A stretch of 64,000 nucleotides of DNA from Candidatus Poribacteria bacterium (lineage in GTDB: Bacteria; Poribacteria; WGA-4E; WGA-3G). Positions 1 to 64,000 of this stretch are shown in pieces. Within the stretch, counting starts at the first letter, position 1, and every line of letters starts with the position of its first letter. The notes below the pieces were generated by a model. That model made no database searches and was not told where the DNA came from. It worked only from the letters and a program-made list of their open reading frames with translations. Location: contig CBDBFU010000020.1 in the NCBI GenBank assembly GCA_965205025.1, positions 96,001-160,000 of the forward strand, given 5' to 3'. Position numbers and translations under genes: made by a program.

Positions 1-762
1 AGAGGACCACACCATTTTCCTGTAATGCAAAACGTCCTAAAGGCAGATATTAAAGCAATATTTCTTGAGAAACCTGCAGGATGCTCCCTTGAAGAAGTTG
101 ATACAATGACAACAGGTGCGGATGCTAAAGGAATTCCTATAGTAGTAGATTATACAAGACATTGGGGGCCACATCTAATCCGTCTACAAACGCTCATTGA
201 GGATGGTTTAATTGGTGAAGTACAAACCGTCATAGGCTATTGTGGTGGGGGTGTTCTATCGTTCGGTATTCATACTACGGACATGATATGTCAATTTGCA
301 GGTTATGATCCTGTGTCTGTATCTGGTTTAGTTTCAGGATCAGGTGATGTGCCTGAACCGTATGAATATGAACCTGCGATTGTCAGTGCTACAATAAAAT
401 ATGAAAGTGGGGTAATCGGATTTCAGGTTGGAAACCATGGAGTAAGGGGAGGATTTTCTGTAGATATACTTGGAAGTGAAGGATCTGTCCAAACCGGATT
501 TTATACTGGTGTTTCAGTGCAAAAAGGTGGACAACAAGTTGATAATGATACGCTTGATTTACCTGAAAATGCAGGTCCATTCAAAATCGCATATCAACAA
601 ATTACCGACTATCTTGATGGAGGTCCCTTACCTCATTGTTCACGAGATCATTATACTGCTGTAAATGAAATTGGATTTGCTGTAATTGAAAGTGCTATTA
701 CTGGACAAACAATAGAACTACCATGTCAGAATAGGACACGTCTTATTTACGCAAATGGTTAA
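1..762 (+). CDS. Gfo/Idh/MocA family oxidoreductase, 5'-truncated by the window edge
   Basis: Frame is open from base 1 (RGPHHFPVMQ...); FLEKP motif, GLIGEV and HTTDM typical of the family. Confidence 0.8.
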   Translation, partial: RGPHHFPVMQNVLKADIKAIFLEKPAGCSLEEVDTMTTGADAKGIPIVVDYTRHWGPHLIRLQTLIEDGLIGEVQTVIGYCGGGVLSFGIHTTDMICQFAGYDPVSVSGLVSGSGDVPEPYEYEPAIVSATIKYESGVIGFQVGNHGVRGGFSVDILGSEGSVQTGFYTGVSVQKGGQQVDNDTLDLPENAGPFKIAYQQITDYLDGGPLPHCSRDHYTAVNEIGFAVIESAITGQTIELPCQNRTRLIYANG

Positions 763-774
763 TTACAAATTATA

Positions 775-1515
775 ATGGCATCCTTTAATGACCTTGGAAT
801 TATAGATCGTTATCTTATTCGGTTATATCCATTTAAGAAATATAACACATCACCTCATACTCCACTTAATAAACCATTAGATGAAACACGATATACACTT
901 ATCACTACTGGTGGGTTTTATCTTGAAGGGCAACAACCTTTTGCAAAAAGTATAGGTGGTGATTGTTCTTTTCGTGAGATACCAAATTCTATAAGTACAC
1001 AAGACCTGTTAATACAACATAGTAGCAGTGTTTACGATCCAAGTGATACCAGAACTGATGCTAACCTTGTATTCCCATTGGATAGATTTCGAGAATTAGA
1101 GCATAAAGGAAAAATCGGTTCATTAAACCATAGACACTTCAGTTTTATGGGTTCAATCTCATTACCAAGATCCCTTATAAAACTAACTGCACCTAAGGTT
1201 GGAATGCTACTTAAAGAGGATAAAGTAGATGTGGTATTCCTAACTCCTGTATGACCTTTATGTAATCAATCTGTAGGATTGATTCAACGCGCTATCGAAG
1301 ATGTTGGTATCTCAACAGTATCAATTACGCTTGTTGAAAGTGTAGCTAAAAAAGTGAAACCACCGCGGGCATTATCTGTCCCCTTTGATTTTGGACATCC
1401 TCTTGGTGAACCTAACAATCCAACGTTACAACACACTTTAATTTCTGAAGCACTTGAGCTGCTACAAATTGATGAACCTTCACCAATCTTAAAACGTAGT
1501 AGTATTACTACCTAA
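775..1515 (+). CDS. Glycine/sarcosine/betaine/D-proline reductase selenoprotein B family protein; in-frame UGA (Sec) at 1252-1254
   Basis: ORFs 775..1254 and 1279..1515 are one frame joined across a single TGA: VFLTPV-U-PLCNQSVGLIQRAIEDVGISTVSIT...KPPRAL, a UxxC motif in PrdB/GrdB-like context. Confidence 0.85.
1264..1284 (+). promoter_or_regulatory. Candidate bacterial SECIS hairpin
   Basis: AATCAATC-TGTAG-GATTGATT: perfect 8-bp stem with a GU-containing loop, starting 9 nt after the UGA. Confidence 0.65.
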
Positions 1516-1692
1516 TTATTATCACGAGTTGTGCTAAATAGCTTTCAGCAACCAATTGTTTCACATAAATAAAGGTTGTATGAATATCTTTCATTAGTTG
1601 AGACGTTCTTTAGTCCCGTAGGGACGAAATGTCTATAAATGACATTCATACCCGGGGAATGCCATAAGGCATTCATACCCGGGGAATGACTA

Positions 1693-2933
1693 ATGAAGAT
1701 TAATTTTTTAATTCGGTAATAATCCGATCTGGCGTAGCAGCATCTGTGATCCTCCTATGAACTGCGACATAAAACTAATCACCTTGTCTTTCACGATTTC
1801 CCAATCATCGCAATGACGATGGTTATGTAAAACCGATTGACGCACCCATCGCCATAACTTTTCAATCGGGTTCGTCCACGGCGCATAAGTCGGTAGTTGT
1901 ATTATCTCAATCGGAAGTTTTTGTAGTGTTCCGATTTTCTCTGAGGGTTTACCTGTCCAATTCGGTGGCTTCGGTTTCACAAACGATGCTGTTTGCGGGA
2001 GAAGTGCTTCCAATAAGTTAGCTTGAAAGTGGGTTGACCAATTGTCTTGTATCAAATATATCCGTTGCTTGTTTGCGTAGCGTTGGCAAATCTCGGTGTA
2101 AAAAGAATGAAGTGCTTCAGCAGTGCAGCGTGAAACTTGCTGGTAAACAACATCTCCAGTATGTGGGTTCAGAGCCCCGATCCCATAGCACGTTTGGTTG
2201 TGTCTGTAGCTCTGACGGGCTAAAGGTGTTTTCGTGCCTGTTTGTGCCCAGTCTTTTGCTATGGTAGGGTTGCGATAAAACGAGAACTCATCTTGGTAAA
2301 GCGCAACACAGGTCTGTGGATGTTGACGGGTCTCTTCCAAAACTTGCTGGACCCTGTCTATTTTTTGGGCATAGTCTGTATCCGGACTATGTATGTATAA
2401 GCGAGCGCGTTTATAGCTGAGACCGAGTCGACTAAGGATTTTGTGAATACCCGGCACAGACACATCACTGAGCCAAGGGACGATGTTTCCAAGGGATCGG
2501 AGTGTCCATCGTGTTTGATGCGGATTATGTTGTTCAGGTCCCTGTGCGATAGTATTATAGACCTCCGCCTCTGCTTCTTCGGGGGATTTAGGGGAATAAG
2601 CAGGTTTGCGACCACGACCGGGTGTATAGAATAAACCTTGAATACCGTTTTCATTGTATCGGTGAAGCCACGAATAGACCGTATCAGGATCGCGTTCTTT
2701 CAAGAGCATTTTTCGGGCGACTTTGTGAGGGGAAAACCCCTCGCTTATTTTCAAAAAGGCAGCAGCGCGTTCTCGTAGATAAGCCGGTTCGCCTTTATCA
2801 CGGAGTTCAACGAGTTTTTGTCGTTCAGTTTCACTGAGTTCAAGTTTATGATGTTTTGCCATGAATAAATACCTCCTTGAACAAGAGGATAGCACAAAAA
2901 TAAAATTTACCGAATTAAAAAATTAATCTTCAT
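1693..2933 (-). mobile_element. IS630-family insertion sequence (type A)
   Basis: Perfect 27-bp terminal inverted repeats ATGAAGATTAATTTTTTAATTCGGTAA enclosing a transposase gene. Confidence 0.9.
1708..2862 (-). CDS. IS630 family transposase (HTH + DDE)
   Basis: YQDE, IQDN and LPTYAPWTNPIEKLW motifs; start MAKHHK at 2862 preceded by AGGAGGT. Confidence 0.9.
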   Translation of the reverse strand: MAKHHKLELSETERQKLVELRDKGEPAYLRERAAAFLKISEGFSPHKVARKMLLKERDPDTVYSWLHRYNENGIQGLFYTPGRGRKPAYSPKSPEEAEAEVYNTIAQGPEQHNPHQTRWTLRSLGNIVPWLSDVSVPGIHKILSRLGLSYKRARLYIHSPDTDYAQKIDRVQQVLEETRQHPQTCVALYQDEFSFYRNPTIAKDWAQTGTKTPLARQSYRHNQTCYGIGALNPHTGDVVYQQVSRCTAEALHSFYTEICQRYANKQRIYLIQDNWSTHFQANLLEALLPQTASFVKPKPPNWTGKPSEKIGTLQKLPIEIIQLPTYAPWTNPIEKLWRWVRQSVLHNHRHCDDWEIVKDKVISFMSQFIGGSQMLLRQIGLLPN

Positions 2934-3568
2934 ATGTCATTCATACCGTTGATTCCTTGATTCCTTGATTCCGCGCATTCGGCGTTGATTTGGGGAACGA
3001 CTTAATGTCGTTCATACCCGGGGAATGTCTAAATGACATTCATGCCGTTGATTCCTTGATTCCGGGATTCCGGGATTCCTTGATTTCTTAATTCCCTTAG
3101 ACTCCGATCCTCGATTCATCCATTTCTTCTGTGGGCGGGGAATGCCTAAATGGCATTCATACCCGACGAATGCCCGGTGAATGCCTAAATGGCATTCATA
3201 CCCGGGGAATGCCATAAGGCATTCATACCGTTGATTCCGGGATTCCGCGCATTCGGCGTTGATTTGGGGAATGTCTAAATGACATTCATACCCGGGGAAT
3301 GCCATAAGGCATTCATACCGTTGATTCCGGGATTCCGGGATTCCGGGATTCCGGGATTCCGGGATTCCGAATCCCCGATCTTCTCCACTTCTGTAGGATG
3401 TAATTCCGACCCCCGAACTTCTCCTCTTCTCTTCTGTAGGATGTAATTCCGACCCCCGATCTTAACTACAAACGTATCGTGATACGAAGAACATACCTTC
3501 CAGCACGTTAATGCCAAAAACTTTATACACCCAAAGACAATTTAGTATTCTTCAATAGGTTATATATG

Positions 3569-3903
3569 ATGAAGATTAAGAACATATTTTGGTAATTCTA
3601 ATTTTCCCAAACCCGGTAGGTGCGGTTTCCTAACCACGTATAGGTGTCAATTTAAGGAGAAGTACGCTATAAATTTCAGGTCGGTAGGTTCGGTTTCCTA
3701 ACCGAACCGGGTTTGTTCCAATTGCGTTCATAAAGTTTTTCGCGAAGGAGCCAGTGCGATTAGGAAATCGCACCTACCGGACTGGGAAAACCACTAAATT
3801 GACGCCTATGGTGCGGTTTCCTAACCACGGGGAATGCTAAATAGCATTCATACCGTTGATTTGGATTTTTTCAAAATTACCGAATTTAAAAATTAATCTT
3901 CAT
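3569..3903. mobile_element. MITE with IS630-A ends (ATGAAGATTAA...TTAATCTTCAT) containing a nested element
   Basis: Ends match IS 1693-2933; absent from the paralogous sites at ~6864 and ~13600. Confidence 0.8.
3639..3810. mobile_element. MITE family C (YATAGGYGTCAATTTA...TAAATTGACGCCTATG) with a 19-bp flanking direct repeat
   Basis: GTGCGGTTTCCTAACCACG at 3620-3638 and 3811-3829; reverse-complement copy at 58298-58658. Confidence 0.8.
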
Positions 3904-3983
3904 TATATATAGGCAAATTCCAATGTTCGTTAAGGACATATTTAAAGTTATTAATTCATTTTTTTTGAATTAAAATTAATTTT

Positions 3984-4012
3984 ATGTCGGAATTCATCCC
4001 AAATTTACGTCA
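3984..4012 (+). promoter_or_regulatory. Putative ECF sigma promoter TGTCGGAATT-N13/14-CGTCA
   Basis: Conserved in three copies (~3985, ~6949, ~13686) at the head of each cassette; GGAA/CGTC resemble ECF -35/-10 elements. Confidence 0.5.
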
Positions 4013-4109
4013 CGCTTAGTAAAGGCAGTGATATTTTTCACTGGATGGAGGCAGTGATGTTTTTCTCTTGGGGGAGGAGATGAATGAAACGTCCTAAATC
4101 GGCATTTTT

Positions 4110-4793
4110 ATGGGAACCGGCAGCGAAGAAACGCTACGTCTGCTTATGAAGAAGTATTATGAACCGATCCGTGCTTCCGTTACCAAGATCATAGGAAACC
4201 GTGAAGATGCCGATGAAATTACGAGTGAAACCTTCTTCAAAGCCTTCAATAAGAGAAATACGATTAAGGACCCTGAGAGACTCGTGGGGTGGTTATACAC
4301 CACAGCGAGAAATGCTGCGTTTGACCGAATAAGAGACAGACAACAAAAGGTTAATCAGATGCATGAATTCGTCTCTCTTTATAATGTGGATGGTGAAAGA
4401 GAAGCATCCATGCTTGCAGCACAGCAGGCACAACAGACTGAGGCAGAACATTATCTGTTGAAACGTCTCCTGCGGCTACTACCAGAAAAGGACCTTCAGG
4501 TTGTTGAATACCTATTAGATGACCTAAAGCCGAAGCAGATTGCAGAACTGATAGGTTCCACTGCCGAGGCTGTTCAGAAAAGATGGGAGCGGATACTCAA
4601 ATGGTTACGTCTGATTGCGCAACAATTAGATGAACTAATCAGCGATCTTCCATCTCAAGAACAGAAGATTATGGAACGGTATTTAGACAATCAACCTCTC
4701 AAAGAGATAAGTGAAAAATTAGGTATGTCTCCGAATGACATTGAAGTGCGCGTGAAACGTGTGATAAAGCGGTGGAAGAAGACCGTAACGTAA
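4110..4793 (+). CDS. ECF-type RNA polymerase sigma factor with two tandem sigma4 domains
   Basis: sigma2 (DADEITSETFFKAF, WLYTTARNAAFDRIR) plus two HTH modules (LPEKD...QIAELIG; LPSQE...EISEKLGMS); true start may be ~4080 after GGAGGAG. Confidence 0.85.
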   Translation: MGTGSEETLRLLMKKYYEPIRASVTKIIGNREDADEITSETFFKAFNKRNTIKDPERLVGWLYTTARNAAFDRIRDRQQKVNQMHEFVSLYNVDGEREASMLAAQQAQQTEAEHYLLKRLLRLLPEKDLQVVEYLLDDLKPKQIAELIGSTAEAVQKRWERILKWLRLIAQQLDELISDLPSQEQKIMERYLDNQPLKEISEKLGMSPNDIEVRVKRVIKRWKKTVT

Positions 4794-5241
4794 AACGCCA
4801 CTACAAAGTTAAGCGTGAGAGTAATTGATTTATTTTATTTTGATAAATTACGGGAGAAATGATACAATTTGCAAAATACTACCATGAGAATGAGAGAAAA
4901 CAAACACGATTCGGATGGTATTTCCAAATTGCATTTTTTCCTTCAACTAACACTGACTTCCAACACGGAAATTAGAAAGGAGTAAAGGAAATGACAGATG
5001 TTTTACAATACTTTCACATATAATCTGAGTTTTAGTTGAATGGTTGCAGAGTGAATAAAATTGATTGCTCAGAGAAGTTCCGAGATTTCAGGATTAAAAT
5101 AACTTCAGGTTTTTACTGAAGCCATTTTTAATTTACGGTCTTCTGACCCCATGTCATCTCGTCAATTTTAACTTTACGTTACTGCATGTTTGCACGCTGA
5201 TCGCGTGTAGATAAAACTATAACTCTATAAAGGAGAATATT

Positions 5242-6048
5242 ATGTGGTATAAAATGAGCTGGGGACTTGGTGTTCTCGCAGTTGTTCTGCTTATAGGTTT
5301 CTCTATGCTTATTATTCCCACCCAGATGGAACTTAAGCAGATGCGTGAGGAAGCAAAAGCAAATGAGAAAATATCACAAGAGAAAAGAGACCATGAACAT
5401 TATCAGGCTGATAATGAAACACACGCTGGAATCTCGGATTCAGAACAGGGTACGGAAACAACTGTGAAACCGGACAATCCAGTTAATATAAATGAGAATG
5501 ACAACGTGACTGAAACTACGGAAACGGTTGGTGTTGGCACCGGTGCTAATGGCGAAGTTTTTCGATTTAAAGATGGTATCTATAAAGGTATGACCTATCC
5601 TGAAGCACTGAAGTTTTGGCAAAAACGTGTAAGTGATGCAGAAAAAGAATATAATGATGTCCTTGGTACATACAACGGCATAAAAGAGGCTTTATTCAAC
5701 GCAAGTCATTCAGGAATGGCGATTTTAGTCGGAAGTCTTAGAAAATTACCCTCTAATGTGTATGAGCAAGCAATGGATCGGTTTTTTAAAAATGATCCGA
5801 ACGGTCGTGAAAAATTTGAAGCATATATGAACGAAGTTGAGAAACATGCTTATTCAGGATCCTTAGCGGATCAGGTATCAAGGTTTGAGAATGAAAAAGA
5901 GTATCGGCAAATGCTTAGAGTTTCATGGGATGAATTACGCCCTGAAAGGGATAGGCTTCGGGCTGAATATATGAAAATTTATCTTGAAACGCACCCACTT
6001 AGAGATAAGGAGGCACTTAGAGAAATAAGGAGGCACTTAGAGAAATAA
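5242..6048 (+). CDS. N-terminally membrane-anchored hypothetical protein (cassette copy 1)
   Basis: AAGGAG RBS, N-terminal TM helix, Thr/Glu/Asn-rich linker, helical C-domain; near-identical to 7167..7952. Confidence 0.8.
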   Translation: MWYKMSWGLGVLAVVLLIGFSMLIIPTQMELKQMREEAKANEKISQEKRDHEHYQADNETHAGISDSEQGTETTVKPDNPVNINENDNVTETTETVGVGTGANGEVFRFKDGIYKGMTYPEALKFWQKRVSDAEKEYNDVLGTYNGIKEALFNASHSGMAILVGSLRKLPSNVYEQAMDRFFKNDPNGREKFEAYMNEVEKHAYSGSLADQVSRFENEKEYRQMLRVSWDELRPERDRLRAEYMKIYLETHPLRDKEALREIRRHLEK

Positions 6049-6057
6049 GGAGGAATT

Positions 6058-6221
6058 AAGAAATATTTAAAATTAAGAAAGCAACTGCTTTTTTGGCTGT
6101 TAGTATATTTATTTTAACGCATATCTGTTTATTAACTTCTGTTATAGCAGAATGTGGTATAGACAGTTATGAAAAATTAGAAGAGGCTAAAAAGGAATTA
6201 GATCGGTTGAAAACCGTGTAA
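6058..6221 (+). pseudogene. Truncated paralogue of secreted protein 7956..8492
   Basis: Reads KIKKATAFLAVSIFILTHICLLTSVIAECGIDSYEKLEEAKKELDRLKTV*; no intact start. Confidence 0.7.
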
Positions 6222-6331
6222 AACCTTCCGCGGATAGCAAAAACATCGGATCGTCTCCTTAAGTCTCAGTAAATTGCGATAGCAAACTTAACATCCCAAA
6301 AGCCATACCTATTGTAAAAAATAATATTAGG

Positions 6332-6627
6332 ATGCAATTACCTCCTTACCTTCGGAAAATCCTTGTCTGTGTCCTGCTTTTATACCTCATGTTTCTCACT
6401 TTTGTGATACGTAACCAAGGTGTAGAACATCTCTCCGCTGGACACTTTACAGAAAACGATGCTTTCCTTTATTAGTGGATGGCGGAGAAAATTGTAGAAA
6501 ACAGCATCCTCCCGCCCCGTGATACACATCGCTGGCTTCCCCTCGTCAGATAACGCTCAACTGTTACCACTCTATTCTTATGCCATTGCCTATATCCATA
6601 ACACATTGGCGTGGATCTTTCCTGCAC
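6332..6627 (+). pseudogene. 5' remnant of an STT3-like gene (paralogue of 15663..)
   Basis: MQLPPYLRKILVCVLLLYLMFLTF...FTENDAFLY then stop; breaks off at a family-C element end at ~6628. Confidence 0.75.
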
Positions 6628-7005
6628 TATAAGCGTCAATTTAAGCATTAGACTCTTGGTAGGAAGGGATTCCAATCCCCGATCTTTTCCTCTTCTGTGG
6701 GCGGGGAATGCCTAAATGGCATTCATACCGTTGATTCCTGGATTCCAATCCCCGATCTTAACTACAAACGTATCGTGATACGAAGAACATACCTTCCAGT
6801 GCGTTAATGCCAACAACTTTATACACCCAAAGACAATTTAGTATTCTTCGATAGGTTATATATGTATATAAAGGCAAATTCTTATGTTCCTTAAGGTCAT
6901 TTATAAAGTTAATAATACAATGATCTTTATGGCTTAAAATTAATTTTATGTCGGAATTCTTCCCAATTCTACGTCAGGTTAAATAAAGGCAGTGATGTTT
7001 TCACT

Positions 7006-7085
7006 TGCCGAGGCTGTTAAGAAAAGATAGGAACGGATACTTAAGTGGTTACGTCCGATTGCGCAACAATTAGATGAACTAATCA
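7006..7085 (+). pseudogene. Internal fragment of the ECF sigma gene (cassette copy 2)
   Basis: DNA matches ~4562-4642. Confidence 0.7.
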
Positions 7086-7166
7086 GTAATTTTAACTTTA
7101 CATTACTGCATGTTTTGCGCGCTGATCGCGTGTAGATAAAACTATAACTCTATAAAGGAGAATATT

Positions 7167-7952
7167 ATGTGGTATAAAATGAGTTGGGGACTTGGTGTTC
7201 TCGCAGTTGTTCTGCTTATAGGTTTCTCTATGCTTGTTATTCCCGCACAGATGGAACTTAAGGAGATGCGTGAGGAAGCAAAAGCAAATGAGAAAATGTT
7301 ACAAGGTGAAAGAAAACATGACCATGAACATTATCAGGCTGATAATGAAACACACGTTGGAATCTCGGATTTAAAACAGGTTACGGAAACAGCTGTGAAA
7401 CCGGACAATCCAGTTAATATAAATGAGAATGACAACGTGACTGAAACTACGGAAACGGTTGGTGTTGGCACCGGTGCTAATGGCGAAGTTTTTCGATTTA
7501 AAGATGGTATCTATAAAGGTATGACCTATCCTGAAGCACTGAAGTTTTGGCAAAAACGTGTAAGTGATGCAGAGAAAGAATATAATGATGTCCTTGGTAC
7601 ATACAACGGCATAAAAGAGGCTTTATTCAACGCAAGTCATTCAGGAATGGCGATTTTAGTCGGAAGTCTTAGAAAATTACCCTCTAATGTGTATGAGCAA
7701 GCAATGGATCGGTTTTTTAAAAATGATCCGAACGGTCGTGAAAAATTTGAAGCATATATGAACGAAGTTGAGAAACATGCTTATTCAGGATCCTTAGCGG
7801 ATCAGGTATCAAGGTTTGAGAATGAGAAAGAGTATCGGCAAATGCTTAGAGTTTCATGGGATGAATTACGCCCTGAAAGGGATAGGCTTCGGGCTGAATA
7901 TATGAAAATTTATCTTGAAGCGCACCCGCTTAGAGGAATAAGGAGGAATTAA
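7167..7952 (+). CDS. N-terminally membrane-anchored hypothetical protein (cassette copy 2)
   Basis: Duplicate of 5242..6048; carries NET, NVT and NAS sequons. Confidence 0.8.
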   Translation: MWYKMSWGLGVLAVVLLIGFSMLVIPAQMELKEMREEAKANEKMLQGERKHDHEHYQADNETHVGISDLKQVTETAVKPDNPVNINENDNVTETTETVGVGTGANGEVFRFKDGIYKGMTYPEALKFWQKRVSDAEKEYNDVLGTYNGIKEALFNASHSGMAILVGSLRKLPSNVYEQAMDRFFKNDPNGREKFEAYMNEVEKHAYSGSLADQVSRFENEKEYRQMLRVSWDELRPERDRLRAEYMKIYLEAHPLRGIRRN

Positions 7953-7955
7953 AAA

Positions 7956-8492
7956 TTGAAATTATTGTTTAAAATTAAGAAGGTAACTGCTTTTTTTGTT
8001 GTTAGTATATTTATTTTAACGCATATCTGTTTCTTATCTTCTGCTATAGCAGATTGCGGTATAGACACTTATAAGCAATTAGTAGAGGCTACAAACGAAC
8101 TAAGTAAGTTGGAAAACACAGATCTTCCAATCGCTCAAAATAATTTGGACCTAGCAGAGGCCGCCTTTCTTGACTTTACAGAGCGAATAAAATACTATTA
8201 TATTGTTGGTATATTAGGCGGCGGTATAATTAGTGGTCCGGGGGGCATCGTACTTGGAGCAGCGGGTGCAACAATTATGACTGGTATGGAAGCAACTCAG
8301 CTCATGGAAAATATTAATAATGCCCGGGACAGGCTTAAGGAAGTGAATGCTCAGATAAAGACGCTTAAGAAACTATTAAAAACATTTGATGAAACTCATG
8401 GTTTCGATGATACCATTAACAACCCTGATTTCTATGACGATGATGGTGGTGCTAATAATGACGGCGGTTGTAATGACGGCGCCTATGCTTAA
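7956..8492 (+). CDS. Secreted helical protein with a glycine-rich hydrophobic core and an acidic C-terminal GGAxxGGC tail
   Basis: Signal peptide (..SSAIA/DCG), coiled-coil arms, GILGGGIISGPGGIVLGAAGA, tail DDDGGANNDGGCNDGAYA. Confidence 0.75.
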   Translation: MKLLFKIKKVTAFFVVSIFILTHICFLSSAIADCGIDTYKQLVEATNELSKLENTDLPIAQNNLDLAEAAFLDFTERIKYYYIVGILGGGIISGPGGIVLGAAGATIMTGMEATQLMENINNARDRLKEVNAQIKTLKKLLKTFDETHGFDDTINNPDFYDDDGGANNDGGCNDGAYA

Positions 8493-8501
8493 TTTTGATA
8501 T

Positions 8502-8541
8502 TGTGGTTCCTACACTTTTTGTGCAGGAACCACATTTTTTT
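8502..8541 (+). terminator. Intrinsic terminator-like hairpin after the secreted-protein gene
   Basis: TGTGGTTCCTACAC-TTTTT-GTGCAGGAACCACA followed by T7. Confidence 0.7.
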
Positions 8542-8549
8542 GTGAAAGA

Positions 8550-11013
8550 ATGAAAGATAAAATAACCATCTTATTATTAGTTATTATTTTATTTTTGACT
8601 TTTTGGATTCGTGTTCAGGGCGTTGAACGGATTCCAGCGGGTCAATTTACGGAGAACGATGCGTATACGTATTATTGGCAATCGGGTATTATAGCAGAGC
8701 AGGGTAGGTTACCAGTCCGTGATATGTCTCGTTGGTTGCCAGTGGGCCGTGATAATGGTCAGTTGTTTTCGTTTTATGCCTATGCGTTAGGGTATTTGTC
8801 CAAACTTTTTCCGTGGGTGTCGCGATATACCATTCAGATTTATCTTCCTGTCTTTTGCTTCACTTTGATTGTAGGGCTTATTTTTGTGTTCTTTTGGCGT
8901 ACTGACGGTGAGTTATTTACGTTGATTGTAGGGGTGGTGCTTGCGACATTGCCTGGAAGTATTAGTCGGAGTGCAGTCGGGTTTGGTGATAGGGATACGT
9001 GGTGTTATCTGTTTGGTGCTCTTGCTATTTTTGGATATCTATTTAAAGAGCGTATGGAAGTAGGTATTCATAGAACAATTGTGAATTGTTTGTGTGGGTT
9101 GGTAGTATTTATTGGCGGTCTTTCTTGGGAGGCGTTTGGTGTATTTGTTTTAGTTATTGTGTCTTTGGAAATATGGAAGTTTTGTCGTGAGGAAGGAATT
9201 GAGAGTTATAGTGAGTACTTAATATGGGTGCTAATGTTTGTTCCTGGATTACTGCTTATCAGTCCAGCATATAGAAACGGTTACGGTTTTTCTGCACATG
9301 TGGGCGCGTTATTGATATTTCCTGTTTTGACGGTCTTAGTGATACGTGTTATTCGCCAGTTGTGTTTTAAATATGTAAAGGTTGTTCGTTTACATAAGAA
9401 AAAACTTGTTTGGGGTCTAACTTTATTTTCGTTTTTGCTTGGGATAGGGTATATCGTTCTTCAATCAGGAAGTTTTGCATCGACAGTTTTTTCTTTTCAA
9501 GAGAGTCGTTTGATGCAAAATGTAGGTGAGTTACAGGATCCGCATTTTAGGTATTGGTATTGGCGGTACGGATCTATCTATATTTTAGGGAGTATTGGTT
9601 TTATTGTTTGTTCCGTTATTCTATGGGGTCGTTTTGGTGTTGTACTCGCGGCATCTGTTTTATTATTTGTGTTGACGACATTCTTTCGGTGGCCTGTAAG
9701 TGATGTTATTGGTGAGAATATTTGTGATGTTCTATTCATGGTTTCATTGTGTTTAACAGGAATTAGTGTCGGTATTGCTTCTTTGCGAGAATCACAAAAA
9801 AAAGAGGTATATGTTGTATTGGCGATGTTGATGTGGTTTGTAATATGGGTATCATTTGCGCGTGGTGGCAAACGGTTTGACTTCTTTATAGGTTTGCCAC
9901 TTGCGTATGGAACCGCATGGCTTTTGTATTCATCACCCGTGTATGTTATAGAGAAGTTAAAAGAAATTGGAGTGATTTATAGGGAACGTCTTAATGGTAT
10001 GCACGTAGCTGTTGTATTTTCTATTGTCGTATTAGTGCCAGTGTTATTTGTAGATGTATTGGGAGGGCATGTTAATCGTTCTGTTCATGCTTCGGCAGAG
10101 ATGAAAAAACCTATTCCTGGTGTGAATGATGTTGCAGAGGCGTTTGAATGGATCAAAGAGAATTTGAATGAAAATGTTGTGATGGCAGCAAATTGGCCAC
10201 ATGGAACGCAGCTGAATGTGCTTGGGAATGTAAAAACGGTTGTAGATTCGGATCATTATCTGCCACATTGGATACATTTGTACTATAGACATGTGTTTTG
10301 TGCTCAGGATCCGTATGAAGCGTTAAGTTTTTTGAAAACACATAATGCAACCCATTTGATGATGACCGAGTGGGAGGTGATTTCTCGTTCACATGTATAT
10401 TCTTATATTGGTAGTAATGCGGATAATGATAGACGATTTCGGTTACACAAGTTTGTTCGGGTTGATGGACCTATCGGTGAACCCTATCAGTTAGAACCTG
10501 AATCTGATCGAATGCCAATAGCATTTATTGATTTTGTTTCCAAAACAGGAACACGTGAACCTGGAACACACGGACCTGTTGAAATTGGCAAGCAACAGAA
10601 GTTAGGATTTACGATTCACTTGAAAACAGATGAGAACTTAACAGGGGACCTGGCTATTACGTTTGGAAAAGAGTCTATCCGTACAGTGAGTATGGGCAGT
10701 AGTGGGTTAGTGTTTTACTTTGATCGTAATGGTGTCCTAAAACAGGGGTATTTATTGTCCTCTCGTGGGTGGGAAAGTCTGGCAATAGAACTATTTTTGA
10801 GAAATAAAGCATGAGGAGTTTTTTATTCCGATGTATCCTATGGAGAACTTTAAAACAAGTGATGTAAAGATATGGAAAATTAATTATCCTGACTCTATTA
10901 AAGCGGATCCGAAATATCTTGTGACTGCTCCTGTGAATTCTGAAACAGATGACAATTCTCATGTTCCAAATGACCATTCCCATGATATAGATGAGCATTC
11001 GCATGAACACTAA
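8550..11013 (+). CDS. STT3/PglB/AglB-like oligosaccharyltransferase; one frameshift at ~10808
   Basis: Many TM helices; FTENDAY, SRSAVGFGDRD, VGELQ and MAANWPHG (WWDYG position); removing one A joins ELFLRNK to HEEFFIPMYP...KIWKINYP. Confidence 0.75.
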
Positions 11014-11722
11014 TAAGAATTTTATATCAATAGTCATGCCTTGTTTGAATGAGGAGGAGACACTTGGTATTTGTATTGAAAAAACACAATCTACTTTGAA
11101 AATGTTAGAATTTTTCGGAGAAGTAATTGTATCTGATAACGGTTCCACCGATGCCTCTGTAGAAATTGCTGAACGTCTCGGTGCGCGCGTAGTGCATCAA
11201 CCTACACGCGGCTACGGTGCCGCCTATCTTGCAGGCTTCGCCGCCGCACAAGGACAATACATCGTCATGGGAGACTCCGATGATACATACGATTTCACAG
11301 ATTTAGAAAGGTTTATCACCCCGCTTCAAAACGGTTACGATCTTGTCATCGGAAATCGGTTCAAAGGGACAATCCTTCCAGGTGCAATGCCATGGGCAAG
11401 ACGCTACATCGGCAATCCCGTTTTATCTGGTATGCTGCGTGTCCTTTTTGGTACATATATTTCAGATTCACACTGTGGGATGCGATCATTCACTGCCGAG
11501 GCATATAAACGGATGGATTTGAAAACAACAGGTATGGAATTCGCCTCTGAAATGGTCATCAAGGCAATACAGACCGAGTTGAAAATACTTGAAATTCCCA
11601 TCACCTATCATCCCCGTGGCGGCGAGTCTAAACTCAATGCCATACGGGACGCCCTCCGACATCTACGCTTTATGTTCCAATATAAACTGACATCTGCCAA
11701 AAAACATGCACGCGACAAATGA
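10991..11722 (+). CDS. GT2 glycosyltransferase, DPM1-like polyprenol-phosphate glycosyltransferase
   Basis: SIVMPCLNEE, VSDNGSTD, RGYGAA, MGDSDDTYD, ISDSHCGMR, GMEFASEM; probable start 11003. Confidence 0.9.
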   Translation: MSIRMNTNKNFISIVMPCLNEEETLGICIEKTQSTLKMLEFFGEVIVSDNGSTDASVEIAERLGARVVHQPTRGYGAAYLAGFAAAQGQYIVMGDSDDTYDFTDLERFITPLQNGYDLVIGNRFKGTILPGAMPWARRYIGNPVLSGMLRVLFGTYISDSHCGMRSFTAEAYKRMDLKTTGMEFASEMVIKAIQTELKILEIPITYHPRGGESKLNAIRDALRHLRFMFQYKLTSAKKHARDK

Positions 11723-12281
11723 ACTGCCAAAAATACCGAAGAAACTGATAGATAGACTTCTTGAATACTTACGATTTAAGACGGCAAAAAGGTATATCTA
11801 CAGAGACAGTCGGGTTTTAGACGTTGGCACTGGAGATGGCACATTCCTACAATATCTCAATGGACACATAAGTTCAGGAACCGGCATTGATCCACTTTTC
11901 ACACACGCTATACATTTTGAGAATTACACTCTCTGCCCAGGTGTGTTCCCGCACGATTTTTATACCGAAGAACAATTTGATGTTATCACACTCCTTGCTG
12001 TCGTAGAACATATCCCTGAAACCGAACTACAGCATGTAGCAGAAGCCTGCTATAATTATCTCACGCCAAAAGGACGTATCATCATCACTGTCCCACACCC
12101 CTTTGCTGATAAGATACTCAATATATTGAAGGCTCTTAGAGTGATAAATGGACTATCGCTTGAACAACATTATGGGTTCAATCCCGAACAATTGACCGAT
12201 ATTTTCAACAAGTGGAAACTGATCAAAAAAGAAAGGTGGGAGCTCGGATTGAATTATCTGTTTATCTTTGAAAAATATTAG
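11706..12281 (+). CDS. Class I SAM-dependent methyltransferase
   Basis: VLDVGTGDG, FDVITLLAVVEHI, LTPKGRIIITVP. Confidence 0.9.
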   Translation: MHATNELPKIPKKLIDRLLEYLRFKTAKRYIYRDSRVLDVGTGDGTFLQYLNGHISSGTGIDPLFTHAIHFENYTLCPGVFPHDFYTEEQFDVITLLAVVEHIPETELQHVAEACYNYLTPKGRIIITVPHPFADKILNILKALRVINGLSLEQHYGFNPEQLTDIFNKWKLIKKERWELGLNYLFIFEKY

Positions 12282-12669
12282 ACAGAATCAATTCAACGAT
12301 AATAAAAACGATCCGACTGATTAACAATAGGTGTCAATTTAGTACGGATATATTTGATACAAGACAATTGGTCTACCCACTTTCAAGCGAACTTATTGGA
12401 AGCACTTCTCCAGCAAACAGTGTCGTTTGTGAAGCCCGGGGAATGCCATAAGGCATTCATACCGTTGATTTCTTGATTTCTTGATTCCTTTAGATTCCGA
12501 TCCTCAATTCTTACATTTCTTCTGTATGAGGGATTCCAATCCCCGATCTTCTCCTCTTCTGTGGGAGGGGATTCCAATCCCCGATCTTAACTACAAACGT
12601 ATCGTGATACGAAGAACATACCTTCCAGTGCGTTAATGCCAACAACTTTATACACCCAAAGACAATTTA

Positions 12670-13575
12670 TAGTAAACTTTAGAATTAATGATACATGTTT
12701 ATAACTTCATCAATGGTTATATCAGCATTGTATTCTCTGAGACGTTTGATATTCGCAAAGTCGTGTTCAATCGGGTTGTAGTCCGGTGAATAAGGTGGTA
12801 AAAACAATACCTCTGCTCCCGATGCTTCTATCAACTCACGCGTCCGAAGCGTCTTGTGGATCTTCGCATTATCAAGAACAACCACGTCTGAGACAGACAG
12901 CCGTGGACATAAATAGGCTTCAAGCCACGCATTGAAACACGCAGAATCGCAGCTTCCATCAAACAAACAAGGTGCCGTAAAAGTCGAACCGATACGCGCT
13001 GCGACCAGCGTCGTTGTTCGTGTTCTTGTGCCTGAGATCAAACCTAAGACACATTCACCTTTCGGGGCATAGCCATGACGCCTATAACTTTCAGCACGAA
13101 AAACCGCATTCATCAACATAAACTATCTTTTTACCAGCGGCGTGTTTCTCGGTGAGTGTCTGACGGTAGCCCCTACGTTTCTCATCGCACCGCTCCTTAT
13201 ATCCGATTGTTTTTTTTTCGTGTGATGCCGAGTTTCCGCAACCCATAGGCTATAGAAGACTCTGAAACACCGAAATGTGAGGCGCGTTCGTTTTGCGTCA
13301 AGTCTGGGAAATCAGCGACATGTTTTTTCAGTGCTGCCTCGTCAAGCACTCTCATGCTTTTGGGCCCCGGTTTTTGGGTCGAAAGCGGGTCTTCAGCGGC
13401 TAACCATCTATAAATCGTTGAACGATTCAGAGAAAAACGACGGGCAGCTTCGGCTTTTTTCCCGCCAGCTTCAATAAAATCTAAAACGCGTTTGCGTAAA
13501 TCTGTTGAATATGCCATAATAGACACATTCTACTACAAAATACAAAAAATGTCTCTTTAATTCTGATAGTCACTA
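12670..13575 (-). mobile_element. IS630-family element type B, copy 1 (two ORFs, A9 slippery site; extra +1 in orfB)
   Basis: Ends TAGTAAACTTTAGAATTAA / TTAATTCTGATAGTCACTA; TA duplication confirmed by the empty site GACAATTTAGTATTC at ~3536 and ~6832; MAYSTDLR HTH, VDE, LDNA, LPPYSPDYNPIE. Confidence 0.9.
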
Positions 13576-13748
13576 TAGTATTCTTCGGTAGGTTATATAT
13601 GTATTAAAGGTAAATTCCAATGTTCCTTAAGGCCATTTATAAAGTTAATAATACAATGATTTTTATGGCTTAAAAATTAATTTTATGTCGGAATTCTTCC
13701 CAAATCTACGTCATGCTCAATAAAGGCAGTGATGTTTTCACTTAAGCA

Positions 13749-13836
13749 GATAATTGAAAAATTAGGTATCTCCCCGCATAACATTGAAGTGTGCGTGAGA
13801 CGTGTGATAAAGCGGTGGAAGAAAACCGTAACGTAA
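13749..13836 (+). pseudogene. 3' fragment of the ECF sigma gene (cassette copy 3)
   Basis: DNA matches ~4706-4793 (EKLG.SP..IEV.V.RVIKRWKKTVT*). Confidence 0.75.
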
Positions 13837-14030
13837 AACGCCGCTACAAAAGTTAAGCGTGAGAGTAATTGATTTATTTTATTTTGATAAATTACGGGAG
13901 AAATGATACAATTTGCAAAATACTACCGCATGAATGAGGGTAAACAAGCACGATTCGGATAGTATTTCCAAATTGCATTTTCTCCTTCTACTCACATTGA
14001 CTTCCGACACGGAAGTTTGAAAGGAAGGAA

Positions 14031-14444
14031 ATGAAAATGACAAATACGATCAGGTTGCTAAAACTAAACACGAATTTGCTCAGCATGATAAGTCTCATTG
14101 TGCTGCTTACAATCATATTCCCAACAGTTTATTCGATTGCAATGCATGATTGCGACGAAGCAAGAGAGGATCTTGAGGCAGCTCATAGGACACTTCAAAA
14201 AGAAAGATCAGATTTACACATTGCGCAATTTTTGTATTCCGCTGCATTGCTAACCAGAAATCCAATTCTTATACATGTAGCGAGGGCTAACTTGGATAGA
14301 GCAGAAGAACAATTTGAGAAAGCGAAAAAAGATCATTTATTAAAATGGTTAGCTTACTTTAGTTGTATATACGACGATCATAGTGATGATGAAGGTGGAG
14401 CAGATGCCGGCGGTTGTGATAGTGGTGGGGATACTCCTGCCTAA
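14031..14444 (+). CDS. Secreted helical-hairpin protein with an acidic C-terminal GGAxxGGC tail
   Basis: Signal peptide (..VYSIA/MHDC), amphipathic helices, tail DDHSDDEGGADAGGCDSGGDTPA; AAGGAAGGA RBS. Confidence 0.75.
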   Translation: MKMTNTIRLLKLNTNLLSMISLIVLLTIIFPTVYSIAMHDCDEAREDLEAAHRTLQKERSDLHIAQFLYSAALLTRNPILIHVARANLDRAEEQFEKAKKDHLLKWLAYFSCIYDDHSDDEGGADAGGCDSGGDTPA

Positions 14445-14487
14445 AAGTTGTGTTGATTGGAAACCACTAAAGTCCGTTTTATCTTTG

Positions 14488-14521
14488 TGATATGTTCTCT
14501 TTTTTGAAAGAGAACATATCA
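14488..14521 (+). terminator. Stem-loop after the secreted-protein gene
   Basis: TGATATGTTCTCTT...AAGAGAACATATCA. Confidence 0.55.
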
Positions 14522-14552
14522 AATTTATACAAAATTTAGGAGATTAATCCTG

Positions 14553-15251
14553 ATGAAAACTCAACGAAACGTAACAGGACATATTGTGATAGGAACAATT
14601 TGCCTTGCAGTATTGGGTTGTGTAACATGGTACTTTGTTTTTTATCGATCTCAGTTAAACGTTGATCCAATAAAAAAGTATAACACTATTACCTTTACAC
14701 AAAAAGATTCTGTTGAAACATTTGAAAAATCTGTATCATCCGCATTGGATACTGCAGATACAGAAGGTATCAGGGATACTTTGAGTAAAGCTGAAACTGC
14801 TGTCAGGTCAAATTCCGAAAACTCCAGTAATGTAGTCTTTCCGGTTGATGAGAACCGAAAGATAAACTCCGAACAAGATGCACAGAAAAGCACAGCAGAC
14901 TCTACAAAAGATGCAGAAATTATGAGGATCCTGATGGAAGCAGAGAAGCTTCAAAAGTTGACAGATGACACCCTGGCACGACATAAACAATTCATGGAAA
15001 TTCTAGACACGGTACCTATCTCCCAACACCAAGGGAAATTACCTGAGAATGTAGTCGAAAATCTACTTAATCAACTTGTGCCCAATTTGGTTGAGGAATT
15101 GAACACACTTTCTGCAACAGAGCAACGCAAACTTATTACTCAGTTGCGCCCATTGATGAAAACAATGGTTGGCGCGCATACCCAGGAGTCCGATTCAGTC
15201 GATGTTCTCTTAAAAATGCTTCATGCACATGGGTTTGAACCGAAGTTTTGA
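14553..15251 (+). CDS. N-terminally membrane-anchored hypothetical protein
   Basis: AGGAG RBS, single TM helix, Ser/Thr-rich linker, helical C-domain. Confidence 0.75.
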   Translation: MKTQRNVTGHIVIGTICLAVLGCVTWYFVFYRSQLNVDPIKKYNTITFTQKDSVETFEKSVSSALDTADTEGIRDTLSKAETAVRSNSENSSNVVFPVDENRKINSEQDAQKSTADSTKDAEIMRILMEAEKLQKLTDDTLARHKQFMEILDTVPISQHQGKLPENVVENLLNQLVPNLVEELNTLSATEQRKLITQLRPLMKTMVGAHTQESDSVDVLLKMLHAHGFEPKF

Positions 15252-15268
15252 GAATGGAGAGTAACTTT

Positions 15269-15532
15269 ATGAAGGACAATTTCTTCGTATATGGCGTTGG
15301 CATCCTTGCAATCGTTGGTGTCCTCGTTTGCTTTATCGGATACGCAACAAATACGGCGTCTATGTACACACCAAAGCAGACAACTGCTATTACAACAACC
15401 GCTGGAAAGAAGAAAAACTGCAAATGCTGTTCAAAGCGGTTGGAACGCGTCAAAAAAGCTAATAAAGATTTACTTGAACGCAACCCTGTCTTGAAAAAAG
15501 CCTTAACTGCAATCGAACACGAGACACAATAG
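15269..15532 (+). CDS. Small membrane protein with a CxCC motif
   Basis: TM helix followed by KKKNCKCCSKR; GGAG upstream of MKDNFF. Confidence 0.6.
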   Translation: MKDNFFVYGVGILAIVGVLVCFIGYATNTASMYTPKQTTAITTTAGKKKNCKCCSKRLERVKKANKDLLERNPVLKKALTAIEHETQ

Positions 15533-15662
15533 GCGCGAAGGAATCACAAGACACCTGGGTTTCCAAAACGCTGGATCGCCTCTGCTATCAGTACCTTGTC
15601 TTGTCCATAAATGTGCTATTGAATTCGGGTGTAGAACCTATCCCTGAAAAATTGAAATTAGG

Positions 15663-18081
15663 ATGCAATTACCTCCTTATCTTCGCAAAATCCTTGTCTG
15701 TGTCCTACTTTTATACCTCATGTTTCTCACTTTTGGGATACGTATCCAAGGTGTAGAATATCTCCCAGCAGGACAATTTACAGAAAACGATGCTTTCCTT
15801 TATCAGTGGATGGCGGAGATAATTGCAGAAAACGGCACCCTTCCGCCACGCGATACACATCGCTGGCTTCCCCTCGGCAGAGATAACGGTCAATTGTTAC
15901 CACTCTATTCTTATGCCATCGCCTATACGCATAAAACGTTGGCATGGAATCTTCCCTACACTCACACGGTATCACATTCAACTCTACATCACCGCTATCT
16001 GTTTTACATTAGGGCTTGGCGTGCTTATGCCTTTTGCTTATCCGCACCCACGGGCTGCTATTTGCGTCCATCGTTAGCGCTGCTGTTGGCAACGTTACCG
16101 GGAAGTGTAGAGCGAAGTGCTGCTGGTTTTGGCGATCGCGATGCATGGTGCTGGATGTTTGGCGTACTCGCTGTCGCTGTTTACCTGTGGAAAGAACAAA
16201 TTCCATTAAACCCTTCTGTCATGAGGGAAAGAGGGGTTCCTGAAAAGGAAGGTAAGGGGATTAGTAATTGGCTTAGATATTTCGCTACCGCGCCTTGCTA
16301 GGATTTATCGTCTTCTTGGGTGGACTCTCATGGGAAAGTTTCGGGCTTTTTGTTTTAATTATTCTCTGTACAGAACTCTGGAAATTTTGCACTACAGAGA
16401 CAGAATCTCACCTAAAAGAGTACCTTATATGGATAGCTCATGTTCGTTCCGGGACTCTATCTCATCAGTCCTGCCTATCGGAGCGGATATACTTATGCAA
16501 CGCATCTGGCTGCGCTAACACTTGCCCCACCAATTGCAGTTTTTATCATGCGTGGACTGAGATACCTACTGCTTGAAGTATTACCCATCGCTACGTCTGC
16601 ATGCACGGAAACTCGCGGGAGGACTCACCTTGTTCGGCATCGGAATAGGAATTGGTTATATTCTGCTGCAATCCGGTACATTCGAGAATACCGCGTTCAT
16701 CTTCCGAGAAAACCGACTCATGAAGGACATGACAGAACTTGCTGATCCAAATTTCGGATATTGGCCCAGCCCGGTACGGCACCGTCTTTATGTTAGGTAG
16801 TCTCGGCTTGATACTTGGGAGTCTTGTACCTCTGGAAGCAGCGCGGGATTCCTGTTGCCATAGCGCTTTCACTTTTCACCGCAACAACATTTTTCCGATG
16901 GCCCCTGAGTGAGTTGGTTGGAGGAGGAAGCTGCGATATACTCTTTCTCGTTTCACTGGGACTCACGGCTATCACTCTCGCAATTGCATGTTTGCGAAAA
17001 GAAACAGCGAAAAATGAATTGGTAACGGTTATAATGGTTTGTATGGTTTGTTTTGTGGGTGGCACTTTCACGTGGTGCAAAACGTTATGATTTCTTCATA
17101 GGTGTACCTCTTGCATACGGCACCGCATGGCTCTTGTGGCAGTTGCCGGCAACACTCACACAACAATTCAAAAAACCGCAGTGGATACCCGTTACAATTG
17201 CAATTGCCGTTTTAATACCTGTCCTGTTTTGGACTCCTTTCGGTGGGCATGCAAACAGAGCTGTTCCTTCCGCCGCTTACTGGCGAAAACCGCTTCCCGG
17301 AACAGGAGATATCGCGCAAGCACTCAACTGGATAAAAACATCGCTTCCACAAGATACAGTCATGGCAGCAAACTGGAGTTATGGCAGCAGACTTAACGTC
17401 TTCGGTGGTGTCAAAACCATCACCGATCAGGATACGTTTCTCCCACACTGGATACACCTCTATTACCGACATGTCTACTGTGCACAAGACGTACGAGAAG
17501 CACTTGAATTCCTCAAAACCCACGGTGCTACGCATCTCATGCTCAGAGAGTGGGGATTGATTGACCGTGCCTTTACCTATTCTTATATCGGCAGCGATGA
17601 AATCGGTGATAAAAGATTCGGATTTACCCGCCTTGTTCAACTTGGATACAAACATCTCTCAAAGATAGAACAAACGCCTTTTCTGTACGTTGAAGAACCT
17701 GATATCGCATCACCACCTGATTTCATAACAGCACGTTTGAAAGAGGGAGGGATTGCGCGGCTCCCGTATGTGGCGTTCAAAGGTAGCAAACGCCATATCC
17801 ACAAAACTGCACTTGACGAAAATCCATACGGAAACATCATCCTTTATTACGATGAAGATGGTGCACTTGAAAAGGCGTACCACATTTCTAATCTCGGCTG
17901 GCAAAGCCTTGCTGTCCGTCTCTATTTTCTCGAGGACTTCTCCAACATCTTTGCCCCTATCTATCCTACAAATGGTGAAGATACCGCTCCTCTTAAGATA
18001 TGGGAAATTCGTTATCCACCTGACATAAAAACCGATGACAAATATCTTGCTATGGAGCCAAACGAACAAGCCAAAGAATAG
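15663..18081 (+). pseudogene. Second STT3-like oligosaccharyltransferase with multiple frameshifts (real decay or assembly error)
   Basis: Fragments in different frames: FTENDAFLY, RSAAGFGDRDAW, LGGLSWESFG, MTELAD, RGAKRYDFF, MAANWSYG, HWIHLYYRHV, KIWEIRYP. Confidence 0.8.
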
Positions 18082-18687
18082 ATGGCAAACTCTATTACCC
18101 GATTTCTCAAAAACAGAAAGTTTCAACAAGGTGATCAGTATCCCAGAAAACCCCTGGATTCCTTCCTTGAATATCTGCGATTTACGAAAGTCGAACCGTA
18201 CATTCCGATAGGTGCGCGTCTTTTGGACGTTGGGACTGGAGACGGAAACTTTTTACGTTATCTCAATGATAGTCTACATACCGGTATAGGAATTGACTCA
18301 CATCTCACACAAACTGTAGAATTTGGGTCGTGTTGTCTTATGCCTGGATATTTTCCAAATGACTTCATTCGAGATGAAACCTTTGATGTTATCACGATGC
18401 TTGCAGTCGTAGAACACATCCCGATGCATGTTCTCCCCTCGGTTGCAGATGCTTGCTGGAAATATCTAAACCCAGAAGGACGACTCATTATTACAGTGCA
18501 ACACCCGCGTGTTGAGAAACTTCTTGACTTGCTAAAAGCACTAAAGATTGTTGAAGGATTCTCAATACATGAGCATTATGGATTCAATCCAGAGTGTCTA
18601 CCGGAGATTTTCACCCGATGGAAACTCGTGAAAAGGGAACGTTGGGGATTTGGAAATAATAATCTATTCATATTTGAAAAACCCTAA
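18082..18687 (+). CDS. Class I SAM-dependent methyltransferase (paralogue of 11706..12281)
   Basis: LLDVGTGDG, FDVITMLAVVEHIP, EHYGFNPE. Confidence 0.9.
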   Translation: MANSITRFLKNRKFQQGDQYPRKPLDSFLEYLRFTKVEPYIPIGARLLDVGTGDGNFLRYLNDSLHTGIGIDSHLTQTVEFGSCCLMPGYFPNDFIRDETFDVITMLAVVEHIPMHVLPSVADACWKYLNPEGRLIITVQHPRVEKLLDLLKALKIVEGFSIHEHYGFNPECLPEIFTRWKLVKRERWGFGNNNLFIFEKP

Positions 18688-18749
18688 TGGTAAATATACA
18701 ATTCTTGATACACTAACAATAGTTTGGACAGTTTTTAATGTTCCCAGAT

Positions 18750-19017
18750 TATAGTAGAATCCATAATTATTTGGATAGGGCGGTAGGTTCGGTTTCCCGG
18801 GGAATGCCATACGGCATTCATACCGTTGATTCACCGAACCTGTGTTCATCGTGCGGTTAGAAACCGCACCTACCAGGTGAGTGTAAACATATTTTGGAAT
18901 TTTACTATAAACTATAGTAAAGCTTAGAAATAAATACACACTTTCGCCCTCCCACGGTAGGCACGGTTTCTAACCGTGCTGGTGCAAAGTGTCTCATTAA
19001 TACTAAGATCCACCATA
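18750..19017. mobile_element. Two adjacent MITEs with IS630-B-like TATAGTA ends carrying GTAG REP hairpins
   Basis: 18750-18909 (TATAGTAGAATCCA...TGGAATTTTACTATA) and 18913-19017 (TATAGTAAAGCTTAG...CTAAGATCCACCATA). Confidence 0.6.
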
Positions 19018-19159
19018 AATTGGCTTTTCTGATCTGCTATTAATGTAAACTAATTAAGTAAAATTGGTATAATAGATACATCAATCACACACGAATCAGC
19101 ACCGATTCCACTGAATAATATATTTCATGAATTAATTTCTATAAGAGTAAGGAGGCAAA

Positions 19160-20221
19160 ATGGAAAGATTAAGAGTTGGAATCATAGGTTGTGGTGGTAT
19201 CTTCCGCAATCTACATTCACCATATTATCAAGAACCGACACGAAGGGCAGATATTGTTGCTATTGCTGACCTAAATGAAACTTCTGCGAATGAACAAGCA
19301 GATAAATTCGGTGCCAAAGCCTATACAGATTACCGAGAACTATTGGACAGAGATGATATTGATGCCGTTGATGTCTGTGTTCATCCACGACCACATCTTG
19401 AGATAACTTGTGCTGCCGCTGATGCTGGAAAGCATATCCTTATGGAAAAACCGATGTGCTGTAATGTCAATGAAGGACGTCAAATGGTCGAGGTAACAGA
19501 TAAGGCTGATGTAATTCTGATGGTAGCCTATATGATGCGGTTCGACCCAGGGTATATGAAACTAAAATCACTGTTGGAAGATGGAACACTTGGCACACTG
19601 CAAATGGCATATTCAAATCAAGTTGGATGGTTTTCACCTGAAAAACACCCATGGTTGTTTGTAAAAGAAGAATCTGGTGGTATGCTTGTGGAACAGGCAA
19701 TTCATAATCTTGATATTTGGCTGTGGTTATTCGGACCTGCTTCTTCAGTATATGGATATACAAGTCATGTACCACTTGGAGGAACATATCCTGCGGCTAA
19801 TAAAGCTGTAGAGAACAATGCTGTCCTGACAGTGAATTTTAAGCATGGTGGCGTTGGGATGATGATTAAAAGTTGGGCAGCTGAAATTACCAATAGTGGG
19901 AATGGACTTGTTACAAGTAATGGTTCAGCAACACTGTTAAGACATGGATTGCGTTGGAAAACTCATAATATGTCAAAAGCAGAAGAATTTACTGAACCTG
20001 TTCCTGATGATGATACATATCGAAATATGAGTGAAGAACAACGAAATCAACGCTATTGGGGTATAGCAGCAAAAGGGGCAAGCATTGATCATTGGTTGAA
20101 ATGTATTGTGGGTGAAGAAGAACCAACTACCCATGGACAAATAGGTACAGATGGAATCGAATTAGCTGAAGCAACTTATCTATCTTCACAAACTGGTGAA
20201 CTTATAACTTTATCATTATAA
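19160..20221 (+). CDS. Gfo/Idh/MocA family oxidoreductase
   Basis: VGIIGCGGI, AGKHILMEKP, SGGMLVEQAIHNLD. Confidence 0.92.
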   Translation: MERLRVGIIGCGGIFRNLHSPYYQEPTRRADIVAIADLNETSANEQADKFGAKAYTDYRELLDRDDIDAVDVCVHPRPHLEITCAAADAGKHILMEKPMCCNVNEGRQMVEVTDKADVILMVAYMMRFDPGYMKLKSLLEDGTLGTLQMAYSNQVGWFSPEKHPWLFVKEESGGMLVEQAIHNLDIWLWLFGPASSVYGYTSHVPLGGTYPAANKAVENNAVLTVNFKHGGVGMMIKSWAAEITNSGNGLVTSNGSATLLRHGLRWKTHNMSKAEEFTEPVPDDDTYRNMSEEQRNQRYWGIAAKGASIDHWLKCIVGEEEPTTHGQIGTDGIELAEATYLSSQTGELITLSL

Positions 20222-20368
20222 AAATTGAGAATTATACAAGATTAAAGGGTCTGTGATAGGGTTATTTAGTTTTCGATATTTTTGCTACTATATTCACATT
20301 CGTGAGCGAAACCCGACCTACAACTCTGATAAAGATTCGCAACATATTTCCATTAAGGAGAAGTTGTT

Positions 20369-21061
20369 ATGAAATCAGAAAAAATGAGATTCAAGGTATT
20401 TACATTATTCTTATTCATACTCATCTCAATATATACACCTATTTGTATAGGAAAGGTAATATTTGAGGATGACTTTGAGAAAAACGTAATTGACAAGGGA
20501 AAATGGAATCCTACAGGAAGTTGGTCATTGGAGGATGGTGTTTTGGTCGTTGATGGTGGTGAAGTAGGGTTAACTGTCAAAGACGACTTTACTGATTTTG
20601 AATTCTATGTAGACTTTTATATGATAAATCCACTCTGGGCAGCAAATTGGGTTATCCGAGGAGAAGACCCTAATAATTGTACACTTGTTCAAATTGTGGC
20701 AGATGACCGTGATCAATTTTGGTGGTTTACAAGAGTTAATGGTAACTACTTTGTACATGTGGAGGATCAATTAAAGAATGAATCCGGTATACACCCTAAA
20801 CTTAAAAAATGGTATACAGTTAAGATAGTTGCGAAAGGTAATCGTTACGACCTATATCTGGGGGAACAAGGTAAGAATTTGGAGTTATCCTGTACATGGA
20901 AAGACGAGACTACAAAAAAGGGGAGCATCGGATTCAGAGCAGGTGGCGGTGAACATTGTCTATATGATAATGTGATTGTTACCACCCTGGGACACAGTTT
21001 TCCAGTAGATCCTAAAGATGCTTTGGCAGTAACATGGGGAGAACTCAAGGCAATACAATAA
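20369..21061 (+). CDS. Secreted DUF1080/ConA-like beta-sandwich protein with a C-terminal TWG motif
   Basis: Signal peptide, IFEDDFE, FTDFEFYVDF, WYTVKI, KGSIGF, YDNV, tail VDPKDALAVTWGELK. Confidence 0.75.
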   Translation: MKSEKMRFKVFTLFLFILISIYTPICIGKVIFEDDFEKNVIDKGKWNPTGSWSLEDGVLVVDGGEVGLTVKDDFTDFEFYVDFYMINPLWAANWVIRGEDPNNCTLVQIVADDRDQFWWFTRVNGNYFVHVEDQLKNESGIHPKLKKWYTVKIVAKGNRYDLYLGEQGKNLELSCTWKDETTKKGSIGFRAGGGEHCLYDNVIVTTLGHSFPVDPKDALAVTWGELKAIQ

Positions 21062-21069
21062 AGGTAAAT

Positions 21070-21858
21070 ATGGCAAAAGAGAATCAAGCAATATCTCAAA
21101 ATGAGACAATACAACCCATCCCAGATAAATTAGTTGTCCTTACCTTTGATGACGGCAACAAATCAGATTACAATTACGTGGCACCAATGTTGAAGGAATA
21201 CGGATTTGGTGCAACCTTCTATATCACTGAAGGACTCGGTTTTCTCAATAACAAAGATCACTATGTCACATGGGAAGAGATCCGAGAACTCCATGACGCT
21301 GGCTTTGAAATCGGCAATCACACACGTCAACACCCAAACATAAATACATTAACAAAAGATGAACTACTATCCAGCCTGATCCATATTGATGAACGGTGTG
21401 ATGTGTATGACATACCGATTCCTGAAACGTTTGCATATCCTGGGGATAGCCGTGGACCAGAATCAATAGAAGTATTGATAGAAAAAGGGTATCTGTTCGC
21501 ACGTCGTGGTGTTGGTCCAGATTACCCTTATGATTTAGAAGGGGGACGTGGTCCAGTGTATGATCCAGATATACATCATCCGTTGGTCATTCCATCAACC
21601 GGAGTTCCCGGTCCACACTATCAATTTGAGGATTTAGTCTGGGCAGTGGAACAAGCTAAGGACGGAAAAATCGCTGTCCTGACATTTCACGGTGTTCCCG
21701 CCCTTGAACATCCGTGGGTAGATACCTCACCTAAACAGTTTAAGACATATATGGATTATCTTCGAGATAATAGCTGTACCGTAATTGCAGTGCGGGATTT
21801 GGTGAAATACGTTGATCCCACAGAAACAGATGGAAAAACTATAACATATTTTCCGTAA
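21070..21858 (+). CDS. Polysaccharide deacetylase family protein
   Basis: VLTFDDG, GFEIGNHT, FAYPG, LTFHG. Confidence 0.9.
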   Translation: MAKENQAISQNETIQPIPDKLVVLTFDDGNKSDYNYVAPMLKEYGFGATFYITEGLGFLNNKDHYVTWEEIRELHDAGFEIGNHTRQHPNINTLTKDELLSSLIHIDERCDVYDIPIPETFAYPGDSRGPESIEVLIEKGYLFARRGVGPDYPYDLEGGRGPVYDPDIHHPLVIPSTGVPGPHYQFEDLVWAVEQAKDGKIAVLTFHGVPALEHPWVDTSPKQFKTYMDYLRDNSCTVIAVRDLVKYVDPTETDGKTITYFP

Positions 21859-21899
21859 AAGTCCTGTAGAACGAAGATGTGTGACAATCGAACCTACCC

Positions 21900-21978
21900 C
21901 ATACGCGTCAATTTAGAAAAAACACTGTATCTCAAACCGCACCTACACTACTGGAGGCGCACTAAATTGACACCAATG
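21900..21978. mobile_element. Short family-C MITE
   Basis: CATACGCGTCAATTTAG...CTAAATTGACACCAATG around a half REP. Confidence 0.6.
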
Positions 21979-22131
21979 TATAGCAAAAACCGACCATCAA
22001 ATAGATTGATACAATTTTTTCGGAACATTTTAGAGTGTTAAGGTGTGTTTGTAAAAAACGCTAACTTCAAAGCGCATATCGCGTACCCCAAATGTTTATC
22101 ATAGATTAACCATTTTAGAAAAAGGGAAACA

Positions 22132-22920
22132 ATGTTCAAACAATTAGATATCAAGGTAATTGGTGGGATAGTAATTCTCGCAGTTCTTCTCTTGGCAGGT
22201 ATCCATTTTTACTCAAAATGGAGTTATAACCGTTTTGCATTAGACATCGGGGTATCCCCCGAATCCACTACACAAACTACACAATCTAAAACTACCGAAA
22301 ATGATATAACCAAGTCTGTCGAACAGTCTAAGTCAACACAATCACCAAAATCAGTTAACAAGAATATTAAGGTTGATTCAAAGTCTGTTGTTGAATCTGA
22401 GTCAACGAATACCGCAGAAAACATGGAAGCATCTGCTGAAAAAACAGAGACACCCGAATTTGATGCTTCATCACTAATGTCCACATTTGGTATACCTGAA
22501 GAAGTTAAGTCACTTCTTGATGAGGACGCTGAAGAGGCAGATTTTGAAAAGGCACAAGCGTATCTCGCTGAGAAATATGGTCAATCTCCCGAAGTTGACG
22601 CAATAATGAATAGACTAAAGCAGATGTCTGGAGGCACAGTTGAACTTGATGATCTGACAGCCCTTTTTGAGGATTGGATTGAGATTCTGCCTGAGGACCA
22701 GCAAGAAAATCGTCGACAATTGATGGGTGTGCTTACACTGCTCAATCAGGCAAAGGCTAAGGTAGGTAGCAATCCAGTCCAGGTTATCGTTGGAGATAAT
22801 TTAGATGATATAGATCCGTCTCTACTTGAAGGAGATAATGTAAATCGCTTTAACATTCAAACCAATAGTAAGATCAATATAGTCGATTCTAAAATTAAAA
22901 CAGAGATTATAGACGATTAA
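22132..22920 (+). CDS. N-terminally membrane-anchored hypothetical protein
   Basis: TM helix, S/T/E/K-rich linker, acidic helical domain. Confidence 0.75.
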   Translation: MFKQLDIKVIGGIVILAVLLLAGIHFYSKWSYNRFALDIGVSPESTTQTTQSKTTENDITKSVEQSKSTQSPKSVNKNIKVDSKSVVESESTNTAENMEASAEKTETPEFDASSLMSTFGIPEEVKSLLDEDAEEADFEKAQAYLAEKYGQSPEVDAIMNRLKQMSGGTVELDDLTALFEDWIEILPEDQQENRRQLMGVLTLLNQAKAKVGSNPVQVIVGDNLDDIDPSLLEGDNVNRFNIQTNSKINIVDSKIKTEIIDD

Positions 22921-23047
22921 AGATACATATTTAGAAATTCTCAACACATCATGTAAGGTGTTTATACTGATTGCATAGTGGTAAGAAGGCTTAAATTCCT
23001 TAAAAAGCATAATTTTTACAATAATTATGCTTTTTTGACATTTTAAT

Positions 23048-23076
23048 TTGACAAACAAATTATACGTTGGTATAAT
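23048..23076 (+). promoter_or_regulatory. Sigma70 promoter of the 16S gene
   Basis: Consensus TTGACA-N17-TATAAT. Confidence 0.85.
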
Positions 23077-23149
23077 ATAGATTACCTTTCGATTCAGAAA
23101 GGTGAAGATGTTCTTTGAAAGTTAAATAGTTTACGTGACGTGCCTATTA

Positions 23150-23296
23150 TATAGCTTGTGAGTGCCCTTCAATTATTTGAAGGTGTACTTCTAAACTTTA
23201 TAGCATGATGAGTACGCTCCATTTATTTGGAGTTGTACTTTGATACTTTATAGCTTGTGAGTGCGCTTCATTTATTTGAAGATGTACTTCAATACT

Positions 23297-23297
<1 letters not shown>
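23150..23297 (+). repeat. Three tandem 49-50 bp hairpin repeats in the 16S leader
   Basis: Units start at 23150, 23199 and 23249: TATAGC..TGAGTRC.CTYCA.TTATTTGRAG.TGTACTT....ACTT. Confidence 0.85.
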
Positions 23298-24854
<1,557 letters not shown>

Positions 24855-24964
24855 CAATAACAATACGATCCTAACACGATCAAATTGTTCAGCTCTGAAC
24901 CTTACAAGGCATTTACGGCTTACTATTTAACTTTCAATTAACTTCTAACTATACCGACTTTCAG

Positions 24965-25038
24965 GGGCTTATAGCTCAGAAGGTTAGAGCGCGCGCCTGA
25001 TAAGCGCGAGGTCCCTGGTTCGATTCCAGGTAAGCCCA
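24965..25038 (+). tRNA. tRNA-Ile(GAT), CCA not encoded
   Basis: GGGCTTA/TAAGCCC acceptor stem, CTGATAA anticodon loop, GGTTCGATTCC T-arm. Confidence 0.95.
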
Positions 25039-25363
25039 TCCTTTCAAATACAATTCCATAGATTTCAAATGAAACATTCAACACAACCTAAATCAGAACA
25101 AATTGTGCTAAATCATTTTGCTTCAATCCCATCAGATTGTATCGTTGAAATCAACTCTAAGAACAATACCCTACCCTCGTTCCATTCTCGTTATTCCTAA
25201 CTGTACATTCCTTTTTTCTAACCCAAATTACAAGTAGCATTGTTATCTTTTCGCACTTTATCCTTATGAAGATTAAATAAATATATCGGTAATTTTGCTG
25301 AGAAATTCGAATCAACGGTATAAATGACTGAAAAGTGCATTTATGTCCAAAGCGAACATCTTT

Positions 25364-25577
25364 ACATAGCACTCCGCTGGAGTGCGGGGCTTTCTACCTT
25401 TTATTTCTATAGACATATCACGCCGCTGGCGTGAGGAGACATCTTAATGTCGGTATCGTTAGTTCTCTATTGATCGCGTCTAATACACAGATAAGTTGTG
25501 TGTCTTGCTCCAGTGGAGCAATATGTCTATAGCAGTGAAGCATAGCAATCCCGCACTCCAGCGGAGTGCTATATCTA
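25364..25577. repeat. Inverted doublets of (CATAG)CACTCCGCTGGAGTG REP-like hairpins
   Basis: Two hairpins facing two inverted copies; related pairs at ~54968-55040, 56216-56287 and 60496-60570. Confidence 0.7.
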
Positions 25578-25798
25578 AAAATTGTCCAAACTATAGTAAA
25601 TCCTAATGTAAGTATACCAATTGAAAATGGTATAAACATCGTTTGTTTATCAGTTAAAAAATACAAAGTGCATCCGAAGTTGTATATAGGTGAACCATTG
25701 TTTGTAATAATCACATCCTCTTACGGATATATTAAGATTATTTAACGTATTAATATTTCGTAAGCAATAACCCAATTCAAATAAAAGGAGTTACATCA

Positions 25799-26299
25799 AT
25801 GAAAGACACACAAATAGTAGCAAGTTACCAACAATTTCATGTCATTGCTCACGATTTAGACGAGACAGATAACCTTAAGTCAGAATGCAAAGCACAGTTA
25901 GGTGAAGGTGTTCGACTCGCTGACTGGAACGATATAGCTGCTTATGTGAAAGCAGGTGGTTCATTGGAGGATTTTATCAACGCACTCAAGATACCCCTTG
26001 AGTATGTTACTCCAGAGGATCTTGAACCAATCCCGAATACTTCCTACCGTATTTCAATGAATAATGAACTACACTGGATCGGTGATCGACACTATTTCTT
26101 CGCCAGACACGATCACACCAAACGTGATGATTTTTTAGCACACAACAATATTGACAATTATCACCTCTCCCTGGGTTCATGGATCGGTAAGGGTGGTTAT
26201 GCACTCTGCTATGGAGACCCAAACGCTACGGTTCCCCCGCCTGAACCAGAGATCACCGAACCGGTGCCGAGACGAAGAGGCTGCGGTTGCGGCTGTTAA
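25799..26299 (+). CDS. Hypothetical protein ending in a Pro-rich linker and RRRGCGCGC
   Basis: AAGGAG RBS, 166-aa ORF, downstream hairpin at ~26319-26353. Confidence 0.75.
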   Translation: MKDTQIVASYQQFHVIAHDLDETDNLKSECKAQLGEGVRLADWNDIAAYVKAGGSLEDFINALKIPLEYVTPEDLEPIPNTSYRISMNNELHWIGDRHYFFARHDHTKRDDFLAHNNIDNYHLSLGSWIGKGGYALCYGDPNATVPPPEPEITEPVPRRRGCGCGC

Positions 26300-26427
26300 T
26301 GTAAACCCATACTCTACTATAGTTAGGAGGGAATCTAATCCTCTCCTAACTATATTGCTTGAACTCACATTAAGATACCTACCTTTTATTGGTCCCATAT
26401 ACCCAGAGGAGTGCATCTATATATTCT

Positions 26428-27684
26428 ATGAACGAGAATAAATTTACCGTTTGGGAATTACCACAAGACGCAGTTACCCGTTTTGGACAGGGTTACCTAA
26501 ATGATTTTGCAGTCTCAACGGATGGAGCGTATTTGGCAATTGGTAGTTGGACAGGTGTGTGGTTATATGATCTTACGACACACACTCCTGTTGCCTTAAT
26601 GGAAACAGAACGAGGAATGGCCACCCGTATTGCACTCTGTTCAACACAACCCTGGTTAGCTGTGAAGAACTCTGACAAATATGGAAAAGAGGTGATAAAG
26701 GTATGGAATTGGCAAAAGTCTCAACGTATCGCTGTCATGGAATATCCTGAAAGGTTAAAGACTAATCCACCTGCAAATGACTTATGCAACCTTTGTTTTT
26801 CTGCTTCAGGAGAATGGCTATCCGTTAGTCGTTACTTTGATGATGTTGTTGACATCTGGGAATCAGAAACCGGCAAGCTGTATGCTGAGCTGCAATTAAC
26901 TTCTGAGGAAACGAAGGCACGCTGCTTTGACAGTGAAATCCATTATCATGATCTCAGCGGCGCGTTAGCGTTTTCACAGCACAATGGTTTCTTTGCATTT
27001 TCCCCCAATTCTCCTTTTATCACTGTATGGGATATCACAACCTGTAAACGTATCATCAATCTGACGGGAGATCCCGATGGTGTCTACTCGCTTAGTTTTC
27101 GCCCTGTGGGCAATTCCTTGCTGTTGGAGGAATGAATGGGACTGTGCAAGTGTCGTTACAGAACCGAGTTGTCATATCGTTGCCGTTTATTCGGATACCG
27201 CGGCTGGAAAATTTTATGCAACTGGGTTTCCTCCGGGAGAATCTGAATATTGGAGTAACACGCTGAATCTGTGGGAAATCGGAAAAGGAAAACCAATAAC
27301 CGAATTAACAATCCCTGGAGAATTACCTCATCGACGTTCAATGGCATACTCCCCTACTACAAATCTGCTTGCATGTGGGCATGGAACTGATGCTAAGGAT
27401 TGGGATGAAGATGATCCTGAAAACGGGGCAGTCTATGTATGGAATGTCGCACATGGACAGATGCAGTATGTATTTAGAGGCAAACATGTCAATAGCATCA
27501 ACTATGTAAGGTTCAGTCCAGATGGAACACGTCTTATTAGTAGAGATACAGACTGGGTAGTTCGATTGTGGGATGTACAGATATTCAATGCATTGCATTT
27601 TCACCAGATAGCAGGATCTTAGCAAGTGGCAGTTTCGATGGTACCATCCTTTTGTGGGATATGAAGCCCTATATCAATTCTTAA
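26428..27684 (+). pseudogene. WD40-repeat protein 1, frameshifted and internally deleted
   Basis: WELPQDAVTRFGQG start; frame changes at ~27100, 27150 and 27600; ends LASGSFDGTILLWDMKPYINS. Confidence 0.75.
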
Positions 27685-27823
27685 ACATTCTTTATCAATT
27701 TCATTTATCGCATATCATATCAATACCGGTTGCGTTGCACAACTCTATCAGTCAATTTCGCGTAACATTTCGTAGTGCGAAGTTACCGATCCTCGCGTGC
27801 CAAATAACAATAAAGGAGCATTA

Positions 27824-29818
27824 ATGGAAACCACAAAAACACAAACAACAACTCCATTTCACTTTGATGATAGCAAAGTATGTAATTGGACACTTCCCGA
27901 AGGTGCAATCGCTCGATTGGGACGTGGAAGTGTACGTGATATGGAATTTTCACCGGATGGACAATACTTCGCTGTTGGATCAACAATAGGACTTTGGATA
28001 TATCAACTTTCAACACTTACACCAATTGCGCTCTGGGAAACTGATAGAGGATCTATTCATGGTGTTACATTCTCACCTGATAGTCGATGGATTGCTTCAA
28101 CTACACTTCACGAAGCACTCAGGGTGTGGGACATCCAGAGCAAGAGTTGTATTGCTGAGATGGAATTTAAGGAGAAACGGGACCGTTTCGGAATTACCAA
28201 ACCTATTTTTTCCGCAGATGGAGAACGTCTCGTTGCATTTAAGGAGCACAACAAGGTTTATGTTTGGTGCCCTCGCACCGGTACGAAAATGAGAGAAATA
28301 GAAATCAAATTAAATGGAACAGAAAACGAAACAATTAATGGGATCTATCCCACCTGCTTTTCTCCGGATATCAGTTTGTTGGCAGGTACGTGTTACGACC
28401 ATAGAAACCGTACCGCTGAATTCATTGTCCTGTGGGACGTGGAGACAGGAGAACAAGTTACTCGTCTTGAATGGACTAAAAGATGGGGTGCTCTATGTTT
28501 TTCACCGTGTGGAAGGTTTCTTGCTGCCGGCAGTTTAGAGGGTAAAATTCATGTGTGGGACGTGGAAAGTGGAAGTCTGACTGCAAGCTATTCTGACTAT
28601 GGAGATGCACAAATGAAACCATATTACCCCTCGGAAGGTGGATTGATTGCAACTATGGTTTTTCCATCTGAACCCAAAATTGAAGTCTGGGATTTAGAAA
28701 GAAACGAAAAAATCGTGACGTTCGAAAAAGGGAGCAAACTGAGTTCGGTCCGTTTTTCAGATGACGGTACTCAATTGGCATATACTGATGATGGTGAAAT
28801 CAAATTCTGGAAAAAAGAAAAACCCGTCCCTAAATTACTGCCGAGTATTAAAGGACATACACGTACAGTCAGTTCATTAGTCTATACTACAGATGAGGAA
28901 ACGCTTGTGGTTACATATTGGGGGTGGAAAGCGCTCTTTTGGGATGTTCCCAGCAGACGAGGACGACGACCCACTGGAGCAGATTTGCCCACAAGTAAAA
29001 CACTTCATCTCTATCAGGACAATAAGAACAAAATATATGCGACGGGTGGAGACAGTGACTACCTAAGAGTGTGGGAGAATGGCAATAGTGAATCAATCGC
29101 CGATATTCCAATACAGGAGCAAGAACTGGTATCGATCACAGGTAGTGAGGCGTTCGCACTAACAGCAGACCGGATAGCGCGGACAGATAGAGATTATAAC
29201 ATCTATGTATGGATGGGTAAATCAATATCAAATAGTAGTGATAATAAAAAGGACTGGATATTGCAAGCAAATCTGTCCGGACATACAGAACACATTGAAG
29301 CTTTGGCATTTAGTCCTGACGCAAAACAACTCGCGAGTATATCGAGAGATAAAACTGCGAGATTATGGGACGTTGAATCCGGAGAACAGATCATGGAACT
29401 ACCTTTATCACCACCTTCAGGTCCCAGACAATACCGAAGTTATGACAGAGGTATTACGTTTTCACCTCGTGGAGACTTAATTGCAGGTGGACAGTGGGGT
29501 GAGATAGTGCTGTGGAATGCCACAGATGGAAAAATCTATATGACAATTCCGCAACCCGAAGGAAATCAGCGACCGATTACATTATATTTTTCACCATGTG
29601 GGGAATACCTCCTTTCCGGTTCATGGTGGCAAGGTGGTTTGCAGAAAGTGCCGATCCGTTTGTGGAAAGTAGCGACAGGTGAGAATATCGCCACGTTTAC
29701 TGGACACACTACAGACGTTCAGTGTTTTGCATTAAATCACGATTGCACTGTTCTTGCCAGCGGTGGACATGATGGGGTAATATTCCTCTGGGATTTGAAA
29801 CCGTATATCAATTCATAA
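27824..29818 (+). CDS. WD40-repeat protein 2
   Basis: WTLPEGAIARLGRG; GH...FSPD...WD repeats; AAGGAG before METTK. Confidence 0.92.
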   Translation: METTKTQTTTPFHFDDSKVCNWTLPEGAIARLGRGSVRDMEFSPDGQYFAVGSTIGLWIYQLSTLTPIALWETDRGSIHGVTFSPDSRWIASTTLHEALRVWDIQSKSCIAEMEFKEKRDRFGITKPIFSADGERLVAFKEHNKVYVWCPRTGTKMREIEIKLNGTENETINGIYPTCFSPDISLLAGTCYDHRNRTAEFIVLWDVETGEQVTRLEWTKRWGALCFSPCGRFLAAGSLEGKIHVWDVESGSLTASYSDYGDAQMKPYYPSEGGLIATMVFPSEPKIEVWDLERNEKIVTFEKGSKLSSVRFSDDGTQLAYTDDGEIKFWKKEKPVPKLLPSIKGHTRTVSSLVYTTDEETLVVTYWGWKALFWDVPSRRGRRPTGADLPTSKTLHLYQDNKNKIYATGGDSDYLRVWENGNSESIADIPIQEQELVSITGSEAFALTADRIARTDRDYNIYVWMGKSISNSSDNKKDWILQANLSGHTEHIEALAFSPDAKQLASISRDKTARLWDVESGEQIMELPLSPPSGPRQYRSYDRGITFSPRGDLIAGGQWGEIVLWNATDGKIYMTIPQPEGNQRPITLYFSPCGEYLLSGSWWQGGLQKVPIRLWKVATGENIATFTGHTTDVQCFALNHDCTVLASGGHDGVIFLWDLKPYINS

Positions 29819-29915
29819 ACATTCCTCGTCAATTCTCTTGGTTAAATTCGCAATACCTATCAACATGCAAGATTAACGAATCTCACCATCCATTAGAGAT
29901 AAAGGAGACATCTTT

Positions 29916-31955
29916 ATGGAAAACAAAACCACTTCAACACCAGTACTTAGACCACATGACGACACAGATGTAACAACCTGGGAACTTCCCGATGGCGCAA
30001 TTGCTCGATTTGGACAAGGATTAGGCTTCGATGTAGAATTCTCACATGATACCAGATATCTTTCGGTTGCAACAAAAATCGGCTTTTGGCTATATGACAC
30101 TGAAACACTTGCTCCACGCGCATTATGGGGTACAGAACGCGGTATGATGAATGTCGCAACTTTTTCACATGATTCACGATGGATAGCCACAGGGGACCAA
30201 GACGGTATTCTTAAGGTATGGGATACACAAAACGGACAGTGTGTTACAAAAACAGACTGGGGAGGCACTGAGCGACGTAATGTCATCCTTCATGTCCACT
30301 TTTCACCGGACGATCAATATCTCGCAGCTTCCGGTTTCGGACATAGTGCTGTCTATGCATGGCACGAAGATCTCGGCGAACCTATAAGAAATTATAAACT
30401 TGAAAATCCAAATTTCAATGATTATAGGAAAGAAGGCGCTGCCTACGATAGATATTTTCCTATTGCTTTTTCACCCAACAGTAAACTATTTGCCTATGTG
30501 TCTTCACCGGAAACAGTGATAATCTCTAATATAAACACAGGTGAACACATAGCACACCTTACAGGACACACCGATCCCTTGCATACGCTTCTGTTTTCTC
30601 CTTGTGGACAATACCTTGCCAGTGCAAGTCTTGGGGTTACCGTACAAGTGTGGGATATTCAGAGTGAATCCCTTATTATGACACCTAAAAGCTATGAAGG
30701 AGACCGAGTAAGACTTGCGTATACACCTGATGAAACACTGCGAGTCGCAGACATCTATGATGATAAAATTATAATATGGGATGCTTCACAGCACAACGTG
30801 TTGGATACTTTCAACACGACGGGTACAAAAGCAGAGAACACAAGGTTTTCAAACGATGGAACGAAATTCGCTATTTCATGCTGGAACCACGAATTACAGA
30901 TATGGTATGAAGACACCTGTACCACAAAATCATTCTTTTCTGGTTATGGAAGTGTTCCTTATTCGGTGGCATTCTTACAAGATAACAAGACAATGGTCGG
31001 TGGTAACTGGGGGAGTACTGGCAAGATATTTTGGGACATTAAGAGCAGAACTGAAAAGTGTATACTTCCACCGAAAGCTAAGCGCAGCTCATTAAGACAA
31101 TGTATGGCACTGTCTCCAGATGATCAACTCTTGGCTATTGATACGGGAAATAATGATATACAAGTCTGGCATATTGAATCTGAAGAATTAGTTGCAGAAC
31201 TAACAGGACATGAAAACAACATCTATTCGTTGACGTTTTCTCCAACAGGGGAATACCTCGTCAGTGGAGGATTGAAAGACGAAATGTACGTTTGGGATGT
31301 TACACGTTGGAAAAAGCAACACACCCTTATAGGACATACAAGTTCAGTTGAAGCAATATCATTTCATCCTGATGCAAGACGGTTCGCCACCTCTTCCAGA
31401 GATGGAACCGCTTTGCTCTGGAATGTTGAAACCGGAGAACAAATCTCACCACTTCCTTTACCTGACACCTTAGAGGATGCCTCCTTATATAGAGGTGAAC
31501 CAGAGGAAATCGAACGAGTTATCAATGGTGGCAATCTCCATTGGAAGGATAATCAACACATGCAATCAATTGTTTTTTCACCTTGTGGAAATTGGATTGC
31601 GGGTGGACTCGGAACATGGTACGCAGCAGGGTTAATCAATGAAATCCGATTATGGGACACAGCTACATTAGAAACACGCATGATTCTCCTTCAACCTAAG
31701 GGATGTATTCGGCCCTGGGCATTAGCATTTTCTTCTTGTGGAAAGTATCTCGTTTCTGGTGCCTGGTGGAAATGGGGATTGGATAAGGCACCGATACATT
31801 TGTGGGAAATGTCAACTGGTGAATTACTCCACACTTTCTGGGGACATTCTTCGGATGTGCAAGATTTAGCTTTTTCGCCGGATGGTAAACTTTTGGCAAG
31901 CGGCAGTTTCGATGGCACCATCCTCCTCTGGAATATGACACCGTTTTTAAAATAG
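29916..31955 (+). CDS. WD40-repeat protein 3
   Basis: TWELPDGAIARFGQG ... LLASGSFDGTILLWN. Confidence 0.92.
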   Translation: MENKTTSTPVLRPHDDTDVTTWELPDGAIARFGQGLGFDVEFSHDTRYLSVATKIGFWLYDTETLAPRALWGTERGMMNVATFSHDSRWIATGDQDGILKVWDTQNGQCVTKTDWGGTERRNVILHVHFSPDDQYLAASGFGHSAVYAWHEDLGEPIRNYKLENPNFNDYRKEGAAYDRYFPIAFSPNSKLFAYVSSPETVIISNINTGEHIAHLTGHTDPLHTLLFSPCGQYLASASLGVTVQVWDIQSESLIMTPKSYEGDRVRLAYTPDETLRVADIYDDKIIIWDASQHNVLDTFNTTGTKAENTRFSNDGTKFAISCWNHELQIWYEDTCTTKSFFSGYGSVPYSVAFLQDNKTMVGGNWGSTGKIFWDIKSRTEKCILPPKAKRSSLRQCMALSPDDQLLAIDTGNNDIQVWHIESEELVAELTGHENNIYSLTFSPTGEYLVSGGLKDEMYVWDVTRWKKQHTLIGHTSSVEAISFHPDARRFATSSRDGTALLWNVETGEQISPLPLPDTLEDASLYRGEPEEIERVINGGNLHWKDNQHMQSIVFSPCGNWIAGGLGTWYAAGLINEIRLWDTATLETRMILLQPKGCIRPWALAFSSCGKYLVSGAWWKWGLDKAPIHLWEMSTGELLHTFWGHSSDVQDLAFSPDGKLLASGSFDGTILLWNMTPFLK

Positions 31956-32029
31956 TTTATGTATATCAGGTTAATCCAAAATTTTCTTTACTGTTCAAAC
32001 AAACTGTTGCAATTGCTGAGGAGATTATT

Positions 32030-34093
32030 ATGGAACATAAACGAACCTATAGTATGAATCAAATGAAGTCTGTTGATACAGATGCAACAACTTGGAAACT
32101 GCCCGAAGGTGCGATCGGCAGATTAGCGCGAGGACGAGTAGAGGATATGTCCTTTTCGGCAGATGGTAAATACCTTGCTGTCGCAACACCGATCGGTTGT
32201 TGGTTGTATGACCGATCATCGCTGAAACCGCTAGCGTTATTTGATACAGAATGCGGTATGCTTGATACCATTGCCTTTTCACACGACACGCAGTTGATTG
32301 CCACCAGTAATAAAGATGGTGTTGTGAAGGTATGGGATACACAAACGCTAAAGTGCCTTGCGAAGATAGACCATCGCAAGAATGTAGAAGCAACGACCGG
32401 GTATTTTTGGAATCTCTGTTTTTCACATGATAATCAATACTTAGCCGCCTCCTGTTTTGAGGAACAAAATGTTATCTACGCGTGGCAAAAAAACACTGAC
32501 GAACCTGCGATTTGCTTCTCTATTGACTTAGAAGGAAAGGCTAAACGCGACCTGCCTATCTGTTTTTCTCCGATAGGGAATCTATTTGCTTACGTGTCCG
32601 CTGAAAATCACCGTAACACTCTTACTATTTCCGATATAGAGACCGGTGAACATATCACACATCTTAGTCAATCCTCGGCACTGTCTAAATACCGCTATCT
32701 CGTCTTTTCTCCTTGTGGACAATATATTGCTACTACTAATCGGAACAAAGAGGTGTTAGTGTGGAATGTTTACAACGGCACTTTAGAAACCGAACCAACT
32801 ACTTATGATAGAGGAGGGATAAGCCCTGCCTATACACCTGATGGCACACTGCGCGTTGCCGAATATTATTATAGTAAAGTTGTGATATGGGATGCTGTCC
32901 GAAAAGAAAAAATAGATACTTTTGAATGTCGGAAACACCGACATAGTCGTTTTTCAAGCGATGGGGCACACATCGCAACGATCCTCTCCCGTAGTGAACT
33001 TTGCGTATGGACAGTCGGTTTGCCGTCAACCAAAGTTTCAAGTCCCGCTGATCATAAACCTGTTCCACACTCGGTTGCTTTTTCTAACAACGGTAAGACA
33101 TTAGCAAGCGGACACGCGTTTGGTATGTATCAGGTATTCTGGAATGTGGCACAGCGAAAAACAGAACAGATATTTCCAACGCCGAAGATACAAGCACAAC
33201 GCACAGCTCTCACTGAAAAACTCACAGTAGAAGAGAAACGGCAGTGGTATCATCGTCTTAGTGCCTTGTCGCCTTGTTGGGAAAAACTGGCACTTTGCGA
33301 CCTTCCAAAAGGATCAATTGAAATCTGGAATATTGCGTCTGAAACCCTCATCACAAAACTCTCGGACAGTACGGGATTTGGGCGTGAAATGCGCTTTTCA
33401 CCTACAGGTGAACATTTCATAGGCGCAGCGCCCACAGGTGATATCGGTGTCTGGGATATACAGTCCGATAAAAAAGTCAATACACTCACAGGACATACGA
33501 ATTTTATACGAACAGTAGCTTTCCACCCGGAAGGTAAACAACTCGCAACCGTCGCCCAGGACATAACTGCAAGACTGTGGGATATTGTCAGCGGTGAACA
33601 GGTTGGAGTGTTTCCAACTGAACTACCAGAAGATCTCTCTCTTTATAGAGGGGACCCAGAGCAGATACACCAATATATTGAAAAATATAAAAAAATAGGG
33701 AGACGCTATAAGTGTAACCCCCACAAACTTGCCTTTTCACCTTGTGGTACGATGATCGCCTGCGGAATACAGGAACATATTCGGTTGCGGGATGCAGCAT
33801 CCTTAGAAACGCGTATGCTCATACTACTACCCGAAACGTGTAGCAGACCGTTTGCGCTTACATTTTCACCCTGCGGAAAATACCTCGTTTCCGGGTCCTG
33901 GTGGAAAAAAGGATTGGAGAAAGTGTCCATACGAATATGGGAAGTCGAAACCGGTCAAAATATACATACTTTCTGGGGACATACTACGGATGTGCAGGAT
34001 CTCGCTTTCACACCGGATGGCAAACTCTTGGCAAGTGGTAGTTATGATGGAACTGTCCTGCTTTGGGATATTAAACCGTTTATCAACTCATAA
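32030..34093 (+). CDS. WD40-repeat protein 4
   Basis: TWKLPEGAIGRLARG ... LLASGSYDGTVLLWD. Confidence 0.92.
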   Translation: MEHKRTYSMNQMKSVDTDATTWKLPEGAIGRLARGRVEDMSFSADGKYLAVATPIGCWLYDRSSLKPLALFDTECGMLDTIAFSHDTQLIATSNKDGVVKVWDTQTLKCLAKIDHRKNVEATTGYFWNLCFSHDNQYLAASCFEEQNVIYAWQKNTDEPAICFSIDLEGKAKRDLPICFSPIGNLFAYVSAENHRNTLTISDIETGEHITHLSQSSALSKYRYLVFSPCGQYIATTNRNKEVLVWNVYNGTLETEPTTYDRGGISPAYTPDGTLRVAEYYYSKVVIWDAVRKEKIDTFECRKHRHSRFSSDGAHIATILSRSELCVWTVGLPSTKVSSPADHKPVPHSVAFSNNGKTLASGHAFGMYQVFWNVAQRKTEQIFPTPKIQAQRTALTEKLTVEEKRQWYHRLSALSPCWEKLALCDLPKGSIEIWNIASETLITKLSDSTGFGREMRFSPTGEHFIGAAPTGDIGVWDIQSDKKVNTLTGHTNFIRTVAFHPEGKQLATVAQDITARLWDIVSGEQVGVFPTELPEDLSLYRGDPEQIHQYIEKYKKIGRRYKCNPHKLAFSPCGTMIACGIQEHIRLRDAASLETRMLILLPETCSRPFALTFSPCGKYLVSGSWWKKGLEKVSIRIWEVETGQNIHTFWGHTTDVQDLAFTPDGKLLASGSYDGTVLLWDIKPFINS

Positions 34094-34234
34094 AGATTTC
34101 TTGTCAATTCATTTATAGCATAGCATATCAATACCGGTTGCATTGCCCAACTTTATCAGTCAATTTCGCATAACATATTGTAGTGCGAAGTTACCGAGCT
34201 TCGCGTGCCATATAACAATAAGAGGAGATATATT

Positions 34235-37144
34235 ATGGAAAATAGAAAACCTATAACCCCTACATTTAGACCTATCCACGACGCGGATGTGACAACTTGG
34301 AAACTTCCTGATGGTGCAATTGCCCGATTAGGACGAGGAGTTATACGTGACATTTCGATTTCTTCAGAAAAGAGAATTTTCGCTTTGGCAACTCACATTG
34401 GCACCTGGGTGTATGAACTTGATACTATGCAGCCCATTGCTTTATTGGACACCGAACGAGGCATGGTCATGACCGTTACGCTTTCTAACGACGGACAATG
34501 GATTGCTACCCATAACTGGGATGGTATTATAAAGGTATATGAAACAGATTCCCAACAGTGTGTTGCGAAAATACAAGGATGGTACAAAAGCACTTCCATA
34601 CTTACTTTCTCACCAGATAATCAATACATTGCTGCATCCGGATATTACTACGGAGACATATATGTTTGGTGTACAGAAACAGGCAACCATATCACAAGAT
34701 TCAAAGCGGAAGGTAGGATAGAAGGAAAACTGAAGAAAGATGAACGATATCCTTCTCGTTACCCTCTCTGCTTTTCATCTGACGGGCAACTACTCGCGTA
34801 TGCATCTACAAAGTACACCATCACTGTCCGTCACATTAATACGAAAGAACATAAAGCATTTATGACCACAACGCTCCATTTGTCCTGCGACAGCTATATA
34901 TATATGGTCTCGCCTTCTCACCATGTAGCCAATTTCTTGCTGCAAGTATTCGGGATCTATAGTAAACTTTAGAATTAATGATACATGTTTATAACTTCAT
35001 CAATGGTTATATCAGCATTGTATTCTCTGAGACGTTTGATATTCGCAAAGTCGTGTTCAATCGGGTTGTAGTCCGGTGAATAAGGTGGCAAAAACAATAC
35101 CTCTGCTCCCGATGCTTCTATCAACTCACGCGTCCGAAGCGTCTTGTGGATCTTCGCATTATCAAGAACAACCACGTCTGAGACAGACAGCCGTGGACAT
35201 AAATAGGCTTCAAGCCACGCATTGAAACACGCAGAATCGCAGCTTCCATCAAACAAACAAGGTGCCGTAAAAGTCGAACCGATACGCGCTGCGACCAGCG
35301 TCGTTGTTCGTGTTCTTGTGCCTGAGATCAAACCTAAGACACATTCACCTTTCGGGGCATAGCCATGACGCCTATAACTTTCAGCACGAAAACCGCATTC
35401 ATCAACATAAACTATCTTTTTACCAGCGGCGTGTTTCTCGGTGAGTGTCTGACGGTAGCCCCTCCGTTTCTCATCGCACCGCTCCTTATATCCGATTGTT
35501 TTTTTTTCGTGTGATGCCGAGTTTCCGCAACCCATAGGCTATAGAAGACTCTGAAACACCGAAATGTGAGGCGCGTTCGTTTTGCGTCAAGTCTGGGAAA
35601 TCAGCGACATGTTTTTTCAGTGCTGCCTCGTCAAGCACTCTCATGCTTTTGGGCCCCGGTTTTTGGGTCGAAAGCGGGTCTTCAGCGGCTAACCATCTAT
35701 AAATCGTTGAACGATTCAGAGAAAAACGACGGGCAGCTTCGGCTTTTTTCCCGCCAGCTTCAATAAAATCTAAAACGCGTTTGCGTAAATCTGTTGAATA
35801 TGCCATAATAGACACATTCTACTACAAAATACAAAAAATGTCTCTTTAATTCTGATGGTCACTATAAATACACGTGAGAACATTGAGGTACAAGTATGGA
35901 ATATTGACACAGAGACCTTAGAGACTACCTACAAAGACTTTGGAGGAAGACGAGTGATTCCCGCTTATTCACCTGAAGGAACATTGCAGATTGCCGATGT
36001 TTATGAAGAAAAGGTGGTGATGTGGAACGTATCTCAAGAAAAGAAACTTGACACAATTGAATATCATGGAGAGAATCGATCAGTATGTCTTTCTACTGAT
36101 GGACGACAGCTGGCTATTGCCACTAACCGAGAGATCCGAATATTGGAAACTGATTCTATCAAAGTAATATCATTTCCTGAACCTATTTCTCCATCCGACT
36201 CAATGTTCTTCTCTCAATCTGATAATATTTTAGTTTGCAAGTACTGGAGCGAAAGTAATATCATTTTCTGGGATGTTGTTCAGAAACAAGTGATACCTTC
36301 TCCAATCAAAGCAATAAGCGGCGGCAAAAAGTGTGCATTGTCTCCTTGTGAAGAACTTTTGGCTGTCATTGGAGAAAATAGGCAAATCCTTGAAATTTGG
36401 AATATCGCCACTGGTGCTCAAATAGCTGAACTCTCCGAACATCAGAGTAGTATTTCCTGTTTAGTGTTTTCGCCTACAAGTGAATACCTCATCAGTGGAG
36501 ATGGAGATGGAAAACTTACTGTATGGAGTGTCCAAGATTGGGAAAAGCAGCATGCATTCAATGCACATACAGATGTGGTTAAGTCAGCATCCTTTCACCC
36601 TAATGGTGAAAAAATCGTTACCACCGCTTGGGATGGACCTGTCCATCTATGGGAGGTTAGGAGTGGTAAGCAACTTGGTTCACCAACTGTAGACTTCACT
36701 TTAGAAGATGCTTCTCTGTATAAGGGGGTACAGAGCGAAATCCAACGTCGTTTCAGACTGAAATCGAAAACGGAATGGATATGTTCTGTTACCTTTTCAC
36801 CTTCTGGTACACTGATCGCTGGTGGGTTGTGGGGTGAGATTCGTTTTTGGGATGCATCAACTTTGGTACCTCGTATGGGAATAATTCTACCAGAAAGTTG
36901 CTGGCGTGTTGGTCCAGTTGTATTTTCCCCATGTGGAGGATATCTCGCATCTGGTTCTTGGTGGAACGATACAGACAAAGTATCCATCCGTATATGGAAG
37001 GTAGACACTGGTGAAAATATCCACACTTTCTGGGGACATTCCTCAGATGTTCAAAATCTCACTTTTTCAAAGAATGGAGAACTCTTGGCAAGTAGCAGCT
37101 ATGAAGGTTCTATCCTGCTTTGGGATATGAAACCTTATCTGTAG
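34235..37144 (+). pseudogene. WD40-repeat protein 5, interrupted by IS630-B, plus an extra TA at ~34900
   Basis: Removing the IS restores ...AASIRDL-NTRENIEVQVWN... Confidence 0.85.
34960..35864 (-). mobile_element. IS630-family element type B, copy 2 (apparently intact; orfA/orfB joined by a -1 frameshift at A9)
   Basis: Near-identical to 12670-13575; TA duplicated at 34958-59 and 35865-66. Confidence 0.92.
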
Positions 37145-37249
37145 ATTTCAGAAAATTCAATGATGTAATATCTCAGGCATTGCGAAAAAGTGAAGGTTTT
37201 GCGTGATCTACATTTCCTTCTCGCTATAATAAATAAGGAGACAACTTTG

Positions 37250-39409
37250 ATGTACACAAATCAGACTGATGGTATAGATATAACTACTTGGAATCTCCCA
37301 GCGGGCGCGACTGCCCGTTTAGGAACGGGTTGGATAAGTGGGGGTATGACATTTTCACCAGATGGTGAGTCCCTTGTTGTTGCTTCAACTATTGGTTGCT
37401 GGTGGTATGACCTAAATACAATGAAACTTAGCAAATGGTGGAATACCGATCAAGGTGTGCTATTTGACATCGCCTTTTCACAAGATGGTCAATGGATTGC
37501 TACTGGAAACTGGAATGGTACCGTGAAAATTTGGGATACACAAAACCTGCAGTGTGTTGCTTTCATAGATTTACCTAAAAATCCGGAAGGTGTACTGGGA
37601 TTATCCCGAGATCTACTCTTTTCACAAGATGGGAAATACATTACGCGTTCTAACTTTATATCACGAGATTATGGTAGCGGTCAACATTTTACTGTTTACG
37701 ATTGGCAGGCAGATACTGATACTCCATTTAAGAGTCTTCCTGTTCAACCGGAACCAGGTAATATAAACATACGTCCAATAGCTCTTTCATCAGACGGAAG
37801 TCTAATCGCATATACTTCTGAAGCAAATATAACATCAGTTGTGGATATAGAGACAGGGGAACTGATTGCAAAACTACGTGATGATTATTCTGATACTTCA
37901 AAAGTTGGATGTGATCAATTAGTCTTTTCTCCGTGTGGACAATACCTTGCTGCTTCCAATCACGGTAACAAAGTTCACATCTGGAATGTTAAAAACGGCA
38001 CTCTGGCAATGGATCCAACAATCTATGACGACAAACGACAGTTAGATAGAAGCGTTCCTGCCTATGCACCTAATGGAAACTTACAAGTTGCTGGTTTCTC
38101 AAGGAATGAGGTGGTAATCTGGGATGCAACGCAGCAAGAAACGGTGGACACCTTTGAATTTCCAAGACCATTTGGTAGTTTTTCACGAGATGGAACTCGA
38201 TTCGCCACTCGAAATAGATGCGGAGAACTACAGGTGTGGACACGAGATAACCCATCAACGGTTCAGTCCCTTCCGACGCATATATCAAGAGGCGTAACTG
38301 CTGTTAAATTTTCCAAAGACTCTCGTAAACTACTGAGTGCTAATGATTTTTCAGGTTATAGATTATGGGATGTTACGAACCGACAAGTGAAACAGAAAAT
38401 CCATCTTGCACATCCAGAATCACCTGGTAAAATATCTTTATCCAGAAGTAAGAGACTCCTCGCTGTCTTAGAAGAAAGTCGTGTTGTTAGAGTTTGGGAT
38501 TTAGATGCAGATATACTGTTTGCAGAACTCAATGAAGAATATAAAGGAGTGAGATGGATGACGTTCTCTCCGTGTGAAGAATATCTTGTCACTACCAATA
38601 TTCGAAAAATCATCAATATCTGGCATCTTGAATCCAGCAAACGAATTGCTGAATTAACGCAAAATCCATCAAGAATCGTTAGAATGGGTTTTTCACCAGA
38701 CGGTGAACATTTTGTTAGTTTCTATGGTGATAGCTTCACAATATGGGATGCAACGCAGTGGAAAAAACGACACCACATTCAAAATCCAATTGTGCAAAGC
38801 GATATGCAAATCTCTAAACGTTGGCAATTATTGTTACCTTCAAACAAGAAACAGGTGTTCATAGTGCCACGGGTCGGTCCAATTCTCGTATGGGATCTAA
38901 AAAGCGGAGAGCAAGTCGGTTCACTGGATACATCAATATGTTCTGATCAATCATTGTATACAGGTACATCACAAGATATTCAACGTTTTCACGAACAACC
39001 AGATTCTGAAACGCAACGACTCTGGGGTAATCTCAGGTTATCTCCTTGTGGTACACGCATTGCTGCTGTGATTAGAAGGGCGGGGAAAAACGAAATCCGA
39101 TTATGGGATTCAACTACCTTAGAAACCTGTATGGTCATAATTCCACCTTCAGGATGTCAGAGACCACAGTCCCATACGTTTTCACCTTGTGGTAAATACC
39201 TTGCTGTAGGTGCACAATGGCAAAAAGGACAAGAATGGATATCGATCTATCTGTTGGATGTTAATACAGGTGAAAATATACATACCTTCTTGGGACATCC
39301 TACAGATGTTTGGTCACTCAGTTTTTCACCGGATGGTAAACTTCTGGCAAGTGGCAGTTATGATGGCACTATCCTGCTCTGGGATATAACACCATTCATC
39401 AATTCATAA
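37250..39409 (+). CDS. WD40-repeat protein 6
   Basis: TWNLPAGATARLGTG ... LLASGSYDGTILLWD; AAGGAG before MYTNQ. Confidence 0.92.
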   Translation: MYTNQTDGIDITTWNLPAGATARLGTGWISGGMTFSPDGESLVVASTIGCWWYDLNTMKLSKWWNTDQGVLFDIAFSQDGQWIATGNWNGTVKIWDTQNLQCVAFIDLPKNPEGVLGLSRDLLFSQDGKYITRSNFISRDYGSGQHFTVYDWQADTDTPFKSLPVQPEPGNINIRPIALSSDGSLIAYTSEANITSVVDIETGELIAKLRDDYSDTSKVGCDQLVFSPCGQYLAASNHGNKVHIWNVKNGTLAMDPTIYDDKRQLDRSVPAYAPNGNLQVAGFSRNEVVIWDATQQETVDTFEFPRPFGSFSRDGTRFATRNRCGELQVWTRDNPSTVQSLPTHISRGVTAVKFSKDSRKLLSANDFSGYRLWDVTNRQVKQKIHLAHPESPGKISLSRSKRLLAVLEESRVVRVWDLDADILFAELNEEYKGVRWMTFSPCEEYLVTTNIRKIINIWHLESSKRIAELTQNPSRIVRMGFSPDGEHFVSFYGDSFTIWDATQWKKRHHIQNPIVQSDMQISKRWQLLLPSNKKQVFIVPRVGPILVWDLKSGEQVGSLDTSICSDQSLYTGTSQDIQRFHEQPDSETQRLWGNLRLSPCGTRIAAVIRRAGKNEIRLWDSTTLETCMVIIPPSGCQRPQSHTFSPCGKYLAVGAQWQKGQEWISIYLLDVNTGENIHTFLGHPTDVWSLSFSPDGKLLASGSYDGTILLWDITPFINS

Positions 39410-39468
39410 GATATTGTATATTTTTAACTTGAAAAGAAAACAAATTCAATTTAGACTAAGGATTCGAT

Positions 39469-41316
39469 ATGCTTACTAAAACTTCTTTACAGAACTATCC
39501 TGAAGAAAACCTTATCTCTTTACCACCTAAAGCGATGGCTCGATTTGGCAGAGGAAGCGTCTCTGCTACTGCCGTTTCTCCCGATGGAAATACGCTTGCT
39601 GTAGCATCTCGGATTGGTGTGTGGCTTTATAATGCTCATACTGATGATTTTATAAAACTAATTGCTATAGAAGGCACAGGACTCCTTTCCAAGGTTACTT
39701 TTTCTCCCGATAGCACCCAAATTGCTATAGGAGATTGGGATGGTATTGCATCATTGTGGGATGTTGATTCTGGAGAAATGCATGCTACCTTTACGAATAC
39801 AGACTATGTGACTTCAGTCGCTTTTTCCCCAGATGGGAAACTTTTGGCGACTGCTACTCGGGATGGTAATGCAACATTATGGGATATTGATACTGAGGTA
39901 GAACGTTGGACGATTACCCACACAGATCGTGTGTCTGCAGTCGCTTTTTCTCCAGATGGATTACTTTTAGCAACCAGTAGTTGGGATAGTACAGCAAATT
40001 TCTGGGATGTTGAAACGGGTGAAAATCGTAGATGTTTTACCCATCAGAAGAAGGAGGTGAATATCTCATTTGACACAGGGCATGTTGAAACTTTTAATAA
40101 CTTTGGAATCAATTGCATTGCCTTTTCTCCAAATGGAAGATATTTTGCCACAGGTGATCGTATTGTAGGTGATTTAGAGGGTTTTACGACATTGTGGGAT
40201 GTTGAAAGTGGTGAAGTATTGTGGAATTTTACACATGAAAAATCGGCAACATCTTTTACTTTCTCAACAGACAATAGGTATATGGCAACTCGTTTTTCAG
40301 GGGGAGATATTGATGTGCGTTGTATTACCGATTGCACATCAGCAACATATCAAGAAGGGGAATGGACTATAGATAAAAAGCAATCTCCTTCAAACCACCC
40401 ACGAGGATTATACGGTTGGCTTGTTAATTTTTCACCGGATGGGAAGCATTTAGCTGCTGTAGAAGAAAGTTCTTCACTTAAGATATGGGACATAGAATCT
40501 GGGACAAACATAAGGTCAATTGATCAGGATATTTTACAGGCAAAAGATATGACATTTTCACCCGAAGGACACTGGGTTGGGGTGAGTCGTGCATCAAATA
40601 GTGCTACATTTTGGAATGAACAGGAACAAACAATTGACTTTCCACATGAAGACATAATATCCACAGCTATTTCACCTGATACACAGTTTGTAGCAACAGG
40701 TGGTCGAGATAAAAAGGTCTATTTATGGGATAGAGCAACACAAAAACTGGTGAATACACTTTCTGGTCATACAGGACCAATTATTCACCTTGCGTTTTCA
40801 CCTGATAGCAAACATTTAGTAAGTACAGGTGGTCGTGTAGTGGAAATACGAGAAGAAGATGGAGTCGAATATATGATCGCGAATGCGGATGATCATATAG
40901 ATCAAACAGCAAAAGTTTGGAATATTGAAACAGGTATTGAGATCGCTACACTTACACATTCTTTCTCCATCGATGTGGTTGTCTTCTCTCCAGATAATAT
41001 GTATCTGGCGACTACGTCAGGTACAGATGTATATTTATGGGATACCAAAACGTGGCAGAAGAATATAACACTTGAAACAGTAAGAGTTGAGTCGCTTGTG
41101 TTTTCACCAGATTGTACTTTTCTTGCCGTTGGAGGAGCAGGCAAGAAACCTCAAATCCAGATATGGAATGTAGAAACAACCCAACTTGTTGTAGAATTCC
41201 CTGGACACAAGAGTGATGTAGAGTCTGTTACCTTTTCTCCTGACGGCACACTATTAGCAAGTGGAGGTTTTGATGGGGTCATCTACTTGTGGGATATGAA
41301 ACCTTACCTGAGTTAA
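39469..41316 (+). CDS. WD40-repeat protein 7
   Basis: LPPKAMARFGRG, multiple VAFSPDG...WD repeats. Confidence 0.92.
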   Translation: MLTKTSLQNYPEENLISLPPKAMARFGRGSVSATAVSPDGNTLAVASRIGVWLYNAHTDDFIKLIAIEGTGLLSKVTFSPDSTQIAIGDWDGIASLWDVDSGEMHATFTNTDYVTSVAFSPDGKLLATATRDGNATLWDIDTEVERWTITHTDRVSAVAFSPDGLLLATSSWDSTANFWDVETGENRRCFTHQKKEVNISFDTGHVETFNNFGINCIAFSPNGRYFATGDRIVGDLEGFTTLWDVESGEVLWNFTHEKSATSFTFSTDNRYMATRFSGGDIDVRCITDCTSATYQEGEWTIDKKQSPSNHPRGLYGWLVNFSPDGKHLAAVEESSSLKIWDIESGTNIRSIDQDILQAKDMTFSPEGHWVGVSRASNSATFWNEQEQTIDFPHEDIISTAISPDTQFVATGGRDKKVYLWDRATQKLVNTLSGHTGPIIHLAFSPDSKHLVSTGGRVVEIREEDGVEYMIANADDHIDQTAKVWNIETGIEIATLTHSFSIDVVVFSPDNMYLATTSGTDVYLWDTKTWQKNITLETVRVESLVFSPDCTFLAVGGAGKKPQIQIWNVETTQLVVEFPGHKSDVESVTFSPDGTLLASGGFDGVIYLWDMKPYLS

Positions 41317-41367
41317 TTCGTAAACTATTTAGCATCTATCCTTCTAACATCACACACTACTTAATAA

Positions 41368-43083
41368 ATGAGATTAGATAAAAACCAACAAAATGCTGTC
41401 AATCATTTCAAGGGACCAGCAATTGTTGTTGCTGGTCCTGGAAGTGGAAAAACAACAGTAGTAACCGCAAGAATACTCAATCTCATACAAACTCATAATA
41501 TCCCACCATTCCAAATTCTTGCAATTGCCTTCAATAGAAAAGCAGTTGAAGAAATGGAAACACGGATAATACGGGAACTGCCATCACAGAGCGAATTACC
41601 AGTTATACGTACCCTCCACGCATTCGGTAAAGATATCATCACAGAACACTATCAGAAAGCAGGATTTAAATGCCTACCTGAAATCTGGACAGGTGAAATT
41701 GATCGCATCATTGCAGATGAAGCGAAGCAAATACATCAAGCTGCATCTACATCCCCTGTTTCGATCTATAAAATTGAGAATAAACTTACTGGAAAGTGTT
41801 ATATTGGACAGACAACAAATCTTGAACGGCGTAAACGCGAGCACTTCACAGGATCATCAAATGATAGACTTCGTCAAGCTATAGGTTCAGAAGGTGAGAA
41901 TCAGTTTAGTTTTTCTATATTGGAGGAGGTCTCAGGTAGAGAAGCAAATTTTCGTGAATCACATTGGATTCGACTTCACAAAGAAATTGGGGAAGTATTT
42001 AATCGTGCTGATCCTTTACGACAACAGTATAGCAATCAAATTATGATTGAGATGTTTTGTCAACATTTTGATATACCATATATAGAACATTCTGATAGAA
42101 ATCCAGATTTTGAGAATCTGTCAGAACAATTTCATGAAATAAAAGAAATTGTCATGCGTTCAAAACGACAAGTGGTATCAGGTTTGTTTGATCCAAACAG
42201 TATAGAAAATCCAATTGTCCGAGTATTTGCAAAGAAGTATGAAAGTATGAAATCACAGGCGAATGCAATTGATTTCGAAGATATGGTAATTTATGCTGCA
42301 AACCTATTAGAGACATACCCAGATATCAAAGAGAATTATTATGAAAGGTTTCCATACGTCCTTGTCGATGAATTTCAAGATATTTCTCCAACAGATTTCA
42401 GGCTAATATCAAACCTTTCAGATAATCTTTTTGCTGTGGGTGACGATGATCAAGCAATTTACAGTTTTCGTGGTGGTGATTCCCATATAATGCTGCAATT
42501 CTCTGAACGGAAGGATGTGATGAAATATGAGATCACACGTAACTATCGATGCACATCTACAATTGTTGAGCATGCACGAGCATTGATAGAACGCAATCAC
42601 CCACGGATCCGAAAAAACTTACGTGCCTTTAACTCCATAAAATTTGATATTAAAGGATTAGAAACAACACCTGATACTATAACACATCATCTATTAGATC
42701 AACTTTCAGTGCAAATTGAGACTGCTATCCTTGTAAGAACAAACTATGAAGTAGATAGAATTAAGGATATTATTTCTGAAATCTCTACACCTAATCCAAT
42801 GGAAGTGACAACTATTCATAAAGCAAAAGGAAGAGAATGGGATAGAGTAATTCTCATTCACAATACACTTGACAGGAGATTTCCACGAAAGGATACTATT
42901 CTTGCTGAAGAACGACGTGTCTTTTATGTCGCGATGACACGTGCCAAGGATGAATTGATTGTCCTTGGTGGTACATGTCAATTTGTTCCTGAATACCAGA
43001 ATATATCAAAGAATCTCGGTTATTATGTCCGACAGATATTTTATTGGTGGGATAGAAGGAAGATGAAAAAACTCAATACTTGA
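41368..43083 (+). CDS. UvrD/PcrA-like SF1 helicase with an inserted GIY-YIG endonuclease domain
   Basis: AGPGSGKT, AFNRKA, VDEFQD, VGDDDQAIYSFRG, NYR, TIHKAKGRE, EERRVFYVAMTRAK; insert SIYKIENKLTGKCYIGQT...RRKREH...RE...FN. Confidence 0.9.
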   Translation: MRLDKNQQNAVNHFKGPAIVVAGPGSGKTTVVTARILNLIQTHNIPPFQILAIAFNRKAVEEMETRIIRELPSQSELPVIRTLHAFGKDIITEHYQKAGFKCLPEIWTGEIDRIIADEAKQIHQAASTSPVSIYKIENKLTGKCYIGQTTNLERRKREHFTGSSNDRLRQAIGSEGENQFSFSILEEVSGREANFRESHWIRLHKEIGEVFNRADPLRQQYSNQIMIEMFCQHFDIPYIEHSDRNPDFENLSEQFHEIKEIVMRSKRQVVSGLFDPNSIENPIVRVFAKKYESMKSQANAIDFEDMVIYAANLLETYPDIKENYYERFPYVLVDEFQDISPTDFRLISNLSDNLFAVGDDDQAIYSFRGGDSHIMLQFSERKDVMKYEITRNYRCTSTIVEHARALIERNHPRIRKNLRAFNSIKFDIKGLETTPDTITHHLLDQLSVQIETAILVRTNYEVDRIKDIISEISTPNPMEVTTIHKAKGREWDRVILIHNTLDRRFPRKDTILAEERRVFYVAMTRAKDELIVLGGTCQFVPEYQNISKNLGYYVRQIFYWWDRRKMKKLNT

Positions 43084-43142
43084 TATGGATATTATGCTAT
43101 AATCAACACCAGTTTTTTTAATTTGTATCATCAATAATATAA

Positions 43143-44414
43143 ATGCAAGACAACCAAAAACCATCAAACTCAACCCCGCGAAAACAATTTTATCTTTTCC
43201 AGTTCATATTTCTTACATTTGCACATACCATCCTTGATTCCTACGCTACACTATTCCCACACATACAACCGCGTCTCGTAAATAGATTTGCATCAGTTGG
43301 CAAAACTAACAGTTTGGCAGGTATTTTCATTGCACTTTATAGTATATTTAGTTCACTTGGACAAATATTTTTTGGTTGGTTATCAGATAGAATACGAACA
43401 ATTCATTTCCTAACATTCGGTGTAGCTTTTACTGCAATTGGTTTGAGTTTAGTAATATATGCACCATCGGAGTTGATTGTATTCCTATTATTGGCAATTG
43501 GGGGGATAGGTATTGCAGCATTTCATCCACAGGCAACGACCTATGCTGGAGCACTCGCAGCAGAAACGAGAGGAATGGGGATATCCATCTTTCTCACTGG
43601 CGGAAATATAGGACGTGCTTTAGGTCCATTAGCTTTGTTATTTGTTCCTTATAGTTTGGGATTTAATTTCAAGGTTTGGAATGTTATTCCTATAATGGTA
43701 TTCGAGATGGGAATTGGTATACTCGTAGCTATATTTGTTCCAATTGTATTGAAATTTGAACATGAACTTGACTTGACAGCTTCATCACGAGTCCTTTCTC
43801 ACGAGGGAGAATCTGTGAGAGAGTCGTTTTGGACAGTTGCAGGTCCACACCTCTTACCACTTACAGTTCTATTTGTTATAGCGAGTCTACGAACTGTTAC
43901 AGGGGTTGGATTAGAGAACTTCCTTTCTATTTATTTAGATGACCAAGACTATAGCGATCAAGTCAGATCCCTTATTGTTGCATTATATATTTTCGCTGGA
44001 TCAATGGGAATAATGGGGAGTGGTTTTGTTTTAACCCGTGTGAATACACTTACGCTTTTAGGCTTTTCACTTATTGCTGCACCACCACTTCTCTTAGCTG
44101 CACTTCATACTAAAGGTATACCATTTTTGATATTCCTCTTTTTAGGAAATGTTGTCCTTTCAAGCTCAATTACATTGAATATAATTTTGGCACAGATAAT
44201 TTTACGTGGACATGAAAATATTGCATCAAGTTTTATGATGGGGGCATCTTGGGGAGTTGGGGGTCTACTGAATTTGTTGGTAGGTGCAATGGCAGATAAA
44301 ATAGGATTGTGGATTGTACTTAATGGATTAGTATTAGTGCCGTTGGTAGTTTCACCTCTAATGTTATTTCTTAAGAATCAACCAGATCTTTCAAAACCAA
44401 ACTCAGAAGTATAA
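43143..44414 (+). CDS. MFS transporter (Fsr-like)
   Basis: About 12 TM helices, QIFFGWLSDR, GIAAFHP, GAMADKIG. Confidence 0.88.
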   Translation: MQDNQKPSNSTPRKQFYLFQFIFLTFAHTILDSYATLFPHIQPRLVNRFASVGKTNSLAGIFIALYSIFSSLGQIFFGWLSDRIRTIHFLTFGVAFTAIGLSLVIYAPSELIVFLLLAIGGIGIAAFHPQATTYAGALAAETRGMGISIFLTGGNIGRALGPLALLFVPYSLGFNFKVWNVIPIMVFEMGIGILVAIFVPIVLKFEHELDLTASSRVLSHEGESVRESFWTVAGPHLLPLTVLFVIASLRTVTGVGLENFLSIYLDDQDYSDQVRSLIVALYIFAGSMGIMGSGFVLTRVNTLTLLGFSLIAAPPLLLAALHTKGIPFLIFLFLGNVVLSSSITLNIILAQIILRGHENIASSFMMGASWGVGGLLNLLVGAMADKIGLWIVLNGLVLVPLVVSPLMLFLKNQPDLSKPNSEV

Positions 44415-44442
44415 TTTCCAAATTTCAAACTAAAAACCGCTG

Positions 44443-45525
44443 TCAGATTGTCCACAACACACTTAAAAAATGTGTATTAATTAAATCCCCAACTAAGAGT
44501 GCATAATCAAGGCGAAACTTGTTCAGTTGAATTCCAATTCCGGTTGTTAACCTACTATCTCGTAAACCTATTCGGAGCGACATTGGAGAAGTAATCTCAT
44601 ATTCTATACCCAGATGGGATTGTCCAGCATACCGTTCCTGCCATTGATATGTGAAAATAAGATTACGATCAAAAATTCGCTGTGTAGAAAAGGCAACTCC
44701 TATATTAAAATTTGATGGAATAGATTCTTTGAATGTGGATGTGGTATTCCAAGTTAAGGTAGTTTGAGATATATCCTGGAAGTTCATTCCAATAGCAAGT
44801 GAACCTACATTTTCTAATCCAAAAAGTGCATTGAAATCTGGAAGACGCATTAGAATTCACTGCATCGAACCCAAGACCATTACTTCCCATAATTTGTAAA
44901 AGTTGAAGTAGTTTCATCAAGGTCTCCATGCCCACTGAAACTTTGGAAAATCCCTTTTACATTTACCCCAAATAGGAACTCAGGTGGGATAGAATCTTTT
45001 CCAAAGTTATCCCACCAAGATTGACTAAGAGCCACTTTTGTTGCCACTGTTAGAACAAATGCATTCTCACTGTCATTTAGGTAACCTGAAGGTGTAAAAT
45101 CTGAATCACGTGGTCTGAATTTAGCATTGTTCTTTCGTTGGTCGGCACTAATACTGGGGTCAAATGCCTGGTACTTCATAGTAAATTGGAATATCATCTA
45201 TTCCTGCACGGATCCATGAGATACCTAAACTCAAACTTGGGAAGACCTTGCCTATACCACTCACATAATTAAAAGCCCCTAAACCTGAACGTCTTGCTGC
45301 GTGCATCATACAGACCTGATAATTATTCTGTACACCCGCAATTCCAGCGGGATTCCAATAGGTTGCGGTGGCATCGTCTGCTACACCAACATACGCCCCA
45401 CCTAAACCGAGAGAACGTGCCCCGATGCCATTGGTCAAAAAATCTCCAGTGTAATTCTCTCCATAAGCTGCTATGGTGATAAGTAATATACATGTAATGA
45501 TGGTTGTCTGAGTGAGTTTAAGCAA
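44443..45525 (-). pseudogene. PorV/PorQ-like outer-membrane beta-barrel with two frameshifts
   Basis: FLTNGIGARSLGLGGAYVGVADDATATYWNPAGI; C-terminal HLGIEY...LRIG...GIGIQLNKFRLDYA; split over three frames. Confidence 0.75.
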
Positions 45526-45593
45526 TTATGTTAATTCCTTCTTTATAGTTTTTGGTATTACAATTGGAGGTTGCTTATATGTAGCATTATCAA

Positions 45594-46457
45594 TTACACA
45601 CGGTTTAGATTAAAATCGTTCCAATAATACTGATATTCTTTTGAATTCCACCCATTGTATATCTGATCCCATGAGATACGATTGAAGTGTGGTAAAAGTG
45701 AACCTTCTGTGACGGGTTGAGAACATCCTTGATATCGATAATCTACAGAAAGCCTTATACGATCTGAGGATTGATTTGGTAGTGCTTTATGAACAGCATG
45801 ACTATGGAAGAATAAAGCATCTCCGATTTCATAATCACCAACAACCCAGTAGAGTCCATCATCTTCTAAAGGAGTAGTGTCAATACCGACTCCTCCTGCC
45901 CCTAATGCCGGTTTAACAGGATATATCCCAGATTGATGTGAACCTGATAATACGGATAATCCTCCCAAATGCTGTGGACAAGCCCCCAAAGGTATCCATG
46001 CCGTATATGTTTCTTCTGTTCCGCGAATGTGAATAAAATCTTGATGTGCTGGAGTTGTGTATTTAGTGTTTTCAGGGAACATAATTCTCCCTATATTCCG
46101 TGGATGGACTAATGTCTTTTCACCAAATAATTTGTCACACATATCAATTATAGATGGATGATGAGCAAACGCGTGAAATGATTCGAGACACTGAAATTCG
46201 TCTAATACGGGCCAATATCCCTCATCCCCTTCCATAAACGGACCTCCCGTCCGAATTCCATCCATGAGGGAATCCCCACCTTCTGCCCAACCATGTCTGT
46301 GACAGATCTCTAAGAAATCTCTACGTAGATGGTTTATTGATTCTTGATCAATTAAGTTGCGAAAATATAGGTATCCATCTTCATGTGCCCTTCTACGGAG
46401 TTCTTCAGGTGTATCCAGTAGATCATTTGAAACTGTAAAAGGTTCAATTCTTGACAT
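45594..46457 (-). CDS. Phytanoyl-CoA dioxygenase family protein
   Basis: EDGYLYF, TPAHQD, TAWIPLG, GSH, GDALFFHSHAVH, RLSVDYRY. Confidence 0.92.
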   Translation of the reverse strand: MSRIEPFTVSNDLLDTPEELRRRAHEDGYLYFRNLIDQESINHLRRDFLEICHRHGWAEGGDSLMDGIRTGGPFMEGDEGYWPVLDEFQCLESFHAFAHHPSIIDMCDKLFGEKTLVHPRNIGRIMFPENTKYTTPAHQDFIHIRGTEETYTAWIPLGACPQHLGGLSVLSGSHQSGIYPVKPALGAGGVGIDTTPLEDDGLYWVVGDYEIGDALFFHSHAVHKALPNQSSDRIRLSVDYRYQGCSQPVTEGSLLPHFNRISWDQIYNGWNSKEYQYYWNDFNLNRV

Positions 46458-46521
46458 AATACATTCCTCAAGAGAATAATCAGTAAATCTAACTTAATAT
46501 TGGTCTTATATAGTTATTATA

Positions 46522-46663
46522 ACGTGGGTTTGATAAGACACATTGTACCCCGAACTTTTAGTTAACAACAGAGGGCACAAACTGGAAAGTTTGTGCTACA
46601 AATACTATCTTCAGGACAAAATTCTGTTTATCGAACTGACATTTTTTATTATCAAACTGACGT
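46522..46663. mobile_element. MITE family F (ACGTGGGTTTGATAA...TTATCAAACTGACGT), IS982-like AC ends
   Basis: 7-bp flanking duplication TATTATA; internal GCACAAAC..GTTTGTGCTAC hairpin; second copy at 55825-56079. Confidence 0.65.
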
Positions 46664-46888
46664 TATTATACCAACATAAATGTGAGGGTGTCAAATGATA
46701 TAGAATTGGAATAAGTACACCCTAAAATCATCCGTTTACCTATATGTTGAGATTAATTATATTTTTCTTCATTTTATTTTCTATTATGGTATTATTAGTT
46801 GAGTTAAGTGGATATAACCGTAGTATTACTTACGTATTAATTGTGAATATGCTACAATTCCTACAAACCTGATGTATAGAGGTTTCCT

Positions 46889-48070
46889 ATGCTTACTGTT
46901 AAACATATAGAGACAATTGCTTTAAATATCCCTTTCTATTGTGATAGAGTCAGTCGTCATATGCAACGCGCTGCAACCCATGGTGAACGTGTCCATGTGT
47001 TCCGCACAGAACTTAGTAATGGGGTTATAGGTTATGGAGAAAACCTATCTGATGAGTCTGGTAGTTTTGAAGGTGTAATCGGACAGAATCCTTTTGCTTG
47101 TATGAACAATGATGGTATCGGATTTGGTATCCAGATGTCTATCTATGATGCGGTTGGAAAGACTGTAGGAGTTTCAGTTTCCAATTTAATCGGTCCAAAA
47201 GTTCGTGATAGGTGTCCAATCTCATGGTGGGATATTGATATGCCACCAGAGGATTGGGTTGCTGAGGTAGAAGAATCGGTGAAAAGAGGGTACACATCTG
47301 CGAAGTTAAAGGCAAGACCTTGGCGTGATATTTTCGCACAAGTGGATGCTGTAGGTAATGCTGTACCAGAAAACTACCGTCTGGATATAGATTTCAATGG
47401 ATTCTTGTTGAATGCAGATAATGCAATACCAGTGCTCCAACAGTTAGATCAGCACCCTAATGTAGCTATCTATGAAAGTCCATTCTATCTTGGTACAGAT
47501 ATAGAAGGGGCAGGCAGACTGCAAGAAGCAGTAGAAAAACGGATTGTAGAACACTACAATGAATCTTGTTTACATGCACGTTGTTGTGGGGGTTTTGTCG
47601 TTGGTGGTAGCGTGAATTCTCTCCTACGAACAAATGCTTTATGTTCTTCCTTTGGACAACCGTTCTGGTTACAAATGGTTGGAACTGGTATAACGACAGC
47701 ATATAGTGTCCACCTTGGAGCAGTACTTTCCCAGGCAGAACTTCCTGCGATTACTTGCCATGAACTATGGGAATCAGATCTACTTGAAGAACGGCTTGAT
47801 GTTGTTGACGGAACAATTGCTGTGTCAGAATCACCAGGACTGGGAATCACAGTGGATGAGGCAGCATTATCAGAGTATCAAGTTGATCCATCTGAACCCA
47901 CACCGCAACAGTTGTTTCAAGGTAGTGATTATACCTGCAGAGTCCATATTCCAAACGATGATGGTGGTGAGACAGTGCATGATTTTAATAATGAAGGGGA
48001 ATACTATCCTGCATTTAGTGATGGTAAATATCCTGGATTCGTACCGGGTGTCTGGATGGAAGTCATATAA
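46889..48070 (+). CDS. Mandelate racemase/muconate lactonizing (enolase superfamily) enzyme
   Basis: GVIGYGE, YDAVGK, AKLKAR, IDFN, YESP, SPGLGITVDE. Confidence 0.88.
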   Translation: MLTVKHIETIALNIPFYCDRVSRHMQRAATHGERVHVFRTELSNGVIGYGENLSDESGSFEGVIGQNPFACMNNDGIGFGIQMSIYDAVGKTVGVSVSNLIGPKVRDRCPISWWDIDMPPEDWVAEVEESVKRGYTSAKLKARPWRDIFAQVDAVGNAVPENYRLDIDFNGFLLNADNAIPVLQQLDQHPNVAIYESPFYLGTDIEGAGRLQEAVEKRIVEHYNESCLHARCCGGFVVGGSVNSLLRTNALCSSFGQPFWLQMVGTGITTAYSVHLGAVLSQAELPAITCHELWESDLLEERLDVVDGTIAVSESPGLGITVDEAALSEYQVDPSEPTPQQLFQGSDYTCRVHIPNDDGGETVHDFNNEGEYYPAFSDGKYPGFVPGVWMEVI

Positions 48071-48127
48071 GACTATACTTTGGTAAATTCAGAGTGATTA
48101 TAATTTTACTATCTATACCTTTTCTGA

Positions 48128-48248
48128 CAGGACTTACGCAACTTAAGCAGAAAAAGGTAAAATTTGACTTAAAAGCCGTGATTTCAGTATTTTAACCCCC
48201 TAAATCCCCCTTATCAGGGGGACTTTAAGATGAAATTCGTAAGTCCTG
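48128..48248. mobile_element. MITE family E copy 1 (CAGGACTTACGCA...CGTAAGTCCTG)
   Basis: Terminal inverted repeats, 5-bp TCTGA duplication, CCCCTAAATCCCCCTTATCAGGGGGAC cargo. Confidence 0.75.
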
Positions 48249-48262
48249 TCTGAGTAATACAC

Positions 48263-48961
48263 TTGAAGAAAGAATTATCCCAAAGACTAAAGGACTACCC
48301 AACAGTTAAGAAAAATATCTCTCTTAAAAACAGAGATATTATGTTAACGATTATCAATCATCCTGATAATTTATTGGAGATATTTAGTCGGGAAGACAGT
48401 GATGGTATACTCTACTTACCCTATTGGACATACTTGTGGGATTCTGCGATTACTTTAGCACATCATATTTCAGAATTAGGAGAGCTGAAGCATAAGAGTA
48501 TACTTGAGATTGGCTGCGGATTTGGACTCGTAGGAATAGTTGCCAATTTATATGGTGCAGATGTGATATTTACAGATTTTGAACTTGAAGCACTATACTT
48601 TGCATGTGAAAATGCACAACAGAATGGAATTGAATCTCCAAAATTAGTTCAAATGGACTGGAACACACCATGTCTAAATACTAAATTCGATTTTATTCTT
48701 GCTTCGGATGTGATATATGATGAACTGAACTGGAAACCAATTATAGGATTGTTACAAGATTTACTCAAGTCAAATGGTATTGCACTTTTTTCTGAACCTA
48801 GTCGAGACAATGCAAGTGGATTTTTACGTTTAATCGAAGAAAATGGATTAAGTTATGAAAAATCCACTTGCGCAATCCAACCTACTGATAATAGTATTCT
48901 AATCAACATATACACAATATATAATGAGCAGGACTTACGCAACTTAAGTAGAAATAGGTAA
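48263..48961 (+). CDS. METTL21/Nnt1-like protein methyltransferase
   Basis: PYWTYLWDSA, ILEIGCGFGL, FTDF, MDW, FDFILASDVIY. Confidence 0.85.
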   Translation: MKKELSQRLKDYPTVKKNISLKNRDIMLTIINHPDNLLEIFSREDSDGILYLPYWTYLWDSAITLAHHISELGELKHKSILEIGCGFGLVGIVANLYGADVIFTDFELEALYFACENAQQNGIESPKLVQMDWNTPCLNTKFDFILASDVIYDELNWKPIIGLLQDLLKSNGIALFSEPSRDNASGFLRLIEENGLSYEKSTCAIQPTDNSILINIYTIYNEQDLRNLSRNR

Positions 48962-49050
48962 AATTTGACTTAAAAAGCCGTCATTTCATTGTTTTAACCC
49001 CCTAAATCCCCCTTATCAGGGGGACTTTAAGATGAAATGCGTAAGTCCTG
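48929..49050. mobile_element. MITE family E copy 2, supplying the last codons and stop of the methyltransferase
   Basis: Near-identical to 48128-48248; flanks ATGAG/ATAAG. Confidence 0.75.
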
Positions 49051-49078
49051 ATAAGTATAGTTGATACAGGTTTGATAA

Positions 49079-51250
49079 TTAATCTTTTTTAGGTGAATGG
49101 ATTTCATAGCATGTTTTCTTATAGCATAATATTACATGCTTTCCAATCGCTAAGTATTTAGATAATTCGGGTTCATTCTTCAGTAGTTTGAAATATGCAT
49201 CACTTCCAAACTCTATCCTGGTAGTCTTTGTTTCTGGTTTATGGACACTATCCACCCAAACATCCTTCTTTAGATGGAATGTTTTATCTTTTACGACTCT
49301 TATCACTTCAGATGTCTCGGCTAATTGTTCCTGGATCTTAATATCTTGTAATTCCACACTATCTTTAATTGCACTAAAACTGGGAACAACAGCTGATGAT
49401 TCCGCCAGTCTTGCAGATTTAGTAGTTGATGCAGGTATGCCAGTTGATCTACTAAACTGTCGAGCTTCATTAATTCTACCTCTTTGAAGATGGGTAAATA
49501 CAGGATCATCTTTCATATCTTCAGTAACTAAGAATGACGTATATGGTGTAACAATACCATATTTCTTACTAAGTCTCGTAATCTCATCTATGAGTTCTTT
49601 ATTCTCTCCATTCAATCTAACTTCGTCCACCAAATATGCCACCTTGCGTTGAGCCCATAACTTAGGTAAAAATTGATGCTCTGATTCTTTCTTAGGAAAT
49701 TTAACGTTATTTGAAAATTCATGCTTCTTTCCTTCAATATCACCATGTAGAACAAGCTTAGACTTACCTATTCCTGTATACCGTCCAAGGACTGTTATTT
49801 GTGATCCGCGAAATAGATGTGGCAATTTCTGTGGATATTGGTCTTTGATTCTGATGTTTTCAATATCCAATTCTAAGTTGACTAAAACAGGTTCACTTAC
49901 CTTTGTGAAGAACGTAGATACAGCAACTTCTAAATCCTCTTTTGGTTTTACATATTGTCGGGTTCCACTATTTTCTTCAGCCATCTTATCCAGTAAATTG
50001 ACGTTCACATCGTATCCCACGCCGAATACAAAGATTCTGGATTCATTCTTATTCATCTTGGCAATATTCTTAAGTATGAGTTCAGTATCTGTCGTACCAA
50101 CAGTTGCTTCACCATCAGTTAGGAACACAACTATACGTGGTCGTGTGGGATCAGGTTTTTCTGATAGCGAAGTTAAAAGTGCATCATTGATATTCGTTCC
50201 ACCGTTCCCTTCAATGTCCTCAATGAAAGCAATTGCATTTTCTCGTTCCTTTTTAATTGGTACCAATTCTTTTGAAAACGATTCTATATTTGTATTGAAT
50301 AAGATTAAATTGAACCGGTCCCCATCATTCAGATTGTTAACACAAAAACGAAGTGCCTTTTTGGCTTGTTCTATTTTCCTACCTTTCATACTACCGGAAC
50401 GGTCAAGTATAAAAATGAAATCCTTTTCAATTATATCCTTTTTATCAACCTTATATTTGGGTGAAATAAGCAGCATGAAGAAACCCGCTTCGTCAAGATC
50501 ATCCCGATGTGTAATAAGGTCTATACCAAATTCTTTGTCTGAAAGGGAATAGTAACAAGTGAAATCTCGTCTTGCATGAACGTCTGATCCTTCATAACTG
50601 AGGTTCGCACTATGGTTATCCTTTCTGTTGATTGCAATTTCATGGGAAGGAGAATAAATACTCTTGAGTTCATGTTTACTCTTAATATCAATTGATAGCG
50701 CAAGGCTTCCAACAGGATTGTGAGTAAATTTATCCGTTCGTAAGGGGTAAGTATATTTTGCCAGATTTGAATCTACTTTTACAACTTGTGAATATTCCAT
50801 TTGTATGCGTCGTTCCCCGTGAGCAGGGATTGGGAATACCCGTGCCTTAAATGCACGTGTTCCGATATATTCAAGTAATGCTGGATCTTGCATTGAACGC
50901 ACAATACCTTCATAGGTCGCCCGTGCTTTATCTTTTGCGAGTAATTCACCTTTTACAGGTTGTCCATCAATATATAAAACAAAATCTGAGATTGCAACAT
51001 CATCCTGTAGTGGGAAAATATATGTCCCTTCCAACACACGGTTGTTGGGATTGGCAAAGATTTGATCAATTTTTGTTGTGGCAAGTTGGTTTTCTATGGA
51101 GACGTTAATATGATGTCTTTCAATTCTTAGGTTTTCGATACTGGGTCTCTGTCTTGAATGGGTCAGAAAAATTCCTTGTGTATATCCTGAGTTTACAACA
51201 CCAGTGAAAAGTATAATTAATAATATTGTTAGAGAATATTGTCTTTTCAT
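49079..51250 (-). CDS. Secreted VIT + VWA domain protein
   Basis: Signal peptide; VIT domain (QIFANP..LEGTYIFP, DPALLEY); MIDAS DRSGS, GGTNI, FLTDG. Confidence 0.9.
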   Translation of the reverse strand: MKRQYSLTILLIILFTGVVNSGYTQGIFLTHSRQRPSIENLRIERHHINVSIENQLATTKIDQIFANPNNRVLEGTYIFPLQDDVAISDFVLYIDGQPVKGELLAKDKARATYEGIVRSMQDPALLEYIGTRAFKARVFPIPAHGERRIQMEYSQVVKVDSNLAKYTYPLRTDKFTHNPVGSLALSIDIKSKHELKSIYSPSHEIAINRKDNHSANLSYEGSDVHARRDFTCYYSLSDKEFGIDLITHRDDLDEAGFFMLLISPKYKVDKKDIIEKDFIFILDRSGSMKGRKIEQAKKALRFCVNNLNDGDRFNLILFNTNIESFSKELVPIKKERENAIAFIEDIEGNGGTNINDALLTSLSEKPDPTRPRIVVFLTDGEATVGTTDTELILKNIAKMNKNESRIFVFGVGYDVNVNLLDKMAEENSGTRQYVKPKEDLEVAVSTFFTKVSEPVLVNLELDIENIRIKDQYPQKLPHLFRGSQITVLGRYTGIGKSKLVLHGDIEGKKHEFSNNVKFPKKESEHQFLPKLWAQRKVAYLVDEVRLNGENKELIDEITRLSKKYGIVTPYTSFLVTEDMKDDPVFTHLQRGRINEARQFSRSTGIPASTTKSARLAESSAVVPSFSAIKDSVELQDIKIQEQLAETSEVIRVVKDKTFHLKKDVWVDSVHKPETKTTRIEFGSDAYFKLLKNEPELSKYLAIGKHVILCYKKTCYEIHSPKKD

Positions 51251-51476
51251 TGTAAATCTCCTTTATGTCTCCCTTACTGCTAAAAGAATGGATAAACGTA
51301 AGATACAGGTTGTGCAATTAGTAGAAATATTATGCATATTATTATATCAAGATGAATGTACCTGAAGTAACCTAATTGTATATACACCAATCTTTGTTTA
51401 GAGTTCAATCTTTTTTTAATAGAATGCTATTATCTAAACAGAGTGGTTTGACAGACTCAAACCACTCTGCAAGATC

Positions 51477-51699
51477 TTATACCATTTGTAAAAAATGGGT
51501 TCGCATTACAGTTTTTTTGAAGTGTAATCTAATTCGCCACAAACTAAATGAAGATTAATTTTTTAATTTGGAGAAGATCCAGTGCGGTTAGGAAACCGCA
51601 CCTACCGGGTTTGGGAAATTTGGATTACCGAAATATTTACTTAATCCTCATACAGTTTGTGCTACAAAAAAGAGACATCTTCAATTAGAGATGGTATTA
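51477..51699. mobile_element. MITE family D (TTATACCATTT...GATGGTATTA) with a nested type-A MITE at 51548-51651
   Basis: Same outer shell as 60363-60725. Confidence 0.7.
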
Positions 51700-51700
51700 C

Positions 51701-53992
51701 TTAACCTTCTACCTGTTTCTTCAAACGTCTAACTATTCGAACAAGATTTAGCAATTCATCTTTACGCTGCTTTTCTTGTACTGTATTTGATTGAATTTGT
51801 GGTAAAACTCTTTCAAGGACTTGTTGAACAACTTCTAAATTACCATGCTTTGCCCAATGACTTCCTCGGAGAATTTCAGCAAATTCAGCTACGGTAGCAA
51901 CAAATTGAAACTCTAAGGTAGTATCATTGAATGTAGGTTTCAATTCTTCTATCGTTATCGCTTGACTTATCTCTTCCACTTCTTGAGTATCGGACTCCTC
52001 ATGTCGAATATAGACGGTAGCAAGTTTACCATTTACTTCTTTATGAAGTTTTATTTCATATAATGCAGTCACACTATGTCCTGCCCCAACTTCACCTGCA
52101 TCTACATCATCTTTACGGAAATCTTCATGAGCTAAAGATCTATTCTCATAACCAATTAATCGGAAACGACTTACAGTCTCAGGATTGAATTCAACTTGTA
52201 TCTTGGCATCTTTGGCTATTGTTTGGAGTGTTCCTGTCAAATCCTCCTCAAAAATGCGTCTTGCTTCTTTGAGAGTATTGACATAAGTATAACTTCCATT
52301 TCCGTTATTCGCAAGTTGTTCTAATAGAACATCGTTGTAATTTCCCATTCCAAAACCAACTGTAGTAAGGGTAATGCCTTCCTCAACATATCTGTTGATT
52401 TCATTTAAAATAGCCTCATACCCAGTCTGTCCCTGATTGGCAACTCCGTCTGAACAAAGAATGACACGATTTATGGAATTTGCTCTTAAATTCTTTAATG
52501 CCAGATCGTATCCAATCCTTAGACCAGCTTCTGCATTCGTAGAGCCATCAGCGTATAACTTATTGATTGCCTGAAGAATGAACTCTCTATTTTCAATTCC
52601 AGTGTGTGGAAGAACGACATAAGCATAGTTTCTAAAGGCTGCAATTCCAACTTTATCACCTGGACGCAGCTGGTTAAGTAAAAATCTTAACGCGTTCTTT
52701 ACTAACTCCAATCGATTTTCATCCTTCATAGATCCTGATACATCAATTACAAATGTGAGTATTGCATCTTGTCTATGCGTATCAGGAATGTCGCGCCCTT
52801 GAATTCCAATTCGCAACATTTTCAGACGTTTACCTTCACCGAATTTAGATGGTGCACCTTCAATCTGTATGGCAAACGTTTCATCCTTTGGTGGTTCATA
52901 ATTATAATCAAATGAATTAATAAATTCTTCTACACGAATCGCCTCCGGAGGAGGTAGATAATTATCCCGTAAATATCGTTGTGTCATAGAATAAGAGGCA
53001 GTATCCACATCCATTCCAAATGTAGATAGATTCTCATCTTCTGTGTCAATAAATGGATTCGTGCCATAATTCTTATGGTAGACATCGTTATATACTGCAC
53101 TGTTCGGCGGGTTAGACAGGTTCTGTTGAGGTGAGGAATCAATGCTAATGATCACTCTTGTTGAGTTATCTGGTAGCATAGGTTTCACAACCACCTTCTT
53201 TTTTTCTTTTGGAGCAGTATTTCTATTTTGCTGTACTTGTTCCACCACACGCACTTTCGTCTTTGGATTTCTTAGTATGTTCCTATTGTTCTGATTAACT
53301 GTAGGGAGATTATGGACAACACTCGGAATTTGCAACTGATCAAGTGGATCACCTGAATTATTCTGTGGGGTTCTACCCTTACCAATAACCCTTCCACCGG
53401 CTTCACCTTTTGGTGACTGATCAAGTGGATCACCTGAATTATTCTGTGGGATTCTACCCTTACCAATAACCCTTCCACCGGCTTCACCTTTTGGTGGTGG
53501 AGGTATAGATAGAGGAGGAACTTCAACATTCCCAAGTGTGATAGATTCTGCAACAGACCCAAGAGCATCACGCACCACTCCAATCTTCTGATACTTTACA
53601 ACTGCATTTATATTCTTTTCTACTAAACCTTCTGATAGAATAGGTTGTGATTTAACTTCTACCAAAAACTCGACCTCAGAATTATCAGTAAGCTTGAGAT
53701 CAATCTGAGGTATATCCAAAACACCTAAATTTTTATTTTCTGGGGTTTTTACATGAGGGGTTGATAGATCTCCAATATCAACTATTGATGGAAATCGCTT
53801 AAGAACATAATTTTGTTCTATAGGTTTTGAATTTTCAGATACATATAATTTTTCTTCAGTAGAATCAACCAATTCAAGAATAGTAAGTTCAGAATGGTTA
53901 GGATAGTCTACTTTAATACCTATTGATAGTAGAATAAGTAAGTATAATGTCACGGAAATAATAAATGCTCCTGAGAATTTCATGATACGCAT
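51701..53992 (-). CDS. YfbK-like VWA domain protein with an N-terminal membrane anchor
   Basis: STFGMDVDTASY, IRVEEFINSF, DVSGSM, LCSDG, IAKDAKIQVEFNP, DAGEVGAGHSVTALYE. Confidence 0.9.
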   Translation of the reverse strand: MRIMKFSGAFIISVTLYLLILLSIGIKVDYPNHSELTILELVDSTEEKLYVSENSKPIEQNYVLKRFPSIVDIGDLSTPHVKTPENKNLGVLDIPQIDLKLTDNSEVEFLVEVKSQPILSEGLVEKNINAVVKYQKIGVVRDALGSVAESITLGNVEVPPLSIPPPPKGEAGGRVIGKGRIPQNNSGDPLDQSPKGEAGGRVIGKGRTPQNNSGDPLDQLQIPSVVHNLPTVNQNNRNILRNPKTKVRVVEQVQQNRNTAPKEKKKVVVKPMLPDNSTRVIISIDSSPQQNLSNPPNSAVYNDVYHKNYGTNPFIDTEDENLSTFGMDVDTASYSMTQRYLRDNYLPPPEAIRVEEFINSFDYNYEPPKDETFAIQIEGAPSKFGEGKRLKMLRIGIQGRDIPDTHRQDAILTFVIDVSGSMKDENRLELVKNALRFLLNQLRPGDKVGIAAFRNYAYVVLPHTGIENREFILQAINKLYADGSTNAEAGLRIGYDLALKNLRANSINRVILCSDGVANQGQTGYEAILNEINRYVEEGITLTTVGFGMGNYNDVLLEQLANNGNGSYTYVNTLKEARRIFEEDLTGTLQTIAKDAKIQVEFNPETVSRFRLIGYENRSLAHEDFRKDDVDAGEVGAGHSVTALYEIKLHKEVNGKLATVYIRHEESDTQEVEEISQAITIEELKPTFNDTTLEFQFVATVAEFAEILRGSHWAKHGNLEVVQQVLERVLPQIQSNTVQEKQRKDELLNLVRIVRRLKKQVEG
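53335..53496 (-). repeat. In-frame 81-bp tandem duplication in the VWA gene
   Basis: PKGEAGGRVIGKGR(I/T)PQNNSGDPLDQ twice. Confidence 0.9.
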
Positions 53993-54015
53993 TACTTTAA
54001 CCTCCAGGAATATTC

Positions 54016-54135
54016 TAATACCATTTCTAAATGATGATTACTCATTACTAATTGAAGAAACCCCCTAAATCCCCCTTATCAGGGGGACTACTAAGAGTGA
54101 TCGTAATATGAACTTTTTAAATAGAAATGGTATAA
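54016..54135. mobile_element. MITE family D carrying the same CCCCTAAATCCCCCTTATCAGGGGGAC cargo as family E
   Basis: TAATACCATTTCTAAA...ATAGAAATGGTATAA. Confidence 0.7.
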
Positions 54136-54439
54136 TACAATTATGATGGGATAGGAGCAATTAATGTGCCAAATCTCAGGAGCACAAGAATAGACTGGTT
54201 TTGTTTGTGTGTTCGACTTTCTAATGCACCAAATAGTACATATTTTAATGCTATTGCACGAAAAAGAACAATTAAGGCGGTTCTGAATAAGCAATATTAG
54301 GAAATGGTATGTTTAGAAAATCACTTGGTAAGAAGGATTCCTATATCGTTCTCAACTACAAACGTATCGTGATTCGAAAAACACACTTTCCAGTGCTTTA
54401 ATGTCAATAAATTTATATACCCCATTTAAGACTTTAATT

Positions 54440-54588
54440 TATAGTAAACAATAAAATGAATACTACATTTTCTATTGGCTCAACTTACGTTCGCGTCCCA
54501 CACCTCTTCTGTAGGAGCGACCTCCCGGTCGCGACCAGGAGGTCGCTCCTACAAGTAAAGTGTCTAATTAAATCTAAAGTTTACTATA
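54440..54588. mobile_element. MITE with IS630-B ends
   Basis: TATAGTAAAC...TCTAAAGTTTACTATA around GTAGGAGCGACCTCC..GGAGGTCGCTCCTAC. Confidence 0.7.
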
Positions 54589-54589
54589 A

Positions 54590-54701
54590 ATGAAGATTAA
54601 TTTTTAAATTCGGTAATTTTGAAAAAATCCAGTGCGGTTAGGAAACCGCACCTACCGGGTTTGGGAAATTTGGATTACCGAAATATTTACTTAATCCTCA
54701 T
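54590..54701. mobile_element. Type-A MITE followed by the right half of a family-D shell
   Basis: ATGAAGATTAA...TTAATCCTCAT then ACAGTTTGT...GATGGTATTA. Confidence 0.75.
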
Positions 54702-55824
54702 ACAGTTTGTACTACAAAAAAGAGACATCTTCAAATAGAGATGGTATTAGATGTATGAACGATGTGAATAAAAAAAGTGTTAATATTTATCGTTTTGAGA
54801 TGATAGCACTTTCACGGAAACTTTCACGGAGCATTTTTGCGAGCCCTTATTCCATAAGGGTTTATAATTTTAACTATACCCATTTTCCATGAATCACATA
54901 TGTTAATTATATTATAACTTAAGTGTGTATTAAGTACTTATATGTTTTTCATACGAAGTATATTGGGACATAGCACTCCGCTGGAGTGCCAGATTGTTCC
55001 GATATTGTTTTCTATAGACATAGTACTCCGCTGGAGTACGGTATTTTTGGTATAGAAAACTCCAAAAAATAGACTTATCATTAGATTCTTAGTTACCCCC
55101 TGAAATAGAATTGTCAAAATTATAGTAGTGAAGAATAAACTGTAATTCTCGAAAGGGTGTAAAGTGTTTGGCATGAATATTACTGAATCATAAGGTTCTT
55201 TTTCTTCCCATGTATTATATTGAACCAAGGGAAATTTTATTGTAAATTTGCTGTTTTTTCTGTTTACAAAAAGTAATATAACTATTATCTATATGTTTAG
55301 AAAAGTTACACTTTTTGTCACATGGTGTGACATTGGTAAATCCTCTCTCTCTTCAGTACTACACTGGGTTTAGAGCCATTTTTTTAAGGTCACAAGAATT
55401 TGTCACTGTGACGAATTTTGTGTCATTTTCTGTTGTTCTTATCCATTGATTTGACATGTTACTTTTCATTAGAATGTAAGATCGGGGATCGGAATCCCCG
55501 CCTACAGAAGAGAAGAGGGAGGTTCTGTCCCTACAAAGGGGAATTATATTAATTAGAAGTATTCTAAATAATGGGATATTCTGTAGTAAAATGAAAAAGT
55601 TACACTTTTCGTTACATGGTGTAACTTTGAAAAAACGCTCTAATCCCTGTAGTAGACTGGGTTTATGGTAATTTTTTGAAATTTTAAGAATTTTGAGTTT
55701 TGTGTCATTTTCGGGTTTTTCTGATTGTCCTGACTTCTGAAGCCATCCGTTATTTTTTCTATGTCTGATTGTATTTTTATAAAGATTTTGGATTGTCATT
55801 TCTTTTTTCCTATTTATTGCTCTT

Positions 55825-56079
55825 ACGTGATTCTGATAAGATACTTTGTAACCCGAACTTTTAGTTAATACCAGAGTGCACAAACTGGATGAAGATTAAT
55901 TTTTAAATTCGGTAATTTTGAAAAAATCCAGTGCGGTTAGGAAACCGCACCTACCGGGTTTGGGAAATTAGAATTACCGAAATATTTTCTTAATCTTCAT
56001 GAAAGTTTGTGCTACAAAGACTATCCTCTGGACAAAATACTATTTCTCGAACTGACATTTGTTATTATCCAACTGGTGT
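55825..56079. mobile_element. Family-F MITE with a type-A MITE (55889-56000) inserted in its hairpin loop
   Basis: Empty version at 46522-46663. Confidence 0.75.
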
Positions 56080-56089
56080 TATTGTAACC

Positions 56090-56196
56090 TAATGGGTTGT
56101 CCATCCTAAAATTATAAGTATCAATAAATCATGTCGCGACCAGGAGGTCGCTCCTACAAAAAAACTACTCACAAAATTAACGTGGACAATCCACTA
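56090..56196. mobile_element. MITE family G (TAATGGGTTGTCCA...TGGACAATCCACTA)
   Basis: Terminal inverted repeat around GTCGCGACCAGGAGGTCGCTCCTAC. Confidence 0.55.
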
Positions 56197-56857
56197 AGTT
56201 GCGACCTATTAACTTACATAGCACTCCGCTGGAGTGCATGAATGTACCGATAGTGTTTTCTATAGACATAGTACTCCGCTGGAGTGTAAGAATGTTCTGC
56301 ATGAACGATTCTATTTATGAAGTACACCATAGTATTATTTTCATAACAAAAATTTTAGATGCGAGATTTCAAACTGTCCTAAAGTCAGTCCCAGTAAGGG
56401 TTTATAGATAATCGTGAAAATTGCGTTATATTTATTTTTTTTTAAAATTTCATACTATGTGCTTTTTCGAACTACTCTAAACCTTGTTCTGGTATGGGTT
56501 TGTAGGCATATCAGATTTTAATTTTACTTGCATAACTGTTATGCAAGTTTCATAACAACTTTTCACGACCTGCTTTAACTGTGAAACCTACTATTACTGT
56601 GAAATTTATAGTAACATAATAAGATGTATATGTCAAGAAAAAAAATTATATATTGTGACATATTTTATTATTTTATTTACTGGTATTAGTAATATGTTAT
56701 GAATATCTCTACAATATTATATCTTTAGTTGTATTATGGTTTGGTTTTCTTCAATAATTCTTCAATTATTTTTTGGTTGTTGTGTTTAAGTTGAATTTTT
56801 CTATGTGTTAATTCATTATTTTTTTATTAGGGATCTTGTGGGGGATGGTTAATTGTC

Positions 56858-57080
56858 TGAATCGTGGATTTCACGGATGCGCGGATTACGCGGAGAAGAG
56901 AGTTTTGGGTGTGGATTGTTGTCTTTTCTGAATCACGGATTACGCGGATTACGCGGATTACGCGGAGAAGAGAGGTTATTGTCTGCAAGATTTTCTTTCA
57001 ATGCTGGAACTGCAAATCAAGGAATCAAGGAATCAAGGAATCAACGGTATGAATGCTATTTAGCATTCCCCAGGTATGAA
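56858..57080. repeat. Nonamer (GGATTACGC)n and octamer (AATCAAGG)n repeats plus a GAATG hairpin
   Basis: Tandem units visible at 56875-56965 and 57015-57042; related block at 58074-58150. Confidence 0.7.
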
Positions 57081-57195
57081 TGACATATAAGAGATTAAGT
57101 AAATATTTCGGTAATTCTAAACAACTTAACATGACAACATGCAATCCCACAGTATATAATGAATAAAAGATTTCCGTGCAAGGCAAACACTTTAC

Positions 57196-57970
57196 ATGGC
57201 ACAATACGATGAAATCGTGAAGCATCTGATGGACAGGTTCGCTGATGACTTCGCCATGTTATCTTTTGCTACATCTGATGTTGAAGTTTTAGAGACACTT
57301 GATACGGAACAACAAACAGTAAAAGTGCATCGTAACGACATGACATTTAAGGTGCGGTGGCATAATGAAACAGTTCTACTTCATATGAAGATTAATTTTT
57401 AAATTCGGTAATTTTGGAGAAATATGCAGTGCGGTTGGGAAACCGCACCTACCAGGTTTGGGGAAATTAGAATTACCGAAATATTTTCTTAATCTTCATT
57501 AGAAGTACAAACCCATGATAGCAGAGATAAACCGATGCCGTTACGTGTTCTTGCTTATGCTGGTGAACTTCTGCTCCGGTATGAACTTCCTGTCTATTCG
57601 GTTGTACTCTATTTAAGTACTAATGCCGGACAAACCGATCCAGGTGGCTATAGTTATGGAAATGATACATTCGGTTTGCAACATAGGTATCAGGTGATTC
57701 GGTTAGCAGATTTAGGAGGAAATGATGCAAGAATCTCCTTTTTACGAAGTTATAATGCAACGTGGCATTGAACAAGGTTCACTTGAAAACTGTATCAGGA
57801 ATATTCTCTCTATTCTCTCAAAACGTTTCCCGGTTGAGGATGTACAACCAATTGAACAAGCATTGGAATCTATTGTAGATCTTGATCGTCTGACAGAATT
57901 ACTTGACACCTCAATTGATATACCGAGTATTAAGGAATTCCTGCAAGAAGTAGAAACATCCGAAGAATAA
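57196..57970 (+). pseudogene. Rpn/PD-(D/E)XK family protein, disrupted by a type-A MITE (57385-57499) and an internal deletion
   Basis: YDEIVK...RND...VLLH|xEVQT...PMPLRVLAY...PVYSVVLYL; C-terminal MQESPFY...GIEQG...ILSKRF. Confidence 0.8.
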
Positions 57971-58297
57971 AGACCTCCAGTTTCCACGTCCCGATCTTTG
58001 TACCACAAGCTGTTAGTTTGTGGACACACAACTTTCCCACCTCCAAACCCTTATCCGCGAAATCGTTTTGTGTTGTCTGAACCGCAGATTACGCGGATTG
58101 CGCGGATAAGAAAGGTTTTTGTCTGCAAGATTTTCTTTCAATGCTGGAACTTCGGCTCGGTTAGAAACCGAGCCTACCAAGGGGTGGGTACAGAATCTTG
58201 AAGGATCGGGGATCGGAATCCCCTTCCACAGAAGAAATGTAATACCATTTCTATAAATGATTCTCCCATGATTAGGCGGTGTTTATGTCTTGAAATA

Positions 58298-58658
58298 CAT
58301 AGGCGTCAATTTAGTGGTTTTCCCAGGCCGGTAGGTGCGATTTCCTAATCGCACTGGATCCTTCGCGAAAAACTTTATGAACGCAATTGGAACAAACCCG
58401 GTTCGGTTAGGAAACCGAACTATAGGCGTCAATTTAGTTCACCTTTAATAATGGTAGCTTCGGTTTCCTAACCGAAGTGGATTATACACGAAGGCTTTCA
58501 ATCAAAGGTTTGGCACAAATTCGGTGCGGTTGGGAAACCGCACCTACCGGCCTGGGATACAAAATTTTTTTCCTAAATTGACGCTAATGGTTCGGTTAGG
58601 AAACCGAACCTACCGACCTGAAATTTATAGCGTACTTCTCCTTAAATTGACGCTAATG
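58298..58658. mobile_element. Family-C MITE (19-bp direct repeat) with a second family-C MITE nested at 58421-58589 (20-bp direct repeat)
   Basis: GTGTTTATGTCTTGAAATA at 58279-58297 and 58659-58677; GTTCGGTTAGGAAACCGAAC at 58401-58420 and 58590-58609. Confidence 0.85.
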
Positions 58659-58795
58659 GTGTTTATGTCTTGAAATACCACACAAACTGGAAGTTTGTGC
58701 TACATTAAAGAGATTTTATTAATGACACATTACACGGGTAATAGGAATTCTGATACCTAAAACAATTTAATCAGTGAAATCTGTACAATTACATT

Positions 58796-60322
58796 TTATC
58801 CTTTCTTGGGGTTTGTTTGAGATAGATGGTCCAATATTTTGGATTTTAACTTTCTTTCAATATTCTTCATTTTTGGTTTCCCCGCAAGGTTATCAGTTTC
58901 ATCTGGGTCATCATGTATATTAAAAAGTAGATAGGGTGTTTTATCTCTATTCAATGCTATTTTCCATTCCTGATTCAAGAGCATTATCTCACGTGATATT
59001 TCTGATATAGCATATTCTCTATGTGTTGTCTCGTTGTCAGTTATAACGGGAGATAACGATTTCCCATATTGTTGATGTTGTAATTGTCCTCCAGCATATT
59101 CAACTAAGGTAGGACCGATATCAATCCATTCAACTGGCGTGTCACAAGTACGATTAGTGATATTTCTACCAATTGTATCTGGAGTTCGTACTATAAATGG
59201 AATTCGAACGGCTCCATTAAGAAAATTGCTTTTATATATCAACCCATAATCCCCATTCATTTCACCGTGATCAGAGCAGAAGACAATAACTGTATTTTCG
59301 AGTTCACCTCGTTCCTGTATGGTAGCAAGTATTTCCCCTATCTGATCATCTATTAGAGTAACGTTTCCTGCATAATCAGCACGCATCTTTGCTACATCAC
59401 CCTTATCAAAATCTGGTTTTCTTTTACCACTGAGTTGATCCAATTTACCCCGTGGACGATCTCCAATAGGAGGTCGAGGAATTGGTGGTGGCATTTGGTT
59501 GGGGTCATACATACTTGCATAGGGTTCTGGTGTATCCCACGGTTCATGGGGACCACCGAAACTTACCCAACAGAACCAAGGTTCATCACGTTTATAGGTC
59601 TTAAGATATTTCTTGGCTTGCTGTCCAACGTAAACATCAGCATCGAATTCAAGACCATTAGGGGAAGGACGAACAAGATGAGGTTTTCTAAGAAATCTTT
59701 CTTGATAGTCCTGTTTGTATGCATTCCATATACCTTTTTCTTCCCATATTGCAGTCATGTGTGAAAGAGTATTCATATTTGCTCTGGGTCCACCTATTTC
59801 ATCAACATCATCTAAACCGTAGGCATTCATCAGGTCTTCTTTCTCGCGTAAATCTCCTGAATGTGGATGTAAATGTGTCTTTCCAAACAGACTTGTTCTA
59901 TATCCTGCCTCTCGAACTGCCTGCATCCATGTTGGTGTATTCGGAGACATTTTATGCTTCTGATTATTCCAAACACCCGTATTATGAGGATATAGACCGG
60001 TGGCTAAACTCAGCCGTGCTGGCACACAAATAGGAGAAGTTGTTACACAGTTAGTAAAACGGATACCTTCGCTCGCAATACGATCCAAATTAGGTGTATT
60101 TACCCATCCACCTGAACATCCCATTGCATCCCAACGTTGCTGGTCAGTCATGAGAAGTAGTATATTCGGTTTTGATGGATTATCCGTATTTAGATTTGAG
60201 GGAAAGTTATTGTTGGCAGGTGTACTAACAGAAAGGAGAGATAAAGTACTTGTACTTGCAATTCCTAATTCTCTTAAAAATGTCCTTCGTGTGATTTTGT
60301 TCTTTTCAGATACCATTGGCAA
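58796..60322 (-). CDS. Sulfatase with a Tat signal peptide
   Basis: TRRTFL; PNILLLMTDQQR, CVPARLS, GKTH, PHEP, SDHGE. Confidence 0.92.
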   Translation of the reverse strand: MPMVSEKNKITRRTFLRELGIASTSTLSLLSVSTPANNNFPSNLNTDNPSKPNILLLMTDQQRWDAMGCSGGWVNTPNLDRIASEGIRFTNCVTTSPICVPARLSLATGLYPHNTGVWNNQKHKMSPNTPTWMQAVREAGYRTSLFGKTHLHPHSGDLREKEDLMNAYGLDDVDEIGGPRANMNTLSHMTAIWEEKGIWNAYKQDYQERFLRKPHLVRPSPNGLEFDADVYVGQQAKKYLKTYKRDEPWFCWVSFGGPHEPWDTPEPYASMYDPNQMPPPIPRPPIGDRPRGKLDQLSGKRKPDFDKGDVAKMRADYAGNVTLIDDQIGEILATIQERGELENTVIVFCSDHGEMNGDYGLIYKSNFLNGAVRIPFIVRTPDTIGRNITNRTCDTPVEWIDIGPTLVEYAGGQLQHQQYGKSLSPVITDNETTHREYAISEISREIMLLNQEWKIALNRDKTPYLLFNIHDDPDETDNLAGKPKMKNIERKLKSKILDHLSQTNPKKG

Positions 60323-60362
60323 CTCCTTGAATATATCGTAAGGTTTATTCGTCTGAAGGAGC

Positions 60363-60725
60363 TTATACCATTTCTAAAAAATGGGTTTGCATTACAGGTT
60401 TTTGTGAAATGTAATCTAATACGCCACAAACTAAATGAAGATTAATATATTAATTCGGTATTATACGGGTTATCGGTATTATACTGGTTAAGGATACACC
60501 TTTCGCCCCGCTGGGGCTTAGGTTTAGTGGTTTAGTACGTTTTCTACACACCTTTCGCCCCGCTGGGGCTTAGAATATTGGCGATAACGACTTCAATACA
60601 CATTCCGTCCCTACGGGACTCAATACCAACCAAGTCTGGAGGTATTAGAATTACCGATTTTAAAAGTTAATCTTCATACAGTTTGTGCTACAAAAAAGAG
60701 ACATCTTCAATTAGAAATGGTATTA
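60363..60725. mobile_element. Family-D MITE with a nested type-A-ended element (60435-60677) carrying different cargo
   Basis: Same shell and insertion point as 51477-51699; cargo GCCCCGCTGGGGC twice and GTCCCTACGGGAC. Confidence 0.7.
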
Positions 60726-60728
60726 TGA

Positions 60729-62108
60729 TTATCTTTTTGTGTAGGTTTGTGATAGAAATTCCAAGATTTGTAATCGCAATTCTGTCTCCAATTCCTTCAT
60801 TTTTGGTAATCCTGCAAGATTATTCGTTTCATCTGGATCGTTTTGCACATGAAATAAAAGATACACTTCTCCATCTGTATTTAAGGCAACCTTCCATTCC
60901 TGATTCAGCAACATTACTTCGCCACCATATTCTGATATTGCATATTCACGGTGTCTTAAATTCGTGTCATTGACTGTGGCACATAAGGACTTCCCAAATT
61001 GTCTATGTTCTAATTCACTTCCTGCGATTTCAACAAGAGTCGGTCCGATATCAATCCATTCAGCTGGACTATCACATTCTCTACTCAATGATGTACTCTT
61101 TAAGGTATCAGGTGTTCTTACGAGAAGTGGAACTCGGACTGCCCCATTCAAAAAGTTGCTTTTATATATTAAACCGTAATCGCCGTTCATTTCACCGTGA
61201 TCTGAAGAGAAGATAATTACTGTATTATCCAGTTCACCACGATCCTGAATCGTATCAAGTATTTCCCCTATTTGATCATCAATAAGTGTGATATTTCCAG
61301 CGTAATCTGCCCTTAATTTCCCTTCTTCACCCTTTTCAAATTCAGGGTTCATGTTGTTCATCTTTCTATCTAAATTTCCGGTAGGACGATTACCTATTGG
61401 AGGACGGGGGATTGGTGGTGGCATTTGGTTGGGGTCATACATACTTGCATAGGGTTCAGGTGTATCCCACGGTTCGTGAGGTCCACCGAAACTGACCCAG
61501 CAACACCACGGTTCATCACGGTTATATTCTTTTAGATAGTTTTTCGCTTGTTGTCCAACGTATACATCAGCATAGTCTTCAAGACCGAGAGTGGAGGGAC
61601 GAACAAGATATGGTTTCGTACTAAATCGTTCACGGTAATCTTCTCTATATGCATCCCATATACCCTTTTCTTCCCACATTTCTGTCATGTAAGAATTAAC
61701 CCTTGTACTTGCCCTCGGTCCACCAATTTCATTAACATCATCTAACCCATAGGAATGCATCAAGTCTTCACGATCACGTAGATCCCCATTGTGAGGGTGC
61801 AGATGTGTTTTCCCAAACAAACTCGTTCGATAACCCGCTGAACGGACAGATTGCATCCATGTTGGTGTTTCTGGTGATAGTGTATGATTCATATTATCCC
61901 AAACACCAGTGTTATGTGGATATAATCCTGTCGCTAAACTCAGACGCGTGGGAATACATACAGGTGATGTGGTAACACAATTATTAAAACGTACACCTTC
62001 GCTTGCAATTCGATCTAAGTTAGGCGTATTTACCCATCCACCTGAACATCCCATTGCATCCCAACGTTGTTGATCTGTAATGAGTAAGAGTATATTAGGT
62101 TTCATCAT
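60729..62108 (-). CDS. Sulfatase without a signal peptide (paralogue of 58796..60322)
   Basis: KPNILLLITDQQR, CIPTRLS, GKTH, SDHGE. Confidence 0.92.
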   Translation of the reverse strand: MMKPNILLLITDQQRWDAMGCSGGWVNTPNLDRIASEGVRFNNCVTTSPVCIPTRLSLATGLYPHNTGVWDNMNHTLSPETPTWMQSVRSAGYRTSLFGKTHLHPHNGDLRDREDLMHSYGLDDVNEIGGPRASTRVNSYMTEMWEEKGIWDAYREDYRERFSTKPYLVRPSTLGLEDYADVYVGQQAKNYLKEYNRDEPWCCWVSFGGPHEPWDTPEPYASMYDPNQMPPPIPRPPIGNRPTGNLDRKMNNMNPEFEKGEEGKLRADYAGNITLIDDQIGEILDTIQDRGELDNTVIIFSSDHGEMNGDYGLIYKSNFLNGAVRVPLLVRTPDTLKSTSLSRECDSPAEWIDIGPTLVEIAGSELEHRQFGKSLCATVNDTNLRHREYAISEYGGEVMLLNQEWKVALNTDGEVYLLFHVQNDPDETNNLAGLPKMKELETELRLQILEFLSQTYTKR

Positions 62109-62197
62109 ATTCCTTAATGTAGATTAATGTGAGATCAGTATGGTGGTTCTTGGCTGGATATGGACGGTTTAGAATATAGACTAAGACTATGTAATTC

Positions 62198-63040
62198 CTA
62201 ATTCCGGTCTATACCTGCCTCTACAAAGGCTTTTGACAAGGTCTCATAAGAGAGCGTAGCAGCAGCAAGTGGATCATAGTTTTCACGAGCCTGTACCATG
62301 AAACTTACTTCAGCAGTAATAAACCCATCATATCCGTGTGCTTCCATTAACTTAAGATATTCAACATAATCGAATGGACCTTCACCCGGAATTAGAAATT
62401 CGAAGTCTGGAGCTAAACCTTTTTGATCCTTAACATGTGTATGTATTGAAACAGGTGCTAATGCAGAAACGGTTTCTTCTGTTGGTATACCTACAATATC
62501 AAAATGACTGATATCAAAGTTTACCTTTAGATAGGGAGAATTGATGAGTTCAAGAAGCTCAAGAACTTTTTCTGGTGTATCAATAATTGCCCCGATATGC
62601 GGTTCCATAGCAATAGTGACACCTCGTGATGCCCCATATTCTACCAATTCACCCACCCGTTCAACTAAGAATTCCTTGTTTGTATCCCAATCTTCAGGTT
62701 TACCACCAGGGGTTGTGTTGACTGCAGCAATCTCATCACCTTGAGCCAAGTCAATAGCCAAGTCAACACCACCCTTTAGTCGCCACATATTCTTTGCGTG
62801 AGCATCCGGATTAGTGTCTAATAAACTGGAATGGGCAGCAATTGCTGGCAATGCCAGATTATGTTGTTTGAGTAAAGTTGTAATACGTTTACGTTCAGCA
62901 CTATCTAATGTACTCAATTCTGTTGTAAAACGTGGTATGATGGTTAATTCAATTCCATCAAATCCAAGTTCTGCCACATGAGTAATGGCAGTATCTATAG
63001 GTATAGTCGGCATTCCCCATGTGCTATAACCCAATTTCAT
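62198..63040 (-). CDS. Sugar phosphate isomerase/epimerase (xylose isomerase-like TIM barrel)
   Basis: LGFDGIEL, IAMEPH, VNFDISH, HTHVKD, GYDGFITAE. Confidence 0.9.
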   Translation of the reverse strand: MKLGYSTWGMPTIPIDTAITHVAELGFDGIELTIIPRFTTELSTLDSAERKRITTLLKQHNLALPAIAAHSSLLDTNPDAHAKNMWRLKGGVDLAIDLAQGDEIAAVNTTPGGKPEDWDTNKEFLVERVGELVEYGASRGVTIAMEPHIGAIIDTPEKVLELLELINSPYLKVNFDISHFDIVGIPTEETVSALAPVSIHTHVKDQKGLAPDFEFLIPGEGPFDYVEYLKLMEAHGYDGFITAEVSFMVQARENYDPLAAATLSYETLSKAFVEAGIDRN

Positions 63041-63077
63041 GTGGTTTCTCCGTTTGGTAGAAGTAAATTAAAGATCG

Positions 63078-63779
63078 TCAGAAAATCCAACTAAAGATGG
63101 TACCAATAGAGGCAATCCATTCAAACATAAGGAAATCTACACGTTGAATAAGCAGAGCCACACGTCCCATTACGGTATTACCAAATGCTGATCCGAAACC
63201 TATCATCAGAAATGCAATACCCACTTTAGACAAACCTTTGATTGGACCTCGATGCTCTACTGAAAAGAAGAAATATGTGAGTGTACATACTACACCAATA
63301 ACCATAAGAATCGCACCAAATATCTCGAAAGTAGTTAGTGCTGGTATAACATCACCATTTGCAGCAATAGTCTCACCTGTCATCTTTCCAAAGGGTTCAA
63401 GCGTTCCACGCGTTTGTTCGAATATGTTCGCTCTTAATACAAGGGGAATTGCGATTCCTGATCCATAACCAATTAGAATTGCGATCGGATATCTGATTAA
63501 CCATGTATGTTGTGGAGAAAGTCGTGCAAAGAAAAGTAAACCTAAAGCAATCGGTATTATTACCCAAATTCCTGTTATATCTTGGAATGTAATTGCCTCC
63601 CAAAATGGTTTCCAAGCAAGGGGTAGAAATCCTTGGTGAATAGAAAGGACAATTAGGTATCCCACAGATATACCGACAAATAGATGTTCTGCAAACCGGT
63701 AGAGAGGATTGTCTTTATATAGAAAACTATAAATACAAAGGGTAAGGAACGCTGCAACCCAAATTCCAAGTAACTGCAT
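63078..63779 (-). CDS. Hypothetical polytopic membrane protein
   Basis: SFLYKDNPLYRFAEHLFVG, LTYFFFS, FLMIGFGSAFGNTVMGR; several TM helices. Confidence 0.8.
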   Translation of the reverse strand: MQLLGIWVAAFLTLCIYSFLYKDNPLYRFAEHLFVGISVGYLIVLSIHQGFLPLAWKPFWEAITFQDITGIWVIIPIALGLLFFARLSPQHTWLIRYPIAILIGYGSGIAIPLVLRANIFEQTRGTLEPFGKMTGETIAANGDVIPALTTFEIFGAILMVIGVVCTLTYFFFSVEHRGPIKGLSKVGIAFLMIGFGSAFGNTVMGRVALLIQRVDFLMFEWIASIGTIFSWIF

Positions 63780-64000
63780 TATGTTTCCTCCCGTCCACGA
63801 TGTGCAAAGTAGGCGATATTGCCGATTATTACCAATAAAACTATCAGAAGATGGACGAAGGATTCGACATTAATCCACTGCATCCCTTTTTCAGGAACAC
63901 CGACAAGATTCTCATATTCTGCAGCACCTAAGATGCCAGACATTAATCCGACTAACTGACCTGTCTGCAGATACGGAAACATCTGTGATATCATCACCCC
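63779..64000 (-). CDS. Hypothetical membrane protein, C-terminal part (runs off the window)
   Basis: PYLQTGQLVGLMSGILGAAEYE...HLLIVLLVIIGNIAYF; stop overlaps the next start. Confidence 0.7.
   Translation of the reverse strand, partial: GVMISQMFPYLQTGQLVGLMSGILGAAEYENLVGVPEKGMQWINVESFVHLLIVLLVIIGNIAYFAHRGREET

Follow-up and report, generated by a model that had tools for sequence, protein, structure and literature searches.

The window, 64,000 nucleotides of Candidatus Poribacteria bacterium DNA (assembly GCA_965205025.1, contig CBDBFU010000020.1, positions 96,001–160,000), carries three copies of a gene cassette (A, B and C), with the following features.

4110..4793, + strand: ECF-type sigma-70 factor that has an additional region-4-like stretch (Pfam Sigma70_r2 and, in two stretches, r4_2; TIGR02937)
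5242..6048, + strand: anchorA, with an N-terminal TM helix, a polar linker and a helical domain; tandem duplicate of anchorB (94% identity)
6093..6221, + strand: truncated smallB-type gene, the "EC" remnant (tblastn, 60% identity with the smallB N-terminus)
6332..6632, + strand: 5′-end remnant of an STT3-like gene (85% identity with the cassette C N-terminus)
7167..7952, + strand: anchorB, helical and membrane-anchored, partner gene of smallB in the order anchor, then hairpin; relatives in 16/176 genomes
7956..8492, + strand: smallB, with a signal peptide (AIA/DC), helix, glycine-zipper turn (SGPGG at 93–97), helix and tail
8502..8541, + strand: terminator-like stem-loop (10 bp plus an inner stem), then U7
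8550..10814, + strand: divergent GT-C glycosyltransferase of STT3/AglB/PglB fold, with NWPHG at the WWDYG site
10991..11722, + strand: GT2 glycosyltransferase, closest to AglJ and dolichyl-phosphate hexose transferases (TIGR04182, E 5.7e-44, short of the curated cut-off)
11706..12281, + strand: SAM-dependent methyltransferase of cassette B
12685..13526, − strand: IS630-family transposase in two ORFs, between cassettes B and C
13884..13912, + strand: sigma-70-like promoter match (TTGATA-17-TACAAT, TG) in the conserved smallC leader
14031..14444, + strand: smallC, a hairpin-family member with Cys41 and Cys112 equidistant from the turn at 76–77, and the tail GGCDSGG
14488..14521, + strand: perfect 15-bp stem-loop between smallC and the anchor gene
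14553..15251, + strand: p232 anchor, with a TM helix, an acidic linker, a helical domain containing LNxLSxxEQ and the end HGFEPKF; predicted partner of smallC
15248..15532, + strand: p94, a small protein with one TM helix and the CxCC motif KKNCKCC, at the start of the conserved right flank
15663..18081, + strand: STT3-like gene of cassette C, split into at least three ORFs
18082..18687, + strand: methyltransferase of cassette C (56% identity with the cassette B copy)

The sigma gene is the sole intact one among the three cassette copies, and the smallC-leader promoter match has a second copy at 4840–4868. All three cassettes are partly decayed; the STT3-like gene of cassette C is broken, and smallC may be housed in a dying copy.

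An earlier note, made from the sequence, had described polymorphic secreted proteins with conserved ends at this locus. Both ORFs are indeed present, and their architecture recurs beyond the window. The smallB protein begins at a TTG codon and has 178 residues (...SSAIA/DCGID..., C-terminus DDDGGANNDGGCNDGAYA), smallC has 137 (...YSIAMHDCDEA..., C-terminus DDEGGADAGGCDSGGDTPA) and the remnant ORF encodes 42 (...SVIAECGID). In both full-length proteins a signal peptide is followed by a Cys directly past the AxA site, a helix, a hydrophobic turn, a second helix and an acidic Gly/Cys tail. The only Cys residues of mature smallB are 34 and 172, and N-x-S/T is absent from it as well as from smallC, as had been reported. 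A six-frame scan of the 5.66-Mb genome (ORFs of at least 40 aa) found the acidic-GG..GGC tail in these two proteins alone. BLASTP matched smallB to smallC in the signal region (E 2e-4) and in the tail (E 0.002) but nowhere else, and hhalign of smallB against the smallC family returned a probability of 6.8%; at the level of sequence, the two cores are not detectably homologous.

The strong stem-loops noted behind each gene were confirmed by folding. The one behind smallB (8502–8534, then U7) has an energy of −20.4 kcal/mol and a z of −5.6, and the segment containing the 15-bp hairpin behind smallC has a z of −4.1. A stem-loop follows the hairpin gene in 17/24 relatives; none was found behind the truncated remnant (folding z −0.1).

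smallC belongs to a hitherto undescribed protein family of sponge-associated Poribacteria, whose small exported members are helical hairpins; relatives of smallC occur in 31/176 genomes of the phylum and 27/111 of the genome's own taxonomic family. A profile search (E ≤0.001) gathered 117 clusters at 50% identity, 75 of them at 1e-10, and two members are deposited as "hypothetical protein [Candidatus Poribacteria bacterium]". Pfam gave no match for smallC and five different weak families, with one member apiece, for the rest of the group; NCBIfam matched neither smallB nor smallC. The signal peptide is conserved and the mature chain variable.

We aligned 114 of the 117 clusters, leaving out two proteins longer than 400 aa and P0003; 86 representatives span both Cys columns. 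Cys1 is kept in 83 of these and Cys2, which sits in xDC, in 85, and the two lie equally distant from the hairpin turn. The arms measure 34 and 35 residues in 41/83 representatives and co-vary in length elsewhere (27/28, 38/38, 41/42), the second being longer by one residue in 47/83; the 24 genome-derived members gave the same picture of Cys pair and arms. An AlphaFold2 model of smallC, with a mean pLDDT of 82.8, agrees with the helix–hydrophobic turn–helix proposed earlier: the helices span 42–75 and 78–119 (pLDDT ~98), and the turn at 76–77 is 35.5 residues away from Cys41 and from Cys112 alike. The tail (120–137) is disordered (pLDDT ~50).

The conserved ends had been formulated as (D/E)C and DD.GGA..GGC..G. 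The Cys and a Gly/Cys-rich tail stood up, but the residue preceding Cys1 may be D, H, A, P, W, G, V or N, so that "DC" was rejected as a unit, and the family tail is better written as one or more C-x-S-G-x-C units, tandemly repeated in some members. Members differ in the number of tail Cys residues (0 to 8) and in its parity; 16/83 representatives have none, and the fold does not require the tail. A role as lipid acceptor, suggested previously, fits poorly with a lipobox −1 residue (G/A/S) in just 5/24 members, and sorting tags of the familiar tripartite type call for a hydrophobic helix that the tail lacks.

smallB lacks the second Cys. Its relative in another genome (BLASTP E 8e-9), a 166-aa protein encoded directly after an anchorB-type gene, has AISH/C, a glycine-zipper turn that reads PGPG, the motif YEC and a tail rich in Cys, and the two appear to form a second subfamily of the same design as the smallC family.

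Together with the gene that follows it, for the membrane-anchored helical protein, the hairpin gene makes up a hypervariable island. DNA identity with relatives is 75–88% up to 14044–14069 and resumes at 15210–15219 (15647 in one relative); between these flanks nothing was detectable at the DNA level in four of the five cassettes compared. To the left lies the ECF sigma gene, which has a homologue upstream of the hairpin gene in relatives, and to the right lie the genes for the CxCC protein, the divergent STT3-fold glycosyltransferase and the methyltransferase. In one of the related cassettes (G099), protein identities were 79% for sigma, 33% for the hairpin, 22% for the anchor, 82% for p94, 91–92% for the STT3-like enzyme and 84% for the methyltransferase. 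The data support a tail that is a conserved disordered appendage, maintained by selection where DNA conservation is absent.

Complex modelling of smallC (39–137) with p232 (112–232) gave a median score of 0.81 (runs 0.84, 0.57 and 0.81), the best of three control pairs scoring 0.00. The runs shared at least 46% of contacts, with a partner pLDDT of at least 74. In a benchmark, 0.81 was attained by 116/157 solved complexes and 2/215 mismatched pairs, counts that are only rough here because the complex was modelled from our own alignments. The models thus support a predicted binding of the smallC hairpin to the p232 anchor, with the reservation that both proteins are helical and such proteins pack readily. 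The filament formation proposed in the earlier note found no such backing, a 1:1 bundle with the neighboring anchor being the sole model-supported interaction.

A tight predicted complex, encoded by two genes that co-vary as one unit between conserved flanks, could also be that of a membrane-active, bacteriocin-like peptide and its cognate immunity protein, swapped between cassettes like polymorphic toxin modules. The tips are hydrophobic or of the glycine-zipper type, both arms are hydrophobic in some members (tip hydropathy up to 2.1), a conserved signal peptide precedes a variable mature chain, and the design resembles that of glycocins as outlined in PMC6405829. We nevertheless consider a toxin quite improbable: in many members the helices are amphipathic and strongly charged, not membrane-inserting, the cassette has neither a lysis gene nor a release or export system other than Sec, and it is chromosomal and linked to a sigma factor and glycosylation genes.

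DsbA (PF01323, PF13462), DsbB and VKOR were not found in this 95.5%-complete genome. In a crude set of 660 exported-like proteins, whose classifier is unvalidated on a control genome, Cys is scarce (0.47% vs 1.21%) and even counts are not favored (214 even vs 279 odd), so that a structural disulfide is an unsafe assumption. Against that background the hairpins, with ~4 Cys per ~95 residues and a repeat-like tail of variable Cys number, could offer a periplasmic thiolate site in which the pair and a metallothionein-like (C-x-S-G-G)n tail bind a soft metal or respond to oxidants, the hairpin and anchor acting as sensor of the ECF sigma cassette. The hairpin gene always stands behind the sigma gene, and among many generic hairpins there was a weak fold match to the periplasmic metal sensor CnrX. 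However, that match is not significant (E 0.4), hairpin, anchor and p94 have no recognizable anti-sigma domain, and the cytoplasmic stubs are just ~10 residues long; neither island protein is joined to the sigma factor by any cytoplasmic domain. Considering also that some members lack the tail and that a single-ligand sensor has no need for hypervariability, a sensor seems unlikely.

The hairpin genes adjoin that of an STT3-fold enzyme, all of whose relatives among solved structures are peptide-modifying. The 19 best structural matches of this enzyme are STT3, AglB or PglB catalytic subunits (Foldseek E 1.5e-12 to 5.4e-7), followed by the C-mannosyltransferase DPY19, and it matches TIGR04154 (E 2.3e-13) and, over the WWDYG stretch, the yeast STT3 C-terminal domain (E 0.0017). 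By analogy, the C-x-S-G-x-C tail might be its acceptor, glycosylated on Ser or Cys, with the hairpin a dedicated glycoprotein substrate and a polyprenyl-phosphate-(methyl)hexose donor supplied by the GT2 and the methyltransferase. Several observations point this way. In place of the canonical, sequon-reading WWDYG stands (N/H)W-x-(Y/H)-G, with an acidic third position in 0/11 hairpin-linked enzymes vs 14/37 others (Fisher p 0.02, for related and hence not independent genomes), and 14/24 genome-derived hairpins lack N-x-S/T. The tail is flexible, conserved without DNA conservation and at times tandemly repeated. Two full-length tail-less members, G057 and G067, have no STT3-like gene nearby, and the G067 genome has none at all at E 1e-10. 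Pilin glycosylation by TfpO/TfpM and the glycocins offer precedents.

Other results weaken this assignment. An STT3-like gene lies downstream of 17/21 tail-bearing members vs 1/3 tail-less ones, a difference with a Fisher p of 0.14. The smallB tail is Ser-free (CNDGAYA), tail Cys are missing in the 16 representatives mentioned above, and the long disordered anchor linkers are equally good candidate acceptors. We know of no STT3-family enzyme that modifies anything except Asn. Most STT3-like genes in the phylum have no such hairpin upstream: a Gly/Cys-rich tail, by a motif defined after inspection of the data, occurs at ~7/40 other sampled loci and not at the third STT3-like locus of this genome. 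Absence of the motif from other cassette-linked ORFs had been named as grounds for rejecting the earlier reading; here the outcome is divided, and the tail is therefore a trait of the hairpin family, not of every such cassette. We regard a tail acceptor as doubtful, albeit less so than a sensor; it is compatible with the explanation that we prefer, and both may hold.

That preferred explanation, to which we give about even odds (roughly 0.5), is that hairpin and anchor constitute an exchangeable, hypervariable unit of specificity. The hairpin is an antiparallel two-helix protein of ~95 residues, exported by Sec, with a hydrophobic tip (a glycine zipper in smallB). The Cys after the signal-peptide cleavage site and the Cys at the end of helix 2 come together at its open end and, we infer, clasp it through a disulfide or a shared metal, with the disordered tail of at least one C-x-S-G-x-C unit hanging off the same end. 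Along both helices, the hairpin would dock on the periplasmic helical domain of the membrane anchor encoded next door. The two genes would be exchanged as a unit within a conserved cassette of ECF sigma factor, CxCC membrane protein, STT3-fold glycosyltransferase, methyltransferase and, in some cases, a GT2 of the polyprenyl-phosphate-hexose type. The variable cores would form a private hairpin–anchor interface, and the conserved ends (signal peptide and Cys pair, Gly/Cys tail, anchor ...GFEPKF) would contact conserved machinery. The analysis shows the architecture, the closeness of the two Cys, the island and the synteny, and modelling supports the binding; the chemistry of the clasp, the role of the tail and the purpose of the pair are inferred. 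The pair might serve to vary the envelope under pressure from phages or the host, or to insulate paralogous cassettes from each other. Since the hairpins vary with a neighboring membrane protein and adjoin unusual relatives of protein-glycosylating enzymes, they may belong to a novel type of module that serves cell-envelope modification or recognition. The earlier interpretation is, overall, partly supported.

Among known systems, CpxP/Spy, CnrX and RseB share the logic of a small periplasmic helical protein with an envelope-stress-type sigma gene alongside and a membrane-anchored (here predicted) partner; yet there is no sequence or significant fold match, and the cassette has no anti-sigma domain. 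To our knowledge, hypervariability is not a feature of such regulators.

Pilin alleles occur as islands with accessory genes. According to PMC9829042, TfpO and TfpM glycosylate the C-terminal Ser/Thr of the pilin, immediately beyond its disulfide loop, and the transferase gene lies downstream of that for the cognate pilin. PilA–TfpO and pilin–TfpM thus resemble the hairpin cassette in combining a small exported protein of variable sequence, bearing a hydrophobic helix, with a downstream transferase gene, and the short Cys-bounded loop near the pilin C-terminus, followed by a few glycan-bearing residues, can be likened to the hairpin tail (PMC9829042). The hairpin differs in having no class III (prepilin) signal and a two-helix fold instead of the pilin fold; the enzyme here has an STT3 fold, not that of an O-antigen-ligase-type OTase, and glycosylation is putative.

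Glycocins, at ~40 residues, are far shorter than the hairpins. PMC6405829 describes two helices and two nested disulfides, with, in the sublancin group, an S-glucosylated Cys in a Gly-Cys-Gly-Gly/Ser motif; sublancin 168, glycocin F and pallidocin are thus two-helix, Cys-pair-held peptides like the hairpins, and the context of the glycosylated Cys resembles the GGC(D/G)SG tail units. The hairpins instead have one conserved Cys pair, with arms of 34–35 residues, and a Sec-type signal, whereas the glycocin leader is cleaved and the peptide exported by a dedicated transporter. The dedicated S-glycosyltransferase that glycosylates a glycocin (PalS for pallidocin) acts in the cytoplasm, unlike the periplasm-facing GT-C candidate here. 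PalS is of the GT2 class.

The closest relatives of that candidate are STT3, AglB and PglB, with which it shares the overall fold (TM 0.5–0.6), an alignable region around WWDYG, an invariant D-x-D (D147-R-D149) and other acidic residues that never vary. It differs from them in its low identity (13–15%, with no Pfam STT3 match at E 0.01), in the change of WWDYG to (N/H)WxYG, in an associated GT2 that resembles polyprenyl-monophosphate hexose synthases, and in occurring as many paralogues per genome, each behind its own anchored-protein gene.

The genome (5.66 Mb, 38% GC) carries at 4100-18700 one cassette in three partly decayed copies, A, B and C. It encodes small exported hairpin proteins (smallB and smallC), membrane-anchored helical proteins beside them (anchorA, anchorB and p232), and an STT3-like enzyme, i.e., a divergent glycosyltransferase of the STT3/AglB/PglB fold.

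Features of the three cassette copies (window positions)
4110-4793, copy A: ECF sigma factor, intact
5242-6048, copy A: anchorA
6093-6221, copy A: truncated small gene of the smallB type (the remnant)
6332-6632, copy A: STT3-like stub
~6993-7093, copy B: scrap of a sigma factor 3′ end
7167-7952, copy B: anchorB
7956-8492, copy B: smallB
8550-10814, copy B: intact STT3-like gene
10991-11722, copy B: GT2 glycosyltransferase
11706-12281, copy B: methyltransferase
12685-13526, between copies B and C: IS630 element
13741-13850, copy C: scrap of a sigma factor 3′ end
14031-14444, copy C: smallC
14553-15251, copy C: anchor p232
15248-15532, copy C: p94, a small single-TM protein with CxCC
15663-18081, copy C: disrupted STT3-like gene (at least three ORFs)
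18082-18687, copy C: methyltransferase

Palindromic short repeats (...GGGGAATGCCATAAGGCATTCATACC...) and longer common segments flank every cassette copy (1614-1706, 3002-3330, 6686-6737, 12420-12471 and 18781-18832), IS630 copies occupy 12685-13526 and 34975-35815, and a DDE_3 transposase lies at 1708-2895; these repeats and elements are the likely drivers of cassette duplication and decay. Farther along, some ten genes with WD40 repeats (encoding up to 739 aa) follow one another at 26389-41316, the run being split by an IS630 copy, and 41368-43083 encodes a UvrD-type helicase in which residues 132-206 are an inserted GIY-YIG nuclease domain. The intact ECF sigma factor has a C-terminal extension and two region-4-like stretches; some 20 paralogues occur on contig C2 of the same genome, and no anti-sigma gene was recognisable within the cassette. 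The cassette GT2 (243 aa) is nearest to AglJ and Dol-P-hexose transferases. In p94 and its relatives an invariant C-x-C-C follows a Thr/Pro-rich linker and precedes a helical end (...YGxEEGLRRLKxSDPE...), and this C-terminal module also ends some larger anchored proteins encoded upstream of other STT3-like genes.

The earlier note had described smallB and smallC as secreted proteins that differ in their mature regions but share their ends, and on reexamination this description held. The signal peptides lead into AIA|DC in smallB, MHDC in smallC and AEC in the remnant, and the tails read DDDGGANNDGGCNDGAYA and DDEGGADAGGCDSGGDTPA. Matches between the two proteins were restricted to the signal region (E 2e-4) and the tail (10/18 residues, E 0.002), neither mature chain contains N-x-S/T, and a six-frame scan of the whole genome with the tail motif returned smallB and smallC only. 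The strong stem-loops noted behind both genes were found as well: the one behind smallB, at −20.4 kcal/mol and z −5.6, precedes a U7 run, and the one behind smallC is a perfect 15-bp hairpin (segment z −4.1). Among relatives, the 90 nt past the hairpin gene had z < −2 in 17 of 24 cases (median −3.5), forming long hairpins whose sequence differs between loci. These folds would fit a hairpin gene expressed more strongly than the genes downstream. The conserved leader contains a match to a sigma-70-like promoter at 13884-13912, with a copy at 4840-4868.

A word-indexed search yielded three relatives of smallC, and a profile matched 31 of 176 genomes of the phylum (27 of the 111 in the window's own family). 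Against a library of 1.84 billion proteins, a 26-member profile retrieved 117 clusters at 50% identity, 75 of them at E 1e-10; two relatives are publicly named ‘hypothetical protein [Candidatus Poribacteria bacterium]’. We found no family model and no solved relative, Pfam holds no family for these proteins, and smallB and smallC gave no NCBIfam match.

The design of the family is constant. A well-conserved N-terminus (MTNTLTW..KPIQLPKLNTNLLSVISLIVL) runs into an AxA-type site, and 0-8 residues past this site stands the first conserved cysteine, Cys1. Next come an arm of 34 residues, a turn, often (S/T)G(N)(P), and a second arm, of 35 residues, which ends in x(D/E)C, where the cysteine is Cys2. 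Beyond Cys2 come a short linker and a tail of at least one C-x-S-G-x-C unit, in tandem in some members (e.g., ...CDSGGCDSGGCDSGGCG). Of the 86 representatives covering both columns, 83 have Cys1 and 85 have Cys2. Tails are more variable: out of 83, 41 hold at least one C-x-S-G-x-C, 23 a single G-x-C, 16 no Cys and 3 something else, with the number of tail Cys ranging from 0 to 8. Hairpin tips are hydrophobic, a property that extends to both arms in some members.

Arms of 34 and 35 residues occur in 41 of 83 representatives, the second arm being longer by exactly one residue in 47 of 83, and where arm lengths deviate they shift jointly (27/28, 38/38 and 41/42). These compensating changes are the strongest evidence that the two cysteines would have to meet. 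The AlphaFold2 model of smallC (26-row alignment, mean pLDDT 82.8) has helices at residues 42-75 and 78-119, both at about 98, and a disordered tail; Cys41 and Cys112 are therefore predicted to lie symmetrically about the turn. A Foldseek comparison of this model with the PDB returned generic helical hairpins only, with no match at E 0.001.

For smallB, the word-indexed search gave only the protein itself among 235 candidates, and the ESM Atlas search provided no lead (top score 0.77). Relatives of its neighbor anchorB occur in 16 of 176 genomes, and in one of these (G088) the gene next after the anchorB-type gene encodes a protein of 166 aa that matches smallB by BLASTP (E 8e-9). This protein has AISH|C, a turn of the glycine-zipper type (PGPG), the motif WLYEC and a tail rich in Cys. 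smallB is thus a second subfamily with the same design as the smallC family, in which the anchor gene precedes the hairpin gene. When aligned by hhalign with the smallC family profile, smallB reached a probability of 6.8% and the G088 relative 1.8%; we therefore do not claim homology between the subfamilies. A smallC-family HMM built without smallB did not recover it, and a larger HMM gave 13.6 bits, confined to the signal region.

In relatives of the cassette, the gene order is ECF sigma factor, hairpin, anchor (~230-330 aa), often a p94-like CxCC protein, STT3-like enzyme, and a methyltransferase and/or GT2. When cassette C was aligned with five relatives, the left flank (from the 3′ end of the sigma gene through the leader and into the hairpin gene for 5-13 codons) had 75-88% DNA identity. 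One relative was alignable throughout (77%); in the other four, identity was lost past the first codons of the hairpin gene, resuming some 40 nt short of the anchor gene's end (15210-15219) in three and at 15647 in the fourth. From there on the right flank was alignable through p94, the STT3-like gene and the methyltransferase. Protein identities with one relative's cassette (genome G099) follow the same course: sigma 79%, hairpin 33%, anchor 22%, p94 82%, STT3-like enzyme 91-92% and methyltransferase 84%. The hairpin and anchor genes thus form a hypervariable island between conserved flanks. The hairpin tail lies in the middle of this island, yet it is preserved at the protein level. Anchors, too, are a family whose ends are conserved: they have in common a TM helix at the N-terminus, an acidic linker that varies, the motif LNxLSxEEQ and a terminal L(R/E)xxG(F/Y)(E/K)PKF, so that the ‘conserved ends’ describe the two-gene unit.

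Modeling supports a predicted binding of smallC to p232. Residues 39-137 of smallC with residues 112-232 of p232 scored 0.84, 0.57 and 0.81 in three runs (median 0.81), as opposed to 0.00 for the best of three controls, with a contact agreement of at least 46% and a partner pLDDT of at least 74. Of solved complexes, 116 of 157 attained that mark, as did 2 of 215 mismatched pairs; because our own alignments went into the model, these counts apply only roughly. The predicted interface comprises both hairpin arms (residues 45-113) and anchor residues 123-219.

Our main reading of the hairpin–anchor unit, with a probability of roughly 0.5 for all its steps together, is the following. A Cys-clasped periplasmic hairpin would dock on the membrane anchor encoded with it, the two would be swapped together as the specificity unit of an envelope cassette with the ECF sigma factor and the STT3-like enzyme, and the conserved ends would be points of contact with conserved machinery. 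Within this reading the architecture and the island have been shown, the docking has support from the model, and the purpose is inferred. The same hypervariable pair, predicted to bind, could also be read as a toxin with its immunity protein, which we regard as very unlikely.

In the clasped hairpin, the Cys pair may act as a disulfide, a metal site or free thiols. The 95.5%-complete genome gave no match for DsbA (PF01323, PF13462), DsbB, VKOR or Thioredoxin_4, although the searches did pick up the control genomes. Thioredoxin_2 had sixteen matches, one with an in-frame TGA. Among 660 exported-like proteins, a set obtained with a crude classifier, no even-Cys bias was apparent (214 even, 279 odd); according to Dutton and colleagues, 2008, such a bias reportedly marks disulfide-forming species. 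The same set contains 0.47% Cys, versus 1.21% in cytoplasmic-like proteins, so that the hairpins, which typically carry four Cys within some 95 residues, are exceptional in this organism. That these thiols serve a metal or redox sensor seems to us quite unlikely.

The 754-aa enzyme of cassette B had no Pfam match at E 0.01. It matched TIGR04154 (archaeal STT3) at E 2.3e-13, with 49 bits against a curated cut-off of 450. In the region of WWDYG it also matched the C-terminal domain of yeast STT3, with E 0.044 for the single sequence and E 0.0017 for a 19-row profile. Its AlphaFold2 model (pLDDT 76.9) has the GT-C fold with a C-terminal periplasmic domain, as in STT3/AglB/PglB, and the 19 top Foldseek matches were all catalytic chains of these enzymes (E 1.5e-12 to 5.4e-7), followed by DPY19. 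D147-R-D149 and several further acidic residues are invariant. WWDYG, which reads the +2 Ser/Thr of the sequon, is not retained: at the equivalent site the window enzyme has NWPHG, and the 48 copies examined have (N/H)W-x-(Y/H)-G. All 11 hairpin-linked enzymes carry G, S, A, P or N at the third position, where 14 of 37 others carry D/E (p 0.02, related genomes not being independent); this position may co-vary with the type of partner.

These observations bear on a suggestion of the earlier note, namely that the tail may be a glycan acceptor. As the usual N-glycan acceptor, the hairpin can be rejected, since 14 of 24 members have no N-x-S/T. Glycosylation of the tail at other residues would be compatible with the clasped hairpin, and it would agree with the altered sequon-reading motif, with the general scarcity of N-x-S/T in hairpins, with the fact that all solved structural relatives of the enzyme modify flexible peptides, and with two full-length tail-less members that have no enzyme nearby. 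There are also two precedents. TfpO/TfpM glycosylate a C-terminal Ser/Thr of pilins after a disulfide loop, the pilin gene lying upstream of the transferase gene (PMC9829042). Glycocins are two disulfide-nested helices, with an S-glucosylated Cys in a G-C-G-G/S motif in the sublancin group (PMC6405829). Hairpin tails have a sequence context similar to that of the glycosylated Cys (GGCDSG, GGCGSG). However, the smallB tail contains no Ser, 16 of 83 tails contain no Cys, and most STT3-like genes have other partners. We consider an acceptor tail rather unlikely.

Matches to the STT3-like family occur in 119 of 176 genomes (98 of the 111 that belong to the window's family), with as many as 11 in a single genome. 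At 40 STT3-like loci sampled regardless of hairpins, most of the upstream same-strand genes encode other large proteins, often hydrophobic at the N-terminus. About 7 of the 40 had Gly/Cys-rich or (NDGG)n tails, a motif set after the data had been seen; the corresponding enrichment (8/202 upstream ORFs vs 14/1293 others, p 0.006) is based on a loose post hoc motif and is descriptive only. At two other loci (L044:4308-4814 and L045:4331-4867), secreted proteins encoded two genes upstream of STT3-like genes have a proline run and then up to nine terminal NDGG repeats, which resemble the NNDGG/CNDG units in the smallB tail. In a more distant genome (L036:10462-12141), a PMT_2/ArnT-type GT-C takes the place of the STT3-like enzyme behind an ORF with weak similarity to the hairpins (E 0.002).

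STT3-type protein glycosylation is regarded as Asn-specific and, in bacteria, as rare and single-copy. Here, in contrast, a whole phylum of sponge symbionts has many divergent STT3-fold paralogues, each with exported proteins of its own beside it; a recurrent partner is a previously unnoticed family of Cys-clasped hairpins whose variable core co-varies with a membrane anchor. The conserved flexible tail is the obvious candidate site for enzyme action. At its boldest, this would mean that a bacterial STT3 branch, having lost the WWD motif that reads Asn-x-Ser/Thr, attaches sugar to Cys or Ser in the Gly/Cys tail of a hypervariable thiol-clasped hairpin dedicated to it, with many paralogues per genome each having a private substrate; we consider this unlikely. 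To our knowledge, the STT3 enzyme family has so far been known for N-glycosylation only, and the system bears on whether its acceptor chemistries extend beyond Asn. Hypervariable envelope modules of uncultivated symbionts might have roles in phage or host evasion, self-recognition or signaling. Even with an unmodified tail, the family would remain a clean case of two genes swapped together as a specificity island, flanked by conserved sequence for recombination. In the literature library searched, we found no description of the hairpin family, the hairpin–anchor island or the expansion of STT3 folds in Poribacteria.

We also compared the hairpin proteins with known protein kinds. The earlier note's idea of a lipid acceptor is not supported: a lipobox for Lgt/LspA is [LVI][ASTVI][GAS]C, with G/A/S directly before Cys, and such a residue precedes Cys1 in just 5 of 24 members (A in 4, G in 1; otherwise D in 8, H in 6, P in 2, and W, V and N). 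Nor is that of a sorting tag of the known kinds (LPXTG, PEP-CTERM, GlyGly-CTERM and similar), which is a short motif followed by a hydrophobic helix and a basic C-terminal tail; the hairpin tails are acidic, rich in Gly/Ser/Cys, without a hydrophobic stretch and disordered in the model. ECF anti-sigma factors carry a cytoplasmic anti-sigma domain beside a TM helix; the hairpins, anchors and p94 had no Pfam or NCBIfam match, and the N-terminal cytoplasmic stubs measure about 10-20 residues. Type IV pilins have a class III signal peptide and a conserved hydrophobic N-terminal helix; hairpin N-termini have MTNTLTW..KPIQLPKLNTNLLSVISLIVL...AxA-C instead, with no pilin family in Pfam.

In glycocins two helices are nested by two disulfides; the hairpins have one conserved Cys pair, which arm-length covariation places side by side and which may be a disulfide, and no second nested pair. 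Glycocins have a transporter of their own that cuts the leader and exports the peptide, as well as an S-glycosyltransferase of their own (PalS and PalT in pallidocin), of the GT2 class; here, the N-terminus is of the Sec type with an AxA site, the cassette GT2 is nearest to AglJ and Dol-P-hexose transferases, and the cassette encodes no transporter. If its tail were indeed modified, the hairpin would be a periplasmic, Sec-dependent counterpart to glycocin S-glycosylation or to pilin C-terminal glycosylation. Since the hairpin proteins lack defining features of lipoproteins, sorting-signal proteins, pilins and glycocins, we rate them as standing outside the known kinds.
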